The translations under genes were made by a program, and so were the position numbers. The notes beneath the pieces were generated by a model. That model did no database searches. It had not been told where the DNA came from and saw only the letters and a program-made list of their open reading frames with translations. From Verrucomicrobiota bacterium (GTDB lineage: Bacteria > Verrucomicrobiota > Kiritimatiellia > UBA8416 > SLMC01), in the NCBI GenBank assembly GCA_030018915.1, contig JASEHE010000001.1, positions 15,843 through 79,842 on the forward strand: a stretch of 64,000 nt of DNA. The letters are read 5' to 3'. How positions within the stretch are numbered: the first letter of the stretch is position 1; each line of letters starts with the position of its first letter. Below, one piece after another: positions 1 to 64,000 of this stretch.

Positions 1-814
1 ACGCCTCCGAATCAACCCCGAACTGACCGAACAGGTCCGGCCCCAGGATCGGCCGGACCTTCTCCCGGACGCCCTTGACGCGGACGCGGTACGCGCCGGC
101 CTTACCGGCCAGCGCCGCCACCGAGTGGTCCTGGGGAAAGGAGACCGTGACGGTTCTTTCTTCCCCGACGTTTGCGCCCACCAGCGCATTCGTGAACCCC
201 GGCAAAAAGCCCGGTTCGTCCATCAGCATCCAGAAGTCCGTCCCTTTGCCGACTCCCGGCAGCGAGGGCGCCAGGCTCGCGACGCTCCGGCCCTCGATTT
301 GGCCTTCGTAGTCCACCTTCACCAGGTCGCCGGCTTTGACCGCTCGCCCGGTCACGTCTTGAAACCGGGCGCGGCTCTCCAATGACACCTCCAGCGCCTC
401 CGCAACCTGCTTCTCCGTGATTTCCACGGGCCTGCCATTGAGCGCGATTTTTCCGTACTTGGGCAGGCTGAACTCGGGCGGCAGGTCAACGGTGACGCGG
501 ACCTGCATGCCTTGCTGCTTGTCGAACCTCGCGTCGGACACGCCGACGACCGCGACCGGATTGATGCGTTCCTGTTCCAGCGCTTTTCGGTACAGCTCCG
601 GCAGCAGCCGGTCGCGCGTCTCGTCGAGGATTCCGCGGGCGAACTGCCGCTCGACGATGTGCCGTGGCGCCCGGCCCTGCCGGAAGCCCCGCACGTTCGC
701 CCCCTTGACGAACAGGTCCACGACTTGATCGTATTCGCCCAGAACCTCGCTCGCCGGCGCGTCAATCAGGATCGCCTTGCGACAAGGCCCCGCGTCCTCG
801 AAAGAAACCTTCAT
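1..814 (-). CDS. tig: Trigger factor (partial; C-terminal part lies beyond the window start)
   Basis: Reverse-strand translation from ATG at 814 gives [24 protein letters not shown]...[15 protein letters not shown]...[20 protein letters not shown]. This follows the trigger-factor N-terminal ribosome-binding and PPIase pattern (E. coli FRKGKVPMNIVAQRYG, MIPGFEDGIKGHKAGEEF). There is no stop before position 1. It is absent from the ORF track because it runs off the end. Confidence 0.72.
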
Positions 815-822
815 CCGGGCCT

Positions 823-2259
823 TCACTCCTTCATGGACATCAGGAATTCCGCGTTGCTCTTGGTCTTCTTGATCTTGTTCACAAGCATCTCCATGGCCTC
901 GACCGGTGGAACTCCGTTGATGGCGCGCCGCAGAATCCAGATGCGACCGATCTCATCGGGATGGAGCAGCAGTTCCTCCTTTCGAGTGCCGGACCTCTCC
1001 ACGTTGATGGCCGGGAAGATGCGCTTGTCCACCAGCGCGCGGTCGAGACACAGCTCCATGTTGCCGGTGCCCTTGAATTCCTCGAAGATCACGTCGTCCA
1101 TGCGGCTGCCCGTCTCCACGAGCGCCGTTGCGATGATCGTGAGGCTTCCGCCGTTCTCGATGTTCCGCGCCGCGCCGAAGAAGCGTTTCGGCTTGTGCAG
1201 GGCATTAGCATCAACGCCTCCGGATAGAATCTTGCCGCTGTGCGGCTGCAGCGTATTGTAGGCCCGCGCCAGCCGCGTGATGCTGTCAAGCAGGATCACC
1301 ACGTCCTTGCCGCATTCGACCATTCGTTTGGCCATCTCGATCACCAGCTCGGCCACTTGAACGTGCCGCTCCGGCGTTTCGTCGAATGTCGAACTCAAGA
1401 CGTGGGCCTTCGTGCTTCGGACCATGTCCGTGACTTCCTCGGGCCGTTCGTCTATCAGCAGAATGATCAGGTAGATGTCCGGATGGTTTCCGGAGATGCT
1501 GTTGGCGATCTTCTGCAGCAAAACGGTTTTGCCCGTGCGTGGCGCGGCCACAATCAGTCCGCGCTGGCCCATCCCGATCGGCGTGAAGATGTCCATGACC
1601 CGCATGGAGACCTCGTCGGGCGCGGTTTCCAGATGGATGCGCCGATTGGGAAACAGAGGCGTCAGGTTCTCGAACGGTATCTTGTGCCGCGACAGGTCCG
1701 GGTCATTGCAGTTGACCTTGGCCACCCGAAGCAGCGCGAAGAAGCGTTCCTTGTCCTTCGGCTCGCGAATCTCCCCTTCGACGAGATCGCCGGTTCGCAG
1801 CGCAAACCGCCTGATCTGCGACGGAGAGACGTATATGTCTTCCGGACAGGGCAGGTAGTTGCTGTGGGGCGAACGCAAAAAGCCGAAGCCGTCCGGCAGG
1901 ATTTCCAGAACGCCTTTGCTGTGCATTGTGCCCGCCCGCCGGGCGTGCGCCTTGAGAATCTCGAAGATCAGCTCGTGCTTGCGAAGCGCGCCCAGATCCA
2001 CCAGGCCGAGCTTGTCCGCCATGGCGTTCAGGTCCGGCATGGACTTCTCCTGTAGATCGTAGAGACTGAGGACGTCGCCCGCCCGCTGCGAAGCCGCGGC
2101 CAGCTCCGCCAGAATCGCCGTGTCGGCCGAGTTGGGAGAGGAATCCCAGCCGGCCACTCTTCCGGCTTCCCGCGCCTCGGCGCCGTTGCCGTGCTCACGC
2201 CTGTCTCGGTCCATGTTTCGTCCGCGTCCGTCGTAGTTGTGTCTTGGGCGTCTATTCAC
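823..2259 (-). CDS. rho: Transcription termination factor Rho, with an N-terminal R/D/G-rich extension
   Basis: 478 aa. [16 protein letters not shown]-terminal domain, RNA-binding OB region, Walker [12 protein letters not shown] and RecA-like ATPase core typical of Rho. Confidence 0.9.
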
Positions 2260-2879
2260 GATCGCACTCCTGCTCCTGCATGTTTCCGAACCTCCTCAAT
2301 GCGCCGCCAAACCCGGGTCGTCTGTTCCAGCAGCAGTCGCCGGGCGCCGTTGTTGGCGATCACGAAATCGGCGCGCGTCATCTTAGCGTTTCCCGCCATC
2401 TGCGCGTCTATCCGCCGCCTCGCGGCCGACGGGGTCAGCCCGCGCATGCGAAGCCGGGCCATCTGATTGCGCGGGGATGCCCAGACGCAGACGACCACGT
2501 CCCACTCTTTCTCCATTCCGGCCTCGTAGAGCAATGGAACGATCAGCACAGCCACCCCTGTTCGCCGAGGTCTGGACTTGAGCCAGGCCCGCCATGCCTT
2601 TCGCGCATGCGGATGAACCAGCGCATTCAACCGGGCAAGTTCCAGAGGATTCGCGAATACCCGCCGGCCGAGAATCCCGCGGTCAATGGCGCCGGTCCGG
2701 GCATCGAGAATGCCGCGTCCAAACGAACTCGCGATCCCCGCGTATGCCGCGCCGTCCGGCCGCATTACCTCGCGCGCCAGACGGTCTGAATCGCAAACCG
2801 CCGCGCCAAGCTTGGCCATGAAGCTTCCAACCAGGCTCTTGCCACAGGCTATGCCGCCCGTTAGAGCAACCTTCAGCAT
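2256..2879 (-). CDS. coaE: Dephospho-CoA kinase
   Basis: 207 aa. [16 protein letters not shown]-loop at the N-terminus, size and architecture of CoaE. 4-nt overlap with rho. Confidence 0.8.
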
Positions 2880-3092
2880 TGAAAACGAGATGTGCCGGAG
2901 GGCAGCATCTTATGGAGTTGCCGGGATCGGGAAAAGTGGTCTTTGGAAAAGCTCTCCAAGTATCGAACGGAGATCAGTTGAGTTGACCACATCGCCACCG
3001 AATTGTCAACCCCTAAACCCGGATATTTTCGCGCGGGAGTAATATGCGGGCTAAAACGCCCTCAAAACGCCGATCCGGAGATTCCATGACCA

Positions 3093-3995
3093 TCACATTC
3101 CGAGCTGACCCAGCCGCAGTTCCTGTTGACTGGGCATGCGCGCCAGGGATTCGAACTCGAGTTCCCTGAGAAACGGCGCCACCTTTTCCGGCGCCGCAAG
3201 CACGCGCTGAAAGCGCGGCCATTCCATTCCGGTCACGGCGTCGCGGCGCAAAGCAACCAGCCGCAGATTGCGCAGCACCCCATCGCGATGTTCTTGCAGC
3301 GAGCGCCGGAGCCGATCCTTGTCAATCTGCTCCAAGCGGTCCAGCAGCCCTGCCGTCGTCCCAAACCGGGCCAAAAGCCCGGCGGCGGTCTTTGGCCCCA
3401 CTCCTGGCACCCCTGGAATGTTGTCCGACGAATCGCCGGTGAGGGCCAGCCAGTCAGGAATCTGCGCCGGCATCACGCCCGTCTTTTCCGCGACCTCCCG
3501 CGGCCCCATCGGCCGCTCTTCGCCCGCGAGAGGCAGGATGCGGACTCTATCGGTCACCAACTGGTAGAGGTCCTTGTCGCTGGTGGCGATGAGGACTTCC
3601 TCAGTCGCCGGTTCCGCCCAGGCCACAACGGACGCGATCAGATCGTCCGCCTCCTGCCCCTCCTGCCGCAGCATGGGGATATCGGCCCGATCCAGGTATT
3701 CCATTGCCAGGCCCACCTGGCCTCGCAAATCGTCCGGCATGGGAGGTCTCTGCGCCTTGTACTCCGGCAGCAGTTCGGTTCGTTCGATGGGGATTCCAGC
3801 GTCAAATGCCACGGCCCAATGCGTCGGATTCAGAATCTCTTCGATTCGCCGAAGCTTTTTGATGAAGCCGAACACCGCGTTGGTCGGCCGGCCGGCCCGG
3901 GTGGACAAGCCCTTGATGGCATAAAACGAACGGTAGAGCACAGCCGCGCCGTCAACCAGGATGAGCCTGACCTTGCCGGACATTGCGGAACTCAC
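3093..3995 (-). CDS. Stand-alone 5'-3' exonuclease (PolA N-terminal-like, FEN family)
   Basis: 300 aa. VRLILVDGAAVLYRSFYA start, acidic metal-binding clusters and GVPGVGPKTAAGLL helix-hairpin-helix typical of 5'-3' exonuclease/FEN domains. Confidence 0.75.
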   Translation of the reverse strand: MSSAMSGKVRLILVDGAAVLYRSFYAIKGLSTRAGRPTNAVFGFIKKLRRIEEILNPTHWAVAFDAGIPIERTELLPEYKAQRPPMPDDLRGQVGLAMEYLDRADIPMLRQEGQEADDLIASVVAWAEPATEEVLIATSDKDLYQLVTDRVRILPLAGEERPMGPREVAEKTGVMPAQIPDWLALTGDSSDNIPGVPGVGPKTAAGLLARFGTTAGLLDRLEQIDKDRLRRSLQEHRDGVLRNLRLVALRRDAVTGMEWPRFQRVLAAPEKVAPFLRELEFESLARMPSQQELRLGQLGM

Positions 3996-6910
3996 GGCCG
4001 CGCGGCGGCGGCTGCGTCCGGCGCCGCCTTTGAGACGAGCGGCGCCCGTTTCATGATCGGTTTGCCGGCCGGGTCCACAAGCCGCGCGGTCACGAAGATG
4101 AGCAGGTTGCGCTTATCGGCTTTGTCGTAGCGGCTGCGGAACAGCCGGCCGAGCAGCGGAATGTCGCCGAGCACCGGAATCTTGTCGTCAACGCTGCTGC
4201 GGATCTCGGTGATCATGCCGCCCATGACCACCGTGGCCCCATTGTAGATGGAAATCTGTGTGGTCACGGTGCGCGTGTGAAAAAAAGGCTGCTCCATGTT
4301 GAGCACCTGCTCGTTTCCCCACTGGTCCTTGAACACCGAACCGTAGTTGTGCCAGATCGGTTCCGACACCACCTCGGGCGTCATGGTCAGATTGATCATC
4401 TGGCCTTCCGGGCTGACCTCCGGCAGCACGGAAAGAATCACGCCGACTTCCCGGGTCTCGAAGGACCCTGGTTCCACGATGCCGCCGATTGCCACGAGAG
4501 TGCCCCCGGCGGCCGCCGCCAGGATGGGTTGCACTGTGAACTCCGTCGGATAGATGTACTCCGTGACCACCTTGATGGTCGCCTCCAGGCCCGACTTGGT
4601 CGTGACTTTCGGGGCCGAAAGCAGGTCGGCATTGCCTTTCTGCTCGATTGCATGCAACACCATCGAGATTTCCGGGTTCGTCAGAACGGCCGCCAGCGTC
4701 AGAACATCGTCGGGCTGCACGGTCGCGCCGGTGGGAACGGCCATGTCGCGCACAAAGCGCTCGCCCCTGGTGAATCCTCTATCGAGTCCACCCATGTTCC
4801 TCCCCATGATCAGGCGTGGCCGGCTGGACGGCGGCCCGACGGCGCCCGACTTGTATGCCATTTCCCAGTTGTCCGTCAGGCCCCATTCGATTCCGAAGGA
4901 ATTGAGGTCGGTCTGGCCGACTTCGACGAAGCGCGCTTCGATCTCGATCTGGCTGGGCACCACGTTCAGCGCGGCCAGCTTTTCCTCGAAAATTGCCAAG
5001 TTGTTCTCCGTGTTCGCCACCATGAGCTTGCCGATGGCCGGGACGTGCTTGATGAACGAGCCCCCCGGCCACTGCACGCCCATTTCCCCGAACAGATCCT
5101 TCAGATTCGTCTCCCTGGTGGTGGTGGTTCGTTCCAGAGCCGTAAAGTCGCTCTTCCTTGCCGTCGCGCTGAGTTCTTCCCTGGTCCTCTCCGTGACTTC
5201 CACAAAGGACGCCAGCACGTCATACATCCGGTGAATGATCGGGCCATCCGGCGCGTTGAACGGCACAATCATCACGACGCTCCCCTCGATGCGCCACTTC
5301 AAGTTGGCGATGGACGTGACGATCTTGAGCGCCTCCAACACCGTAATGTAGCGGGCGCTGAACGTGAGCAAGGGGACTTCCACCCCGCCCGCCGCCATCG
5401 CCGCCTCGGGGACGGCTTCCGCCGCAAATGGGTCCTGCTGAGCAGCCCAGACGGGCGCCGTCAAGCCGCCACCAGCGGCGCCCACAAGGCCCAGGTTCAA
5501 GATCATGTTCACGCCCCGCTTCTCCTTCGACTCGGAAGACAGCGGATCGTGCTCCACGCTGGACGATTGAAGGAACTGAATGACGTCCTGAATGTTGGCC
5601 TGCCGGAAATCAATGTCCGGGATTTCGATCTTTTCCATCTTGTCCATGATGGCCTTGCGTCTGGGGTCCTCGGTGCTGATCGGTTGTTGCCGGTCGGTGA
5701 CAGGCGCGCTCATCTCGCTTTCCATGAGGGCATAGTCCCGCCGGTTCCAGTCGCGCTGCACGTCCGTCATCATCTGCTTGCGGGTGTACTCGAGTTCCAT
5801 GATGGCGATGTCGCCCTTCCGATTCGCCACCTTCTCCATCATGCGGATGGCCTCGGTGTTGTACGGGTCCAGCTTGACGATCTTTTCGAAGAACTCCTGG
5901 GCTTTGTCCAGTTCTCCCGCCAGGTAGTGCTCGCGGCCTTGGCGCAGCAGGTCGCTGAGTTTCTCCTCGGCTTCCGTCAAATCCTTCTGCTGCCACCGCT
6001 GTGTTGGTTTGGGTGGAGGCGGAGGCGGCTTGGCCTCGCGCCGCGCGATTTCGGCGGCAAGATCCCCGGCCAAAGGATGCCCGATCAGGAGGGCCCTTCG
6101 ACACAGCTTTTTCGCGTCCTCATAGTCGGCCTGCTCCATGAGCCGGAATGCCTCCATATAGGTGCTTTCCATCATGCCTTTTTCGGCCGTCTTTCGGTCC
6201 GCCTCGTTCTCGGCTCTGAACCCGGCGTCCTTGAATGCGTCCACGGCGTCCTTGAAGAGCTTGGTTGACTCGGTGAACTTCCGGGCCTGGAATGCCTTGT
6301 TGGCCTCCACCAGGGCTTCCCGGCCGTGTCGTTCGTAGGCGCGCCGGCGGAGCTCCTCGCTGTCCTTCATGAGGTCTATTTCGGCGGATCGTGGATCCAT
6401 GGCCTTGACCGCAGCGCGCTCGAAATCTGCCGGCGCGGCTTCACCGGCGAGTGGCGCGGGCTCCGCCGCGGCAACTGGAGCTGGAGGAGGAACCGGAACT
6501 GGCTCCTCCTTCTTCACTGACGGTGGCGCCTCCATCGGAACCTTGCTTGCCTCCTCGATCGCCTTGTCAAGATCGTCCGACGCCTCGGGGGCCGCTCTAG
6601 CCGGCTCGGCAGCTGGTGGGGCTTCCGCGGGCTTCTCCGCCGGTTTCTCGGCCGGCGCGGGTTCAGCGGGTTTTTCCACCGGCTTTGCGGTTTCTTTCTT
6701 GGGGGAATCAAGTAGTCCTTCGATTGCCATATCAATCGCCAGGTCCTCGACGATCTCGGCGCCGGACTTCGCGGCCTGTCCGTACGCGGCGGTGGCCCAC
6801 AGTCCAACGCCTACCATGGCAGACAGCATTCCGGAAGCACAAACAAGGAAACACGCCTTTTGTTTCATCGGAAAATTCTCCTCTACCGTTCTACCGCAAA
6901 CCGTAACCAA
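3992..6910 (-). CDS. pilQ: Secretin (type IV pilus / T2SS outer-membrane channel) with N-terminal TPR-containing region and PAEK-rich linker
   Basis: 972 aa, signal peptide MKQKACFLVCASGMLSAMVGVGLWATAAYGQAA. The C-terminus VVMGGMITE...SVDDKIPVLGDIPLLGRLFRSRYDKADKRNLLIFVTARLV is the canonical secretin signature. TPR-like helices and a (PAEK)n low-complexity linker lie upstream. Confidence 0.8.
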   Translation of the reverse strand: MVTVCGRTVEENFPMKQKACFLVCASGMLSAMVGVGLWATAAYGQAAKSGAEIVEDLAIDMAIEGLLDSPKKETAKPVEKPAEPAPAEKPAEKPAEAPPAAEPARAAPEASDDLDKAIEEASKVPMEAPPSVKKEEPVPVPPPAPVAAAEPAPLAGEAAPADFERAAVKAMDPRSAEIDLMKDSEELRRRAYERHGREALVEANKAFQARKFTESTKLFKDAVDAFKDAGFRAENEADRKTAEKGMMESTYMEAFRLMEQADYEDAKKLCRRALLIGHPLAGDLAAEIARREAKPPPPPPKPTQRWQQKDLTEAEEKLSDLLRQGREHYLAGELDKAQEFFEKIVKLDPYNTEAIRMMEKVANRKGDIAIMELEYTRKQMMTDVQRDWNRRDYALMESEMSAPVTDRQQPISTEDPRRKAIMDKMEKIEIPDIDFRQANIQDVIQFLQSSSVEHDPLSSESKEKRGVNMILNLGLVGAAGGGLTAPVWAAQQDPFAAEAVPEAAMAAGGVEVPLLTFSARYITVLEALKIVTSIANLKWRIEGSVVMIVPFNAPDGPIIHRMYDVLASFVEVTERTREELSATARKSDFTALERTTTTRETNLKDLFGEMGVQWPGGSFIKHVPAIGKLMVANTENNLAIFEEKLAALNVVPSQIEIEARFVEVGQTDLNSFGIEWGLTDNWEMAYKSGAVGPPSSRPRLIMGRNMGGLDRGFTRGERFVRDMAVPTGATVQPDDVLTLAAVLTNPEISMVLHAIEQKGNADLLSAPKVTTKSGLEATIKVVTEYIYPTEFTVQPILAAAAGGTLVAIGGIVEPGSFETREVGVILSVLPEVSPEGQMINLTMTPEVVSEPIWHNYGSVFKDQWGNEQVLNMEQPFFHTRTVTTQISIYNGATVVMGGMITEIRSSVDDKIPVLGDIPLLGRLFRSRYDKADKRNLLIFVTARLVDPAGKPIMKRAPLVSKAAPDAAAAARP

Positions 6911-6948
6911 CGACGCCGATCCTAATCGCCCGCCGTCTCGCTTTAGCT

Positions 6949-8022
6949 TTAGTCGTTCCGCTTCGTCAGTTTCTGACCGACCGTGAATTGTTTGCCGTCT
7001 TGCTCGCGTTCTATTGCCACACTTTCAGAATCCCTGTCAATTCGCAACATCTTGTACCGCTCGTCCTGAAGCACGAAAACGTCTCCGGGCTTCGCGGCGA
7101 TCTCTTTACTTCCCACGAGGAAAAACAAATGAACAGTATACTCGAACTGCTCGGCGTCCACGCCCTTCACCAGCACGACGACTTTATCGCCCTGCACCAA
7201 GGTCAGTTCGGACAGGTCAACCCGTTGCGACACCTTGCTGGTCGCCGTCGTCCTCATCTCGTATTTCTCTTCGAACTTGACCAGCTTGAATCCGCACGCT
7301 TCCTGGCCGATCTTCTTGAAGAACGTCATCAGGCTGCCGGCCTGGCTGCGGTTGAGGCCGTAGGTCCGGAAGCCGTCCGGACCGACGACCGTGCTCCTGA
7401 ACTTGAGGATGAATGGACGGACAACGAGCCTATCGACACGCAGTTTAGCCGGCAATTCCGGCCGGCTCCTGGGATCGGCGGGATCGGTCGAAGGCTGCGC
7501 GAGGCATTCCTCGACATTACTGAACCCGTCGTCGTCCTTGTCTTTGTTGGCGTCTGTCGGATCGAGAGGGTTGAGGCCGTGCTTCTTCTCCCATTCGTCT
7601 GGCATCTGGTCCTTATCCGTATCGCGACGGATGTCGATAATTGGCGGTTGTGGCCTCTTGCAGCCTTCGTGCGCGCATTGCATTGCAAGGTATGGGATCG
7701 GCCAGCGGCAATCCACGCACCACACCCGCATCTCGGGGGTGACCAATTGCCGATTGGTCCATGCATTGTAATCGATCTGGAAGGGCGCCCCGATCGCCTT
7801 CCGCGCCTGTTGGAAAACGGATTCGTCCTGGACTTCCGCGTCGAGATGCGCCGGTTTCATGTCGCGAATCTCCTCGTCCCATTCCCGTTGTTTCTCCTGG
7901 ATGCGGCCGATCTGCACGGCCAGATAGAGCAGAGAGAGAATAAGGCACACGAGCATGACAAACGCAATGAGTTTATCATGGTGAGTTCTGAGCGCGTCAA
8001 CGATGTCGTCAAACACCTTCAC
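6949..8022 (-). CDS. Pilus-cluster bitopic membrane protein (PilP position) with CxxC...Cx4C zinc-ribbon-like motif and TSP3/EF-hand-like DxDxDG motif
   Basis: 357 aa, one N-terminal TM (LIAFVMLVCLILSLLYLAVQI), VWCVDCRWPIPYLAMQCAHEGC, DPTDANKDKDDDGFSNVEEC. Translationally coupled (4-nt overlaps) to flanking pilus genes. Positional equivalent of Amuc_1099. Confidence 0.5.
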   Translation of the reverse strand: MKVFDDIVDALRTHHDKLIAFVMLVCLILSLLYLAVQIGRIQEKQREWDEEIRDMKPAHLDAEVQDESVFQQARKAIGAPFQIDYNAWTNRQLVTPEMRVWCVDCRWPIPYLAMQCAHEGCKRPQPPIIDIRRDTDKDQMPDEWEKKHGLNPLDPTDANKDKDDDGFSNVEECLAQPSTDPADPRSRPELPAKLRVDRLVVRPFILKFRSTVVGPDGFRTYGLNRSQAGSLMTFFKKIGQEACGFKLVKFEEKYEMRTTATSKVSQRVDLSELTLVQGDKVVVLVKGVDAEQFEYTVHLFFLVGSKEIAAKPGDVFVLQDERYKMLRIDRDSESVAIEREQDGKQFTVGQKLTKRND

Positions 8023-9035
8023 GGCGTAGTCTCTCCGGCTTTTGCGCGGCCTCGGGCCGGTTCAAACTTGTAGACGGTCACATTCATCCGCGCCTGGAGT
8101 GGTTTCTCGAGGGTCGGGCCGCTGACCACCCGGTCCTCCCGTTGCGGCCAGACCAAGCGGGCAGGAACTTTCTCCTCGGCCTTGTCCGCGCCGTCCGGCT
8201 TCGCGGCCGGCGTCCTGGCACTAGGGCGCCCTGCTGCGGCAACGTCGATCTCTTCCGCCGCCTGGGCCGGCGACGGCTTGACTCCGGTCCACTCGTTCTG
8301 CGCATCCAGGAACGTCACCACGGTGAAGGCGCCGAGTTTCGCGAGGCGATTCAGGATTCTCACGACCGAGGATTCCTTGGCTTTGAAGTCCAGCGCGAAG
8401 GACTGCCTGGTGTAGACGACTTTCTCGGCGGTCTTCGCCTCCGCCTTTGCCGGCTCCCTCGCCGCATGCCGGCGGCCGGAGGTCTCGAGCGCGCCCGGCG
8501 TCTTCTGCTCCTCGAATTCTTCACGGGCAACCCGCGTCAGCGCCGCGGCGCCTTCCTCGAAGACCGCCCGGCACACTGCCTGGACGATCAAGAGCTGCTC
8601 GTTCAGACGCATGACGTCCGTCGGAGACGGCATGATGCCTCCGGCATATTTCTCGAAGCCGAATTCGAAACGGGGCGGCAGCGCCGCGCCATGCTTCTCG
8701 GCTTCCTGGACCAGTTCCTTCTTCGCGTCGCTCAACAGGGTGAGCAGAATGGCCGGGCTGACTTGTACGACCTTGATCTCGCCCTGCCGCAGGTCGTCCG
8801 TGAGCCGCCCACGCCAGTCGGCGCAGACCTGCGCGTTCTTACGCTCGCGCTCGACGTTCTCCAGACTTGGGAACGGCTTGTTCCGATAGAAGTTGCGAAG
8901 GGTCCTCATGGCGGAATCCACGTCGCCCTTTACCGAGTTGAAGCGCTCGATCTCCCCGTAGAGCAGGAAGGCGGCCACGGCGACCAGCACCGCCACGGTC
9001 GCCGCGCCGATGATCACGAAGATGTTGGTTTTCAC
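8019..9035 (-). CDS. Amuc_1100-like / PilO-family pilus-associated membrane protein
   Basis: 338 aa, N-terminal TM (IFVIIGAATVAVLVAVAAFLLY) followed by coiled-coil, C-terminal A/P/K-rich tail. Same position (between secretin/Amuc_1099-like and PilM) and architecture as Akkermansia Amuc_1100. Confidence 0.45.
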   Translation of the reverse strand: MKTNIFVIIGAATVAVLVAVAAFLLYGEIERFNSVKGDVDSAMRTLRNFYRNKPFPSLENVERERKNAQVCADWRGRLTDDLRQGEIKVVQVSPAILLTLLSDAKKELVQEAEKHGAALPPRFEFGFEKYAGGIMPSPTDVMRLNEQLLIVQAVCRAVFEEGAAALTRVAREEFEEQKTPGALETSGRRHAAREPAKAEAKTAEKVVYTRQSFALDFKAKESSVVRILNRLAKLGAFTVVTFLDAQNEWTGVKPSPAQAAEEIDVAAAGRPSARTPAAKPDGADKAEEKVPARLVWPQREDRVVSGPTLEKPLQARMNVTVYKFEPARGRAKAGETTP

Positions 9036-10699
9036 CGGAGCCTGTCTCCGCTGGTTTCAATGGGTTTGTTCAGGCGCGCGCGAATGGTGAACTCCCAGGT
9101 GGAATCAATCAGCAGTTGGCGCTCCAGCTCCGTCTTGTCGGAAAAAAGGCCCGATTCGCGGAGCCGGTCCCGATAGACCACGATCGGCGTCTTGTCCACC
9201 GTGGCCGCCAGCTTGAGCTTATCGTCAAACCCACGCCCGACGATCTCTACCCCTTCCACACGGTCGCCGGCCGGGGCGAGCGGCCGGATCGAGTTGAGCC
9301 ACATTCCGTCCAGCAGGCACGCGTGAATCGCATCAATCATTTGCAGCCATTGCGTCCGCGTCCCGATGACCAGCGCGATCTCGTCCAGGTCCTTCTGGAC
9401 GGCCTGCTTTTCTTGCTGGACGCTCTTGAGGCGGCCTTCGATTTTCCGGAAATCCGCGATCCGTTTTCCCGCGGTTTCGAGCCGGGTTTCCAGCATGGCC
9501 CGCATCCGGTGGAAGTAGACCCACCAGCAGAGCATCGTCAGGATCAGGCCGACCCCGGCCAGGATGAAGAACGGTTGCCGGCGCCGGAGTACCCGCCGGG
9601 CCAGGAGGTCGGGCGGCATGAGGTTGATTTCAACCGGACAAGTCAAGGCCCGCCGCAGGGCCAGGCCGGCCACCTCCCCGAGGAGGTGGAGGTCCCCCTC
9701 AATGCGCTTGGGCTCAATGGACTCGTTGACGGCTATGTTGGCGAACGGGTTGAGGTATTCCACTTCGACCGTGAGCTTCTCCCGGAAGAACGTATCCATG
9801 TGCGGGATGATCGCCGAGCCGCCGGTCAGCAGCACGAGACTCGGCGGTTGACCGCCCTGCTGGCTCCGGTAGAAGTTGATCGAGCGGTTGATTTCGGCGT
9901 GGAGCCGGGTGATGACGTTGCGCGCGATCTTGGACACCCGGTTCGCCGTCTCGTTCTCCGGTCCGGCGTAGACGCCGCCGAAGGCGACGAACGCGTGAGC
10001 CAGCTTCAACTCCTCGGCCTCCTTGAAGGGAATCCCGAACTCCTTCATGAGTTCTGTCGTAATCGCGTTGCCGGCCACAGGAATGCTGCGGCTGAAAATC
10101 CGGCTCTCCTCGATGAAGATCAGGTTCGACGATCGAGCGCCGATGTCCAGAACCATGGCGCAGCCGGGAAGGCCCGGATAGTTGTAGCGGACCGTGTTGT
10201 ACAGGGCCATGGGCGCCGCGTCTATGATTTCCGGCTCGAGGCCGGCCGCCAGCACGCAGTCCGTCAGCCGCGTGATGTTCTCGATCTTGACGGCCACCAG
10301 CATGACGTTCAGGTCGTCCGGTCCTCCGCCGCTGATCAACTGGTAGTCCCAGACCACCTCGTCAATCGGGAACGGGACGTTCTGCTCGGCTTCGTAGCGG
10401 ATGATCTGCACGACCTTGTCTCGGGCCACGGGCGGCAGCTTGACGTACCGCGGGAACACCGCCTGGCCCGACAGGGTCATGAAGAGCGGCGCCGGCTTGA
10501 TGCCGCGCTCGGCCATCAACTGGCGAATGGTGGAGACAATATAGGCGGATGCGTCGGTCTCGCTCTCGGGGTCCACGTCGAGATGCCCGACGGCATAGTT
10601 CAGGAGCTCAGGCGCGCCCGATTTGGCGGCGGAGAACTCCGCCATCACAATCTTACTGGCGCCGACATCCAGGGCGATTATTCGGTCGGTTCGAAACAC
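9032..10699 (-). CDS. pilM: Type IV pilus assembly PilM (actin-like ATPase) fused to PilN-like TM/coiled-coil domain
   Basis: 555 aa. IIALDVGASKIVMAEF actin-like fold start and PilM/FtsA-like core. The C-terminal part carries a TM (FFILAGVGLILTMLCWWVYF) plus coiled-coil, as in PilN. Confidence 0.75.
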   Translation of the reverse strand: MFRTDRIIALDVGASKIVMAEFSAAKSGAPELLNYAVGHLDVDPESETDASAYIVSTIRQLMAERGIKPAPLFMTLSGQAVFPRYVKLPPVARDKVVQIIRYEAEQNVPFPIDEVVWDYQLISGGGPDDLNVMLVAVKIENITRLTDCVLAAGLEPEIIDAAPMALYNTVRYNYPGLPGCAMVLDIGARSSNLIFIEESRIFSRSIPVAGNAITTELMKEFGIPFKEAEELKLAHAFVAFGGVYAGPENETANRVSKIARNVITRLHAEINRSINFYRSQQGGQPPSLVLLTGGSAIIPHMDTFFREKLTVEVEYLNPFANIAVNESIEPKRIEGDLHLLGEVAGLALRRALTCPVEINLMPPDLLARRVLRRRQPFFILAGVGLILTMLCWWVYFHRMRAMLETRLETAGKRIADFRKIEGRLKSVQQEKQAVQKDLDEIALVIGTRTQWLQMIDAIHACLLDGMWLNSIRPLAPAGDRVEGVEIVGRGFDDKLKLAATVDKTPIVVYRDRLRESGLFSDKTELERQLLIDSTWEFTIRARLNKPIETSGDRLR

Positions 10700-10761
10700 C
10701 TTGTCCTCTTCCGCGGATTCCAGTTTCGCGGATTCCGGCGGCGCCGAGTCGAGCCGCCGAC

Positions 10762-11460
10762 CTACTGCCGGATAAACGGATAGTCATCAATGTTGATCAG
10801 GCGAAAAGGCGACTGATCCCGATTCAGGAGATACCCGTCGCGCGGCACAACAATCTTGCTGTCCACCACTTTTTCGTTCCGCCACCACTTTTCCCCGGCC
10901 GGCATTGGGACGTCGGTCTCGCTCATCTCGTCAATGATCTTCCCCCCGCGCAGAACTTCGACGCCGATGGCCACAACCTTGCCGTGCCGCTTGAGGGCGG
11001 TGGGAGTAAGATAGACCGAGCAGACGCGACCGCGGCCCCTCTCGATGTCCCTGTAGGTCACCGTGGTCTTGTAGAGACTGTACATTTTCCCCTTTTCGCC
11101 CTCTTTCGACGTCATGACGTAGAACCGCATCATGAGTTCGTTAATCCAGTCGGGGAACACATCGAAGGTGAGCGTGATCTCCGCCCAGTCTTGCGGCGCC
11201 GTCGTGGGGCTGACGCCGGCGCGGAAGTTCGGCGTCTTGATGTAGCCGCGTTCGGCGAGTCCCGTGAACTTGCGGAGGCGAACGACGTTGCTCGGCCTCT
11301 CGCCCGGCGTCGGTTCCGCCGCGGCTTCGGCGCCGGCGGCCGGGCCTTCCTCTTTTTTTGCGCCAGCCTTCGCCCGTTCAACGGAAACGGCGGTGAGACT
11401 CAACACCAATGCCAGCAGCCCGCCGGCCAGACACAAACGCCGAACGAGGTTCGTCATCAT
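10762..11460 (-). CDS. Secreted pilus-cluster protein (Amuc_1102-like position)
   Basis: Start chosen at MMTNLVRRLCLAGGLLALVLSLTAVSV signal peptide (the longer upstream ORF is R/P-rich and implausible). ~233 aa. First gene of the pilMN–secretin operon, 62 nt upstream of pilM. Confidence 0.5.
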   Translation of the reverse strand: MMTNLVRRLCLAGGLLALVLSLTAVSVERAKAGAKKEEGPAAGAEAAAEPTPGERPSNVVRLRKFTGLAERGYIKTPNFRAGVSPTTAPQDWAEITLTFDVFPDWINELMMRFYVMTSKEGEKGKMYSLYKTTVTYRDIERGRGRVCSVYLTPTALKRHGKVVAIGVEVLRGGKIIDEMSETDVPMPAGEKWWRNEKVVDSKIVVPRDGYLLNRDQSPFRLINIDDYPFIRQ

Positions 11461-11576
11461 AAACCTCCCGTGGGTCAAAAAAACGCGCGGCAATCCCGCA
11501 AACAACGAACGGGGGGACATATAGAAGATATGCCACGACAAAGCAAAGCAAAAATGCCGGAAACTTTTTCGCGGCA

Positions 11577-11586
11577 GGGGGGGGGG
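11577..11586. repeat. Homopolymeric G10 (C10) tract in the divergent promoter region between the pilus operon and the secreted-protein genes
   Basis: Ten consecutive G read directly at 11577-11586. It lies 117 nt upstream of the pilus-operon first gene (minus strand) and 271 nt upstream of the 490-aa secreted-protein gene (plus strand). Confidence 0.6.
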
Positions 11587-11705
11587 CAGTCGCGGGGTGG
11601 CGCCCCGGCGGCTTGCGCGGCCGGAGTTCGATATTTCCGCGTCCCCGCGGCGCAAGGCCGCAGGGACGCCACCCCGGACCACCCCGTTATTTCGCGTTTT
11701 TGCGG

Positions 11706-11747
11706 TTGACTTTGTTCGCGGGGTTGGGTTATTCTGTTCTATATTCT
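11706..11747 (+). promoter_or_regulatory. Possible sigma70-like promoter (TTGACT -35, TATTCT -10-like, 18-nt spacer) for the secreted-protein gene
   Basis: TTGACT at 11706-11711. TATTCT at 11730-11735 is 4/6 to TATAAT. Weak, consensus match only. Confidence 0.2.
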
Positions 11748-11856
11748 ATTAACTCGGTGATGACACATGTGGGTGTCTGCGATTGGCCCGAAGCTGCCGC
11801 AGGGACTGGATAGCAGACGGGCCGCCCGACGAACCGTCAGACCCGGAGGTTGCTCC

Positions 11857-13329
11857 ATGAAAGGCGATTCGAGAAATTCCCGCCGCCCGATCCTGGGACT
11901 TCTTTCCGCGGCCGCGCTCGCCGCCTTGGCAGGACAAGCGACGGCTCAGACCCTCATGCCATACTACGACACCTTCGAAGACCACACGAACAACCAGACG
12001 ATCATCGGCGCCAACGGGTGGCTGGCGTTGACCAACATCTATGCCGTGGGAACCAACACGGGGCCCTACACCTACACCAACGCATGCGGATTGCCCTTCC
12101 CCACCTCGAACCACAACGTCGTGGTCAAGCTGGACACAGAGAACTCCTCCGTCTCTAACTGCTTCAGCTACGGCGCGACGACCCCCACCAACGTGTGGGT
12201 GGACAATATGATCCAGTTCGTGATGTCTCCGGATGAAGACGCCCGGGGCGTGATCACCAACGACAACAAGATCCAGTTGGCGTACTACGTCAACACGAAT
12301 GGAAATCCTGTTTTCCTCCACAGCGCGCGATGGTTTGACACGGAGGAGTGGGAATACAGGGCCACCAACGTTTTCTCCACTGTCTCGGACGTCACGATAC
12401 CGACTGGGGCTTGGGCACGGGTAACCGTGACAATGGACTACAAATCAGACAACGTAAGGAACCACAAGTATTTCCGGATCGCTTTCAACGGTCATACGGT
12501 CACAAGCGACTTGGCGTATGCCCTGCCCCTAAATGCCGACCCCCCTAGCGCGACGGGCACGTATTTTGTCTGCGCGAATTTCCAGACCGCCACCGGTCTC
12601 AAGTTGAATTCGGTGAACTTCTCGGGCACCGGACACCTCGACGACTACAAGGTGGAGGGCGACGCGGCGCCTCAGATCGCCATCATCGCCGCGATATGGT
12701 CCGACGGCGCTTCGGGCGATACGCGGGGCGGGTGGATCACGCCGGGGCTGCTCGTCTACGTGAACTCCGGGGGCGGCACGAACTTCTCGATCGGCGCCAA
12801 TACCTATTGGAGCTACACCAATCTAGTTGTTAACGGCGCGCCGCAAACTCCTACGAACCTCCTCGCCTTCAACAACGTCACGTCCAACCAGTTCTTCGCC
12901 GCCTACTTCGCCGCCGACCGGACCACCAACCGAATCCCGCACTGGTGGCTCGCCGAGCAGAACTCGGGCTGGACCAACGACTTCAACGCGGCTGCATCGG
13001 GTGATCCTGACGGCGACGGCCTGCTGACCTGGGAGGAATACCTCGCGAGCACGGATCCCAACGACAGCAACTCGGTGTTCCGGATTATTGAGTTCACGAC
13101 CCAGGACAACGGCACCAACTACACCATCCGCTGGCCTACGGCGTCCATTGACCCCGTGTTCGGCGGCATTCCGTTCCTCGTACTGCGGACCGACAACCTC
13201 ACCAACGAGTCCTGGCCCGTGGCTGGGACCGTTCCGCGGGCCGTCGGGATTTCCCAGTTCAGCGATGCCCCCCCGCCCGCGAGCAACCCGGTCTTCTACC
13301 GCGTTGCCGTGACCAATACGACGCAATAG
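11857..13329 (+). CDS. Secreted modular protein (~490 aa): N-terminal beta-sandwich/lectin-like module, DPDGDG Ca-binding-like motif, C-terminal FYRV domain shared with the giant neighbour
   Basis: GGAGG RBS 9 nt upstream of ATG. Signal peptide MKGDSRNSRRPILGLLSAAALAALAGQATAQ. PYYDTFEDHTNNQTIIGANGW resembles the repeated module of the downstream giant protein. GDPDGDGLLTWEEY motif. C-terminal ...NPVFYRVAVTNTTQ. Confidence 0.6.
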   Translation: MKGDSRNSRRPILGLLSAAALAALAGQATAQTLMPYYDTFEDHTNNQTIIGANGWLALTNIYAVGTNTGPYTYTNACGLPFPTSNHNVVVKLDTENSSVSNCFSYGATTPTNVWVDNMIQFVMSPDEDARGVITNDNKIQLAYYVNTNGNPVFLHSARWFDTEEWEYRATNVFSTVSDVTIPTGAWARVTVTMDYKSDNVRNHKYFRIAFNGHTVTSDLAYALPLNADPPSATGTYFVCANFQTATGLKLNSVNFSGTGHLDDYKVEGDAAPQIAIIAAIWSDGASGDTRGGWITPGLLVYVNSGGGTNFSIGANTYWSYTNLVVNGAPQTPTNLLAFNNVTSNQFFAAYFAADRTTNRIPHWWLAEQNSGWTNDFNAAASGDPDGDGLLTWEEYLASTDPNDSNSVFRIIEFTTQDNGTNYTIRWPTASIDPVFGGIPFLVLRTDNLTNESWPVAGTVPRAVGISQFSDAPPPASNPVFYRVAVTNTTQ

Positions 13330-13349
13330 ACGCCGGCCACCAATTGTCA

Positions 13350-13375
13350 GGGGCCGGCCGAGAGCGGCCGGCCCC
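13350..13375 (+). terminator. GC-rich perfect hairpin (11-bp stem, AGAG loop) downstream of the 490-aa gene; no U-tract
   Basis: GGGGCCGGCCG-AGAG-CGGCCGGCCCC read directly, 21 nt after the stop codon. Confidence 0.4.
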
Positions 13376-13592
13376 CATCGCGCGCCGGCTCTCCACAGCC
13401 ATCGCTCCGGCAGTGGGAATTCTTCACATTTCCTTGACGCTGTTGTCCTTGCCGTTCCTTTTCCCCCTGTGCTATAATTGCCGAAAACAGGGTGGATTGT
13501 GCCGCTGTCCCACGGGCTGGAACCCGTGCGCCGCAGCCGGGCGATGGCACGGCGGATGCTCCGTGGAATCTGAACGTCAGAGGCGAGGTGTC

Positions 13593-16500
13593 ATGAGGCG
13601 GTCAATTGGAATCTCTTTTCTGCTGCTCGGGGCAATGCTGGCAATGGCCCCTCGATCTCGCGCGGCCTATTACGACCAAGACTTCAACGACTTCGCCTAC
13701 GCCTACTACGGAACCACGGTGACGAATGGCGACGGATGGGCGGTGTCGCATTGTTACGTCAGCAACGCATTCCGGTACTGCCGAATGGGCGCGACCAACT
13801 ATCAGGACGCGACCCGTCTCGCGTATGTGATCTCGCCTCTGTTGACGAATGGGATCGGGAGGATCTCCTGGGAAACCAAGAACCAGCAAGCGGGGAACAA
13901 CGTCTACGACCTCCAGTACTCCACCAACGGAACGGCATGGACATGGGGCGGCGCCTACACGAACAGTGACGTCAATTGGATATCAAACTCCCTCGCCCTG
14001 ATCAGCTATGCGAGCGTCTACGTCCGATTCATCAAGACGGCCGATCCCGGCGGCCCCAACGATCGATTGTACTTCGACAACATCCGGATTATTCCCGCGG
14101 CGTCGTACGTTGTGATCACGAATATCGCGCTCAGCCCGGACCCTCCGCTGACCGACGGCTCCGTTCAGGTTTCCGCGACGATCCTGCCCTGCGCACAAGC
14201 CGGCAACGTCTCGGCGTGGGTGTACTATGCGACGTCCGGCGCCCGGCCGTTCGCGAACTACGCGTCTATGTCCACCACCGGCAACAACTACTACGTCACA
14301 TCCAGCGGGATTCCGGCCCACTCCCAGCCGGGCCTCACGGTAAAATACTACCTCTATGCGACCTTCAGCGGAGTCACCCCGTTGACCCCAACAAGTTCCC
14401 CGCCCGGCTCGGTTGGCTACTATTGGTATTTCTTGCGGGCGGCTTCCAACGAATCCGCCTACCCGAACATGCAAATCACGGGCGCGGCCACCACCAACAT
14501 GCTCCTGGCCGCCGACTACCTGTGGCAGGGCGTCATCACACCGCCCGGGCCTCTGACCAACCCCACGTTCTCGTTCGCCTCCGGAACCAACTCCTGGGGC
14601 GACACCAATCAGCCGGTCACGGCTCTGCCCGTGTATGGCGCCGCCGACCCGGGCGCGAACATCAACGTGAATGAGACCGTCACCAACTACCTGTCGTTCC
14701 TGTTCAACGAGACCAACCTGAGCTACAGCATTCAGAACTCCTCCTGCCTCAACTTCGACGCCTGGACCAACGGCACGACCGCCAGCTACGGCGCCTATAC
14801 CAACGGCGAGGGCTGGGTCATCGCGGGCCGAATCAACACCCTCGGCGCCGGCGAAACCGCCCGCGCTTTCATCAACCGGTACGGAATCCTCCATCCGACT
14901 CTCCCTATCAACGAACCGATCCACTACCTGCAATCCCCCCAGCGCGAGGGCGGAATCGGCTCCGTCTCCTTCTGGTATCGGAACTGGGATGCGGCGCCGA
15001 CCAATCCGGCCACCGATGCCGCCGGCTTCACGGTCCAGAAGTCCACGAACGGCGCGGCCGGGACATGGATGGATATCAGTCCCACCATCTGGCAGACCAA
15101 CATCCTGTCCACGAATTGGCTCTACTTCGCCGCCTCGGTGGCCGACCGCAAGAGCGCCTACGTCCGGATCGTCAACACCAACAACACCTCCTCGCGGTCC
15201 TGGCTGTGTCTGGACGAAGTGGTCGTCACCGACCCTGGCGCCACCGTGGACATCACGGAGAACCCGCGCAACCCAACGACCCCGCTGGCCGGGCAATGGG
15301 TGGACGTCTCGATTAATGTGACGCCATGGGGTGGCGCGACCAATCTCGCCTGCGCCGTCTACCAGCAACCGGAGGGGATGGCCACGGTTCCGTACGCCAT
15401 GACCCGGGTGGCAGGCAACACATTCTCCGTGTCTCTCCCGCCCTCCCCGCCGGGCCGAGTCTACTACTACTACGCATGCAACTACGGGGGATTCAATGCG
15501 ACCCCGATTTATTACCCGGATGGCGCCCCGGGACAAACGCTGGTCTATACCAATCTGACGGACCCCGGGTCAGCCCGGCAGCAGGATTTCCTGCCGTTCA
15601 ATATCGCCAACTACGGCACAACCGTGACAAACAGCGACGGATGGTCGGTGTCGCACTGCTACGTCAGCAACGCTTTTGCCCACTGCCGCATGGGCCCCAC
15701 CAACTATGGCGGAGGCACTCGCTTCGCCTACCTGGCCTCGCCTTTGCTGACGAACGGTTTTGGCAACGTCTCCTGGTCGGTCCGAAACTACCAAGCCGGT
15801 CAAAACACGTACGAGGCGCAGTATTCCACCGACCAGACAAACTGGGTCTCGCTCGGCGCGTATGCCAACGACAGTACCGCATGGGTCACCAACCGTGTGT
15901 GGGGAGGAATTTATGAAGATTCCTGCGTGCGGATTATCAAGACCGGCGACCCTGGCGAGGCCAATGATCGGCTCTACTTCGACGACATTCTCATCAGCCC
16001 GCCGCCGTGCGATGTGGTGATTTCAGAGCCGCCCTTCTTCACGCCGGGCTATCCGGCCAGGAATCAGCCCGTGACCGTCTCGGTGTTCATCACGGACCGG
16101 AGCGCCAACTATCCGGCCTGCAATCGCATCACGACGCTCCACTACACGCATTCCGGCGGAGCCGGCGGCGTGGTGGCCATGACGCAAGGCGGCGGAAACG
16201 CATGGTCCGCGGTGGTCCCGGGATTCCCGGCCGGAGTCGTTTCTTACTACATCCGATGCTGCTTCGACGGCTACTACTACACGAACGGAGCCTTCTCCGA
16301 GAACCAGAGCCCTGCTTTCTCGCCCGACGCGCCGCCGACGGCGCCGGAGCCGAGCGCCCGTCACACCCACACGATCCGCGAGTTCGAGTCCGACTACGAC
16401 TCCATCAAGGTGAACCTGTCCTACACCAACACACCGATCGCAATGCGCCAGTTGAACGACTATGAGTGGCAGGGCATCCTGGACTTCGGCTACGGCACGA

Positions 16501-19500
16501 TGGACCCGGCCCTGAACCTGGCCGGCTTCAGTTGGTTCACCCAGACCAACTACTGGGGCGGCACCAACGAGTGGGGCGATCCGGGCCAGACCCGTTCGAG
16601 CCTCCCATTGACCGGCGTCATGAGCGCTGGCCCCTCGAATATCACGCTGTGCGGCCCGCAGTACGGCCAGGTAGTGATCCGGTTCAACGAGTCCAGCTCG
16701 AACTACACAGTGCAGCGCTGCGCGTACCAGGACTTCAACCGCTGGTCGGCCTCCTCCGACTTCTTCGAGGAAACCTGCAGCAGCGTCGGCGTCACATCGC
16801 GCGTCCAGAACTTCGACACGTGGGCAACCAACCCGCCATACATTCAAAAGGACGACTTCGAAAGCGCATACTGGTGGAATAATATCTACGGCTCCCACTA
16901 CCCGTCGTGGGACACCCGCCTGGTTCAGGGTCCCTCGTTCTGGACGTTCGCGCACTACAAGCTCACCAACAACTTCGAATTGGCGGGCGTCGGCAAGTGC
17001 GCTGTTCTCAAGGATGAGGCCAACTCCGGCCTGTTCTATTCGTCTTACCGCAATCCCATTGCTGACAATGGCCATGGACTCGGCTTCCTGGAGATGGACT
17101 TCCGGTGCCAGGACAACAATTGGAAGCCCACTTTGTACGAGCACAACGTCTGGTCAAATTCAGCCATTGAAGCCGCCGTCACCGCCACCGAACTGCCCAT
17201 CAGCGCGAATGGACTCATGCTGGGTCCCTCCTGGCTCTCTCTGCTTTCCCGCTATACGGCCGAAAACAACTACTATGAGCTCCGGTGGGAACACACCGGC
17301 TTGGGCCCTAGCGGGTTGGGCAAGCGTCGCCTCGGAATCTATCGCCGTTCTCCAGATCCGGTCGGCTTCACGCTTCTGGAATCTTCCGCCGAGTATAACG
17401 GCTTTCTCTCCACTACGAACACGCTGCGCTTTGTCGTGAGCGCGGCGGCCGGCGGAAAGGTCTATCTGCAGGGTCTTCTGGATGGCGCCCGTGTCGTGCA
17501 TGCAATAGACAACACCGGCTATGTCATCACCGATCCCGGCTCCATCGGCATCAACACCAGGGACGCCTCCATCATGGTCACGAACATCACCGCCGGCTGG
17601 GCGCAGGCGGAATCCTTCCGGGGCTGGCCCGACTTCACGGAGGGGTCCGACACCAACTTCGTCACCAACGGTTGGGCGGCAACGCGAATCTGCGACAGCA
17701 ACGGCAGCGGTGACAGCTGGATCCAACTGCGAGCCTGGAGCGCGGCGGGACAGCCCCCTGCGGTGGTCTCTCCCAAACTGCCGCACGGACTCGGCTTTGT
17801 GAACTATCGCTACAAGAAGTTCGAAGGCAACCCGACCTTGTGCAAGACGCAATGGTCCACCAACCTCGCCGACTGGGTAACCGTTGACGCCTGCGAGATT
17901 GGCGGCAGCGACTGGCAGGACCGGTCTTTCACGGTAACCAACGCGCTCCCCGCCAATATCTACGTCCGATTCCTCAACAGCACAAACGCGTCGGGTGTGT
18001 CAACGAACCTGTATCTCGCCCGCATCGCGCTGCACCCTTCGCCGACGCGCGGCTACGCCGAGAACTTTTCGGACAACCAGGCTCAGGGCTGGACCGGCGA
18101 TCCGAACTGGTGGAAGGTCAACACCAACGGGGTGCCACGCTACACCCGAACCGGCTATGCGGCCGCGCCGCTCAAGTTCGTGGTCAGCACGGCCAAGGAG
18201 AGCGACGAGAGCCAGCTGGCCCTGGACTCTCCCTGGGTCTTCAACGCCGCGTACACGGTCAGCAACGTCTCGTTTGTTCACTTGTCCCATCCCATCCGGT
18301 GGGCCGAACATCCCGGCACGCTCGGAGAAGGCGTCTACGTGCGGGTCAAGCACACCGACACGGACGCCAGCCTCGTGGTGGACAACGTCCAGATTGACCG
18401 CTGGCACGGCTACACGGCGAACGTCAACGGCTGGTCCGCCACCGAGTGCTGGACCTCGATGCGCGCCGCGAACGACGACTACACGGCCCACACCAACTGC
18501 CTCGAACTTCGCCATTCCCGGGCCTATACCAACATCTACGAGCGCCCATACTCCATCGGTGGCCAGTATGCGCGCAGCCCCTACCTCACTAACGGGATCG
18601 GCGTTCTCTCCTTCTCTTTCAAGAACGTCGCGCCCGAACCCAACCCGCTCGACACTGGGCAACCGGTATCTTTCGACTACTACCAGGGTGAGTGGACCAA
18701 TCTGCCGGATTTCGCCGGCCTCACCCCCTACATCTCAGGCACAACCAATAATTTCGACACGGCAGTCGCGCTCCGGCCAACCAACTTTGCCATCCGCTTC
18801 ACCGGCTATATCTACATTCCTACCAACGGCGCCTGGCTCTTTTCGACGGAATCCTCGGAGGGCAGCAAACTGTACATTGATGGAACCGAATTGGTGAACA
18901 ACGACGGGATTCACGCCAAGCAGAAGATCTCGGGATCGAACACCTTGAATCTGGGCTGGCACGACATCAAGGTCACGTATTTCAACGGCGCCGGCACTAA
19001 TGCCGCCTCTTTGGAGGTCCGATACGCAGGGCCAGGGGTCTCGGATCAGCCGATCCCCTCTTACGCCATGATTGTCGAGCCGGCCGTAGTCAAGGTGGAA
19101 ACGGCTGCCACCCCATTCCCGAGCACATGGAACACTCGCGCCACATACACAAACAACTGCCCTACCAAATGGACGTCCAAATCTATTTCCATCAACATCC
19201 CCAGTCCCTATATCGCCGCCAGAATCCTCCACGTGTCCACGAACTATCAAACCGGAATCCTCCTGGACAACTTCGAGGTGAATGACTTCGTGGAGCGCGA
19301 TCAGTTCACCTGGGTCGCCTACAACGCCCTGATCACGTCCAACCAGGCCAGCCGGCTCATGGACATCAAGGGCGGGTACCTCAACTACGACACCGTGAAC
19401 CAGACGGCCAAGCCGCCCATGACCAACGATCGGCCATATATTCAGTCCGCCAACCTGACGAACGGCATCGGCGAGATCAGTTTCTGGTATCGCGCCTGGG

Positions 19501-21035
19501 GCGGCGCTCCGCCCGCGGGCAACCCTGGAATCATCCGCATTGTCAAGGCGCCGGTGGAGACGGCGCCGGCCGGCGACTGGCTGCCGCTCCTGACGATCTC
19601 CAACATCACGACCACCACGTTCACCTACTTCACAACCAACTTCTACGACGCCACGAACCACTACGTCAGGCTCTACAGCGACACCACCGGCGTGGGCCGC
19701 GTCTGCCTCGACAACGTCCTGATCACCGCCCCCTTCGGCGCCGACATCTCCATGACCAACCTCTACATCGAGCCGGCCATCCCGCTGAACACCAACGCCG
19801 TGCACGTCTACGTGGACCTGTTCGACTTCTTCCTCAACCCCCAGAACATCGCCGTCAGCCTCCACTACTATGCCGCGCCCAACCAATGGGGCACCCTCCC
19901 TAACGGCACCCGCTTCTACCAGGGCACCAACCAGTGGGGCGCCTGGACCGGCGGATCCACGATCCCCATGACCGTCGTCAGCACGAACGGCTACTACGTG
20001 CGCTACAAGACCACGTCACCCATCCCGGTTCAAGCCATTGACCAGCCCGTCCAGTACTACGCGTCGGTCGCGTTCACCGGCATGTTCAGCGAGGCGGTCA
20101 GCCCCAGGTCCTGCAGGCAGTTCGTGAACGCGGCCCACTACTATCCGATCAACCTGAACGCCGGCCTGACCACGAACCGCATTCCCTACTACATCGTCTT
20201 CTCCTGCCTGCCGGGGCACGTCTGGATCAACGAAATCAACACCAGCGACGACTCCTACTGGCCGACGGCCGCCATGCAGTACGTCGAGCTCTGCGGGCGC
20301 ACGGGCAGCACCGTCAGCAACTGGTGGATCCAGATCTTCAGCCCCGGCTACAGCCAGCTTGCCTGGTATCGTGTGACCAATCCGCCCGCGCTGACCGACG
20401 AGAACAACGGCTACGGCTTCTGGGTGTTCGGCGACTCCCACACTCCGTCCCGCGATCTGACAATGACCGTCGAGGTGGGAAGTCCTCCCCACGAATCGCG
20501 GACGCTCCCGGCCGCCGGCGGAATCCGCCTGCGCCGGAGCATGGGCGCCTACGAGCAGGCGATCTCATACGATGCGCATGAGGGCGGCGGCGGCCGCAAC
20601 CTGGAGCCCTACGGATTCGTCTACGTCGGCCCCGACGACGACTTCCTGGACTCCCCCGTGTCCGCGTACGGGACCGGATCCAACAGCGCCGGCTTCACCT
20701 GGCGCAACGACACGACACCCTTCACACCCGGTGCCGTGAATACCGGCCAAACGCTGCTCGACTGGCGGACCGGCGGGGAACAGAACGCGCCACTCGTGGC
20801 AATCACCGCCTTCTGGATCGAGGGCGGAACCAGCGCGCACGTGACCTGCACCGGCACCAACGGCTGGTCTCCCTGGCTCTACTACTGCACGAACCTCCTC
20901 ACCACGCCCACGAACGGCTGGACTCTGGCCACAACCAACTCCACCTACGCCAACGGCACCAACCAGATCACCTCCACAGTGCTCACCAACCTGCCCGTCA
21001 TCTTCTACCGCGTCGTCGCCACCAACAGCGGCTGA
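13593..21035 (+). CDS. Giant secreted modular protein (~2480 aa) with PA14 domain, five related beta-sandwich-like modules, Ig-like spacers and C-terminal FYRV domain
   Basis: Signal peptide MRRSIGISFLLLGAMLAMAPRSRAA. Near-duplicate ~140-aa modules appear at ~13668-14090 and ~15578-16000 (YGTTVTNGDGW/SVSHCYVSNAF..CRMG.TNY...LTNG(I/F)G..SW). Further LTNGIG..SF(W/S) modules appear later. PA14 signature FAIRFTGYIYIPTNGAWLF...KLYIDG...GWHDIKVTYFNGAG...LEVRYAGPG at ~18786-19060. C-terminal ...LPVIFYRVVATNSG. Confidence 0.7.
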   Translation: MRRSIGISFLLLGAMLAMAPRSRAAYYDQDFNDFAYAYYGTTVTNGDGWAVSHCYVSNAFRYCRMGATNYQDATRLAYVISPLLTNGIGRISWETKNQQAGNNVYDLQYSTNGTAWTWGGAYTNSDVNWISNSLALISYASVYVRFIKTADPGGPNDRLYFDNIRIIPAASYVVITNIALSPDPPLTDGSVQVSATILPCAQAGNVSAWVYYATSGARPFANYASMSTTGNNYYVTSSGIPAHSQPGLTVKYYLYATFSGVTPLTPTSSPPGSVGYYWYFLRAASNESAYPNMQITGAATTNMLLAADYLWQGVITPPGPLTNPTFSFASGTNSWGDTNQPVTALPVYGAADPGANINVNETVTNYLSFLFNETNLSYSIQNSSCLNFDAWTNGTTASYGAYTNGEGWVIAGRINTLGAGETARAFINRYGILHPTLPINEPIHYLQSPQREGGIGSVSFWYRNWDAAPTNPATDAAGFTVQKSTNGAAGTWMDISPTIWQTNILSTNWLYFAASVADRKSAYVRIVNTNNTSSRSWLCLDEVVVTDPGATVDITENPRNPTTPLAGQWVDVSINVTPWGGATNLACAVYQQPEGMATVPYAMTRVAGNTFSVSLPPSPPGRVYYYYACNYGGFNATPIYYPDGAPGQTLVYTNLTDPGSARQQDFLPFNIANYGTTVTNSDGWSVSHCYVSNAFAHCRMGPTNYGGGTRFAYLASPLLTNGFGNVSWSVRNYQAGQNTYEAQYSTDQTNWVSLGAYANDSTAWVTNRVWGGIYEDSCVRIIKTGDPGEANDRLYFDDILISPPPCDVVISEPPFFTPGYPARNQPVTVSVFITDRSANYPACNRITTLHYTHSGGAGGVVAMTQGGGNAWSAVVPGFPAGVVSYYIRCCFDGYYYTNGAFSENQSPAFSPDAPPTAPEPSARHTHTIREFESDYDSIKVNLSYTNTPIAMRQLNDYEWQGILDFGYGTMDPALNLAGFSWFTQTNYWGGTNEWGDPGQTRSSLPLTGVMSAGPSNITLCGPQYGQVVIRFNESSSNYTVQRCAYQDFNRWSASSDFFEETCSSVGVTSRVQNFDTWATNPPYIQKDDFESAYWWNNIYGSHYPSWDTRLVQGPSFWTFAHYKLTNNFELAGVGKCAVLKDEANSGLFYSSYRNPIADNGHGLGFLEMDFRCQDNNWKPTLYEHNVWSNSAIEAAVTATELPISANGLMLGPSWLSLLSRYTAENNYYELRWEHTGLGPSGLGKRRLGIYRRSPDPVGFTLLESSAEYNGFLSTTNTLRFVVSAAAGGKVYLQGLLDGARVVHAIDNTGYVITDPGSIGINTRDASIMVTNITAGWAQAESFRGWPDFTEGSDTNFVTNGWAATRICDSNGSGDSWIQLRAWSAAGQPPAVVSPKLPHGLGFVNYRYKKFEGNPTLCKTQWSTNLADWVTVDACEIGGSDWQDRSFTVTNALPANIYVRFLNSTNASGVSTNLYLARIALHPSPTRGYAENFSDNQAQGWTGDPNWWKVNTNGVPRYTRTGYAAAPLKFVVSTAKESDESQLALDSPWVFNAAYTVSNVSFVHLSHPIRWAEHPGTLGEGVYVRVKHTDTDASLVVDNVQIDRWHGYTANVNGWSATECWTSMRAANDDYTAHTNCLELRHSRAYTNIYERPYSIGGQYARSPYLTNGIGVLSFSFKNVAPEPNPLDTGQPVSFDYYQGEWTNLPDFAGLTPYISGTTNNFDTAVALRPTNFAIRFTGYIYIPTNGAWLFSTESSEGSKLYIDGTELVNNDGIHAKQKISGSNTLNLGWHDIKVTYFNGAGTNAASLEVRYAGPGVSDQPIPSYAMIVEPAVVKVETAATPFPSTWNTRATYTNNCPTKWTSKSISINIPSPYIAARILHVSTNYQTGILLDNFEVNDFVERDQFTWVAYNALITSNQASRLMDIKGGYLNYDTVNQTAKPPMTNDRPYIQSANLTNGIGEISFWYRAWGGAPPAGNPGIIRIVKAPVETAPAGDWLPLLTISNITTTTFTYFTTNFYDATNHYVRLYSDTTGVGRVCLDNVLITAPFGADISMTNLYIEPAIPLNTNAVHVYVDLFDFFLNPQNIAVSLHYYAAPNQWGTLPNGTRFYQGTNQWGAWTGGSTIPMTVVSTNGYYVRYKTTSPIPVQAIDQPVQYYASVAFTGMFSEAVSPRSCRQFVNAAHYYPINLNAGLTTNRIPYYIVFSCLPGHVWINEINTSDDSYWPTAAMQYVELCGRTGSTVSNWWIQIFSPGYSQLAWYRVTNPPALTDENNGYGFWVFGDSHTPSRDLTMTVEVGSPPHESRTLPAAGGIRLRRSMGAYEQAISYDAHEGGGGRNLEPYGFVYVGPDDDFLDSPVSAYGTGSNSAGFTWRNDTTPFTPGAVNTGQTLLDWRTGGEQNAPLVAITAFWIEGGTSAHVTCTGTNGWSPWLYYCTNLLTTPTNGWTLATTNSTYANGTNQITSTVLTNLPVIFYRVVATNSG

Positions 21036-21186
21036 CGGATTTTGCGTCCTCGCTTTTGCGCCTTTTGTGTTCCTCCTGTCTCTTTTTCGGCCGGCTCGAA
21101 GCAGCTCGGACAAACAGTTTCCGGCATGTTTGATCCGCTGGTTGCCGGCGGCGGGGCCGCTGAGCAGCGGCTCGCGAAAAATCCCG

Positions 21187-23547
21187 TCAGTCGCCTGAGC
21201 CGAGCCAGCGGAAGAACTGTACAAAGCATTCATGTCGGCCGTCCTTGTTCAGGAAAGGGTCCCGCCAGATCACGGCCATCGCCCGCTGGTACCCGTGCCA
21301 GTCTCCGCCCAGCAGCCCTTTGGATCCCAAGTGGCCGCTCGTCGGCGAATACGGCCCCGCCACCACGAACACCGTGAAGAGGTTCTGCCGCGCGCCAAGC
21401 AGGCCGCACGAGTATGAGATCATTGACTCCAGCTCAAGATCGCTCTTGTTCGAGAAAGTTCCTCTGAAATCTATCCGCCCGATATCGGCGACGTTCGTGA
21501 AGGCCGATCCGGTTTTCCGCATCTCGATGAACGCGCCGGCCAGCGTCTTGGCTTCCGCTACGGTTATTTTGGTTTCCGACTCCGGATACCCCAGCGGCGC
21601 CTCGACAAAGACGGAGGCCAGCACGTTCGAGTTCATGCTGTTCGGGTTCACCAGCCCGCAGCGCGTCCCGACGCCGGGTGGCGCCGTGGTGAAATACGCA
21701 AGGACATTGTCGTATGGCGTGGTATTCGGGGAATTGGTCCCGTGCGTGAACAGACGAATGGTTCTCAGCGGATCCTTCGAGGCCCGCAGCAGGTTCCCAA
21801 GCTCTCCCGCCGACTTCAGTTGCCCCTGGTTCGACACGTGCATCAACGTATCCAAGTCTATCCCGCGCTGAGGCTGCAGCTCCCCGCGCCTGATGCGTTC
21901 TTGCGTCTTCGTATTGACTCCTCCAATCGTGTGCCCGGCGTTCGTCGTCGTCGTGTCCCAGCACAGCGGGCTCGAGCAGTCCCAGTTGACCCGGGGATCC
22001 GTGGCCTCCAGCGATTTGGGCTGCCAATCGAAGTTGCCCCCGGCCAGGCCCGACACGATGAAGCTGTTGGTCCAGGTCAACGCGATGGCGTTCGTGGGAT
22101 AAGGCACGGCGTCCACCATCGCGTTCGGCGGCCCGCCGCCAATCGCCTCTTTGCAGTACACCACGCAGCGCACCCTCAGCGTCACGGCGATCCGGTTGGT
22201 CGGCCAACAGCCGTCGATCGAGACGTCTCCCACACCCCCCCGCAAGTCCGTCGAACCGTACCAGTTCGCCTCCCCCTTGTACCCCGAATAGCGCGTTTGC
22301 GGGTACGGGGGCATCTTCTTCGTCTCCTCGGCATTCGCGGCGCTCTCGTAAGCGAAGCGGGCAAGCTCGCATTCCGTCGTCGTTTCGATGTCGAACGTCG
22401 TGTTGGTCTGGCCCCGGATGAACGGGTAGAACCACTCCACCCGGATCCGTCGCGGCGGCGTCATCGAAAAGGTCCCCCCCTCCTCGCCCGTGATGTAGTT
22501 CAGAACCACTGTGGTTGGCGCCACCTCGTTGATCATGGGCACGGATTCCGTGCAGCCGGAGTCCAGGCGCCTTGGCACAACGTCCTCGTCCACGTAGTCG
22601 AGCAGGTTCGTAAAGACAAACGGAGCGTCGGCCAAGGCGATACCGCTTTTCACCAACCGGTCAACGATATCCGCCTGCTTGGCCTCCAGCTCCGCCACAG
22701 TCCCGCCGATGTAGAACGGGGTGACGATGATGGGGGCCCCGTTGGAAAGGACCTGATTCCCCTCCGGGAACCTGGAATAGGCGACGAAATTCGATGGGTA
22801 GCAGTCCTTGTTCAACCCTTTGTCTTCCTGCATCCAGTAGAAATCCCGGATTGTCTCGTAGCGCGCGTCGTTGTTCCGGTTGCCGGTGAGCTTCCCCGAA
22901 TCCTTGATCTCGTTCAGGATGGCGTTAGTGAGGACGATCTCATGCGGGTCTGCGCCCGCCGCGCGGTTGGAGCCGCCCACGTAGTTCATGTCGAGGTAGC
23001 CGGAGATATTCGCCACGACGTAGGCCACCCAACCCTGCACGGTCCCTTCTTCTCTATCCGGCCATAGCGACTCGCCGCAGATGAGCCACTGCGAGTTGGT
23101 CTGCGACATCGGTCCCCACAGGTCCCGCGGAATCTGCTCCATGGTTTCGTCGGAAAACACCACCTTCACCCGCGAATTGTCGACGCTTCTGGCGGTCCAG
23201 TCTTCCGAGGTGAAAACCTGGAAATTGGGATAGACATCGTTGGCCAGATAGCCCGTGATCTTACCGAAATCGTTGGTGAACACGTTGGTCTGCGCTACGT
23301 TGACCGTGATGTCTTCAACGGCCCGCGCCAGGCCCACCCAGACCAGTTGCCGCGCTCCGACGCCGAAGCGGTAACTACCGGCCCCCAGGCGCTCGGTCCG
23401 CATGCTGATGGAAAAGGCAACCCCCGCCATCAGGAGAACGGCCAGAACACCCAGCACGATAATCAGCGCCACGCCCTCGCGGTTCCGTCCTTCTCGAAAT
23501 CCGCGCCCGGCAACCGGCGCGCGACAGTCCGGTTTATTTTTTCGCAT
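21187..23547 (-). CDS. Oversized GspK-like minor pseudopilin (786 aa)
   Basis: N-terminus REGVALIIVLGVLAVLLMAGVAFSI matches the GspK-type prepilin-like hydrophobic segment (no Glu+5). Last gene of a gspG-H-I-J-K-ordered operon. C-terminal ~450 aa beyond normal GspK length. Confidence 0.6.
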   Translation of the reverse strand: MRKNKPDCRAPVAGRGFREGRNREGVALIIVLGVLAVLLMAGVAFSISMRTERLGAGSYRFGVGARQLVWVGLARAVEDITVNVAQTNVFTNDFGKITGYLANDVYPNFQVFTSEDWTARSVDNSRVKVVFSDETMEQIPRDLWGPMSQTNSQWLICGESLWPDREEGTVQGWVAYVVANISGYLDMNYVGGSNRAAGADPHEIVLTNAILNEIKDSGKLTGNRNNDARYETIRDFYWMQEDKGLNKDCYPSNFVAYSRFPEGNQVLSNGAPIIVTPFYIGGTVAELEAKQADIVDRLVKSGIALADAPFVFTNLLDYVDEDVVPRRLDSGCTESVPMINEVAPTTVVLNYITGEEGGTFSMTPPRRIRVEWFYPFIRGQTNTTFDIETTTECELARFAYESAANAEETKKMPPYPQTRYSGYKGEANWYGSTDLRGGVGDVSIDGCWPTNRIAVTLRVRCVVYCKEAIGGGPPNAMVDAVPYPTNAIALTWTNSFIVSGLAGGNFDWQPKSLEATDPRVNWDCSSPLCWDTTTTNAGHTIGGVNTKTQERIRRGELQPQRGIDLDTLMHVSNQGQLKSAGELGNLLRASKDPLRTIRLFTHGTNSPNTTPYDNVLAYFTTAPPGVGTRCGLVNPNSMNSNVLASVFVEAPLGYPESETKITVAEAKTLAGAFIEMRKTGSAFTNVADIGRIDFRGTFSNKSDLELESMISYSCGLLGARQNLFTVFVVAGPYSPTSGHLGSKGLLGGDWHGYQRAMAVIWRDPFLNKDGRHECFVQFFRWLGSGD

Positions 23548-23971
23548 ATCGCCTCGCGTTCACCATATAGGCGCGGGTTATATACTGCTGTTCCATTGAC
23601 TTCGGCAACGATTCTGCGGTGCGCTGCACCCTATACGGTTTCTTCCAGGGATCGTTGAAGCCGTTGACCAGTTGCCGATCGGAAAAAGTCATGAACTTGA
23701 TGTTGTTCGTGTTGTTCCACGCCAGGATGGCCACTTGGGCGTAATCCATCTCAACCCACGCATTACCATAGGGCCACAGCTGGTAGGTGTCCCAGTAGCT
23801 CTCCCATGCCTTGGCCAGGTCCGCCGCTTCCGACCTGGCCTTTCGGACTCTGGCCATCCGCTGCGCGTGAACAAGCGCTGGAAACATAAGACCAGCCAAC
23901 ACCAGGATGATCAACACCACTACCAGTATCTCAATGAGCGTGAACGCCCGCCGCGCCGCGGCTTCCACCAT
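23534..23971 (-). CDS. Type IV pilin-like / pseudopilin protein
   Basis: Start chosen at MVEAAARRA-FTLIEILVVVLIILVLAGLMFPAL, a class III prepilin cleavage/methylation N-terminus. Confidence 0.6.
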   Translation of the reverse strand: MVEAAARRAFTLIEILVVVLIILVLAGLMFPALVHAQRMARVRKARSEAADLAKAWESYWDTYQLWPYGNAWVEMDYAQVAILAWNNTNNIKFMTFSDRQLVNGFNDPWKKPYRVQRTAESLPKSMEQQYITRAYMVNARRYAKK

Positions 23972-24063
23972 TTTGTGGCACTCATGGCCAGGCTCTTTAT
24001 TCGGCAATCGGCAATCGGCAATCGGCATTCCGTTGTGGCCCTGCCGCTCTGTGTTCATCGAGT

Positions 24064-24726
24064 TCATTGGTCCGTCCGGATGTTGTCGTCTTCCGCATCC
24101 CAGTTGCCGTCCGGCCCGCCCGATCCCGCCACGATTCGGGAGACTTGGTACGAAGAACCCATCTTAATCTTGATGTCCACGAACTGCGGGAGGTTGCTCC
24201 TGTTCATGGAATACTCCTCATCGGAGGGGCAAAATATCAGCTCATTAACGTGTTTCGCCAGGGTCCCCGATTTCTTCGGCAACTCCGTCCCTGGGTATCC
24301 CCCGCTAAGTTCGTGCCGAACCATCTCTCGCACAATCGTCTCATCCTGGTGGAAGTAACGAATCCGGTAGATCGCGCGATTAGTGTCCGTGGCATCCTCA
24401 ATCAAGTAGAAAGCGATTTTATCCGGCTCGATCGTGAACGGGAGCAGTTCGTTTGCCACGGCCTGGCACAGTTCCCGGCCCATGAAGGTCGCGGCAGCTC
24501 TCCCCTCCACGTTCAACTTCGATCTCCGCATCCCAACGTCCCAGGCCACGCGCATCTGATTGAACACGCTGCCAATCATCATCACGATCATCATCAGGAT
24601 CACTGCGGCAACGAGAATCTCCAAAAGAGTGAATCCGTTTTCCCTCAACACGCCGGCGTCCGCCGTTTTGCCCGCAAAACGGACAGTTCGAATCTCAGAT
24701 CGACTTCGTATTTCGCGCTTCAACAT
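24064..24726 (-). CDS. Pseudopilin (GspJ position)
   Basis: Start chosen at MLKREIRSRSEIRTVRFAGKTADAGVLRENG-FTLLEILVAAVILMMIV prepilin-type N-terminus. The longer ORF start would overlap the upstream gene by 40 nt. Confidence 0.55.
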   Translation of the reverse strand: MLKREIRSRSEIRTVRFAGKTADAGVLRENGFTLLEILVAAVILMMIVMMIGSVFNQMRVAWDVGMRRSKLNVEGRAAATFMGRELCQAVANELLPFTIEPDKIAFYLIEDATDTNRAIYRIRYFHQDETIVREMVRHELSGGYPGTELPKKSGTLAKHVNELIFCPSDEEYSMNRSNLPQFVDIKIKMGSSYQVSRIVAGSGGPDGNWDAEDDNIRTDQ

Positions 24727-24730
24727 AACC

Positions 24731-24756
24731 GCCCACCGACTACCGACCACCGATAC
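24731..24756. repeat. ACCGAC heptad repeat (x3) copy between two pseudopilin genes
   Basis: CCCACCGACTACCGACCACCGATACT in the 30-nt gap between the GspI-position and GspJ-position genes. Confidence 0.45.
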
Positions 24757-25319
24757 TACGGCATTCCGCCGTAGAAGAACTCCGTGTAGAACCATTGCGC
24801 CTCATTCGTGACGAAATGGTTCCCAAAACACACCCTGAGATCCGCGACCCGCACATGCTTGTACCGATCTTTGCCGAACGGCTCCCCCTGCATGTCCACG
24901 ATCACGTTGGTGACCGCCAGGATGTAACACATCCCCACTCCTTGCTTGAGGAAATTGGCGATCTTCTGCTGCCGGCCGTCCCCGATCAAGTACGTGGAAC
25001 CTGGCTGGTAGTAAATCGGAACCTTGTCCACCACCTGCTGCTGGAAATCGTCCTGATTGGTCCACACCTGGAAGTCCGACACCTTCATCGCTTCGGCGCG
25101 CAGTCCGGTCAATGCCTGCTCGGCGAACAGGCCGATGTGCGTGTCCTCCACCGCGAGGTCGGCTTGCTTGAGCCCAGCCGGAAACAGGGCAAAAAGCGTC
25201 AGAACTCCAGCGCCGACGAGCAGCACGGCCAGACTGACCTCGACCAGGCTGAATCCTCCATTCGACCGAGGCAGCGCCGGTCGTCCGATCGTCGCGTTGA
25301 GATGCGGTTCGTTCGCCAT
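24756..25319 (-). CDS. Pseudopilin (GspI position)
   Basis: MANEPHLNATIGRPALPRSNGG-FSLVEVSLAVLLVGAGVLTLFALFPAGL prepilin-type N-terminus. 187 aa. Confidence 0.6.
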   Translation of the reverse strand: MANEPHLNATIGRPALPRSNGGFSLVEVSLAVLLVGAGVLTLFALFPAGLKQADLAVEDTHIGLFAEQALTGLRAEAMKVSDFQVWTNQDDFQQQVVDKVPIYYQPGSTYLIGDGRQQKIANFLKQGVGMCYILAVTNVIVDMQGEPFGKDRYKHVRVADLRVCFGNHFVTNEAQWFYTEFFYGGMP

Positions 25320-25358
25320 GGTTGCGCCCCCGCGCCGTCAATGTTCGGTTTCTTACGG

Positions 25359-26069
25359 CTATTCCGAGATTTCCACAAGGCCCGTCAGCCCCAGTACGCG
25401 GATTTCCCGGCGCCCTGCTCCATTCTTCTCCTTGATCGTGATTACGTAATTGGCGGCGCCCGACTTCGGCGTGGCGCCGTCCGGAAAGAATATAATCCCC
25501 TCCGGCGCATTGTTCTCTTCCGCATTGTCGAACTTCAAGGTGGACGGCAGGAACTGAATCTCGTGGGCCAGCCATCCGAACTTGTCGCCTCTGTTCCAAA
25601 AATCCCTCTTGCCGCCGGTCAACTTCCCACCCACGACAGTGAGCGTTTGGGGGCTGTTGTCGGCCACCACGCCCCAACTCCCGGCCGTCAGGTTATAGAT
25701 TGTGCCGCCTTTCAGAGTGTCGTTCCACCGGGGATATCCTGAGTCCAACTGCGCGACGCCATCCTCTCCGTAATGGCGCCCGGCTTCCGAACAAACCCAG
25801 TAGCGGGCATTGAGCCCGTCGGTATTATCCTGCCGGAAGAACACGTATGTGCTCGCCCCGTGCGTCATGGCATGCTGCCGAGCCAGGCTGATGACGCGGT
25901 GCAGGTTCGAGAGCCCCCCCCGGATCGCGGAACCTCGTACGATTCCGAACCAGGCCGCCATCGCCATCCCCATCACAATGAATATGATGGACATGACGAT
26001 GAGCAGCTCAAGCAGGGTGAACCCTGCCCGATGCTTCCCGGCTGCCCGCCGAATTCCAGCCCGCGTCAT
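25359..26069 (-). CDS. Pseudopilin (GspH position)
   Basis: Start chosen at MTRAGIRRAAGKHRAG-FTLLELLIVMSIIFIVMGMAMAAW prepilin-type N-terminus. Confidence 0.6.
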   Translation of the reverse strand: MTRAGIRRAAGKHRAGFTLLELLIVMSIIFIVMGMAMAAWFGIVRGSAIRGGLSNLHRVISLARQHAMTHGASTYVFFRQDNTDGLNARYWVCSEAGRHYGEDGVAQLDSGYPRWNDTLKGGTIYNLTAGSWGVVADNSPQTLTVVGGKLTGGKRDFWNRGDKFGWLAHEIQFLPSTLKFDNAEENNAPEGIIFFPDGATPKSGAANYVITIKEKNGAGRREIRVLGLTGLVEISE

Positions 26070-26085
26070 TGCGGCTTGCCTCCTG

Positions 26086-26511
26086 TCAGTCTTTTGCCGA
26101 CTGGTCGTTGACCACTGCGTTCGTTTCGGACACCGTGATACTGTAATACACGCCATAGGGGTCCTTCACGGAGCCCTGGCTGTCGCGATTGAACGTGCCC
26201 TTGTTCAGGTATCGCATGTTCGCGGAATTGGCGCCTTCCAATAGTTTGACCACCAGGCAGTTGTCTTCCTCGTATGTCTTCCAGCCCTCCGGCGACGGCT
26301 TGGGCCATGTCATCTCCTCCAACTTGTAGGCTTTCAGGGCAGCGATGAGCGCCTTCTCCTCCAGTTCCTTTTGCCTGCGCTTCGCGCTTTCTTTGGACGG
26401 CTGCAACACGGGCAGCAGCAGGCCGATCAGGATCGTAATCACCACGATCACCATGAGCAGCTCGATCAGCGTGAAGCCCCGCCGCGCCGCGAATCGAAAC
26501 GTCCGGGTCAC
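26086..26511 (-). CDS. GspG-like major pseudopilin / type IV pilin
   Basis: 141 aa. MTRTFRFAARRG-FTLIELLMVIVVITILIGLLLPVL, the canonical prepilin leader + Phe+1/Glu+5 + hydrophobic helix. Size typical of GspG. Confidence 0.7.
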   Translation of the reverse strand: MTRTFRFAARRGFTLIELLMVIVVITILIGLLLPVLQPSKESAKRRQKELEEKALIAALKAYKLEEMTWPKPSPEGWKTYEEDNCLVVKLLEGANSANMRYLNKGTFNRDSQGSVKDPYGVYYSITVSETNAVVNDQSAKD

Positions 26512-26517
26512 GAGTCG

Positions 26518-27033
26518 TCACTCCTTCCAACTGCAGATGTCGTCGGCCGTGTGCGAAACCCCGTCCGGCCCGTCCGACCAGACTGCCACGTTGACGCCGA
26601 TCCACGGCCCACCCCCATTCAATTGCACTCGATTGTCCATGTCCGTGTCGAGCGCCACTTTGTAGACGCCCTTGGTGGTGTTTGGAACGCCCCAGGGATC
26701 GCAATAGTAAATTGTGTTGGTCCTCACGTCGAGGAACGGGATGTTCCACGGATTATTGGGGTGGGCGTTCGTGGAATCAGCGGTGACGCCTCTCAGAATG
26801 GACAGGGCGTTCGAATCCATCATGGCGATCGGCATTGGCGGAAAGGTTTTGTAGCTCAGCAGATAGGCTTTCCACGCTTCGTCGAGTTCCTTCACTTCCC
26901 GTTTGGCACGGGCGACTCTAGCCTTCTTCCGCGAATGCATGACGACCGGCAGCATCAAGCCCAGCAGGACGCCGATGATCGCGATGACCACCAGCATCTC
27001 GATCAAGGTAAAGGCTTCGATTCGCCTACCCAT
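26518..27033 (-). CDS. Type IV pilin-like protein
   Basis: Start chosen at MGRRIEA-FTLIEMLVVIAIIGVLLGLMLPVV. The upstream part of the longer ORF is R/G/A-rich and non-protein-like. Confidence 0.55.
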   Translation of the reverse strand: MGRRIEAFTLIEMLVVIAIIGVLLGLMLPVVMHSRKKARVARAKREVKELDEAWKAYLLSYKTFPPMPIAMMDSNALSILRGVTADSTNAHPNNPWNIPFLDVRTNTIYYCDPWGVPNTTKGVYKVALDTDMDNRVQLNGGGPWIGVNVAVWSDGPDGVSHTADDICSWKE

Positions 27034-27128
27034 CACACTGTTCCTTTCCGAAGCCCGCGCGGCGCCTCGTATCCCGCAACTTCGCTCCGCCGCCTTGCTG
27101 GAGACTGTGGAAAGGGCCGCCGGACTCT

Positions 27129-27917
27129 CTACTCCGACCAGGAACCTCCCGAAGGCCCGCAAGAAACGTCGTCCGATGTGTTGGCCACACCGTCCGGCCC
27201 ATTTGACCACAGCCGGTACGAACGGTGCGGAGGCGGACACTCGTATATGTATTCGCGGTCCCAAGGATCCATGACGGTTGCAACCGTGTTGCTGTATTGC
27301 AGGTCCATGCCGGATGACTGCGGGGTACTGCAGCTCCGAAGGCTGCGGCCCAGCGAAACGTGCCGCAAGAAATTAGCTATGCGTCCCTTGACTGCCTTGT
27401 CCCGGTCGGTGTCCTTGTCGTAGGGATGCTTTTGGGGCTTTGGTTCCTTCTCTCCCATGTCGCGCGGCCAGAGAAAGGCCACTAGCCCGTAGCTGTAGCC
27501 CAGGCCCCCCTTAATTTCGCTGCTGAAATAGCCCTTGTAACCATCGTCGAACCTGTCCAGATCCCCGTCCAGGAAGAACGTCCCGCGGTTCGACGGATCG
27601 TTGTGAGCATCGAGCCACTGCCGCCACGCCGGCGGCTGATTTGTCAGGCACTCATATTCGTACCCCATACTGCTTTTGTTTTCCCCAACCTTCACTATGG
27701 GATAGGTCCCGTAGGCCGTGTAGTACTCGTTTAAGGCGTTCTTGAGCGCCTGAAGGTCTGCCACGCACTTTTTTCGCCTCGCCTCCTCGCCGAAATGCGC
27801 CACGCTCTTCAGAAGAACGGCCGACAGGAGGAGAATAACGATGACCACCACCAGCATCTCGACAAGAGTGAACCCCCTCGTCTTGACGGCCGGCGCGAGA
27901 CTGCCGCGCTTCGTCAT
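27129..27917 (-). CDS. Type IV pilin-like protein (first gene of pseudopilin operon)
   Basis: MTKRGSLAPAVKTRG-FTLVEMLVVVIVILLLSAVLL prepilin N-terminus. 262 aa. Confidence 0.65.
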   Translation of the reverse strand: MTKRGSLAPAVKTRGFTLVEMLVVVIVILLLSAVLLKSVAHFGEEARRKKCVADLQALKNALNEYYTAYGTYPIVKVGENKSSMGYEYECLTNQPPAWRQWLDAHNDPSNRGTFFLDGDLDRFDDGYKGYFSSEIKGGLGYSYGLVAFLWPRDMGEKEPKPQKHPYDKDTDRDKAVKGRIANFLRHVSLGRSLRSCSTPQSSGMDLQYSNTVATVMDPWDREYIYECPPPHRSYRLWSNGPDGVANTSDDVSCGPSGGSWSE

Positions 27918-28249
27918 AACCCACCCCCTAACTTCTTCGATCTAAAGGTACCAGACCGCGCGTTTTTCCACAACATTTTTTTGCGTTTCTGCGATTCACG
28001 CGAACTTCACGCCCTATCGTAGAGCAATAAGGCGGTGGCACATGGCGGGCAAGCCGGACGGGCGTTGAGAGTGAACACGGCGCGGCGAAGCCGCGCAACT
28101 GGTTCCCGAACACGGCGCGTCCCGGTTCGAGGGTCACGGGTCGCTTGCCTTTTACACGGGGCGGCGGTATCATAGTCTGGTGTTCGGTTGACCCGGACCG
28201 GCGGCCGGTTGCCTGTCGGATCGCCGGAATACTGGGCAAGGTGGATTCG

Positions 28250-29419
28250 ATGCCCATGATCGAGAAGAAGAAGCTCTCGCAAACGATGCGGATCGATCTG
28301 ATCCCGGACGTCCCCGCAAGGCCCGTGCCGGGCAAAAAGAAGCGCTACATCGTGTCGTCCCTCGCGCCCGGGGCTACGGTCATTCGGCCGCGCGCGCCAG
28401 AGGAGACGGCGAAGGGCACGGAGTACGAGGAGTTGCTGCAGAGTCTGTACGACGCCGCCTTGATCACGGACATGGCAGGCAAAATTGTTGACGTCAATTT
28501 CCGGGCGCGGGAATTCCTGCTCTACAACCGGCATGATCTCCGAGGCATGGCTGTTTTCGACGTGATTTCCGGCGCCGACGAGTCGCTCATCCGGACTCTG
28601 GCGGCCAACCTGGCGAACGAGCGTTATACGCTCATCCAGGCGTACTGTATCCGAAAGGACGGCTCCTGCTTCCCCTCGGAAATCGCGGTTAATCGGCTTC
28701 GACTGGCGGATGCGCGGCTGTGTTTCTTTATCCGCGACACGACGTTGCGGCGTCAGGCGGACGAAATGCTTAGAACCGAGCACAACGCGATTCAGAACTC
28801 GGGCGACGGGATCGCGATCGCCGATACGAACAATCAACTGGAATACGTCAATCCGGCCGCAGCCCGGATGTGGGGATACGACGAAACGGACGAATTGCTC
28901 GCGCTCCCGGTGGCCGATCTGTGGGCCGACCACGAGGCGGCTGAGGCGATGATGAACGCTGTCACGAGCGATCGGCAGTTTTGGAAGGGCGAACTAATGG
29001 CAAAACGCAAGGACGGTTCGCTGTTCGACACGCAGGTGTCCGCCGCCTTGAACAGGAACTCGGACGGCGAGCCGGTTGGCGCAATTTTTTCCTTTGTTGA
29101 CGTGAGCGACCGCAAGCGCGCGGAAGAGGCGGAGCGCGAGGCGGAGCGCCGGCGAGTAATGCTGGAGAGTCTCGGCGCCGCCTGCCATCACCTGGGGCAG
29201 CCGGCCACGGTTCTTCTGGCCAATCTGGGCATCATGAAGAGGAAACTGGAGGGTTCTTCCACCGATACGACTGTAAAGTCGCTCCTGGACGACAGCATTT
29301 GCGCCATGGAGACATTGGGGAAGATTCTGCACAAGCTGAACGCGGTGAACGAGTACAAGACGACCAAGTACATCGAGGACACGGACGGCGCGGCATTCAG
29401 CCGGATATTGGATATCTGA
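28250..29419 (+). CDS. PAS–PAS–DHp sensor protein lacking a catalytic ATPase (HATPase_c) domain (PilS position)
   Basis: Start at MPMIEKKKLSQTMRIDLIPD. The first PAS (YEELLQSLYDAALITDMAGKIVDVNFRAREFLL...CFFIRDTTLRRQADEMLRTE) is a close paralogue of the PAS of the hybrid kinase at 59891-61561. The C-terminal AACHHLGQPATVL aligns with the HisKA H-box (SHELRTPL). No G1/G2 ATP-binding boxes follow. Confidence 0.65.
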   Translation: MPMIEKKKLSQTMRIDLIPDVPARPVPGKKKRYIVSSLAPGATVIRPRAPEETAKGTEYEELLQSLYDAALITDMAGKIVDVNFRAREFLLYNRHDLRGMAVFDVISGADESLIRTLAANLANERYTLIQAYCIRKDGSCFPSEIAVNRLRLADARLCFFIRDTTLRRQADEMLRTEHNAIQNSGDGIAIADTNNQLEYVNPAAARMWGYDETDELLALPVADLWADHEAAEAMMNAVTSDRQFWKGELMAKRKDGSLFDTQVSAALNRNSDGEPVGAIFSFVDVSDRKRAEEAEREAERRRVMLESLGAACHHLGQPATVLLANLGIMKRKLEGSSTDTTVKSLLDDSICAMETLGKILHKLNAVNEYKTTKYIEDTDGAAFSRILDI

Positions 29420-29448
29420 CTGAGCCTTTTGAAAAAGCCTGAAAACGG

Positions 29449-29480
29449 AAAGACAACCTCGCGACGAGGTTGTCTTTCTC
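29449..29480. terminator. Bidirectional intrinsic terminator hairpin between convergent PAS-sensor and pilA genes
   Basis: AAAGACAACCTCG-CGA-CGAGGTTGTCTTT, a perfect 12-13-bp stem flanked by an A-run (5') and TTTCTCC (3'). 30 nt after the PAS gene stop and 50 nt after the pilA stop. Confidence 0.5.
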
Positions 29481-29530
29481 CACCTTCTTGCTGAGAAAGC
29501 CTCAGCAAGAACCCAGGACCGTCAACGCTA

Positions 29531-29926
29531 CTAGTCGATGTAGACGTGTTCCGGGAAAGAACCTACCACCGGGCACGTAGGCGTTTCGTCAACGCGGTTA
29601 ACGTAGTAGTATTGAACAGTCGCTTGGCCGGCCCCAGCTTCGAGACACTCCAGAACGTGGGTGCCATCTATGTAGGGGTCCAAGTTCGACCAGGCGGTTG
29701 CGTCGTTCGCGCCGGCTGATTGACCAATAATCTGCCCGTTTGTCCAATCGAGCTTGATGGCCAGCACTTCCTTGGCGTGGTCAATCAAGCGCAGGTTATT
29801 GACGCACAGTCCCCGACGCGCATCCTTGCGATACTGCAGAAAGGCGGGGATGGCGATCGCGGTCAGCAATGCAATAATCGCCACCACGATCATAATCTCC
29901 ACCAACGTGAAACCTCTTTTCTTCAT
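29531..29926 (-). CDS. pilA: Type IVa major pilin
   Basis: 131 aa. MKKRG-FTLVEIMIVVAIIALLTAIAIPAF (short leader, Phe+1, Glu+5). GGAGGAG RBS directly upstream. Sigma54 -24/-12 promoter ~100 nt upstream. Confidence 0.75.
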   Translation of the reverse strand: MKKRGFTLVEIMIVVAIIALLTAIAIPAFLQYRKDARRGLCVNNLRLIDHAKEVLAIKLDWTNGQIIGQSAGANDATAWSNLDPYIDGTHVLECLEAGAGQATVQYYYVNRVDETPTCPVVGSFPEHVYID

Positions 29927-30021
29927 CGCACTCCTCCTTCCGTGAGGGGTTATAGGCCGCGACCTTGCCCGTGTTTTACCTGACACTGGACTGACGGAGG
30001 TCAACACGCCAAACCTGCCGA

Positions 30022-30036
30022 ACGGGAACGAGCAAT
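30022..30036 (-). promoter_or_regulatory. Sigma54 (RpoN) -24/-12 promoter for pilA
   Basis: Plus strand reads GCAA-TACTT-GTGCCA, i.e. TGGCAC-N5-TTGC on the minus strand, an exact match to the GG-N10-GC consensus. It lies ~96 nt upstream of the pilA ATG, next to a PilR-like sigma54 activator gene. Confidence 0.55.
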
Positions 30037-30316
30037 ACTTGTGCCAAGCACAAGACGAAAACGCCAAGCCGGCATCACAACGCTCAACAATTTAGAATTC
30101 GCAAGGAATGTTACTTTATGCGAACAAGATCAATCTCGACAATGAGAACACAATGGATCAATAATGAGAGTCGTTTTTCGCAAAAATGAACCCGGTTCTG
30201 CTCGGAAATAACAAGAATGTGCGCCAGCCTGAACTGAGATACGGCTAATCCCGCATGCTGGACTGATCGGATTCAGACTCAAAGCCACCCCCACCCCGAA
30301 CCCTGAACCCTCACTC

Positions 30317-31711
30317 CTATTCTCCTTCCACCGGGTGCTTTGCCTCTTCGCCATCAGGAAGCTTGCGGTAGAGAGTGGCCAGACTGATCTTGAGCGCTTT
30401 TGCGGCCTTCTCCTTGTCGCCATTCGCGACGGAGAGGACCTGCTTGAGGTACTCCTTCTCCTTGGTTCGAAGGAAGGCCTTCAGGGACTTCGCTTTCGTT
30501 GAATCAATGTCTTCCGCCCCAAGAGGTTTTGAAGTTTGTATCGGCGTGACGGCTATCTTCGGAGGAAGCACATCCTTGGTGATCTTGTTGTCCCGCGCAA
30601 AGGTGATGGCATGCTTGATGGCGTTTTCCAGCTCTCGGACGTTCCCCGGCCAGGGATAGGATTCGAAGATTGCCGATATTTCCGGATCGATCAAGGGAGG
30701 GGGCTGCCCCTGCGGAGTCTCGGTGCGTAGAAAATGAGAAACAAGCAGCAGAATATCCTCGCGTCGTTCCCGTAGTGGCTTGATCTCGATGGGGATAACG
30801 TTCAGCCGATAGAAGAGGTCCTCGCGGAACTTGCCTTCCTGGATCATCTTCTCGATGTTGGTATTGGTGGCGGCAATGACGCGCACGTCAATGGGGACAT
30901 CCTTGTTACTGCCGACTCTGCGGACTTCCTTCTCCTGAAGCACGCGCAGGAACTTGCCCTGGATACTGAGCGGCATGGAGGAAACCTCGTCAAGGAAGAC
31001 GGTGCCGCCGACCGCGGCTTCCAGAAGGCCTTCTTTGTTGGCCGTGGCCCCGGTAAAGGATCCCTTTACGTGCCCGAACATCTCCGATTCCAGGAGGGGC
31101 TCCGGGAGCGCCGCGCAACTGACCGCCAGGAAGCGCTTGTCGCGGCGCTGGCTGTGCGCATGAATGGCCTTGGCAACCAGTTCCTTACCTGTTCCGCTCT
31201 CGCCGTAGATCAGCACAGCCGTGTTTGTGGGCGCGACTTTCTTGATCATTTCGCAGACATTCTGCATGGCCTTGCTCTCGGCCACGATGTTATTCAAGTG
31301 GTATCGCGCCCCGAGCTGGGCCTTGAGGTAGACGTTCTGGACCCGCAACTTGCTGTACTCCAGGGCGCGCTGGACGGTGATGAGGAGTTCGTCCACTTTA
31401 AAGGGCTTGGTGACGTAGTCGAACGCGCCGAGCTTCAGAGCCTCGATCGCGGTCTCCACGGAACCGTAGGCGGTAAGCATGACGACCGGCAGGGCGGGTT
31501 TTTCGTCATGGACGCATCGGAGCAGTTCCATGCCGCTGATGGGCGCCATGCGGATGTCAGAAAGCATGAGGTCGAATTCCTGGCTCGCCAGCAATTCCTT
31601 GGCCTTCTCGCCGCCGAGAGCAGGAACAACATCATGCCCCTCTGCCTTGAGAAGAGTGCTGAGAACGCTCAGGATACTGGGCTCGTCGTCAATAAGGAGT
31701 ATTTGGGCCAT
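30317..31711 (-). CDS. pilR: Sigma54-dependent response regulator (NtrC family; PilR-like)
   Basis: 464 aa. REC domain (ILLIDDEPSI...D54-like), AAA+ sigma54-interaction domain (GESGTGKE, GAFTGA-like ESEMFGHVKGSFTGA), C-terminal HTH. Confidence 0.85.
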   Translation of the reverse strand: MAQILLIDDEPSILSVLSTLLKAEGHDVVPALGGEKAKELLASQEFDLMLSDIRMAPISGMELLRCVHDEKPALPVVMLTAYGSVETAIEALKLGAFDYVTKPFKVDELLITVQRALEYSKLRVQNVYLKAQLGARYHLNNIVAESKAMQNVCEMIKKVAPTNTAVLIYGESGTGKELVAKAIHAHSQRRDKRFLAVSCAALPEPLLESEMFGHVKGSFTGATANKEGLLEAAVGGTVFLDEVSSMPLSIQGKFLRVLQEKEVRRVGSNKDVPIDVRVIAATNTNIEKMIQEGKFREDLFYRLNVIPIEIKPLRERREDILLLVSHFLRTETPQGQPPPLIDPEISAIFESYPWPGNVRELENAIKHAITFARDNKITKDVLPPKIAVTPIQTSKPLGAEDIDSTKAKSLKAFLRTKEKEYLKQVLSVANGDKEKAAKALKISLATLYRKLPDGEEAKHPVEGE

Positions 31712-31862
31712 GGCAACTACCGAGGCGGTCTCTCACCGCGGGGGGAGACCACCTCATGGAATTGGCGTCAACCAATCCCGCCTCCATAGAAAAGAGCCTA
31801 TCCCCCGCGCGCAACGAACACAACAGAAAAATGCTCATCTTTGCGGCCGTCTTGAAAGCGGC

Positions 31863-33083
31863 TCAGCCCTTCTGCACTATTTCGCCGATCTTGAAGATGG
31901 GGAGAAACAGGCAGACGACAATTCCGCCGATGAGCACGCCGAGGATCACCATAAGCAGCGGTTCGAGCAGGGAGGTGAGGCCAGCCAGGGTGGTTTCAAC
32001 TTCGTCGTCGTAGAAGTTGGCGATGTTGTCCATCATCTCGTCGATTTTCCCCGTCTTTTCGCCGGCCTGCAGCATGCGCACGAGCATGATTGGAAAGACG
32101 GTCTGAGTCAGCATGGCGTTGGAAAGCGGCTCTCCCTTTTCCAGGCAGCCTCTGGCGCTCAGGACGATATTGCCCGCCACCTTGTTGCCGGTGGCGCCGG
32201 CGACGATGTCGATGGCGGTGAGGATCGGGACGCCGCTGCGAATGAGCTGTCCGAACATGCGGGCAAAGCGGGAAGACGCCACTTTCTTGTTCAAGTCGCC
32301 GAACACGGGCAGTCGGAGCGCCAGCCGGTCCAGAATGAATCCGCCCGTCGGCGTGGCCTTCCATTTTTTGAAGGCGATCACAAGCCCCGCGATGAGCAGA
32401 ACGACCACCAGCCCGTTGTGGCGGATGAGATTGCTGAGGTTCATGAGGGCCCGCGTCGGCCCTGGGAGTTCCCCGCCGAGTCCCGCGAACATGTCGGCGA
32501 AGATCGGGACCACGAAAACAACGAGGGCGGTGGCAATGGTGAGGGCCAGGCACATGACGATCGCGGGATACATCATGGCGGACTTGACTTTGCGGCGGAG
32601 TTTGGCGCTGGATTCCAGAAAACCGGCGAGTCGCGCAATGGTTTCCGGCAGTTGCCCGCCGGATTCGCCGCCCTTGACCATGTTGCGGTACAGGTCGTCG
32701 AACACCGATGGGAACTGACGCAGCGCGTCCGAGAAGGCGGCCCCGTTTTCGATGTTGCGCTTGATCTGGCCGATTGCGTATTTGAAGTTGGGGTTGTCGG
32801 CCTGTTCCTCCATGGCTTCGAGGGACGCGAGGATCGGCATGCCGGCGGACAACATGGCGGAGAGCTGGCGGGAAAAACCCGGCAGCGTCTTCTGCACGAT
32901 CTTCTTGGCGCCCGGCACTTTTTTCTTGGCGCCCGCCCTGGCGGCGGCTGGCGCGCCCGTCTTTTGCGTGGCCGCTGATGTGGAAGTGGAGACGGCAGGG
33001 CGAACCCCGGCCGCTCGCGACACGACAGGACTCATGGCGCATGTCTCCTTTAAGCAGTCGGCGCGTTTCCCAGGCAGAGCCAA
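31863..33083 (-). CDS. pilC: Type IV pilus / T2SS inner-membrane platform protein (PilC/GspF family)
   Basis: 406 aa. Duplicated GspF-type domains with three TM segments (YPAIVMCLALTIATALVVFVV, LVVVLLIAGLVIAF, LLMVILGVLIGGIVVCLFLPI). Confidence 0.8.
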   Translation of the reverse strand: MALPGKRADCLKETCAMSPVVSRAAGVRPAVSTSTSAATQKTGAPAAARAGAKKKVPGAKKIVQKTLPGFSRQLSAMLSAGMPILASLEAMEEQADNPNFKYAIGQIKRNIENGAAFSDALRQFPSVFDDLYRNMVKGGESGGQLPETIARLAGFLESSAKLRRKVKSAMMYPAIVMCLALTIATALVVFVVPIFADMFAGLGGELPGPTRALMNLSNLIRHNGLVVVLLIAGLVIAFKKWKATPTGGFILDRLALRLPVFGDLNKKVASSRFARMFGQLIRSGVPILTAIDIVAGATGNKVAGNIVLSARGCLEKGEPLSNAMLTQTVFPIMLVRMLQAGEKTGKIDEMMDNIANFYDDEVETTLAGLTSLLEPLLMVILGVLIGGIVVCLFLPIFKIGEIVQKG

Positions 33084-33098
33084 TGGGACGGGCGCCGG

Positions 33099-34874
33099 TT
33101 ACCGCGAACTCACGATCTTGAGGGCAGCTTCAAAACTGGTCTCGCCGAGCTTGACTTTCTCCAGGGCGCTCACCGAGAGCGTCTTCATGCCTTTTTGCGC
33201 CGCCCTGTCGCGCAAGGCGTCGGCGGGCGCCCGCCGCATCATCAGCAGGCGGATATCTTCCTCAATGGGGAGGACTTCCATCACGGCGGCGCGGCCGCTG
33301 TAGCCGATGCTGTGGCACTTCGGGCATCCGGAGGGCCCGTATATCTTGCAGCCTTGGAACAGCGCGGGGTCCACGTGGTGAAGCTTGAGCAGTTCCTCGG
33401 GCATGGGCGCCTCCTTCTTGCAGATCGGGCACAACTTTCGGTAGAGGCGCTGGGCCTGAGTCAGGATGATGGACGAGGCGAGCAGGAAGGGCTCAATGCC
33501 CATGTCCAGCAGGCGGGTGATCGTGCTGCAGGCATCGTTCGCGTGGATGGTGCTGAGCACCAGATGGCCCGTGAGGGCAGCCTTGATGGCGATGTCCGCC
33601 GTGTCCCCGTCGCGAATCTCGCCGATCAGCACGATGTCGGGATCCTGCCGAAGGATGGCGCGAAGCGCGTCGCCGAACGTGCAGCCGGCGGTCTTCTTGC
33701 CCGCCGTGGCGGCGTTATGGTCGCCGTGAGCGCCGGATGCGGACGAGGCCGCAGTGATTTTCACCTGGATCACGCCGGGAATCTGGTATTCCACCGGCTC
33801 CTCGCAGGTGACGACGTTCACGTCAATCTTGTTCAGCTCGCGGAGGCAGGAGTACAGGGTGGTCGTCTTGCCGCTGCCGGTCGGCCCAGTAACCAGGATG
33901 ATGCCGTGCGGCTGATTGATGGCGTAGTTCATGGCAGCAAGGGCGCGTTCGTCCAGGTTCAGGTAGGACAGGCCTGGAAAGAGCGAGTTCTTGTCCAGCA
34001 GGCGCATGACCACCCGGCCGCCGAAGATGGTGGGCAACACGCTCACGCGGACGTCAATGCTCTTGTTCAGCGTCGTGATCCGGAAACGGCCGTCCTGCGG
34101 GTGGCGCTGTTCGCCGATGTCAATGTCAGCCAGAATCTTGACGCGGGAGACGACGGCCGACTGCAAGGTCTTGGGCAGACTGGGCCGTTCGACCAGGACG
34201 CCATCAATCCTGTAGCGAAGACGCAGGAAATTCTCCTGTGGCTCGATATGGATGTCGTTGGCTCCCAGGCGCACGGCTTCGATCAGGATCATGTTGACCA
34301 TTCGGATGACGGGCTGATCGCCGGCGCTTTCCATCATCTTCTCCAGGCTCTCCGCTTCGGTCTCTTCGACGGCGCCCACTTCCATTTCGACTTCGGGGGA
34401 TTTCATGAGCGTCTCCAGGTCTACCGCGGCGCCCCGGTCGGCCATCGCGCGCCTGATGGCGTTGACGATGTCCGGTTCGCTGGCCACGAGGGGAACGATC
34501 GCCAGGTCGGTGAGCGTATGCAGCTCGTCCATCGCGACGATGTTGAATGGGTCTCCCATGGCCACCGTGAGCGTCTTGCCGATCTTGGCGACTGGGATAA
34601 GTTTGTGCCTCGCCATGATCTCCTTGGGGACGCGTTCCAGGACCTGCGCGTCGGCGGTGAAGTGAGCCAGCGATATGGGCGGGATGCCCAAATACTCGGA
34701 AATGGCGAGCGCCAAGTCTTCCTGAGAGAGCAGGCGCTTGTCGAGAAGCTCTTTCTCGATCGTGACGCCGCTGTTCAGCGCCTCCTGCTCCGTCTGCCGC
34801 AGGACATCGGGCTCCACCATGTTCCTGCGGATCAGGATGTCGGTCAGTTTGATTGGGCCGGTCTTTTTGTCCAT
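33099..34874 (-). CDS. pilB: Type IV pilus / T2SS assembly ATPase (PilB/GspE family), paralogue 1, with A/S/G-rich insertion
   Basis: N-terminal T2SSE_N domain, Walker A GPTGSGKTTT, Asp box, tetracysteine motif CPxC...CxxC. Carries an ~20-aa insertion VKITAASSASGAHGDHNAATAGKK not present in the adjacent paralogue. Confidence 0.85.
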   Translation of the reverse strand: MDKKTGPIKLTDILIRRNMVEPDVLRQTEQEALNSGVTIEKELLDKRLLSQEDLALAISEYLGIPPISLAHFTADAQVLERVPKEIMARHKLIPVAKIGKTLTVAMGDPFNIVAMDELHTLTDLAIVPLVASEPDIVNAIRRAMADRGAAVDLETLMKSPEVEMEVGAVEETEAESLEKMMESAGDQPVIRMVNMILIEAVRLGANDIHIEPQENFLRLRYRIDGVLVERPSLPKTLQSAVVSRVKILADIDIGEQRHPQDGRFRITTLNKSIDVRVSVLPTIFGGRVVMRLLDKNSLFPGLSYLNLDERALAAMNYAINQPHGIILVTGPTGSGKTTTLYSCLRELNKIDVNVVTCEEPVEYQIPGVIQVKITAASSASGAHGDHNAATAGKKTAGCTFGDALRAILRQDPDIVLIGEIRDGDTADIAIKAALTGHLVLSTIHANDACSTITRLLDMGIEPFLLASSIILTQAQRLYRKLCPICKKEAPMPEELLKLHHVDPALFQGCKIYGPSGCPKCHSIGYSGRAAVMEVLPIEEDIRLLMMRRAPADALRDRAAQKGMKTLSVSALEKVKLGETSFEAALKIVSSR

Positions 34875-34881
34875 GTCTCGA

Positions 34882-36606
34882 CTACTCGCCCCCGCCCGTG
34901 ATGCTGAGCGCGGCATCCAGACTGGTGATGCCGTCGCGGACTTTGTTGAGTCCGATCTCCTTCAGGCTGAGCATGCCCTTCTTCTTGGCGTGGGCCGCGA
35001 GGTCCTTGGAGCTCAGGCCGTTGAGGATGTCCGCGCGCAATTCCCGGTCCACGGGGAGCGCCTCCATGATGGCCATGCGACCCTTATACCCGCTGTTGCG
35101 GCATTTCATGCAGCTGCCGGCCTCGTAGGTGGTCACACCATCGAACAACTCCGGAGAAATGTTGTACCCCCGGAGCAACTTTGTCTGGAGTTCTTTGGCG
35201 GGTTTCTTGCAGGATGGGCATAGTTTGCGGAGCAGGCGCTGGGCCTGGGCCAGGATCAGCGCCGAGGAGAGGAGCGAAGGCTCCACGCCCATGTCCACCA
35301 TGCGGGTGATCGCGCTCGGGGCGTCGTTCGTGTGCAGGGTGCTGAGCACCAGGTGCCCGGTCAGCGCCGCCTTGATGGCGATGTCCGCCGTCTCGTTGTC
35401 GCGAATCTCTCCCACGAGGATGATGTCGGGGCTCTGCCGGAGCACCGACCGTAGCGCCGCGGCAAACGTCAACCCAATGAACGAATTGATCTGCACCTGA
35501 TTGACGCCCGGCAGTTGATACTCCACGGGGTCTTCGCACGTGACGATGTTCACGTCCGGTTGGTTGAGTTCCATGAGGCAGGAGTAGAGCGTCGTCGTCT
35601 TGCCGCTGCCAGTGGGCCCTGTGACGAGCAGAATGCCGTTTGGCTCCGAGATGGCCCTTCGCATGGCGACATAGGCCGCCTCGTCCAGCCCGAGCGCGGA
35701 CAGGCTCGGGAAAAGCGCCGCCCTGTCGAGAATCCGCATGACCGTTTTCTCGCCGAAAATCGTCGGCAGCATGTTGACGCGCAGGTCCACCTCCTTGCCC
35801 AGGGCTCGGAGTTTGATCCGGCCGTCCTGAGGCACGCGGTGTTCGGCGATATCCATATTGGACATCAGCTTCATGCGCGAGACAACGGCGCCCTGGAGGC
35901 TCTTCGGAGGCCCGGGAACTTCCATGAGCGCTCCGTCAATCCGGTAGCGCAGGCGCAGCGTCTTCTCCTGCGGCTCAAGGTGAATGTCGCTGGCGCTCTG
36001 GCGCAAGGCTTCCACGAGAACCATGCTGACTATGCGGACGACCGTGCTGCCTCCGGACCGTTCGATGATGGCCTCGATAGATTCGTCTTCCTCATCCCGG
36101 ACTTTCTGATGGGTGATCTCCTGGTCGGAATCGGCCTCCTTGAGGATTTCCTCCATGTTCATCCCTTCCATCTGGTCCGGGAAGGCCCGTTCGAAGGTTT
36201 CGGTGATCTCTTTCTCCGCGGCGACCAGGGGTGTGATCTCCAGCCCCGTCATCACATGCAGCTCGTCGCGGGCGATCAGGTCGAACGGATCGGCCAGCGC
36301 CACGGTCAGCGTGTTACCCATCTTGGCGATCGGGATGACCCGGCGCCGGATGAGCATCTCGCGCGACACGGAGTCAAGCAGATGGGCCGGCGGCGCAAAG
36401 TGGGAGAGCGCGATCGGAACGATGCCGAGATACTCGGCGAGGGTCAGCGTCATGTCGGATGCGCTCACCAAGTTCTTTTCCAGCAGGTGCTTCTCGATCC
36501 GGATGCCCTGGGAGAAAGCCTCATGCTCGGCCGCCGCGAGCGCGGCGGGATCGATCAACCCGCGCTTGACCAGAATGTCGGTAATTTTGCCGAGGGCCAT
36601 GGCCAT
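34882..36606 (-). CDS. pilB: Type IV pilus / T2SS assembly ATPase (PilB/GspE family), paralogue 2
   Basis: 574 aa. MALGKITDILVKRGLIDPAAL N-terminus, Walker A LVTGPTGSGKTTTLYS, GVNQVQINSFIGLTFAAALRSVLRQSPDIILVGEIRD, CPSCKK...CMKC. Confidence 0.85.
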   Translation of the reverse strand: MAMALGKITDILVKRGLIDPAALAAAEHEAFSQGIRIEKHLLEKNLVSASDMTLTLAEYLGIVPIALSHFAPPAHLLDSVSREMLIRRRVIPIAKMGNTLTVALADPFDLIARDELHVMTGLEITPLVAAEKEITETFERAFPDQMEGMNMEEILKEADSDQEITHQKVRDEEDESIEAIIERSGGSTVVRIVSMVLVEALRQSASDIHLEPQEKTLRLRYRIDGALMEVPGPPKSLQGAVVSRMKLMSNMDIAEHRVPQDGRIKLRALGKEVDLRVNMLPTIFGEKTVMRILDRAALFPSLSALGLDEAAYVAMRRAISEPNGILLVTGPTGSGKTTTLYSCLMELNQPDVNIVTCEDPVEYQLPGVNQVQINSFIGLTFAAALRSVLRQSPDIILVGEIRDNETADIAIKAALTGHLVLSTLHTNDAPSAITRMVDMGVEPSLLSSALILAQAQRLLRKLCPSCKKPAKELQTKLLRGYNISPELFDGVTTYEAGSCMKCRNSGYKGRMAIMEALPVDRELRADILNGLSSKDLAAHAKKKGMLSLKEIGLNKVRDGITSLDAALSITGGGE

Positions 36607-36722
36607 GTAGACCTCTCAAGTTTTCAACGCTATTGTGCCACAGCCCGCAACGAGTGGCAATGCCGAGTGTTTTGAGCTTGTCAAGGGAGGCGCAGTCTAT
36701 ATCATGTTACCGATCTTCTCTC

Positions 36723-36799
36723 GGGGACGTGGCGCAATTGGTTAGCGCATCAGATTGTCGATCTGAGGGTTGCGAGTTCGAGCCTCGTCGTCCCCGCCA
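36723..36799 (+). tRNA. tRNA-Asp (anticodon GTC)
   Basis: Hand-folded cloverleaf: acceptor GGGGACG/CGTCCCC, D-stem GCGC/GCGC, anticodon stem TCAGA/TCTGA with loop TTGTCGA (GTC), T-arm GCGAG-TTCGAGC-CTCGT, discriminator G, CCA encoded. Confidence 0.88.
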
Positions 36800-36849
36800 G
36801 TCTTCGTTCGGAGCGTAGCCGCCTTCGCCAAAGACAGACGCGCCCGGGA

Positions 36850-37785
36850 TCACAGAATCTTGAACTTGGGCAAGTCCTGGATGTCAACGGCGCCAACGAG
36901 GCGGTTCTGCCCGTCCACGACCAGCAGATCGTCAATCTTGTGCTCCTCGAAGGTCTTGAGCACGTCAATCGCGAGCTGGTCGCTCGCCACCGTAACGGGC
37001 GAACGAGTCATCACCTTTCCAAGCGGCATGTCCAGCAGCCGCTCGCGCGTGGGCAGTCTCCGCCGCAGATCGCCGTCCGTGAAGATTCCGAGCAGGCGGT
37101 TTTCGCCGTCCACGATTCCCGCCGATCCGGAGCGCGCCCGTGTCATGGCCAGCAGCGCGTCTTTGACCGTCGCGGTCTCGGAGAGACTGGCAAGCCGGTC
37201 GGCGGTTCGCATGATGTCGGACACGCGGAGGAGCAGGGCGCGGCCGATCACTCCGCCGGGGTGGAGTTTGGCGTAGTCTTCCCTGCGGAACCCCTGGGCT
37301 TCCAGCAGCACCATCGCCAGCGCGTCGCCCATGGCAAGCGTAGCCGTCGTGCTGGCGGTCGGGGCGAGATTGAAAGGACAGGCCTCGCGGTCAACCGCCA
37401 CGGTGAGGGCGATATCTCCGGATTTGGCCAGCGTGCTGCCGAGGTCTCCCGTCAGCGCAATGATCCGGACCCCGATCCGTTTGACGACGGGCAGAAGAGC
37501 GACGAGTTCCTCCGATTCGCCGCTGTAGCTCAGGGCGAGCAGCGCGTCGCCGGCGCACAGGATACCCAGGTCCCCGTGGATGGCCTGGGCGGGGCTGAGG
37601 AAGACGCTGGTTGATCCCGTGCTAGCGAGGGTGGCCGAAATTTTCTGGGCGACATGCAGATTCTTGCCGATGCCGGTGACGACGATCTTCTTCCCGGCCC
37701 GGAGGCACTCGAGCAGGATGTCCACGGCGCGGTCAAAGGCGGGACCGATGTTGTCGCGGACTTTCCGCAAGCCCTCGATCTCCAT
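36850..37785 (-). CDS. kpsF: Arabinose-5-phosphate isomerase (KpsF/GutQ family; SIS + tandem CBS domains)
   Basis: SIS domain (GKKIVVTGIGKNLHVAQKISATLASTGS...) followed by CBS pair. Start chosen at MEIEGLRKV. Confidence 0.75.
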   Translation of the reverse strand: MEIEGLRKVRDNIGPAFDRAVDILLECLRAGKKIVVTGIGKNLHVAQKISATLASTGSTSVFLSPAQAIHGDLGILCAGDALLALSYSGESEELVALLPVVKRIGVRIIALTGDLGSTLAKSGDIALTVAVDREACPFNLAPTASTTATLAMGDALAMVLLEAQGFRREDYAKLHPGGVIGRALLLRVSDIMRTADRLASLSETATVKDALLAMTRARSGSAGIVDGENRLLGIFTDGDLRRRLPTRERLLDMPLGKVMTRSPVTVASDQLAIDVLKTFEEHKIDDLLVVDGQNRLVGAVDIQDLPKFKIL

Positions 37786-38057
37786 CGTGACGACGTCCCG
37801 GCCTTTTCCCGTATAGTTCACTCGGCCTCCCGGCGCCGGAGCTCCGGTTTCCGGTCCGCGCCTTTCCGGTCCACTCACGGCAGAATGAGAGCAGGCTACA
37901 AGGTTCGGAAAAAAAACGCAACCGGAAGATTATGCGCCCACAGTTTCGGCTATGCAACGCCCCGCCGATTTCGTACAAGATGGCCTGGTCTTGACCGATC
38001 GGCGCCGTGCGGCCGGCGACTGGAACGACTAGCCCACGACACAAAGAGCGTTCGGCT

Positions 38058-39230
38058 ATGGCTCGAGAACTGGCATTTGTCCTCATCAATCCCTACACGA
38101 TTGCCAAGTCCAGAACGGGCGGGGTGATCGCCCGGTACATGTGCCGCACGGACCTGGAGTTCGTGGCGGCGCGGATGTTCGGGCCGAGCCGGGAATTGGT
38201 TGCGCGCTACGCGAAGCACGTCCGGCGCGCGGACCCGGAACATGAGCAGACCTGCGCGCTGATCGCCGACTACATCCAGCGCGCCTACGCGCCGGACCCG
38301 GCGACAGGCATGCCCCGGCGGGTCATGCTGCTGCTCTTCGAGGGAGAGGACGCCATCGCGAAAATCTGGGAGGTGACGGGCAGCGCGACGTTGAAATACG
38401 GCAGCGGTGAAACCATTCGGGACACCTACGGGGACTATGTCTTGGACGACAAGGGCAGCGTGCTGTACTTCGAGCCGGCGGTGCTGGTGGCGCCCGGCCG
38501 GGCGCGCGCCGCGGCCACCCTGAACATCTGGGCGGAGCGCTCGGCGACGGACGGAGGCCTGGTCGAAGGGGCCGGAGACGTGCCGCGCGGCGCGGAGATT
38601 CAGCGCACACTCGTGCTGCTGAAGCCGGACAATTTTCGTTTTCCAAGCGCCCGGCCAGGCGGCATCATAGACATTCTCTCTTCGTCCGGTCTCCGCATCG
38701 TGGGGGCGAAGAAGTTCTGCATGACAGTCGCGCAGGCGGAGGCGTTCTACGCGCCGGTTCTGGAGAGCTTTCGCGCGCGGTTCGCGAAGACGATCCCGGC
38801 TCGCGCGGCTCAGGCGCTGTCCCGAGAATTCGAGCTGCCTGTGCCGGAGAGCATGGTGATCGACGCATGCGAACAAGTGGCGTCCACCTTCGCGCAGCAG
38901 CAGTTCGAGGGCATTGTGGAGTTCATGACGGGCTATCGGCCCTCCAAAGTCTCGGAGGCGGAGAAGAAGGCCCTCGGGCATGAAGGATGCCTTGCCCTGG
39001 TGTACGAGGGCGTGGATGCGGTGCGGAAGATTCGCGCGATCATTGGAACCACCGATCCCAACAATGCTCGGCCGGGATCGGTTCGGCGGGAATTCGGCAC
39101 GAACATCATGGTCAACGCCGTTCACGCGTCGGATTCCGCCGAGAGCGCGGAACGCGAGCTGGCCATCGTCAATCTGGCCGAGGACACGGTTAAGGCGTGG
39201 ATCGAGAAGTACTATGGGACGGCGCCGTAA
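38058..39230 (+). CDS. ndk: Tandem-domain nucleoside-diphosphate kinase-like protein (degenerate N-terminal NDK domain + catalytic C-terminal NDK domain)
   Basis: The C-terminal half carries ERTLVLLKPD and NIMVNAVHASDSAESAEREL (NDK catalytic His motif N-x-x-H-G/A-S-D-S). The N-terminal half (ELAFVLINPYTIAKSRTGGVIARYM) is NDK-like but lacks the catalytic His motif. Confidence 0.65.
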   Translation: MARELAFVLINPYTIAKSRTGGVIARYMCRTDLEFVAARMFGPSRELVARYAKHVRRADPEHEQTCALIADYIQRAYAPDPATGMPRRVMLLLFEGEDAIAKIWEVTGSATLKYGSGETIRDTYGDYVLDDKGSVLYFEPAVLVAPGRARAAATLNIWAERSATDGGLVEGAGDVPRGAEIQRTLVLLKPDNFRFPSARPGGIIDILSSSGLRIVGAKKFCMTVAQAEAFYAPVLESFRARFAKTIPARAAQALSREFELPVPESMVIDACEQVASTFAQQQFEGIVEFMTGYRPSKVSEAEKKALGHEGCLALVYEGVDAVRKIRAIIGTTDPNNARPGSVRREFGTNIMVNAVHASDSAESAERELAIVNLAEDTVKAWIEKYYGTAP

Positions 39231-39282
39231 CCGGCGCTGGGAACGTTCGTCGTTGTTCGCGCGAGAATAGAAAGGTTGCCCC

Positions 39283-40458
39283 ATGGGCAAGAGAAATCTC
39301 TTGAATCCGAGGATCGCCGGCATTCCGCCGTCCGAGACGCTCGGAATTGCCGCCCTGGCGAAGAAACTGGCGGCCGAGGGCCGAAAGGTGTGCGACTTTT
39401 CAGCCGGCGAACCCGACTTCGACACGCCCGACCACATCAAGGAATCGGCAGTCAATGCGCTAAAGAACGGAAAAACCAAGTACACGCCCGCCGCCGGCCT
39501 TCCCGAACTGCGCTCAGCCATCGCAAAGAAGCTGAAGAAAGACAACGACCTGACCTACGAGCCGCGCCAGATCGTCGTCAGCAACGGGGCCAAACATTCC
39601 CTCTTCAACGTCATCCTCACGATCTGCCGGGAAGGCGATGAGGTGATCATCCCTGGGCCATGGTGGCTGAGCTACCCGGAAATGGTCAAGATCGCCGGCG
39701 CCAGGCCGGTCTATGTGTACGCGCCGGAGTCGAAAGGCTTCAAGCCGGAGTCGGGGGACTTCGAGAGAGCGGTGACGTCCAGGACGAAGGCGATCATTCT
39801 CAACAGCCCCTGCAACCCGAGCGGGATCGTCTACACGCGCGACGAGTTGAAGGCGATTGCCGCCATCGCCGTCCGCCACGATCTGTTTGTCGTTGCCGAC
39901 GAAATCTACGAGAGCCTCGTCTATGACGGAGCCACGCACGTGAGTCTGGCGAGCTTCGGCCGGAAAATCTATGACCGCACCATCACGGTGAACGGGTTCA
40001 GCAAGGCATGGTCCATGACCGGATGGCGGATGGGCTACCTGGCGGCCGCGCCGGCGGTTGCCGACGCGGTCACAGCGTTCCAGAGCCACAGCACGTCGGC
40101 GCCCAACACGTTTGCCCAGTACGGCGCGGTGGCTGCGATCGAGGGGACGGGGTCGGACGTGGCGGGCATGGTGAGCGCGTTTGCGGAACGGCGGGCCGTC
40201 ATGTACCGGCGGCTGACCTCGATTGAGGGCATCACGTGCGTGAAACCCATGGGAGCGTTCTACATGTTCCCCAACGTTTCCGGTTTCGGCATTTCAGCGG
40301 CGGAATTCGCGAAGCGGCTCCTCGAGCAGCAGGCCGTGGCCGTGGTGCCTGGCGGCGCCTTCGGCGGCGAAGGAAATATCCGTCTCTCCTATGCCTGCGG
40401 CATGGACGATATTCGCGAAGGCATGGACCGGCTCGAGAAGTTCGTGAAGTCCCTATGA
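39283..40458 (+). CDS. aspC: Aspartate/aromatic aminotransferase (class I PLP-dependent aminotransferase)
   Basis: 391 aa. SAGEPDFDTPDHIKESA, NSPCNPSGIVY, PLP-Lys region GFSKAWSMTGWRMGY. Confidence 0.75.
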   Translation: MGKRNLLNPRIAGIPPSETLGIAALAKKLAAEGRKVCDFSAGEPDFDTPDHIKESAVNALKNGKTKYTPAAGLPELRSAIAKKLKKDNDLTYEPRQIVVSNGAKHSLFNVILTICREGDEVIIPGPWWLSYPEMVKIAGARPVYVYAPESKGFKPESGDFERAVTSRTKAIILNSPCNPSGIVYTRDELKAIAAIAVRHDLFVVADEIYESLVYDGATHVSLASFGRKIYDRTITVNGFSKAWSMTGWRMGYLAAAPAVADAVTAFQSHSTSAPNTFAQYGAVAAIEGTGSDVAGMVSAFAERRAVMYRRLTSIEGITCVKPMGAFYMFPNVSGFGISAAEFAKRLLEQQAVAVVPGGAFGGEGNIRLSYACGMDDIREGMDRLEKFVKSL

Positions 40459-40520
40459 TCCCGGCGGCAGGGCAGGCCGCTATCCCCATCCCTGAGTGTC
40501 CGTGTTCCTGCTCACAGCCT

Positions 40521-40602
40521 GGGCGAGTGGCGGAACTGGCAGACGCGCAAGACTTAGGATCTTGTGCCGAAAGGCATCCGGGTTCGAATCCCGGCTCGCC
40601 CA
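40521..40602 (+). tRNA. tRNA-Leu (anticodon TAG), type II with long variable arm; CCA not encoded
   Basis: Acceptor GGGCGAG/CTCGCCC, anticodon stem CAAGA/TCTTG with loop CTTAGGA (TAG), variable arm TGCCGAAAGGCAT, T-arm CCGGG-TTCGAAT-CCCGG, discriminator A. Confidence 0.85.
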
Positions 40603-40604
40603 CT

Positions 40605-40626
40605 TTTCGACTTTCCAGTTTCACGT
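40605..40626. repeat. GAAAC heptad-repeat element copy downstream of rlmI and tRNA-Leu
   Basis: Plus strand TTTTCGACTTTCCAGTTTCACG = minus strand CGTGAAACTGGAAAGTCGAAAA, directly 3' of the rlmI stop. Confidence 0.45.
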
Positions 40627-40629
40627 CGT

Positions 40630-41820
40630 TCAGTCCACTCGGCAGATCAAGCCCTTGAGGTAATGGCCTTCCGGAAAGCTCAGAAGCACTGGGTGATCCG
40701 GGGACTGGCCGAGAAAACGGAGAATGGAGGCCGGCCGCTTGGCGTCCAGGGCAGCGTCGGCCACGATTTTCTGGAACAGCGGCGGAGGAATCCGTCCGGA
40801 GCAGGAGAAGGTGAACAGGAAACCGCCAGGCTTGAGCAACTGGAACGCCAGCATGTTGATGTCTTTGTAGCCCCGGCTCGCCCACATGACCTGTGCTGCC
40901 GAAGCGGCGAATTTCGGCGGGTCGAGAACGACAACGTCGAATTGCCGCTTCGCTTCGCGAAACCGGCGGAGGACTTGGAAGGCGTCGTGCGCCACATTCT
41001 CCGCGGCGGCCGCTGGAAACCCATTGAGATCGGCATTCCGTTGCGCCAGCGAGAGCGCTTCCGCGGACGTGTCCACGTTGACCACGCTTTTCGCCCCGCC
41101 TTTCAGGGCCCACAAACCGAATCCGCCCGTGTAGGCAAACGCGTTGAGCACGTCAGCGCCGGCGCAAAACTCGGGCAGCATGGCCCGGTTCACCCGCTGG
41201 TCGAGATAGAATCCGGTCTTGTGGCCCTTGCGGATGTCCGCCAGAATGCGGACGTCGCCTTCTCGGATTTCGATGAGCGCCGGCGGTTCGCGTCCGGCCA
41301 GGACGCCGGTTGCTGGTTGGAGACCCTCCCTTGACCGCGCCTCGGTTTCGGATCGCTCGAAAATTCCGGCCGCTGGAAATGCCGCCTGCAGTTGCTCGAC
41401 AATCTCATTCTTGCAGCGCTCTACGCCGGCAAAGAGGAACTGGCACACGAGAAAGCCGGCATAGTGATCCACGATGAGGCCCGGCAGTCCGTCCGACTCC
41501 GCGTTGACAAGGCGGCAGGCGAACTGGGGCGCGATCAGATTCATGGCAGCCCGCGTCGCGATCGCGCGCTTCAGGCGGTCGGCGAAGAAGGCCGGCCCGA
41601 TCTCTTCGTCCAGGGCGAACGTCCAGGTCCGAACCCGGATTTGCGAGGCGGGCGAACAGGCGCCGCGCGCCAGTCGGCGTCCGTCGCTCGCCGCGATGTC
41701 CACGGTCTCCCCGGCCGCGCCCACGTCCATATCCTCGCGGCGCAACGCGCCGGAAAAGACCCAGGGGTGCCGGCGGAGCAACGACTCATCGCGGCCGGAT
41801 TTGAGCGTCAGCGTGGTCAT
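40630..41820 (-). CDS. rlmI: 23S rRNA m5C methyltransferase (RlmI-like; PUA + class I SAM MTase)
   Basis: Start at MTTLTLKSGRDESLLRRHPWVFSGAL (PUA-like N-terminus). SAM-binding VLNAFAYTGGFGLWA and VVLDPPKF motif. The longer ORF prefix is R/G/P-rich junk overlapping lpxB. Confidence 0.65.
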   Translation of the reverse strand: MTTLTLKSGRDESLLRRHPWVFSGALRREDMDVGAAGETVDIAASDGRRLARGACSPASQIRVRTWTFALDEEIGPAFFADRLKRAIATRAAMNLIAPQFACRLVNAESDGLPGLIVDHYAGFLVCQFLFAGVERCKNEIVEQLQAAFPAAGIFERSETEARSREGLQPATGVLAGREPPALIEIREGDVRILADIRKGHKTGFYLDQRVNRAMLPEFCAGADVLNAFAYTGGFGLWALKGGAKSVVNVDTSAEALSLAQRNADLNGFPAAAAENVAHDAFQVLRRFREAKRQFDVVVLDPPKFAASAAQVMWASRGYKDINMLAFQLLKPGGFLFTFSCSGRIPPPLFQKIVADAALDAKRPASILRFLGQSPDHPVLLSFPEGHYLKGLICRVD

Positions 41821-42965
41821 GACCGGGACTTCGCGTTCAGGGTGGCGAGCGCCAGGTCGGCCGCCCGCTCGGCGGCGCCGCCTGGACCGAGCGCCGCGTT
41901 GGCGCGGCATAGTCCCTCGATCATGGCGCGACGTTCCGGCGTGTCGGCGAGCAGGGATGAGAGAGCCCCGGCCAGGGCGTCCGGCGTGGCCGCAGCCTGG
42001 ATGAATTCCGGGCAGACCCGGCGGCCTGCCACGATATTGACCATGCCGATGCTGTCCACGCTCACGAGCCGCCTGGCGAGCAGGTAGTTCAGCCACGGCA
42101 TGCGGTAGACGATGATCATGGGACATTCCATGAGCGACGCCTCAATTGTGGCCGTGCCGGATGCGACCATGGCGGCATCGGCCTGGCGCAGGACCTGCCG
42201 CGTGTTGCCCGTCACCACGGCCCAGCGCAGGGGGCCGGCAGGCAGCGCCCGGATGCGCTCACGCAGGAACTCCTCGACCCGCGCGGTCGGCGCGGCCAGA
42301 ATGAAGGCGGCGCCCTCGTGTTCCCGCTCCACCCGCAGGGCAGCGGCCCACATCACCGGCAAAACGTGTCCGATCACGTGCAGGCGGCTGCCCGGCAGCA
42401 GCGCGACGCGCGGCGCGCCCGACCAGGGCAGTTCCGGTTTCGGCGCCGCCCGGGCCGCCCGGGACTCGTCCACCAGCGGGTGCCCCGCGAAATCCACGCG
42501 CAGGCCGGTGTCGCGGAAATGTTCGGCTTCAAACGGGAAGATCGCAATCAGCCGGTCCACCACGCGGGCCATCTTCGGAATGCGCGAGCGGCGCCAGGCC
42601 CAGATCTGCGGGCACACGTAATAGATGACCTTCATGCCCAGCGCGCGCGCCTCCTTGGCGAAGCGGAGGTTGAAGCCCGGATAGTCCACCAGGATCACCG
42701 CCTCCGGCCGTCTCGCGCGGGCCAGCCGGAGCAGGTCACGGAACACGCGCCGGAAGAAGAACAGACGCCGCGCCACCTCCACGAAGCCCATCACGGCCAT
42801 GTCCTTGATGTCGTAGAGCGTCTCCATGCCGGCGGCGCGCAGTTCCGGCCCGCCTACTCCGAAGAACCGCAACGAAGGATCGCGCTGCCCGAGCGCGCGA
42901 GCGAGCTGGGCGGCGTGCATGTCGCCCGAGACTTCGCCGGCAATAACCATGATCAATCGCTGAGA
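41817..42965 (-). CDS. lpxB: Lipid-A-disaccharide synthase
   Basis: Start at MSQRLIMVIAGEVSGDMHAAQLARAL, the canonical LpxB N-terminus (GE(A/V)SGD). ~382 aa GT-B fold. Confidence 0.8.
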   Translation of the reverse strand, partial: SQRLIMVIAGEVSGDMHAAQLARALGQRDPSLRFFGVGGPELRAAGMETLYDIKDMAVMGFVEVARRLFFFRRVFRDLLRLARARRPEAVILVDYPGFNLRFAKEARALGMKVIYYVCPQIWAWRRSRIPKMARVVDRLIAIFPFEAEHFRDTGLRVDFAGHPLVDESRAARAAPKPELPWSGAPRVALLPGSRLHVIGHVLPVMWAAALRVEREHEGAAFILAAPTARVEEFLRERIRALPAGPLRWAVVTGNTRQVLRQADAAMVASGTATIEASLMECPMIIVYRMPWLNYLLARRLVSVDSIGMVNIVAGRRVCPEFIQAAATPDALAGALSSLLADTPERRAMIEGLCRANAALGPGGAAERAADLALATLNAKSRS

Positions 42966-43603
42966 CATGAGGCTAAGCCTGGACTGACGCTCCTTGCGGC
43001 GCGTGATAGAAGCAGCATAGAACACTGACAGCGGATTTGCGCGGTGCAGTTATATTATTGGCAGCGGAATGCTTTCCGCAAACCCGCCGCAATGTCACAA
43101 TATGGCGGAACAAAGTCAACAGAATCAATGGGGCGGGATCACCCGGCGTATCGCTTTGCGAAGGGAGCCGGAGACGTGTTTGTGGCGCGAAGCGCGCTGG
43201 GGGTGGAAGTGGAAGTGAGTCGGGAGGGGATGCGGCTGCGGAAGGGAACGGAGGATTGGGTCATAAGCGCCGTTGGGCTGGGCGGTCAGCCCGAGTGCGT
43301 GGGGGCGAATCGTGTGGAGGTGGATCGGGGCTGGGCGCGGGAATGGGTTGTAAACGGTCCGAAGGGGTTGGAGCAGGGCTGGAACGCGCCCAGGCGGCCG
43401 GAGGCGTTGGCGTCGGGCAATGGTTGGCGCGTGGCCTTGAGACAGGGCGGCGCGTTGCGGGCCAAGACGGTATCGGAAGACGGGTTGTCCGTGACCGTGG
43501 CGGATCGGGCGGGCGCCGTTGTTTTCCGGTGCTGTGGCCTGAATGCGCGCGACCGGAGACAATGATGCCCTGACATCAACAGTCATGATGCTACTATGCC
43601 ACC

Positions 43604-43851
43604 ATGAGAACAACACTGACGATAGACGACGATGTTCTAGACAAGGCCAGGTCGCTTGCCGGCCGACTGCGCAGTCCCTTCCCCGGCGCGTGGTCAATGA
43701 GGCGCTTCGCGCCGGTTTGGAGGCGGTGGAGGAACCCGCCCGCGCCCGACCGTACCGCGCGCGGTCCCGCAAGCTGGGACTGAAAGACGGAAGGAGTCCG
43801 GACAACATCCAGGAGTTGATCGCGCAGATAGATGGGGAGGAGCGCCGGTGA
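43604..43851 (+). pseudogene. vapB: VapB-family antitoxin, interrupted by a frameshift in a C-homopolymer (43677-43685)
   Basis: Frame 2 reads MRTTLTIDDDVLDKARSLAGRLRSPF then runs out of frame. Frame 1 continues ...RRVVNEALRAGLEAVEEPARARPYRARSRKLGLKDGRSPDNIQELIAQIDGEERR and ends in ATGA overlap with vapC. Adding one C in the cccttcccc run restores a single ORF. Confidence 0.5.
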
Positions 43852-44276
43852 TTCTGGTGGATGCCAACATCCTGCTCTACGCGGAAGACCAACTCAGTCC
43901 GCGCCACGTGAAGGCGCGAACATGGTGGGACGCTTCCCTGTCCGGGAGTTCCCCCGTATGTCTGTGCTGGATTGTCCTGGGAGCGTTCATCCGCATCGGC
44001 GCCAACCCGCGCGTCTTCGGGCATCCCATCGTTCTCGATCAAGCGATCTCCCGCATCCAGAGCTGGATGGATCAGCCATGCGCGCGGATCGTGAATCCGA
44101 CTGAGCGGCATTGGACGGTCTTTCAGCGGATGCTTCGCGAAGGGCAGGCTGTGGCCAACCTTGTCCTCGACGCGCACCTGGCCGCGCTGGCGCTCGAGCA
44201 CGGCTGCGAACTCATCTCCACGGACTCCGGTTTTTCCCGCTTCTCCGGTATCCGGTGGCGCAATCCGCTGACCTGA
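43848..44276 (+). CDS. vapC: PIN-domain toxin (VapC family)
   Basis: 142 aa. MILVDANILLYAED start (first PIN acidic residue), conserved D/E later (LVLDAHLAALALEHGCELISTD). Start overlaps vapB stop. Confidence 0.7.
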   Translation: MILVDANILLYAEDQLSPRHVKARTWWDASLSGSSPVCLCWIVLGAFIRIGANPRVFGHPIVLDQAISRIQSWMDQPCARIVNPTERHWTVFQRMLREGQAVANLVLDAHLAALALEHGCELISTDSGFSRFSGIRWRNPLT

Positions 44277-44363
44277 GAGAAACTGCGGCGAACCGGGCGG
44301 TGGAACGCTACGCCGCGAAGCGCGGAGAGGTTCACCGCCGCCGTTCGGAGAAAGGAGAACGAT

Positions 44364-44618
44364 ATGGAACTGAAAGAGCTAGATCAAAAGATGATTGCCG
44401 GACTTCGGAAGCAGCAACGCACATGGCCCGCACTCCGTGTTCTCATGGTCGTCGTCGGGATTCTGTTGATGGCGTGGGGGGTGTGCGCGGACGACGCGGT
44501 GTATGTGTTTCCTGGGACGGCGTTTCTCTGCTGCGTCGGTTCGCAATGGCGAGGCGATCCCAAGGCGCATCTTATCTTGCGACTTACCGAGGATTCCATC
44601 ATCGGAAATCCGCAATAG
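44364..44618 (+). CDS. Small hypothetical membrane protein
   Basis: 84-aa ORF with one hydrophobic segment (ALRVLMVVVGILLMAWGV). No recognisable family, weak support. Confidence 0.25.
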   Translation: MELKELDQKMIAGLRKQQRTWPALRVLMVVVGILLMAWGVCADDAVYVFPGTAFLCCVGSQWRGDPKAHLILRLTEDSIIGNPQ

Positions 44619-45566
44619 CTACGACGGGGTATGCCGGAGCGCCTGGCTGATTCGGACCGCCAGTTTCAGAGCCTCCGAGGCATGCTGGCCGCTCACCACG
44701 GGATCGTTTCGGGTCAGCACGCAGTTCACAAATGAGGCGAGTTCAGCCTTCAGCGGTTCGTCCTTCTCGATCGGCACCTTCGCGGTTTCGATGCCTGACC
44801 GGGATTTTCGGCACAACTGGCCGGACTGGTCCATGTAGTCGAGCGACAGATAGGTGTCTTCTTGAAATACGCGGATTTGCCGCAGTTTCTTGAGGCTGAT
44901 GCGGCTGGCCGTGACATTTGCGATACAGCCGTTCTCGAAGCCCAGGCGCACATTGGCGATGTCCTCGCCGGCGGTCAGGACCGGCACGCCCACGGCGTTG
45001 ATGGACTTCACCGGCGAGCGAACCAGGTGCAGGATGATCTCCAGATCGTGGATCATCAGGTCCAGCACAACGCTCACCTCGGCGCCGCGGGGCAGAGCGC
45101 CTTCCCTCGGCGGCGGGAACGGCGCCAGGCGAATTGCCTCGATGAAGCGCGGGCGAGCGAGGCGCTCCTCCAGGAACTTCATGACCGGGTTGAACCGTTC
45201 CACGTGGCCCACCTGAAGGATCAGCCCTTTCTCTCGCGCGAGCGCCGCCATCCGCTCGGCCTGCTCGGTTGACGAGGCGATCGGTTTCTCGACGAGTTGG
45301 TGCAGCCCGCTGGCCGCCAGTTCGTTGAACACTTCGAAATGCCTGTCCGTAGGCGTCACAACGCTGGCAGCCTCGATTGCGGCGGCCAATTCCCGGAGCG
45401 ACGGGAAGGCCTGCGTTCCATACCGGGCCGCGATTTCCTCCGCGCGCGCGCGGTTGGTGTCGTAGACGCCGACCAGTTCCGTGCTGTCGAGCCCGGAGTA
45501 GATTCGGGCGTGCCACTGTCCCAGGCTTCCCACTCCGACGACGCCCACTCTCAGCTTGTTTGCCAT
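44619..45566 (-). CDS. Gfo/Idh/MocA-family NAD(P)-dependent oxidoreductase
   Basis: 315 aa. MANKLRVGVVGVGSLGQWHARIY Rossmann N-terminus, EKP motif (LVEKPIASS), C-terminal alpha/beta domain. Confidence 0.75.
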   Translation of the reverse strand: MANKLRVGVVGVGSLGQWHARIYSGLDSTELVGVYDTNRARAEEIAARYGTQAFPSLRELAAAIEAASVVTPTDRHFEVFNELAASGLHQLVEKPIASSTEQAERMAALAREKGLILQVGHVERFNPVMKFLEERLARPRFIEAIRLAPFPPPREGALPRGAEVSVVLDLMIHDLEIILHLVRSPVKSINAVGVPVLTAGEDIANVRLGFENGCIANVTASRISLKKLRQIRVFQEDTYLSLDYMDQSGQLCRKSRSGIETAKVPIEKDEPLKAELASFVNCVLTRNDPVVSGQHASEALKLAVRISQALRHTPS

Positions 45567-45614
45567 GTTCCAGGCTTCCTCGTTTGCGCGCCAGGGTTGT
45601 CTGCTGGAAGAGAT

Positions 45615-45705
45615 GCTGGATGTCAGGTGTCAGGGAAGACGAGGCTGAAACTGGAAGGAGTCCGAACATGTTCTTCCCCAGTTTCCAGTTTCATGCAGAC
45701 ACCTG
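45615..45705. repeat. Long imperfect hairpin (~90 nt) in the Gfo/Idh–lpxI intergenic region, containing one copy of the GAAAC heptad motif
   Basis: Outer stem GTCAGGTGTC/GACACCTGAC, inner stem GAAACTGGAA/TTCCAGTTTC, read directly. Confidence 0.4.
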
Positions 45706-45709
45706 ACAC

Positions 45710-46540
45710 CTACCCTTTGCCGGCCTCGACGGCGACAATCGCGACGCCGATCTGGTCTGCTTCCGCGACGACCTTTTCGCGCTCCAGGATAATGGCCCGG
45801 CCGGCCTGAATGGCAAGAACTGCCGCCTTCGCTTTCTTCAGTATCTTCACCGTATGCAGGCCGATGACCGGGATGTCGAACCGCATGTCATGGCCGCGTT
45901 TTGCCACCTTGACCACCACCGAACCGGCGCCGCCCAGCGCGCCGGCTCGCTTGATCGTTTCGTCGGTGCCCTCGAAGGCCTCCACGGCCAGGATCGTTCC
46001 ATGCTTGACTACCACGGTTTGTCCGATGTCGATCCCGCTGGTCGCATCGGCAACCTTGAGGCCGAGTTCGATGTCGTGCCGCTCGGTTTCCACGGGCGCC
46101 CGCCGGGTGAGCGCGCCCGGTTCCGGCATGTGGTCTTCCATGAAGGCAGAGGCGGGGAGCAATTCGATGCCCAGCGCCTTCATCTCGTCGGCCACGGCGC
46201 CGAAGATCGTTTCGGCGTTCCGCGCGCGGAGCCGCTTCAGCAGCGCGAGCATTCGGGCGTCCAACCGGACGCGGAACAGGTGGGTGGGCGTGATCTGGCC
46301 GGCCATGACGGCGCGCCGAATTCCGCTTCTGCCAAGCGCGTCCAGCATGCCGCCCAACTGGCCCATGTGTATCCAGGCGACGTCGTCCGCGCACTTCTCG
46401 ATGACAGGGTCGGTCTCCTTCCGAAAGGCGACGGCAAAAATCCTGAAGACGCCCTGTTTCCTGGCGGACTCGGCCAGCAGACGCGGGTAGACGCCCTTCC
46501 CCGCGATGATAGCCAGGCTGGGTGGAAGCGGCGTTTTCAT
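45710..46540 (-). CDS. lpxI: UDP-2,3-diacylglucosamine hydrolase LpxI-like (DUF1009 family)
   Basis: 276 aa. N-terminal LAIIAGKGVYPRLLAE and C-terminal GTDETIKRAGALGG...VVVKVAKRGHDMRFDIPVIG pattern typical of LpxI. Adjacent to the lpxB region. Confidence 0.65.
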   Translation of the reverse strand: MKTPLPPSLAIIAGKGVYPRLLAESARKQGVFRIFAVAFRKETDPVIEKCADDVAWIHMGQLGGMLDALGRSGIRRAVMAGQITPTHLFRVRLDARMLALLKRLRARNAETIFGAVADEMKALGIELLPASAFMEDHMPEPGALTRRAPVETERHDIELGLKVADATSGIDIGQTVVVKHGTILAVEAFEGTDETIKRAGALGGAGSVVVKVAKRGHDMRFDIPVIGLHTVKILKKAKAAVLAIQAGRAIILEREKVVAEADQIGVAIVAVEAGKG

Positions 46541-46661
46541 CGGACAAGACTATAGGGATCGCAGGTCTCCGATGAAAGATCAAATTTGGTGAAGGGGCCG
46601 GACCATATGCACGACCTGCTGAGCCGTCTGAACCTGAGCGCGCACGGCATCCGTCATAGCC

Positions 46662-47840
46662 TCACTTCGTCATGAGGTCGCGGAACCGCTTGAAAAGGTA
46701 GCGCGGGTCGTGCGGGCCCGGCCCGGCCTCGGGATGGTGCTGCACGCAGAACATCGGCTCCTTCCTGTGCCGGAGCCCCTCGACCGTGTTGTCGTTGAGG
46801 TTGATGTGCGTGACCTCGATGCAAGCCTTGTTCAGCGTCGCGACATCCACCGCGAAGTTGTGGTTCTGCGATGTGATCTCGACCTTGCCGCTCGCCAGCT
46901 CTTTCACCGGATGGTTGCAGCCGTGGTGCCCGAACTTCAACCGGTAGGTCCGCCCGCTCATTGCCAGCCCCAATATCTGATGGCCAAGGCAAATGCCCAT
47001 GATCGGCGCTTTCCCCAGCAACTGCCGCGCCGCCTCGATCGCGTACCGCGCCGCCGCCGGGTCCGCCGGCCCGTTCGACAGGAACACGCCGTCCGGCTTC
47101 AGGGCAAGCGCCTCCCTGGCCGTCGTCCGCGCCGGCACGATGGTGACGTTCATGCCGTTGAGCCGCAGGCAGCGCAGGATGTTCCATTTGATCCCGAAAT
47201 CGTACGCCACCACCTTCAGATCCGCCGGCGGCAGTTCATTCGCCACACCCCAGGAGCGTGTGAGCTTGCCGTTCGGGTCCCACTGGTGCGCTTTGGCGCA
47301 GCTCACCTTGGACGCGTAGTCCTGCCCGTCCAACCCAGCCCACGCCAGCGCGCGGCCCACCGCCTCCTTCTCGCCCACCTTGCCCGTTACAGACAGAAAC
47401 CCCTTCTGCGTCCCCTTGTCGCGCAGCAGGGAGGTCAGCGCCCGCGTGTCTATTCCGGCGATTCCGGGGATGCCGTGGCGCCGGAGGCTCCGCGCCAGCG
47501 ACTCCCGGCAGCGCCAGTTGCTGGGTTCATTCATCTCGCGCATGATGAATCCGCTGTCGAATAGCCGCCGCGACTCCATGTCTTCCGGGTTCAATCCGAC
47601 GTTCCCGATCTCGGGACAGGTCATGGTCACGAACTGGCCGCTGTAGGAAGGATCGCTCAGAATCTCCTGGTAGCCGCTCATGCCGGTGTTGAACACCACC
47701 TCGCCCACGGCATCCACCGACGCGCCCACGGAATAGCCGCGCCACACCGAGCCGTCGGCGAGCGCGAGGAAAGCCGGCTTCTCCCGCTGCTCTTTCCAGT
47801 TCCACGCCCCTGTCTTCGTCGTTGTCGCTTTCTTCGGCAT
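46662..47840 (-). CDS. carA: Carbamoyl-phosphate synthase small (glutaminase) subunit
   Basis: Start at MPKKATTT. Class I GATase catalytic triad region [10 protein letters not shown] ... HHGCNHPV. Confidence 0.85.
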
Positions 47841-47843
47841 GAC

Positions 47844-47873
47844 CGGTTTCGAGTTTCCAGTTTCGAGTTTCAA
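47844..47873. repeat. GAAAC heptad-repeat element (4 units) just downstream of carB
   Basis: Plus strand GGTTTCGAGTTTCCAGTTTCGAGTTTCAAG = minus strand CTTGAAACTCGAAACTGGAAACTCGAAACC. Confidence 0.5.
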
Positions 47874-47884
47874 GCCGCGGTCTC

Positions 47885-51166
<3,282 letters not shown>

Positions 51167-51349
51167 TTTCGGCCCCACTGGCGCCGCGTCAGGCCCGGCC
51201 CGGATTCAAGGCGTTCAACGCGCAAACACTCAACGGTATTCCGTGGGTCCTGCGCCGATGTTTCAGGCCCGAAGTCTACCGCGCCGTCAGCAGAAGGCGC
51301 GTGACATGCCAGCCCACCACTTCGGCAGGCTTGTCGGCCGAAAGGCGTC

Positions 51350-51369
51350 CAATTTCCAGTTTCCATCTC
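51350..51369. repeat. GAAAC heptad-repeat element downstream of pyrG
   Basis: Plus strand AATTTCCAGTTTCCATCTCC = minus strand GGAGATGGAAACTGGAAATT, immediately 3' of the pyrG stop codon. Confidence 0.45.
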
Positions 51370-54410
<3,041 letters not shown>

Positions 54411-54631
54411 GGCTATTCGCTCGCCGGCTTACAGCCGGTTCCATGAACTCGAAATCCGTCGTGTAGTGGAAACAGCGGGCAAGCTATCAGATACAAAGGC
54501 GCGGGAGAAACATTTTTTGAGCGGGGTTCAAAACCCCAATTTCACCTTGAACCCGGACAGGTCGGCTGGCCGGCCTGAGCGGGAATTCCGTGTTGCGACC
54601 GTCGAACGGTCTGCTATGATATTCCGTCCCT

Positions 54632-55285
54632 TTGACCATGCCAACCGCAGCCTTATACGCTTCATGCCTGCTCGCCTCGTATCTACTGGGCGCCATCCCT
54701 TTTGCCTTCCTGCTCGCCCAGGTCAAGGGAATTGACATCCGCGCGGTCGGCAGCGGAAACATCGGCGCCACCAACGCGTTCCGATGCGTGAGCAAACCGC
54801 TGGGCATTCTCTGTTTCTTCTGCGATGTCGCCAAAGGATTCGCGCCGGCCTTCTTCTTTCCCATGCTCGTCCGGCAATTCGCGGCGCTCCCGAACGAGGA
54901 CCCGCTGAAAGTCCTTTGCGCCGCTGGCGCTATTGCCGGGCACAACTGGCCGGTCTATCTCCGGTTCAAGGGCGGTAAGGGCGTGGCCACGAGCGCGGGC
55001 GCGCTGCTCGGCATTTCGTGGCTGCCGGTGACGATCGGGATCGCTGCGTGGGTTCTCGTGTTCTTGCTCAGCCGCTACGTCTCGGTCGCGTCGCTCCTGG
55101 CCGCCGCGGTCGTCGCCGCCTGCGCGTGGATTTTACCGACCGCCCCGGACGCGCTCCTGATCCCCATTGCCTTCACGCTTCTCGCCATCCTCGCCATCTG
55201 GCGGCATAAGAGCAACATCCGGCGCCTGGTCAACGGCGCCGAGCATCGGTTCGAGTCCGTGACGAAGAAGAGAAAAGACAATTGA
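54632..55285 (+). CDS. plsY: Glycerol-3-phosphate acyltransferase PlsY
   Basis: 217 aa, polytopic. LLGAIPFAFLLA, SGNIGATNAFR, GGKGVATSAGALLG motifs characteristic of PlsY. Confidence 0.8.
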   Translation: MTMPTAALYASCLLASYLLGAIPFAFLLAQVKGIDIRAVGSGNIGATNAFRCVSKPLGILCFFCDVAKGFAPAFFFPMLVRQFAALPNEDPLKVLCAAGAIAGHNWPVYLRFKGGKGVATSAGALLGISWLPVTIGIAAWVLVFLLSRYVSVASLLAAAVVAACAWILPTAPDALLIPIAFTLLAILAIWRHKSNIRRLVNGAEHRFESVTKKRKDN

Positions 55286-55324
55286 ACAGGAGACCGTAGT
55301 TACACCCAGGAAACAACGCGCGAC

Positions 55325-56551
55325 ATGAACACGCAACAACTTTTCGCCGAGCGAATCGGCGGCGCATCGTTCGGCGCGTCGCCCCAAATCTACAAATTTC
55401 AGAAGATCAAGCTGGCCAGGGCGGAAGCGAAAAAGACCCATCCCAACGTCGAACTCCTCGACTTCGGGGTCGGCGAGCCGGACGGAATGGCCCCACCGGT
55501 GATCCGCGAAGCGCTCAAACGCGCCGTGGATCGCCCCGAGAACCGCGGCTACGCCGACAACGGCATCCCGGAGTTCCGGGCCGCAGCCGCGGATTACATG
55601 AAGAAGTTCTTTGGGGTGGCCGATCTCGACCCGGACACCGAAATCAACCACAGCATCGGGTCCAAGCCGGCGCTGGCCATGCTGCCACTTTGTTTTATAA
55701 ACCCGGACGATGCGGCTCTCGTGACAGTCCCCGGCTACCCAGTCCTGGCCACGCACACCCGCTACCTCGGCGGAGATGTCGTCGAAGTCCCGCTGCTCCG
55801 GGAAAACGGCTTCTACCCCGACCTGGATCGCATCGCTCCGGCAGCGCTCAAGCGGGCCAAGCTCTTCTACGTCAACTACCCCAACAATCCGACCGGGGCT
55901 GCGCCATCTGAGGAGTTCTTCGACCGGCTGATCCATTTTGCGGACCGGCACAACATCCTGATCGTTCAAGACGCCGCCTATGCGACGCTGGTCTACGATC
56001 GCGCGCCGCTCTCCATCCTAAGCCGCCCAGGCGGCAAAGAAACCGCCGTCGAACTGCACTCGATGAGCAAGAGCTACAACATGACCGGCTGGCGCCTGGG
56101 TTTTGTGGCCGGATCGCGCCGTGTGATCCGGGCCTACGCCGAGACCAAGGACAACATTGACTCCGGCCAGTTCAAGGCCATCCAGCGCGCCGCGTGCGCC
56201 GGCATCGCCGACAAAAGTCTGTCGGACGGCATCCGCAAACACTACCGGCTCCGCCTGGAGAAAATGGCGCAAGCCCTTTGCTCAGTGGGTTTCGATGCCC
56301 GCATGCCCGGCGGAACGTTCTACCTCTACGCGCCCGCGCCGACGCGAGCCGGAAAGACCGTCTTTGCCACCGCTGAGGAATCCGCCCGGCATCTGATCGC
56401 GAATAAACTCGTCTCCACGGCGCCCTGGGACGATGCCGGCCGTTTCCTCCGATTCTCTGCCACGTTCGAGTCCGCGGGCGACTCAGACGACGACCGCGTG
56501 ATTGGGGAACTTGCCCGGCGTCTCCGCTCCGCGGATTTGGGCTGGGAGTAG
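55325..56551 (+). CDS. dapL: Class I aminotransferase, LL-diaminopimelate aminotransferase-like
   Basis: 408 aa. FQKIKLARAEAKKTHPNVELLDFGVGEPDGMAPP resembles the DapL N-terminal pattern. PLP-Lys region SMSKSYNMTGWRLGF. Family assignment within class I is tentative. Confidence 0.5.
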   Translation: MNTQQLFAERIGGASFGASPQIYKFQKIKLARAEAKKTHPNVELLDFGVGEPDGMAPPVIREALKRAVDRPENRGYADNGIPEFRAAAADYMKKFFGVADLDPDTEINHSIGSKPALAMLPLCFINPDDAALVTVPGYPVLATHTRYLGGDVVEVPLLRENGFYPDLDRIAPAALKRAKLFYVNYPNNPTGAAPSEEFFDRLIHFADRHNILIVQDAAYATLVYDRAPLSILSRPGGKETAVELHSMSKSYNMTGWRLGFVAGSRRVIRAYAETKDNIDSGQFKAIQRAACAGIADKSLSDGIRKHYRLRLEKMAQALCSVGFDARMPGGTFYLYAPAPTRAGKTVFATAEESARHLIANKLVSTAPWDDAGRFLRFSATFESAGDSDDDRVIGELARRLRSADLGWE

Positions 56552-56565
56552 CAAGGGGTCGGTTG

Positions 56566-56579
56566 TCGGTGATTGGTTC
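56566..56579. repeat. Left terminal inverted repeat GGTCGGTTGTCGGT (partner at 56836-56849)
   Basis: Exact reverse complement of ACCGACAACCGACC at 56836-56849, 257 nt away, in the dapL–purC convergent intergenic region. Confidence 0.5.
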
Positions 56580-56835
56580 GCCCCATTCCGTCTCGGAGTG
56601 GCGATTCGACCCGCGGAACAGATTCGCGCCTTCGGCACTATTGAAAGCATCTCCCCGATTGTCTCCAGTTTGTCGGTGAGTTCGGCGCGATCTTTCTCGC
56701 CGACGTAGCCGCATAAATGCCGCATCACCCCAATGCTGAGCCTCCAACTGTTCCGGAAACGGTAAACGCCATCTGGCAGACATCCAACTCCTTGAAGCTC
56801 TTCGTATGAGCCACACGGAGCCTCCTCTCCTCTTC

Positions 56836-56861
56836 TACCGACAACCGACCACCGATTTGCC
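56836..56861. repeat. ACCGAC heptad repeat (x3): CTACCGACAACCGACCACCGATTTGC; right inverted-repeat partner; a near-identical copy lies at 24731-24756
   Basis: TACCGACnACCGACCACCGAT is shared with the 24731-24756 copy (1 mismatch), read directly. Confidence 0.5.
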
Positions 56862-56868
56862 GGCCCTG

Positions 56869-57828
56869 CTACTTCCGATAGGGAGCAAGGGCGTTGCCGA
56901 TGCGCTTGCGGACGGGCGTGTCGCTTGCGATAAAGTCGCGGCCCGTAATCAGCTCGTATATCCGGATGTACCGCCGGGCGGCCTCCACCCGGAGTTCGTC
57001 CGGCAGGGCCGGAGGGGCGCCCTCACCACGGAACCCCCGGCTGACGAGCCATTCGCGGACATACTCCTTGTCTAACTTCTGCTGTTCCAGCCCTTTCGCA
57101 AATCGCTCCGCGTATGTGTCCGCAAACCAGTAGCGGGACGAGTCCGGCGTGTGGATTTCGTCGGTGACGACCAGTTTCCCATTCAAGCGCCCGATTTCGT
57201 ATTTGGTGTCCACCAGAATCAGTCCGCGCGCCGCGGCTTGCCGGACACCGCGCGCGTAAAGGCGAAAGCAAAGCGCCGCCGCTTGATCGAACGTCCTGGC
57301 GTCAATCAGCCCTTCGGCGATCGCCTCGGCGCGCGAGATGGGCCGGTCGCGCTTTTCATGCTTGGTGGTGGGCGTGAGAATGGGACGCTCGAATTTCTGG
57401 TCTTTCCGCAGCCCTTCAGGGAGCCGGTTTCCGCAAAAATTCCGCGCGCCACGCTCGTAGTTTGTCCACGCCGAAGTCTGGGTCACTCCGGTGATGTATC
57501 CACGGACGACGAACTCGAGCGGAAGCTGCTCGCATTCCTTGACCACCATCACGTTCGGATCGGGCACAGCGACAACGTGATTCATGGCGATGTCCCGCGT
57601 GATCTCGAACCAATAGGCGGCGATCTGATTGAGCGCCTGCCCTTTCAACGGGATCGTTCCCAGGACGCAGTCGAAAGCGGAGATTCGGTCGGTCGTGACC
57701 AGAATCCGTTGCCCCGGTCGGACGTAGCTATCGCGCACCTTGCCCTGTTCGCGCTTTCCCAGACCCCTGAACCGCGTGCTTTCCAGCACATTCCCGACGA
57801 CCGCGCGAATCCTATCTTCTGATATCAT
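56869..57828 (-). CDS. purC: Phosphoribosylaminoimidazole-succinocarboxamide synthase (long eukaryote-like form)
   Basis: Start at MISEDRIR. GKVRDSY, LVTTDRISAFD and LILVDTKYEIG motifs of SAICAR synthetase. Confidence 0.8.
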   Translation of the reverse strand: MISEDRIRAVVGNVLESTRFRGLGKREQGKVRDSYVRPGQRILVTTDRISAFDCVLGTIPLKGQALNQIAAYWFEITRDIAMNHVVAVPDPNVMVVKECEQLPLEFVVRGYITGVTQTSAWTNYERGARNFCGNRLPEGLRKDQKFERPILTPTTKHEKRDRPISRAEAIAEGLIDARTFDQAAALCFRLYARGVRQAAARGLILVDTKYEIGRLNGKLVVTDEIHTPDSSRYWFADTYAERFAKGLEQQKLDKEYVREWLVSRGFRGEGAPPALPDELRVEAARRYIRIYELITGRDFIASDTPVRKRIGNALAPYRK

Positions 57829-57988
57829 GACCAGTGAACCCCTTTCTTGAAAAACACCGCGCCGCGCGAGGCAAGCCACAAACCAGCCCGGCCTTGGGCT
57901 GGGAGGCGCAAAACGCGCGCCGCAGGCTTCACGCGCAACCCGACTTTGTGCCACAAAAGGCGCCTGCCTGCGCCATGTTCTTTCGTGG

Positions 57989-58612
57989 CTATGCCAAATC
58001 GAGGTTCATCACGTCTGGCACGTGTCGCCAGCGCCGCGCCGCGCCGATGCGGGCGAGCTTGTCCCGGCAGGCGGCCATAATCTCCCCGGCCAGCGCTTCC
58101 GAGTTCTTGCCCTGGCGCTCGGCGCCAAGGAGCGCGCGAGCGGCCGCGCACACATGCCGCAGGCCGAGCGTGCCCCGGCCGCTCGCGCCGTCCCACAATT
58201 CGCCCGCGCACTCCAGCACCATGTCCAGGGCGGCGAAGAACACGAGTTCCAGGGCCGCGTCCGCGCGAACCGTCATCCGCTTGAGATCCAGCACCCAGGC
58301 CGACGCTTCGCCGATCACCGTCCATTCCGACGGCCGGACCAGGCCGGTCCCGAGAACGACCAGCCGCCTGGCAGCCTGTTTCTCCCCCAGAGCCGCCAGC
58401 GCCTGGGAGGCCATCAGGATCAGGTGGTCCGCCTCGACAAATTTGCCCGGCCGCCGGCGCAGGAAGTCGTCCACCGCCGCAGCCAGTTCCCCGATGTTCT
58501 GGGCGTTGCCCAGCACCTGCTCGCCGCACACCGAGCCGATTGCGGCGGACAGATGCGAGACCAGCGCCGAACACCGCTCAGCGGCGCGCCATCTATGCGC
58601 GTCGTAGATCAT
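57989..58612 (-). CDS. Hypothetical protein co-transcribed with nrdR
   Basis: 207-aa ORF with balanced composition. ATGA start/stop overlap with nrdR. No recognisable motif. Confidence 0.4.
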   Translation of the reverse strand: MIYDAHRWRAAERCSALVSHLSAAIGSVCGEQVLGNAQNIGELAAAVDDFLRRRPGKFVEADHLILMASQALAALGEKQAARRLVVLGTGLVRPSEWTVIGEASAWVLDLKRMTVRADAALELVFFAALDMVLECAGELWDGASGRGTLGLRHVCAAARALLGAERQGKNSEALAGEIMAACRDKLARIGAARRWRHVPDVMNLDLA

Positions 58613-59001
58613 TCTTTCTTCAGCAACTCCCCGATGGCGCCCAGGAACTGGTTGACGTCCCGGAACCGGCGATACACGGAGGCAAACCGGACGAACGCCA
58701 CCTCGTCCAGTTTTTCGAGCTTGTCCATGACCTTCTTGCCGATGTCCTGGCTCGACACCTCGTGCTCGTATTCGCTCTCGAGTTCCTCGACGATTTTATC
58801 CGCGAGTTCTTGGATGTGTTCCGTCGTAATCGGCCGTTTTTCGCAGGCCCACTGGATGCCGTTGAAGAGCTTCCGCTCGTCCAGGTCCTCGTGGCGCCCG
58901 CACCGCAGGCAGGACCGCCTCCGCCGTATCACGGAATCGTTCCGGGCCGAGCGGCTGTCAATCACCTTGTCTTCCAGATGCCCGCATTTTGGACAGCGCA
59001 T
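58609..59001 (-). CDS. nrdR: Transcriptional repressor NrdR
   Basis: Start at MRCPKCGHLEDKVIDSR (zinc ribbon CxxC...CxxC). ATP-cone domain follows. Confidence 0.8.
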   Translation of the reverse strand: MRCPKCGHLEDKVIDSRSARNDSVIRRRRSCLRCGRHEDLDERKLFNGIQWACEKRPITTEHIQELADKIVEELESEYEHEVSSQDIGKKVMDKLEKLDEVAFVRFASVYRRFRDVNQFLGAIGELLKKE

Positions 59002-59084
59002 GTCCGACTCCGTTTTGACGATCGAGCTTCCCGCGGAAATCCGGACCGACCGCCGATTACGGATTGCCGATTTGCGATTGCCGA

Positions 59085-59870
59085 TCACGCGCTGATCGCT
59101 TCATTGACGGCGGCGAGGATCGAGACCGAGTTGTTGTCGTAGACCGCTTTCTTGATCGTCGTTTCCGTCCGCGCCGGGTCGAAGTCCGGGGCCAGCGAAT
59201 TCGTCTCGTCATAGAGCACAATGGGAATCCGCCGCGTGTTCGGCATCTTCCAGAGCATTTCCGCCACGCTGTCGCCGTTCATCTCGGACAGGACGTACTT
59301 CACCACGATCGCGTTGGGCTTCTGGACAATCGCCTTCTCGAGCACCTCCGGACCGCTTGCGGCGCTGTCAACCAAGAAGCCGGCGTCGGAAAACGCGTTC
59401 ACCAAGTTCTCGCGGACCATGCCGTTGTCCTCGCCGATCAGCACCTTCTTGCGAGCCGTGGCGCCCGATCCGCAGGCCGGCATTTCGGCGCCGCTGCGCA
59501 GGAAGATGATGCGCCCGACCTCCATCAGAAGATCGGCGGGATTGCACGGCTTGGCCACGAAACCGTCTACGCTCACGTTTGCGAAGAACTCCGCCATATT
59601 GGCCCGCGCCGTCAGGACCAGCACCGGGTGTTCGAGCGACCCGTCGGGTTTCGAAATCCGCTTGAGAAACCCGACTCCGCCCATTCCGGGCATGCTCATG
59701 TCCAGGATGATCAGGTCCGGCGCCATGCGCTCGAGCCGCTTTACGCCCTGCTCGCCGCTGTCCGCCGTCGCCACTTCATACCCCTCGAAGCGCAGAAAGT
59801 CGCTCAGCGTGACCAACAGGCTCGTATCGTCGTCTATCAACAGTATCTTCCGTTTTCCCTGGCCAGTCAT
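59085..59870 (-). CDS. Response regulator with two receiver domains, no output domain
   Basis: Start at MTGQGKRKILLIDDD. First REC (DLIILDMSMPGMGG) and second REC (KVLIGEDNGMVRENL...). Confidence 0.7.
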   Translation of the reverse strand: MTGQGKRKILLIDDDTSLLVTLSDFLRFEGYEVATADSGEQGVKRLERMAPDLIILDMSMPGMGGVGFLKRISKPDGSLEHPVLVLTARANMAEFFANVSVDGFVAKPCNPADLLMEVGRIIFLRSGAEMPACGSGATARKKVLIGEDNGMVRENLVNAFSDAGFLVDSAASGPEVLEKAIVQKPNAIVVKYVLSEMNGDSVAEMLWKMPNTRRIPIVLYDETNSLAPDFDPARTETTIKKAVYDNNSVSILAAVNEAISA

Positions 59871-59890
59871 GGGCTCTCCTTTTCGTTGTT

Positions 59891-61561
59891 CTAAATGCGG
59901 TCTTCCTCCGGTTCGGACTCGGTCGCGGTTTCGTTCTCGGTCTTGCTCTCGATTCGGGCCCGTTTGTTGAAAGCCGCCGCGCCCAGGAACGCTTCCTCCA
60001 GACTGTCCAAGAGGTCCGGCTCCTGCCACGGCTTGCGCAGCGCCGGGATCGAAAAGTTCCGCAGAATCTCGGCGCTCGCCCGGCTTATATGCGCCCCGGT
60101 GATCACGATCACGGGGATTCCCATCGTGCTCTTCTCGCTCTTCAGTTTCAAGATTACCTTGGCGCCGTCCATGACCGGCATCACGAGGTCGAGCAGGACG
60201 AGGTCCGGGCAGTTGCGCTTGACGCTCTCCAGCGCCTCGATGCCGTTGTCCGCGGTGATTACACGGTAGCCGCGCGCCGTCGTCTGCTTGACCAGAAGGT
60301 TGAGCACGCCCTTCTCGTCGTCCACGATCAGCAGCCGCGGCGGCTCCGCGGAGGGAAGGGACGCGTAGACTCCAGTCCCCTTCTCCCGGCCCGGCGGCGG
60401 GCTTTTGACCGAGAGCGCTCCGCCGTGAAGATCAATGATCTCCTTTGAAATCGAGAGGCCCAAGCCGGTCCCGCTCGTCTGTTCGCCCACCGTGAAATAC
60501 CGTTCCGTGACACGGTCTATCGCCTCGGGCGGAATGCCGATCCCGGTGTCTTCGACTCCAAGCTGCGTCCAGCCCGGCTGCTCCGCATGTTGCCGGACGA
60601 ACACATCAATCCGTCCGCCTTCCGGCGTGAATTTGATCGCGTTGCCGACAACGTTGATGATTACGCGCTCCATCTTGTGCGCGTCGCACTCGACGAACAC
60701 GTCGGTCGCCGGGCACGCCGTCTCCAGGGCAAGCCCTTTCTGCTCCGCCTGGACACGGAGCGAGTCCACGCTACGGCGCGCGAACCGGGAAAACGGAATC
60801 CGGACCTTGGAGAGCGCCAGAGTCCGGCTCTCGATTTTTCGCATGTCAAGGATGTCGTTCACCGTGGCCAGCAGGCGGTGACAGTCCCCGTTGAGCAGTT
60901 TGAGGTAACGCCGAACCACGTTCGGGACCGGCCCGATCACCCCGCGCAGCATGTTGTCCACCGCGTAGATCATGGAGGTCAGCGGGGTTCTCAGCTCGTG
61001 CGAGACGTTGGAAACGAACTGCGAACGGGCCTTGTCGTGCTCCTCCAGCCGGTCCACCGCCTCCTCCAGCGCCTCCTGAGCCCGGCGGCGGACCGTGACG
61101 TCGCGGACAAAAAAGCAGAGCTGGCTCTCGTCGTCCAGGTTGATCCTGTTGACGGCGATTTCCGCGGCAAATATCGAGTTGTCCCGCCGGACGCACTGGG
61201 CTTCGATCAGGGTGTAACGATGCTGCTCCAGGTTCTTGCGAATGGACTCCAGCAGACCGTCGTTGGCTCCCGAGATCAGATCAATGACCCGCCTGCCGTA
61301 GAGCTCAGTCTCGTTGCACAGGAAGAAATCCGCCGCGCGGGAGTTGAAATCGATGATCCGCCCCTTGGCGTCCGCGACCAGCACGCCGTCGTAGATGCTT
61401 TGGAGCAGTTTCTCGTAGTCCGGCGAACGCTTGAATTTCTTCCACTTCCGCGCCAGGAACGACGTGTCGTCGGCCTTGGGCATGATGTGTGTTTCCGCCT
61501 TCTTCCTTGTCAGGGACTCGCCCAGGAAGTCGGGGTGAATATCGATCCGCATTGTCCGCGC
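59891..61561 (-). CDS. Hybrid sensor histidine kinase (PAS–HisKA–HATPase_c–REC)
   Basis: Start at MARTMRIDIHPDF (paralogous to the N-terminus of the 28250 protein). H-box FVSNVSHELRTPLTSM, G-boxes DTGIGIP / GTGLGLSISK, C-terminal REC (LLIVDDEKGV...DLVLLDLVMPVMDG). Confidence 0.8.
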   Translation of the reverse strand, partial: ARTMRIDIHPDFLGESLTRKKAETHIMPKADDTSFLARKWKKFKRSPDYEKLLQSIYDGVLVADAKGRIIDFNSRAADFFLCNETELYGRRVIDLISGANDGLLESIRKNLEQHRYTLIEAQCVRRDNSIFAAEIAVNRINLDDESQLCFFVRDVTVRRRAQEALEEAVDRLEEHDKARSQFVSNVSHELRTPLTSMIYAVDNMLRGVIGPVPNVVRRYLKLLNGDCHRLLATVNDILDMRKIESRTLALSKVRIPFSRFARRSVDSLRVQAEQKGLALETACPATDVFVECDAHKMERVIINVVGNAIKFTPEGGRIDVFVRQHAEQPGWTQLGVEDTGIGIPPEAIDRVTERYFTVGEQTSGTGLGLSISKEIIDLHGGALSVKSPPPGREKGTGVYASLPSAEPPRLLIVDDEKGVLNLLVKQTTARGYRVITADNGIEALESVKRNCPDLVLLDLVMPVMDGAKVILKLKSEKSTMGIPVIVITGAHISRASAEILRNFSIPALRKPWQEPDLLDSLEEAFLGAAAFNKRARIESKTENETATESEPEEDRI

Positions 61562-61591
61562 CATTCGGTCCGGGTTATCCATAGATGTCGT

Positions 61592-63262
61592 TCACGCCTT
61601 TTCTTTCGACGCGTAGAGCAACGCCTGGATGCCCGCGTCCGGCGACCGCGTTTCCGGCACCCCGGCGATCTCGATGAAATTATCGATCAGGACCTTCAGT
61701 TTCCGCCCGCTTTCCGCGGCCAGCTTGAGCATGTCCTGCTGGGAGACCGTGACTGTCCCCAGGGCGCCGGCGGCCAATATATCGATCGAGCAACTGATGA
61801 CGGCCAGAGGCTGGCACAACTCCTGGCCGATTTCCGCCAGGATTTCGAAGAACCGCTTGCGCGATATCTGGGGCGCCTTCCCGGCGCGCGCGGCCGCCTG
61901 TTCGGCGGCGTCCGCCGCATCGCGGTCCGCCTTGAGGACCTCGACCAGGCCCTGGATTTTTGACGTGGTCTTCTGGACCAGGGTCTTGACCTCCGTGTCA
62001 ATGCTGGCGACCAGTTGCCCCACTTGCTCCTTCCGCGCGTCGGGCCCGGCCTGCGCGGCCTTGCTCGCGCTCTCCCGGATCGTCGAAATCAGCTCGGCTA
62101 GGCGCTCTCCCGCCGGCGCGGCGTCAGATTCCCCCCGGGATATCAGGCCGCTCTTGACAAGCAGATTCCGCCAGTCTTCCGCCGTGAGGCCCGAGGCCGC
62201 CAGCCGGGCCTCCAACTCCGTGTCGCTCAGCCGGTCGATCCCTTTGCCCTTCATAAAGCGCAGAAGCCGCTGCTCGTTCTTGTCGAGCGCTTCCCGCTTC
62301 TTCATGTACTCGTCCGCGAGCGCGTCAATCCGCAGCTCGTCGACCATGCTTTCCACGGCGTTGGAGAGCTTCAGTGTGTCCTCATCGCTGATCCGGCCGG
62401 ATATCTCCATGATCCGGCGTTTGACCGATCCCTCGAGCATCACCAGCGTTTTCTCCAGTTCCCTCTTCCCTTTCTGGGTCTTGACAGACGGATCCTGGGC
62501 CATCTCCTTGAACACGCGTTGGAGCGACTTCACGGCCATGCCGGTCAGGGTTTCCTCGACGGGAAGCCCCTTCTCCTCCTTCCCGGTTTCTGCGATGTCC
62601 ACGATCAACCGGCCCATCAGGCCGGAATCGGCGGTAATCTTCTTCAGATTCGCCGCGACTTCCTTGTCGCCCTCCGGCGGGTCGCCTTTCAGGAAGGACA
62701 CCAAGACGTCAACGTCGCCTTGGCCGGCCGCGACGATCTGGGCCATCTTTTCCTGTGACAAGACAACGTCGCCTTCATCAATTCGCTTGTAGATCATTTT
62801 CTTGGCTCTGACGTGCTCGATGTTGGCTGAGACGAGCGCGCTGCTCACCCCGCCGAGCTGCCTCAGTTCCTCCAGCTTGGCGTTGAGGACTCCCATAAAC
62901 CTGGCAAACCGCTCTGGGGCCAGGCCCCGCTCCATCGAAAAGCTAGGCGACTCGATCTTGACGAGATGCCGCACAAACGAGTCGGTCATTGGGTTTCCGG
63001 TGTCAATGGCGGTCCCGTTGACCATCAGGACGTCGTCCATAACGCTGAAATCGACCTCGCTGCAGGTCTCCAGGGCCTTGCCGACCTTGGCGAAAGCGTC
63101 GTCCACTGACTTCCGGGTGACATTGTGGCTCAGCCCATAGAGCAAGGCGTTGGAACGGACGAGCGCCAGCGAGCGCACGATGGCTTCCGCCTCCTCGGGC
63201 GCCGGGGCGTTGACGGGCGCGTCGGCATCAGAAGCCGACGACGGTTCGGTCTTCTCGCTCAT
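61592..63262 (-). CDS. Coiled-coil signalling protein with C-terminal degenerate DHp-like domain (His replaced by Gln)
   Basis: Start chosen at MSEKTEP. C-terminal FFEILAEIGQELCQPLAVISCSIDIL aligns with the HisKA H-box FVSNVSHELRTPLTSM, with Q at the His position. No ATPase domain. Confidence 0.45.
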   Translation of the reverse strand: MSEKTEPSSASDADAPVNAPAPEEAEAIVRSLALVRSNALLYGLSHNVTRKSVDDAFAKVGKALETCSEVDFSVMDDVLMVNGTAIDTGNPMTDSFVRHLVKIESPSFSMERGLAPERFARFMGVLNAKLEELRQLGGVSSALVSANIEHVRAKKMIYKRIDEGDVVLSQEKMAQIVAAGQGDVDVLVSFLKGDPPEGDKEVAANLKKITADSGLMGRLIVDIAETGKEEKGLPVEETLTGMAVKSLQRVFKEMAQDPSVKTQKGKRELEKTLVMLEGSVKRRIMEISGRISDEDTLKLSNAVESMVDELRIDALADEYMKKREALDKNEQRLLRFMKGKGIDRLSDTELEARLAASGLTAEDWRNLLVKSGLISRGESDAAPAGERLAELISTIRESASKAAQAGPDARKEQVGQLVASIDTEVKTLVQKTTSKIQGLVEVLKADRDAADAAEQAAARAGKAPQISRKRFFEILAEIGQELCQPLAVISCSIDILAAGALGTVTVSQQDMLKLAAESGRKLKVLIDNFIEIAGVPETRSPDAGIQALLYASKEKA

Positions 63263-63417
63263 GGCTCTCTCCTGGAACACGAATGGCGGGCCGGCGGCAT
63301 GGCCGTACGGCCTCCACGACACAGGATCATAGCCACCCTGCCCCGGCAAAGACAATACCAAAGGCGCTAAGTTTCCAATTGCCCATCCGCTCTCCGGCGA
63401 CTATCTTGCCCACTCAG

Positions 63418-64000
63418 ATGATCTACCTCGTCTCGCACTTCTACCTGCCGCTCGGCAATCCGCCGGCCAGCCGGATGGGCCACCTGGCCCGCATCCTCGT
63501 GGAGCGCTACGGGCGGGACAACGCGCGGGTGGTCACGGGCCGGCCCAACTACCCGGAAGGCCGGCTCCCGCCGGAATACCGGTGGCGGCTGTTCCGCCGA
63601 ACCGTAGGGCCGGCGGGTGAAGACATCGCGCACCTCTACGAAATCGCCACCCCGTTCCAGGGGTTCCGGCGCAAGACCGTCGGCTACCTCTCCTTCGCCG
63701 TCAGCGTGTTCTTCTATTTTCTCTTCCGCCGGCTCGCTCCGTCCGACCTCATCCTGGTCACCTCCGGCCCCGTCTTCCCCGCATATGCCGTCTATTTTCT
63801 GTCCAGGCTCAAGCGGCATCTGCGCTACGCCGTGGACGTCCGCGACCTCTCGCCCCAGACCGTGCCGGGCATGGGCTTCATGAACCGGGAGTCGGCCCTG
63901 TATCGGGCGCTCAAGCGCCTCTCGGACCGGACCTACCGGCGGGCGGTCAAGACCGTCGGTGTCGTCCCGGGAATCTGCGAGTACCTGAACGCCGTGGCCG
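63418..64000 (+). CDS. Glycosyltransferase family 4 (WbuB-like), N-terminal part; continues beyond window end
   Basis: ATG at 63418. MIYLVSHFYLPLGNPPASRMGHLARILVERYGRDNARVVTGRPNYPEGRLPPEYRW (GT4 N-terminal PNYP.G motif). Open to the window end, so absent from the ORF track. Confidence 0.6.
   Translation, partial: MIYLVSHFYLPLGNPPASRMGHLARILVERYGRDNARVVTGRPNYPEGRLPPEYRWRLFRRTVGPAGEDIAHLYEIATPFQGFRRKTVGYLSFAVSVFFYFLFRRLAPSDLILVTSGPVFPAYAVYFLSRLKRHLRYAVDVRDLSPQTVPGMGFMNRESALYRALKRLSDRTYRRAVKTVGVVPGICEYLNAVA

Follow-up and report, generated by a model that had tools for sequence, protein, structure and literature searches.

The last gene of an eight-gene pseudopilin operon in a Verrucomicrobiota bacterium encodes a probable tip subunit of the GspK type, whose added size comes from domains inserted internally and not from a C-terminal adhesin tail. 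Type II secretion pseudopili and many type IV pili are started and capped by subunits of this class. We analyzed this protein, here g8, together with the seven genes that precede it (g1 to g7) and the remainder of a 64,000-nucleotide stretch of contig JASEHE010000001.1 (the window; Table 1).

Table 1. Features of the locus, in window coordinates (a slash closes the prepilin leader)
Feature	Coordinates	Strand	Description
g1	27129..27917	-	262-aa prepilin, leader MTKRGSLAPAVKTRG/FTLVEM, GspG-like
g2	26518..27033	-	~171-aa prepilin, MGRRIEA/FTLIEM, full-length GspG-like, C-terminus ...SDGPDGVSHTADDICSW
g3	26086..26511	-	141-aa prepilin, G/FTLIEL, GspG-like paralogue without C-terminal DGxxDD loop
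g4	25359..26156	-	prepilin, G/FTLLEL, 220-aa mature part, GspH/FimU position
g5	24756..25319	-	187-aa prepilin, G/FSLVEV, GspI/PilV position
g6	24064..24795	-	prepilin, G/FTLLEI, 189-aa mature part, GspJ/PilW-like
g7	23534..24067	-	prepilin, A/FTLIEI, 136-aa mature part, fourth GspG-like paralogue
g8	21187..23547	-	786-aa enlarged GspK-class minor pseudopilin; NCBI QME60_00125, 'hypothetical protein'
g8 residues 21-85	23293..23487	-	GspK-type class III signal REG/VALII and long N-terminal pilin helix
g8 residues 317-322	22582..22599	-	DYVDED, counterpart of GspK DWIDxD calcium-site motif
g8 residues ~336-545	21913..22542	-	inserted beta-sandwich, bounded by invariant motifs VPMINE and DPRxNW
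g8 residues ~570-782	21202..21840	-	C-terminal half of GspK fold
PA14-domain protein	13344..21035	+	2563 aa, convergent to g8; PA14 2.5e-11
Separate pilin gene	29531..29926	-	MKKRG/FTLVEI, 126-aa mature part, PilA-type N-terminal matches
Sigma-54 type -24/-12 element	30032..30046	-	TGGCACAAGTATTGC, upstream of separate pilin gene
NtrC/PilR-type sigma-54 activator	30317-31711		adjacent to sigma-54 element
GspF/PilC	31863-33083	-	Pfam T2SSF 2.9e-64
Two tandem GspE/PilB ATPases	33099-34916, 34882-36606	-	MshEN domains; T2SSE 6.7e-123, 5e-132
Secretin with TPR (Amuc_1098 family)	3992-6910	-	Pfam Secretin; NCBIfam 413.6 bits (cut-off 750)
Amuc_1099 family	6949-8022	-	NCBIfam 66.6 bits, passes cut-off 50
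Amuc_1100-like	8019-9035	-	NCBIfam 90.8 bits (cut-off 180)
PilM-like (Amuc_1101 family)	9032-10699	-	Pfam PilM_2; NCBIfam Amuc_1101 493 bits (cut-off 650)

The pseudopilin operon

A six-frame translation of the window yields eight matches to the prepilin pattern [GAS]F[TS]L[IVL]E[IVML], where shuffled sequences give an expectation of 0.02, and each match is followed by a hydrophobic stretch of about 20 residues. Seven of the eight lie in consecutive minus-strand genes running from 27917 to 23534; the eighth belongs to the separate pilin gene. These seven class III prepilin genes and g8, all on the minus strand, form a genuine pseudopilin operon, which belongs to a type IV filament machine of this Verrucomicrobiota bacterium. 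The residue preceding the cleavage site is Ala instead of Gly in g2 and g7. A sequence-only reading had already recognized seven consecutive prepilin genes, with coordinates that coincide exactly with the gene boundaries. It had also proposed a gspG-H-I-J-K order. Putative H-, I- and J-like genes followed by a K-like gene are present; however, the observed order of G-, H-, I-, J- and K-like genes is G-G-G-H-I-J-G-K, so that an additional GspG-like gene, g7, separates the J-like from the K-like gene. This position of g7 is kept in 5 related loci, and the end of g7 extends 14 nt into g8.

Judging from sequence comparison, the operon carries four GspG-like paralogues, g1, g2, g3 and g7. Their TIGR01710 scores (68.6, 48.5, 47.5 and 40.3 bits, respectively) are all under the cut-off of 88.85 bits, and the Pfam T2SSG cut-off of 21 bits is passed by g1 (1.6e-11, 44.6 bits, in two stretches) with g2 falling below it at 17.2 bits. 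Alignment to E. coli GspG with hhalign gives 97.7-98.6% for the four proteins and is full-length in g2 (98.6%, 130 columns) and g7 (98.3%, 105 columns) only; g1 reaches 98.5%, its sequence being interrupted by an insertion and carrying a GPDGxxxxxDD loop at the C-terminus. The 141-aa product of g3 had been called GspG-like, which its first 60 residues support, but these residues alone align and both g1 and g2 match GspG better. Compared with one another, g2 and g3 score 99.7% over 112 columns, and g2 and g7 99.9%.

All three genes at the H, I and J positions score under the cut-offs of the corresponding equivalog models. We designate g4 as putatively H-like and g5 as putatively I-like from gene position, N-terminal motif and sub-threshold matches only. 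For g4, whose likely start is the ATG at 26069, resemblance to GspH amounts to a Pfam E-value of 0.0064 (under the cut-off), 29.8 bits with TIGR01708 and 77.6% over 60 columns in hhalign, and its family profile retrieved no globular match from PDB sequences, nor anything past the N-terminus. The N-terminus alone of g5 matches TIGR02523 PilV (9.2e-6) and Verru_Chthon B (1.8e-5), and the motif GFSL[VI]E[VI] is kept at its operon position in 5 related loci; neither hhalign (4.8% with GspI) nor a family profile run against PDB sequences detected a homologue of its globular part. The g6 product aligns to E. coli GspJ at 85.5% over 151 columns, with sub-threshold matches to TIGR01711 and Verru_Chthon C.

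The GspK fold of g8 and its insertions

The N-terminus of g8 reads ...REG/VALIIVLGVLAVLL, with Gly at -1 and no Glu at +5. Gly-1 is conserved in all 41 homologues having a residue there, while +5 is I, L, M or V in 43 of 43 and Glu in none. The following pilin helix is modelled at residues 24-85 in the predicted structure and aligns to GspK residues 2-69 in hhalign. Both the GspK-type signal without Glu+5 and the pseudopilin helix had been anticipated, and both hold. Further along, D317 (kept in 40/43 homologues) and D320 (41/43) align to the near-invariant GspK D150 and D153, and we predict a GspK-like calcium site at this DxxD motif.

The region from residue ~570 to 782 comprises HhH-like motifs (SAGELG and GLVNPN), helices and closing beta-strands with a VWRDP motif, in which W761 and R762 are invariant among aligned homologues. 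Residues 526-780 align to GspK 147-325 (85.2%, E 6e-6). It was obtained with hhalign in local mode, with mact lowered and alternative alignments allowed; the GspK profile at default settings and the one GspK sequence from E. coli each yielded the N-terminal helix alone. The predicted structure has strands at 722-735, 754-766 and 772-782, the latter two aligning to GspK 307-325. The last strand of the pilin sheet is thus supplied in cis, a criterion that we took from PMC13533445. As in GspK, the pilin fold contains an inserted alpha-domain. Sequence models do not capture this similarity. With Pfam PF03934/PF21687 and NCBIfam NF037980 (cut-off 130 bits) as GspK references, g8 belongs to no Pfam family and has no NF037980 match at E <= 0.1; the best NF037980 score among ten relatives tabulated is 28.9 bits, in the N-terminal helix only. 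The g8 family profile retrieved 0 PDB sequences, even at E <= 10.

Three insertions bring g8 to more than twice the size of GspK (786 versus ~330 aa). The main one is an autonomous beta-sandwich of ~200 residues, located directly after the calcium motif and inside the stretch matched to the alpha-domain of GspK. The excess length had been noticed from sequence alone and attributed to ~450 additional C-terminal residues. The length stands and the location does not: the extra residues are internal, and the C-terminus itself aligns to GspK. They are also folded, pLDDT being mostly >85 with no disorder. An architecture in which a normal GspK domain of roughly the first 330 residues precedes a C-terminal PilY1-like tip adhesin or plug of ~450 residues would account for the size of g8 and its GspK-like N-terminal helix, and large tip adhesins are commonly encoded beside minor pilin genes (PMC13533445). 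It is contradicted by both the predicted structure and the alignment of residues 526-780, and we give it hardly any credence.

Family, neighborhood and proposed role

The K-like proteins are a large, previously unannotated family. Clustered at 50% identity, they number about 7,000 representatives, which in this sample come from the PVC group only, have no Pfam or NCBIfam model and are named 'hypothetical protein' wherever any source names them. The 43 homologues that we aligned range from 679 to 1035 aa (median 728) and all contain the beta-sandwich insertion. A family profile search for further homologues returned none from a named cultured organism and added only two proteins of ~1300 aa, matching at the N-terminus. 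Related loci, located from a 6-sequence alignment of the family, show that the 7+1 operon recurs in MAGs of Kiritimatiellae, Victivallales and Verrucomicrobia, with the K-like gene as its strictly conserved last gene and GspF directly 5' of the operon. We found no literature on the 'Verru_Chthon cassette' or on pseudopilins of Kiritimatiellota/Lentisphaerota.

Other components of a filament machine are encoded nearby. The separate pilin gene is a candidate major pilin. The element upstream of it is the only sigma-54 consensus match without mismatch in the window, and no perfect consensus is observed upstream of g1. A platform and secretin operon occupies 3992..10699 on the minus strand, with the same order and strand as Akkermansia Amuc_1098-1101 (MUL2; PMC10688800, PMC13174399), a cluster tied to mucin use in the literature. 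The giant PA14 protein, with an apparent N-terminal Sec signal read by eye from the translation, is a conserved neighbor of the K-like gene: its homologues adjoin that gene in related loci L003/4, L006, L007, L009, L010, L011, L013 and L030 (E 1e-22 to 1e-161). Prepilin peptidase, GspL, GspM, GspC and PilT were not found among the window ORFs scanned.

We consider it likely that g8 is a GspK/PilX-class cap subunit of the filament made by this machine, associating through its N-terminal helix with g5 and g6. The machine would comprise the two GspE ATPases, GspF, the PilM-like platform and the secretin, with a prepilin peptidase encoded elsewhere. After cleavage at Gly25, the g8 helix would join I-like g5 and J-like g6 in a tip initiation complex, needing no PilY1-type partner because its last strand is its own; H-like g4 and GspG-like g7 and g1-g3 would then link the tip to the fiber body. 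One may alternatively picture g8 as a bitopic inner-membrane/periplasmic protein with a borrowed pilin-like anchor, serving for instance in the platform or in recruiting substrates, since no peptidase was seen among the window ORFs scanned and the bulk of g8 makes its passage through a secretin questionable. However, its GspK fold is complete, including alpha-domain and Ca motif, Gly-1 is conserved, the gene keeps its strictly conserved last place in a pseudopilin operon, and bulky tip subunits are tolerated in ComZ and CpaL; such a role seems to us highly improbable.

With g8 as cap, the (pseudo)pilus would carry the inserted beta-sandwich at its distal end. A tip-located binding module may thus exist in g8, in the form of this inserted domain. 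The sandwich most probably serves in binding or docking, its partner being a glycan or the giant PA14 neighbor, and is less probably a bulky plug limiting passage through the secretin. The inserted domain offers a concrete candidate for what these filament tips recognize. Kiritimatiellae, Victivallales and Verrucomicrobia are major degraders of polysaccharides and mucin. We may speculate, as a rather unlikely extension, that g8, the seven pseudopilins, the PA14 giant and the Amuc_1098-1101-like platform and secretin constitute one PVC-wide machine, whose beta-sandwich docks or captures polysaccharide, mucin-type glycans or the giant protein. Were this true, the Akkermansia 'pili-like' MUL2 would work via a pseudopilus tipped by a dedicated ligand-binding subunit, previously unrecognized. 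Defining the K-like family should in addition improve the annotation of thousands of genes.

Comparison with known systems

GspK/XcpX (PDB 3CI0 chain K, 5VTM chain X; PF21687 and PF03934; NF037980) is one of the closest known types for g8. Both have a class III signal without Glu+5, a long N-terminal helix, an alpha-domain that breaks into the pilin sheet and bears two HhH-like motifs, a DxxD calcium motif and their last beta-strands in cis, and both are encoded last, after H-, I- and J-like genes. GspK, however, has ~300-350 residues and no further domains, whereas g8 has its three insertions, including a sandwich without GspK counterpart, stays under every sequence-model threshold and is separated from J by a GspG-like gene. 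The machine also differs from a T2SS in its PilM-type platform (Amuc_1101 family) and in the lack of GspL, GspM and GspC among the window ORFs scanned.

The Verru_Chthon proteins A-D (TIGR02600, TIGR02598, TIGR02599, TIGR02596), three prepilin-type proteins and a very large one whose N-terminus resembles that of GspK, come from the same PVC lineage. Could g8 be a short protein A of this known PVC-specific four-gene cassette, with the H-, I- and J-like genes as D, B and C, in place of a T2SS-type pseudopilus set? Weak TIGR02600 matches occur in 43/43 family members (best 8e-11), g4, g5 and g6 weakly match D, B and C, respectively, and the family profile reached the two ~1300-aa proteins through their N-termini. 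Yet g8 scores 12.7 bits against a cut-off of 332.3, over profile positions 1-45 only, and the best TIGR02600 score among ten relatives tabulated is 31 bits; matches to B, C and D reach 25-26 bits (cut-offs 51-256), and all matches span the first 45-85 residues only. Protein A has ~1300 aa, and the cassette four genes, compared with eight here, four of them GspG-like. We therefore judge this identity very unlikely; the cassette family and the present one are probably sister elaborations of a single H-I-J-K module, and separate families.

PilY1, which has a C-terminal beta-propeller, is like g8 a large protein encoded with minor pilins, and its presumed tip role is analogous. PilY1 has no pilin helix. 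It donates its strand in trans to PilK/PilX (PMC13533445). We rejected g8 as a PilY1/PilC tip adhesin: it lacks the PilY1/PilC C-terminal domain, has a pilin helix and supplies its strand in cis.

CpaL/TadG of Caulobacter Tad pili is a minor-pilin-like tip protein of ~600 aa, whose middle region, partly dispensable for assembly, lies between a pilin-like N-domain and a returning C-terminal strand (PMC13533445). We liken g8 to CpaL/TadG as described there, both having a big middle region and a C-terminal strand that completes the sheet; but CpaL/TadG belongs to another filament clade (Tad), and g8 keeps the GspK alpha-domain. Thermus thermophilus ComZ, argued to fit nowhere but at the tip, combines a GspK-like pilin fold with an extra beta-rich domain that confers DNA binding (PMC6561018); ETEC CofB, as cited in that paper, likewise joins such a fold to an extra beta-rich domain. 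In ComZ, a beta-solenoid of ~380 aa is placed between the last two strands and the alpha-domain is absent, whereas the beta-sandwich of g8 lies in the region aligned to the alpha-domain. ComZ and CpaL/TadG thus already exemplify tip proteins with an inserted domain, and the probable cap described here, whose GspK fold houses an additional autonomous domain and which is encoded in a conserved eight-gene operon, is a variant of the known GspK class.

Fold of the K-like protein

The pseudopilin operon ends, at a conserved position, in a gene for a 786-aa K-like protein (g8), which begins ...REG/VALIIVLGVLAVLL, the slash marking the cleavage site. Glycine occupies that site in 41 of the 41 homologues with a residue there (43 aligned), and position +5 is I, L, M or V in all 43 and Glu in none. 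This combination (Gly, no Glu+5) is the GspK signature; the sequence-only reading had already pointed to the missing Glu+5. Searches with the whole protein were less informative: no Pfam match was obtained, and NCBIfam gave 12.7 bits to Verru_Chthon cassette protein A (TIGR02600), over profile positions 1-45. Homologues give weak matches to TIGR02600 (43/43) and GspK (NF037980, 40/43), confined to the N-terminal helix in the ten relatives inspected singly.

An AlphaFold2 model built on the 43-sequence alignment has a pLDDT of 86.3 and a pTM of 0.81, with values below 50 only at residues 1-20. The extra part of the protein is thus folded rather than disordered, and the N-terminus models as a pilin helix. 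To locate the extra residues, we compared this family with a 36-sequence GspK alignment, using hhalign in local mode with alternative alignments. The first hit (93.9%) covers the N-terminal part of g8: helix 20-88 aligns with GspK 2-69, a strand plus NxSGLLDxN with GspK ...cFNLN, and NLLDYVDxD (314-322) with the GspK calcium-site DWIDxD (147-156). The second hit (85.2%, E 6e-6) aligns g8 526-780 with GspK 147-325. Here SVGELG and GLVNxNT, both HhH-like motifs, correspond to GspK SELR and INvNT, RQNLFtI to the start of the GspK C-terminal sheet, and VWRDP to its last strands.

Together, the two hits imply that the ~450 extra residues are internal. The earlier picture, in which a PilY1-like extension comes after the GspK domain at the C-terminus, is therefore wrong: g8 ends with the conserved last part of the GspK fold. 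Motif spacing distributes the additions over several sites (see table); the insertion after the calcium motif is present in 43/43 homologues, measures 152-237 aa and has an invariant motif on either side, VPMINE and DPRxNW. The protein is thus shown to have a GspK-class fold with a C-terminal strand in cis, a conserved calcium motif and an inserted, autonomous beta-sandwich.

Searched against 1.84 billion representatives, the family profile finds 7,075 proteins at E <= 0.001, 1,331 of them at E <= 1e-30. Of the 150 best matches, nearly all align over practically the whole profile, and most have lengths of 650-800 aa. In word-indexed searches, no precomputed Pfam domain was found for homologues; the few that carry names are all called 'hypothetical protein'. 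Genome matches are metagenome-assembled genomes of Kiritimatiellae, Victivallales/Lentisphaeraceae and Verrucomicrobia.

The prepilin genes and their conservation

The operon consists of eight closely packed genes, several overlapping and the others separated by 0-95 nt. In each of the first seven (g1 to g7 in transcription order), ~20 hydrophobic residues come after a class III prepilin signal, [GA]/F[TS]L[IVL]E[IVML]. The six-frame translation of the window holds eight matches to this motif, against 0.02 expected from shuffles; seven lie in the operon, which bears out the run of seven consecutive prepilin genes and its coordinates, and the eighth is the separate pilin gene. The ORF-list lengths of g2, g4, g6 and g7 are too long, because internal starts fit better. 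Position -1 is Ala in g2 and g7, differing from the earlier account; Ala or Ser replaces Gly there in several prepilins of such operons.

Among the seven prepilins, only g5 falls below the Pfam cut-off for the N-methyl motif; all NCBIfam equivalog scores remain below their respective cut-offs. We compared small alignments from five syntenic relatives with the E. coli K-12 Gsp proteins. Four prepilins (g1, g2, g3 and g7) are GspG-like (97.7-98.6%) and mutual paralogues, every pair scoring 98-99.9%. Pfam T2SSG is passed by g1 in two stretches, which makes it a GspG-like protein with an insertion, and the C-terminal GPDGxxxxxDD loop typical of GspG occurs in both g1 and g2. The match to GspG spans most of its length in g2 and g7 and only the 60 N-terminal residues in the 141-aa g3, the gene that the earlier account took as its GspG. 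Further, g6 resembles GspJ (85.5%, 151 columns) and g4 weakly resembles GspH (77.6%; Pfam GspH E 0.0064, below cut-off). The g5 product has a PilV/GspI-type N-terminus only (GFSLVEV); for its globular part, no similarity was detected with NCBIfam, the E. coli Gsp proteins or PDB sequences. These comparisons lead to the order G, G, G, H?, I?, J, G, K. The operon thus departs from a simple G-H-I-J-K series.

The whole operon, seven prepilin genes and then the K-like gene, is conserved in five related loci (L001, L007, L008, L009 and L012). Mature lengths are ~230, 170, 135, 220, 150, 190 and 137 residues, a size order kept in four of the five; the exception is L007, with a shorter fourth prepilin (137 residues). 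The fifth prepilin (~150 residues) always carries GFSL[VI]E[VI]. In a second arrangement (L003, L010, L013), K comes after 4-5 prepilins and is itself followed by one more prepilin, which a single gene call (L004) makes H-like, and then by a 1277-1836-aa protein. GspF lies directly upstream in many relatives, giving an F-G...K order.

At the operon start of a Kiritimatiellia relative (L003/L004), the first GspG-like gene call (7230-8009) has a hit to a nucleotidyltransferase substrate-binding domain (PF08780), and the gene before it codes for a Pol-beta type nucleotidyltransferase. The arrangement may reflect insertion of a toxin-antitoxin-like pair, or a gene-call fusion.

Features of the operon region and of the K-like protein
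Feature	Position	Strand	Remark
PilM-like protein, two small proteins, TPR-secretin	3992-10699	-	NCBIfam Amuc_1101, Amuc_1100, Amuc_1099, Amuc_1098 in operon order
386-aa ORF, no Pfam family	10549-11709	+	overlaps PilM gene on opposite strand
520-aa ORF, no Pfam family	11767-13329	+	weak Amuc_1099-family match, E 3e-6
2563-aa PA14-domain protein, apparent Sec signal	13344-21035	+	downstream of g8, convergent
K-like gene (g8)	21187-23547	-	
Prepilin genes g1-g7	27917 to 23534	-	
AFTLIEI (g7), AFTLIEM (g2)	23947 and 27015		Ala at -1
SFTLIEM	Kiritimatiellae relative (-1 examples from L009, L003)		Ser at -1
424-aa protein, two PAS domains, no recognised kinase domain	28145-29419	+	divergent from operon; between operon and pilin/activator genes
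Pilin gene, 126-aa mature part	29531-29926	-	upstream of operon
Perfect sigma-54 -24/-12 element, TGGCACAAGTATTGC	30032-30046	-	~106 nt upstream of pilin gene
NtrC/PilR-type sigma-54 activator	30317-31711	-	adjoins sigma-54 element
GspF		-	upstream of operon
Two tandem, slightly overlapping GspE/PilB-type ATPases	33099-36606	-	MshEN N-terminal domain in both
PA14-protein homologues	L003/L004, L006, L007, L009, L010, L011, L013, L030		related loci
g8 N-terminal helix	residues 24-85		62 residues; model
g8 mixed beta/alpha elements	up to residue 319		model
g8 run of ~15 strands	residues 338-532		model
g8 helical region	residues 546-711		model
g8 final long strands	residues 722-782		model
g8 insertion, ~55 residues	within 89-170		motif spacing
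g8 insertion, ~85 residues	within 189-309		motif spacing
g8 insertion, ~200-225 residues	calcium motif to first HhH motif		motif spacing
g8 small additions	elsewhere		motif spacing

Neighbouring genes and a possible machine

In nine related loci, which represent three PVC lineages, the immediate neighbour of the K-like gene is a homologue of the giant PA14 protein (tblastn E 1e-22 to 1e-161); the giant protein is therefore a conserved partner, possibly a cargo or an adhesin. The homologues are convergent to the K-like gene, or co-directional and then 3' of an extra prepilin, and all share the C-terminal ~600 residues. The 520-aa and 386-aa ORFs sit between the giant gene and the PilM operon; the latter ORF may not be real.

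The sigma-54 element is the single match without mismatch to the consensus in the window, and the pilin gene that follows looks like a PilR-regulated major pilin. Among the Amuc_1098-1101 family scores, only that of Amuc_1099 exceeds its cut-off. The counterpart of these genes in Akkermansia, the Amuc_1098-1101 cluster with Amuc_1100, is described as 'type IV pili-like' or MUL2 (PMC10688800, PMC13174399), and reviews tie the MUL2 cluster to mucin utilisation (PMC12418764). The window ORFs that were scanned include no recognised prepilin peptidase, GspC/L/M or PilT; the remainder of the window carries housekeeping genes.

Probably, g8 is cleaved at Gly25 and joins g5 and g6 in a complex that would initiate the fibre and form its tip; g4 and the G-like subunits would link this tip to the fibre. 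The g8 insertion would then be a module for binding or docking, exposed at the distal end; alternatively, it could serve as a bulky plug. The machine may build a pseudopilus for secretion, a pilus on the cell surface, or both. More speculatively, the presence of two ATPases and of a sigma-54 pilin outside the operon would fit two filaments on one shared platform.

Comparison with known tip subunits

In PilK-type subunits, the last strand is donated in trans by PilY1/PilC, whereas T2SS GspK and CpaL/TadG supply it in cis (Ellison et al., PMC13533445). Being of the cis type, g8 is neither a PilY1 nor in need of one. Its closest architectural precedents are CofB, CpaL, which has a large, partly dispensable middle region, and ComZ, in which a beta-solenoid is inserted into a GspK-like fold and for which a role as DNA receptor at the tip has been proposed (PMC6561018). 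Domain-inserted GspK-like tip subunits, as well as PVC cassettes with giant K-like proteins, are already known. What is new is the topology of the g8 insertion, the size of the family and its complete lack of annotation, the conservation of the 7+1 operon and of the linkage to a giant PA14 protein, and the presence of Amuc_1098-1101 homologues nearby in the window.

Follow-up and report, generated by a model that had tools for sequence, protein, structure and literature searches.

A PAS-PAS Sensor With a HisKA-Derived Transmitter and No Catalytic Domain Beside pilA and pilR in a Kiritimatiellia Bacterium

Introduction

Two-component signaling normally works with a kinase and a receiver. The pilin sensor PilS sits in the membrane, has a catalytic (CA) domain and is encoded directly upstream of pilR. 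In Kiritimatiellota and Lentisphaerota, where PilS is missing, pilus regulation is unexplored. The window analyzed here, a stretch of 64,000 nucleotides from a Verrucomicrobiota bacterium of the class Kiritimatiellia (GenBank assembly GCA_030018915.1, contig JASEHE010000001.1, positions 15,843–79,842), contains a gene near pilA and pilR whose product, designated P1, is a sensor that keeps only the phosphate-handling helices. What could such a sensor do in a pilus locus, and with which partners? All coordinates below refer to the window, with the strand in brackets. The coordinates and quoted peptides of the initial annotation of P1 all checked out against the sequence.

The Pilus Locus and the Missing pilS

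The pilus genes of this cluster were located on the minus strand. The gene of a pilA-like major pilin, recognized by Pfam/NCBIfam through its N_methyl motif, occupied 29,531–29,926 (−). About 106 nt upstream of its start codon there was a sigma-54 promoter element, TGGCAC-N5-TTGC (30,032–30,046, −), which was the sole exact sigma-54 match within the window. Further upstream were the gene of a PilR-type sigma-54 activator with REC-AAA+-HTH organization (30,317–31,711, −), pilC (31,863–33,083, −) and two genes of T2SSE-type ATPases (33,099–34,916 and 34,882–36,606, both −). The receiver residues D8/D9, D52, T80, and K102 of the activator were intact.

The gene of P1 (28,250–29,419, +) had been described as standing in the PilS position. 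It is a neighbor of pilA and pilR in the pilus cluster; however, it is located on the downstream side of pilA, convergent with it, and outside the syntenic position of pilS. Where a syntenic pilS would stand, from pilC to pilR, there was a gap of about 150 nt without any gene. The spacer between P1 and pilA was 111 nt long and contained two stem-loops with stems of 15 and 11 bp (29,447–29,511, no strand assigned; −48.4 kcal/mol, z = −7.1), which are likely bidirectional terminators. No kinase gene was found in the pilus cluster of the window, and the sole CA domain in the 64 kb was carried by a hybrid histidine kinase encoded about 30 kb away.

The linkage with pilus genes was also observed in related genomes. 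Pilus genes were present within 7 kb in 31 of the 49 P1-orthologue loci that were at least 10 kb long. The block pilA-pilR-pilC-pilB accompanied a P1 orthologue in 10–13 of 80 genome loci (two separate counts), as well as in loci L004–L006. A scan with a home-made CA profile found no kinase for PilR in most of the orthologous loci. In locus L067, a hybrid kinase with TM-PAS-HisKA-CA-REC organization was encoded directly upstream of pilR, beside the P1 orthologue. An OmpR-type regulator and a kinase upstream of the P1 orthologues in loci L041, L051, and L056 were judged to be an unrelated, lineage-specific neighbor.

Architecture of P1

The P1 reading frame started with ATG at 28,250, ended with its stop codon at 29,419 and encoded 389 aa. 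Pfam and NCBIfam recognized two PAS domains: PAS1 at residues 58–165 (28,421–28,744, +), which BLASTP showed to be a paralogue of the hybrid-kinase PAS domain, and PAS2 at residues 179–290 (28,784–29,119, +), both of which were also seen in the AlphaFold2 model. The two PAS domains ran through one continuous helix into a C-terminal region, here called the X domain (residues 292–389; 29,123–29,416, +). No HATPase_c domain was found in P1 with Pfam and NCBIfam, even at E ≤ 1, and the description of this protein as PAS-PAS-DHp without an ATP-binding domain was thereby borne out. The P1 sequence contained no hydrophobic segment and hence no PilS-type polytopic membrane N-terminus; residues 1–55 were predicted to be disordered (AlphaFold2 pLDDT < 50) and were followed directly by PAS1.

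At least 120 orthologues with 54–75% identity were found, all of about 385 aa and all PAS-only by domain annotation; this architecture occurred in Kiritimatiellia, Lentisphaerae, and Victivallales. Truncation, pseudogene formation and a frameshift were considered and ruled out. P1 is not truncated, because more than 120 orthologues share the architecture of about 385 aa, and the reading frame closes with a stop codon that is followed by the hairpins. The X domain is C-terminal throughout its family, and a frameshifted CA domain has no room, because the spacer of 111 nt is followed by pilA on the opposite strand. P1 is a soluble, cytoplasmic PAS-PAS-X sensor with a transmitter but no kinase. 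Since it has no CA domain, it would not be expected to autophosphorylate with ATP.

The X Domain and Its Family

The X domain comprised a hairpin and a conserved tail of about 25 aa (NEYKTTxY...RILDI). In the AlphaFold2 model the hairpin was formed by helices 286–333 and 340–364, and the residues after helix 2 were modeled as two short strands of low confidence. Pfam HisKA gave no match to P1 itself. A profile of the P1 C-terminus matched the DHp domain of HK853 (E 0.031) and placed H313 on the phosphorylated His. Among related proteins, Pfam HisKA matched 35 of 51 shorter X-family members at E ≤ 0.01, and two longer members (P0169 and P0231) exceeded the Pfam threshold. The assignment of P1 as a DHp protein is based on these three observations, namely the modeled hairpin, the HK853 profile match and the family members that match HisKA. 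Judged from its sequence, the X domain is a descendant of HisKA, a DHp hairpin with the H-box His.

The H-box lies in AACHHLGQPATVL (residues 310–322), in which C312-H313-H314 (29,183–29,191, +) is followed by Q317 and P318 at positions +4 and +5. The family signature is GAACHHLGQPATV together with the tail YxT..Y...RIL.I, and the motif CHHLGQP was almost invariant across the family. His at position 0 was conserved in 148 of 150 members, Gln(+4) in 146 and Pro(+5) in all 150; T(+7) also fitted the HisKA pattern. The flanking residues were equally strict (Cys(−1) in 146/150, His(+1) in 144/150). A Cys in helix 2 was present in 80/150 members, and the P1 subfamily has Ser there.

The family comprised at least 1,327 protein clusters at 50% identity. 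In all 149 top clusters checked among these, X was the final domain of the protein, and no CA domain followed it. It came after PAS, HAMP, dCache-HAMP or REC modules, which is the usual place of DHp-CA. Since X follows such different inputs (PAS, HAMP, Cache, and receiver domains) in the family, it is regarded as a general output module, which may serve in relay, phosphatase activity or docking. Neither Pfam nor NCBIfam contained a curated model that covers the family. X domains were found across many architectures and organisms, usually in orphan genes without an adjoining receiver gene, which indicates a function independent of the hybrid kinase in this window; the neighborhoods of other X-family members showed no recurrent partner gene. 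Some members of about 620 aa combined a full HisKA-CA core and X in one polypeptide. A receiver was expected in the spacer of about 150 aa in these proteins, but the sequences showed an apparent two-helix membrane hairpin and a HAMP-like linker. For such a chain without a receiver, direct phosphorylation of X by the CA domain is as good an explanation as a receiver-mediated relay, or a better one.

Proteins of this general kind are already in the literature, although unstudied. The census of Galperin et al. (2018; PMC5847659) and the P2CS database have a class of "HisKA, no HATPase" proteins, or "possible incomplete histidine kinases," which was described for the archaeal groups Archaeoglobi and Methanomicrobia. 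A phosphoacceptor/phosphotransfer or phosphatase role was proposed for them, and none has been studied experimentally (PMC5847659). By its domain content, P1 is a "HisKA, no HATPase" protein.

The Hybrid-Kinase Operon

The hybrid histidine kinase (59,891–61,582, −; 563 aa) contained the peptide TMRIDIHPD (nt 61,529–61,555) followed by PAS, HisKA, HATPase_c, and REC domains, and a domain search found no HPt domain in it. Its proposed paralogy with P1 was confirmed for the N-terminus and PAS1 only, not for the DHp domain (BLASTP, 36% identity over 220 aa, E 3e-41). This N-terminal module was conserved within both the P1 and the hybrid-kinase families. A homology search with the hybrid-kinase N-terminus yielded 10 proteins, mostly fragmentary. 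The P1 and hybrid-kinase genes were never linked in the other loci examined.

Downstream of the kinase gene lay the gene of a double-receiver protein (59,085–59,870, −), whose REC1 was intact and whose REC2 was degenerate, with Lys at the position of the phosphorylated Asp. On the other side of the kinase gene was that of protein 3 (61,592–63,262, −; 556 aa), for which a DHp-like helix with Gln in place of His had been proposed. Pfam HisKA indeed matched residues 474–532 of this protein with 27.7 bits (cut-off 26.9; E 2.8e-6), and PF00512 was precomputed in 7 of 13 homologues. In the peptide GQELCQPL (residues 479–486), Gln480 takes the place of the phospho-acceptor His and E481, Q484, and P485 are retained. 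This Gln was invariant in 12 homologous sequences, and so was the peptide QELCQPL, down to 29% identity. This sequence evidence makes protein 3 a genuine relative of HisKA in which Gln invariably replaces the His. It contained no CA domain, and a fold search against the PDB gave no significant match; the protein has a large N-terminal region.

The genes of protein 3, the hybrid kinase and the double receiver formed a conserved operon, which looks self-contained, with its own receiver protein. P1 orthologues far outnumbered the detected protein 3 homologues. The initial annotation had joined P1, protein 3 and the kinase into one network of DHp proteins. Both CA-less DHp proteins are real and conserved, but the modules are tied only by the N-terminal peptide and PAS1 common to P1 and the kinase. 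When the DHp regions were aligned, the comparison of X with the DHp domain of the hybrid kinase gave nothing meaningful (hhalign, E 0.27, wrong region aligned), and that of P1 with the protein 3 family gave a weak match that was in register (E 0.022).

The N-Terminal Peptide

The peptide TMRIDLIPD (P1 residues 12–20; 28,283–28,309, +) lies within the disordered segment. Its residues R14, I15, D16, and P19 were invariant among P1 orthologues. In 1.28 million six-frame residues there were 56 occurrences of the peptide pattern, which was defined after the motif had been seen; the N-termini described here accounted for 55 of them.

In its sequence, the peptide resembles the PilM-binding N-terminus of PilN, a likeness that is new here. 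The extreme N-terminus of PilN is the peptide that binds PilM. The window encodes a PilM-PilN fusion protein (9,032–10,645, −) with the PilN motif EINLMP at residues 339–344 (nt 9,614–9,631), the PilN N-termini of related loci read MNLRVDLIL, and the chimera sequence of PDB 5EOU carries the canonical RINLLP. As in PilN, the peptide of P1 and the hybrid kinase is near the extreme N-terminus and has the core R-I/V-N/D-L-L/I-P; unlike in PilN, where a transmembrane helix and a periplasmic domain follow, it precedes a soluble PAS protein. It is conceivable, though on the whole doubtful, that P1 and the hybrid kinase mimic the PilN N-terminus, dock on PilM, the cytoplasmic actin-like platform, and read the state of the pilus machine into PilR-dependent pilin transcription. 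They might compete with PilN for PilM or report its occupancy by PilN.

Possible Function of P1

We tentatively propose, with somewhat less than even confidence, that P1 is a PAS-gated DHp protein that exchanges phosphate with PilR as a relay and/or a phosphatase, and not as a kinase. The X domain would dock on the PilR receiver domain, and His313 would trade phosphoryl groups with receiver domains under PAS control. It could take phosphate from a phosphorylated receiver. In this window the evident candidate is the receiver of the hybrid kinase, since this kinase has no HPt domain. From His313 the phosphate could then go to PilR, or His313 could draw phosphate off PilR. P1 would thereby set the transcription of pilA from its sigma-54 promoter. 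The N-terminal peptide found in both P1 and the hybrid kinase is probably a tether to one common partner, which is proposed to be PilM. We infer all four of these points: that PilR is the partner, which way the phosphate flows, that the hybrid kinase supplies it, and that the peptide docks on PilM.

Several observations are in favor of a relay. The phospho-acceptor residues of PilR are intact and need a phosphodonor, pilA has an exact sigma-54 promoter, and the pilus cluster lacks a kinase. H/Q/P are nearly invariant in an X domain that takes the transmitter position, P1 is linked with pilus genes, the hybrid kinase beside pilR in L067 would need a His-containing relay protein, and the hybrid kinase in this window has no HPt domain. 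The +1 acidic residue of the H-box, tied mainly to ATP-dependent autophosphorylation, is replaced in X; the +4 amide, tied to His-Asp chemistry, is kept. On the other side, X-family genes are mostly orphans and pilR adjacency was seen in only 10–13 of the 80 orthologue loci, the equally invariant Cys(−1) and His(+1) are not explained by phosphotransfer, the hybrid-kinase operon looks self-contained, and P1, compared with Spo0B and ChpT, has no pseudo-CA domain.

The same residues bear on a second reading, rather unlikely in our view, in which P1 is a dedicated PAS-regulated phosphatase of phosphorylated PilR that acts without a phospho-His intermediate and forms only the negative arm, an unlinked kinase being the one to phosphorylate PilR. 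DHp domains hold the phosphatase determinants of HisKA kinases, bifunctional kinases enter the phosphatase state through PAS/HAMP control of DHp conformation, and the +4 amide (Q317) is kept in 146/150 members with the +1 acid lost. Laboratory His-to-Gln alleles are kinase-negative and phosphatase-positive, and protein 3, with Gln at the His position and E(+1), Q(+4), and P(+5) retained, resembles them. The same activity was proposed for "HisKA, no HATPase" proteins (PMC5847659). However, a dispensable His would be expected to drift, which is what happened in protein 3, and in X it was found in 148/150 members; the canonical E/DxxT/N motif is not intact in X, with H at +1 and Q at +4; and a separate PilR kinase was absent from the pilus cluster of the window and from most of the orthologous loci scanned with the home-made CA profile. 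It is also improbable that P1 is a stoichiometric anti-activator like NifL, with the hairpin binding the receiver or AAA+ domain of PilR and no phosphoryl chemistry. NifL, a PAS-PAS-DH-GHKL protein, inhibits its sigma-54 activator through contacts that include the DH helices (PMC12998190). Foldseek ranked chain 9qq6_A of NifL-NifA fourth among whole-protein matches of P1 (348 aligned columns), the same chain was matched by the X profile (E 0.47), and the best NCBIfam match of the isolated X domain was the NifL H-domain region (E 0.003). Nevertheless, these sequence matches are weak, the NifL-NifA interface requires the GHKL domain (PMC12998190), which is absent from P1, and for pure binding the H-box residues His, Gln, and Pro would not have to be so strictly conserved. 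The PilR receiver is fully competent, so control by phosphorylation is expected.

Another proposal, which we regard as quite improbable, is that the DHp domain of P1, and likewise that of protein 3, pairs with the hybrid kinase in a heterodimeric bundle, or that P1 is phosphorylated in trans directly by the CA domain of this kinase. It can draw on the conserved N-terminal module common to the P1 and kinase families, on the kinase's possession of the only CA domain in the window, and on the chains with HisKA-CA and X on either side of a membrane hairpin, in which the CA domain could be the direct donor. The four-helix heterodimer, which had been suggested earlier, is disfavored by the alignment, because the two DHp domains lack specific similarity. 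In addition, the genes are 30 kb apart here and were not linked in any other locus examined, many more orthologues of P1 than homologues of protein 3 were detected, and an identity of 36% between paralogous PAS domains is no evidence of hetero-association on its own. The flanking residues, finally, lead to the least probable of the readings, a very doubtful one, in which Cys-His-His and the helix-2 Cys of most members form a site that senses metal or redox state within a bundle of four helices, and not a phosphorylation site. Phosphotransfer alone predicts none of the conservation at Cys(−1) (146/150), His(+1) (144/150) and the helix-2 Cys (80/150). Yet the P1 subfamily has Ser at the helix-2 position, the rest of the H-box (Q+4, P+5, T+7) is HisKA-like, and heptad reasoning puts the Cys in the core of the bundle and leaves the His residues exposed, as in ordinary DHp domains.

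The subfamily linked with pilus genes lends itself well to experiment and gives a clear read-out: PilR would be the partner and the sigma-54 promoter of pilA the target. If the peptide docks on PilM, this would be a new coupling of a surface machine to gene expression, and P1 would be a soluble, machine-coupled replacement for PilS built on a CA-less transmitter of more than 1,000 protein clusters.

Comparison With Known Systems

Like PilS, P1 combines PAS and DHp in a sensor whose gene stands in a pilus cluster next to pilA and the gene of a sigma-54-dependent PilR, and a role in pilin control is presumed. In contrast to PilS, it is soluble, lacks a CA domain and is convergent to pilA. Spo0B and ChpT have a DHp four-helix bundle with a phosphorylatable His, undergo no ATP-dependent autophosphorylation and shuttle phosphate between receiver domains. 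According to prediction and alignment, P1 shares with them a DHp domain with an exposed His and the lack of an ATP-binding domain; no sequence similarity of the P1 C-terminal profile to Spo0B or ChpT was detected. These two proteins have a degenerate CA-like alpha/beta domain and no sensory input, whereas P1 has two PAS domains and a tail of about 25 aa. Functionally, P1 might be a phosphotransferase of the Spo0B/ChpT type with sensory input added.

DivL has a HisKA-type domain with Tyr for the phospho-acceptor His and acts as a partner or regulator, not as a kinase. Protein 3, like DivL and the laboratory His-to-Gln alleles, has a HisKA-type domain in which this His is replaced; unlike DivL, it has Gln and no CA domain at all, and its gene shares a conserved operon with those of the double receiver and the hybrid kinase. 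With NifL, P1 has in common a PAS-PAS-DH core, its nature as a non-kinase relative of histidine kinases and the proposed control of a sigma-54 activator. The ADP-binding GHKL domain forms much of the NifL interface and the partner NifA has a GAF domain, whereas P1 has no GHKL domain and PilR has a receiver. As in the "HisKA, no HATPase" class, sensor domains of P1 are followed by a C-terminal HisKA-like domain with the conserved His and without HATPase. Unlike the archaeal class of PMC5847659, the X family is bacterial and has its own signature, and its P1 subfamily is below Pfam HisKA detection and linked to type IV pili.

P1 and its pilus cluster

The window contained a large type IV pilus region. 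It included a secretin gene (3992–6868) and a PilM-PilN fusion (9032–10645, reverse strand), and an ORF of 2480 aa with a signal-peptide-like N-terminus (13593–21035, forward strand) lay between the pilM-secretin and pseudopilin blocks. A run of prepilin-like genes (23534–27917) was followed by P1, pilA, a PilR-type sigma-54 activator (30317–31711, reverse strand), pilC, and two tandem T2SSE-type (PilB-like) ATPases with MshEN-type N-domains (33099–34916 and 34882–36606, reverse strand, overlapping by 35 nt). The only exact match to TGGCAC-N5-TTGC in the 64 kb, the sigma-54 promoter element TGGCACAAGTATTGC (30032–30046, reverse strand), preceded the pilA start by about 106 nt. The phospho-acceptor set of PilR was complete (D8/D9, D52, T80, and K102), and control of PilR by phosphorylation is therefore expected. 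The initial annotation assigned P1 to the PilS position, which was loosely right: P1 lies beside pilA in the pilus cluster, but it is convergent to pilA, and the usual pilS slot, the pilC-pilR interval of the window, held no gene.

The P1 ORF (ATG at 28250 to stop at 29419, forward strand) encodes 389 aa. Pfam and NCBIfam recognized two PAS domains, at about residues 58–165 and 179–290, and found neither HisKA nor HATPase_c in P1 even at E ≤ 1, which agreed with the proposal that P1 has no kinase catalytic domain. The 111-nt spacer after the stop formed two strong stem-loops (−48.4 kcal/mol, z = −7.1), and beyond it was the convergent pilin gene pilA (29531–29926, reverse strand). The stop, the hairpin spacer, and the convergent pilin together excluded a frameshifted or downstream catalytic ATP-binding (CA) domain. 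Both tblastn and a custom CA-domain profile detected a single CA domain in the 64-kb window, in a hybrid kinase (59891–61582, reverse strand; PAS-HisKA-HATPase_c-REC).

A database search recovered at least 120 P1 orthologues (54–75% identity, all ~385 aa, PAS-only) from Kiritimatiellia, Lentisphaerae, Victivallales, and "Verrucomicrobiota" MAGs. Among 30 aligned orthologues, the C-terminal ~100 residues were best conserved, with C312, H313, H314, Q317, P318, A319, and T320 invariant and a conserved tail, NEYKTTxYL...RILEI. The architecture of P1 is thus conserved and not degenerate. In the AlphaFold2 model (mean pLDDT 77.6), residues 1–55 were disordered and preceded the two PAS domains. A long helix (286–333), bearing the His pair near its middle, led through a loop to a second helix (340–364), and two short low-confidence strands completed the protein. 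Its C-terminus is therefore predicted to have the shape of a DHp hairpin, the dimerisation and phosphotransfer element of histidine kinases, with nothing substantial after it.

The C-terminal X domain

Residues 292–389 of P1 (the X domain) were used to build a profile. Its top match among PDB sequences was the DHp of HK853, with an E-value (0.031) that is weak taken alone; C-H-H-L-G-Q-P-A-T-V aligned over S-H-E-L-R-T-P-L-T-V, so that H313 coincided with the phospho-His and Q317/P318 with T/P. In a search of 1.84 billion representative proteins, the profile matched 1327 clusters at E ≤ 1e-3, of which 285 reached E ≤ 1e-10. Pfam HisKA was matched by 35 of 51 shorter family members at E ≤ 0.01, and two longer members, P0169 (33.4 bits) and P0231 (35.4 bits), exceeded its threshold, so that homology of X to HisKA was established transitively. 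In each of the 149 top clusters, no more than 30 residues separated the end of X from the C-terminus, and X is therefore never followed by a CA domain. Its signature was C(−1) in 146, H(0) in 148, H(+1) in 144, Q(+4) in 146, and P(+5) in 150 of 150 members. No Pfam or NCBIfam model covered it. Judged from sequence, X is a distinct domain family derived from HisKA. A Cys in helix 2 was present in 80/150 members, with Ser (S349 in P1) in the pilus-linked subfamily; this Cys might act with the invariant Cys-His-His of helix 1 as a metal or redox site.

X was found in PAS-PAS-X (about 385 aa), REC-X (about 235 aa), dCache-HAMP-X, three PAS domains plus X, tandem X-X, and a predicted two-helix membrane hairpin with a HAMP-like linker and X (about 235 aa); the last unit also occurred behind REC-HisKA-CA (about 620 aa). 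These architectures indicated that X takes the place of the DHp-CA transmitter of ordinary kinases. The tandem proteins P0134 and P0143 were short, with Tyr or Gln replacing the phospho-His in copy 1 and an intact copy 2.

Pilus linkage in other genomes

The pilA-pilR-pilC-pilB block was downstream of the P1 orthologue in 10–13 of 80 genome loci (two separate counts), and also in L004/L005 and L006. PilM adjoined the orthologue in 19–22 loci and a minor-pilin-like operon in about 25. Of the 49 loci that spanned 10 kb or more, 31 had a pilus gene within 7 kb, and some loci had no pilus link. In L067, from a Kiritimatiellia MAG, a TM-PAS-HisKA-HATPase-REC hybrid kinase (3987–5780, reverse strand) filled the pilS slot immediately ahead of pilR, with the P1 orthologue and pilA alongside.

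The hybrid kinase operon

P1 and the hybrid kinase of the window shared 36% identity over 220 aa (E 3e-41), confirming the likeness reported for their N-termini and first PAS domains. The match was limited to the N-terminal peptide, linker, and PAS1, and no specific similarity was found between the DHp regions. Upstream of the kinase, protein 3 (61592–63262, reverse strand) matched Pfam HisKA at residues 474–532 with 27.7 bits (threshold 26.9). Gln480 occupied the His position, and E(+1), Q(+4), and P(+5) were kept; QELCQPL did not vary among 12 homologues, the most divergent of which had 29% identity. The reported His-to-Gln DHp is thus genuine and exceeds chance similarity, and all peptides quoted in the initial annotation were present where it had placed them. 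The N-terminal alpha/beta domain of protein 3 (residues 22–150; 62813–63199, reverse strand; pLDDT 80–94) had invariant L41, Y42, H46, and T49 and no Pfam match, and a PDB fold search with the whole model gave no significant match.

The double-receiver protein (59085–59870, reverse strand) had all phospho-acceptor residues in REC1. Lys replaced the phospho-Asp of REC2 (VVKYVLS, residues 189–195), so REC2 is a pseudo-receiver. The genes for protein 3, the hybrid kinase, the double receiver, and NrdR kept this order in the related loci L007 and L009 but not in L008, the most distant homologue. NrdR followed the operon in the window (58609–59088, reverse strand) and in these two distant relatives (L007, 12233–12688; L009, 12297–12752), indicating that synteny reaches past the signalling genes.

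A PilN-like N-terminal peptide

The peptides TMRIDLIPD of P1 and TMRIDIHPD of the hybrid kinase were strongly conserved within the disordered N-termini of both families. PilM binds a highly conserved N-terminal motif of PilN (PMC5805733). This motif, (A)RINLLP in the PDB chimera 5EOU, aligned to EINLMP (residues 339–344) of the 537-aa fusion in the window, between the actin-like PilM_2 domain (residues 29–332) and a transmembrane segment. Related genomes have separate pilM and pilN genes instead of the fusion; there, the PilN encoded next to pilM started with MNLRVDLIL, and the P1 orthologue at that locus had R-(I/V)-D-L-I in common with it, down to the replacement of Asn by Asp. In the six-frame translation of all collected loci (1.28 million residues), R[IV][ND][LI][LIMH]P occurred 56 times, 55 of them at P1 or hybrid-kinase N-termini; because the pattern was set after the motif had been seen, this count is a lead and not a test. 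The resemblance to PilN, a new observation, would give a concrete reason for the common N-terminus of two otherwise different signalling proteins and for the frequent place of P1 beside pilM. A possible link of P1 to PilM was unexpected.

Possible role of P1

We tentatively favor a role in which the DHp of P1, gated by its PAS domains, would dock onto the PilR receiver and exchange phosphate through His313. The receiver of the hybrid kinase would be a plausible phosphate donor, giving a Spo0B/ChpT-like relay. Phosphate exchange is suggested by the near-invariant His of the X family, the loss of the acidic residue at +1 with retention of the amide at +4, and the fact that X follows sensory and receiver modules. 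PilR is phosphorylatable, yet the pilus cluster of the window has no kinase gene; the local hybrid kinase has no HPt domain (Pfam), and the arrangement in L067 points the same way. Against it, X genes were mostly orphans, and in some members X was joined to a full kinase core via the membrane hairpin and not a receiver.

A role of P1 solely as a phosphatase is possible but rather unlikely. A NifL-like anti-activator is improbable: a structural match to the NifL-NifA complex chain 9qq6_A, an NCBIfam hit of isolated X to the NifL H-domain region (E 0.003), and the PAS-PAS-DH-GHKL make-up of NifL, whose inhibitory contacts include the DH helices (PMC12998190), speak for it, but P1 lacks a GHKL domain. 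The network proposed in the initial annotation, in which DHp proteins heterodimerise with or are directly trans-phosphorylated by the hybrid kinase, seems slightly more doubtful still. The annotation was borne out in part, in that each component is genuine and conserved, but the wiring between them was unsupported, the DHp regions having no specific similarity. Phosphate exchange does not account for the conserved Cys(−1) and His(+1), which counts against it; a metal or redox site as the function of the domain is the least probable reading.

A "HisKA, no HATPase" class has been noted in archaea, and its authors considered such proteins possible phosphoacceptors, phosphotransferases, or phosphatases, none of which had been studied (PMC5847659). 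PilR and pilA offer a clear, testable system for P1. CA-less HisKA proteins are thus already known as a general kind, though unstudied, and P1 is a new variant of them.
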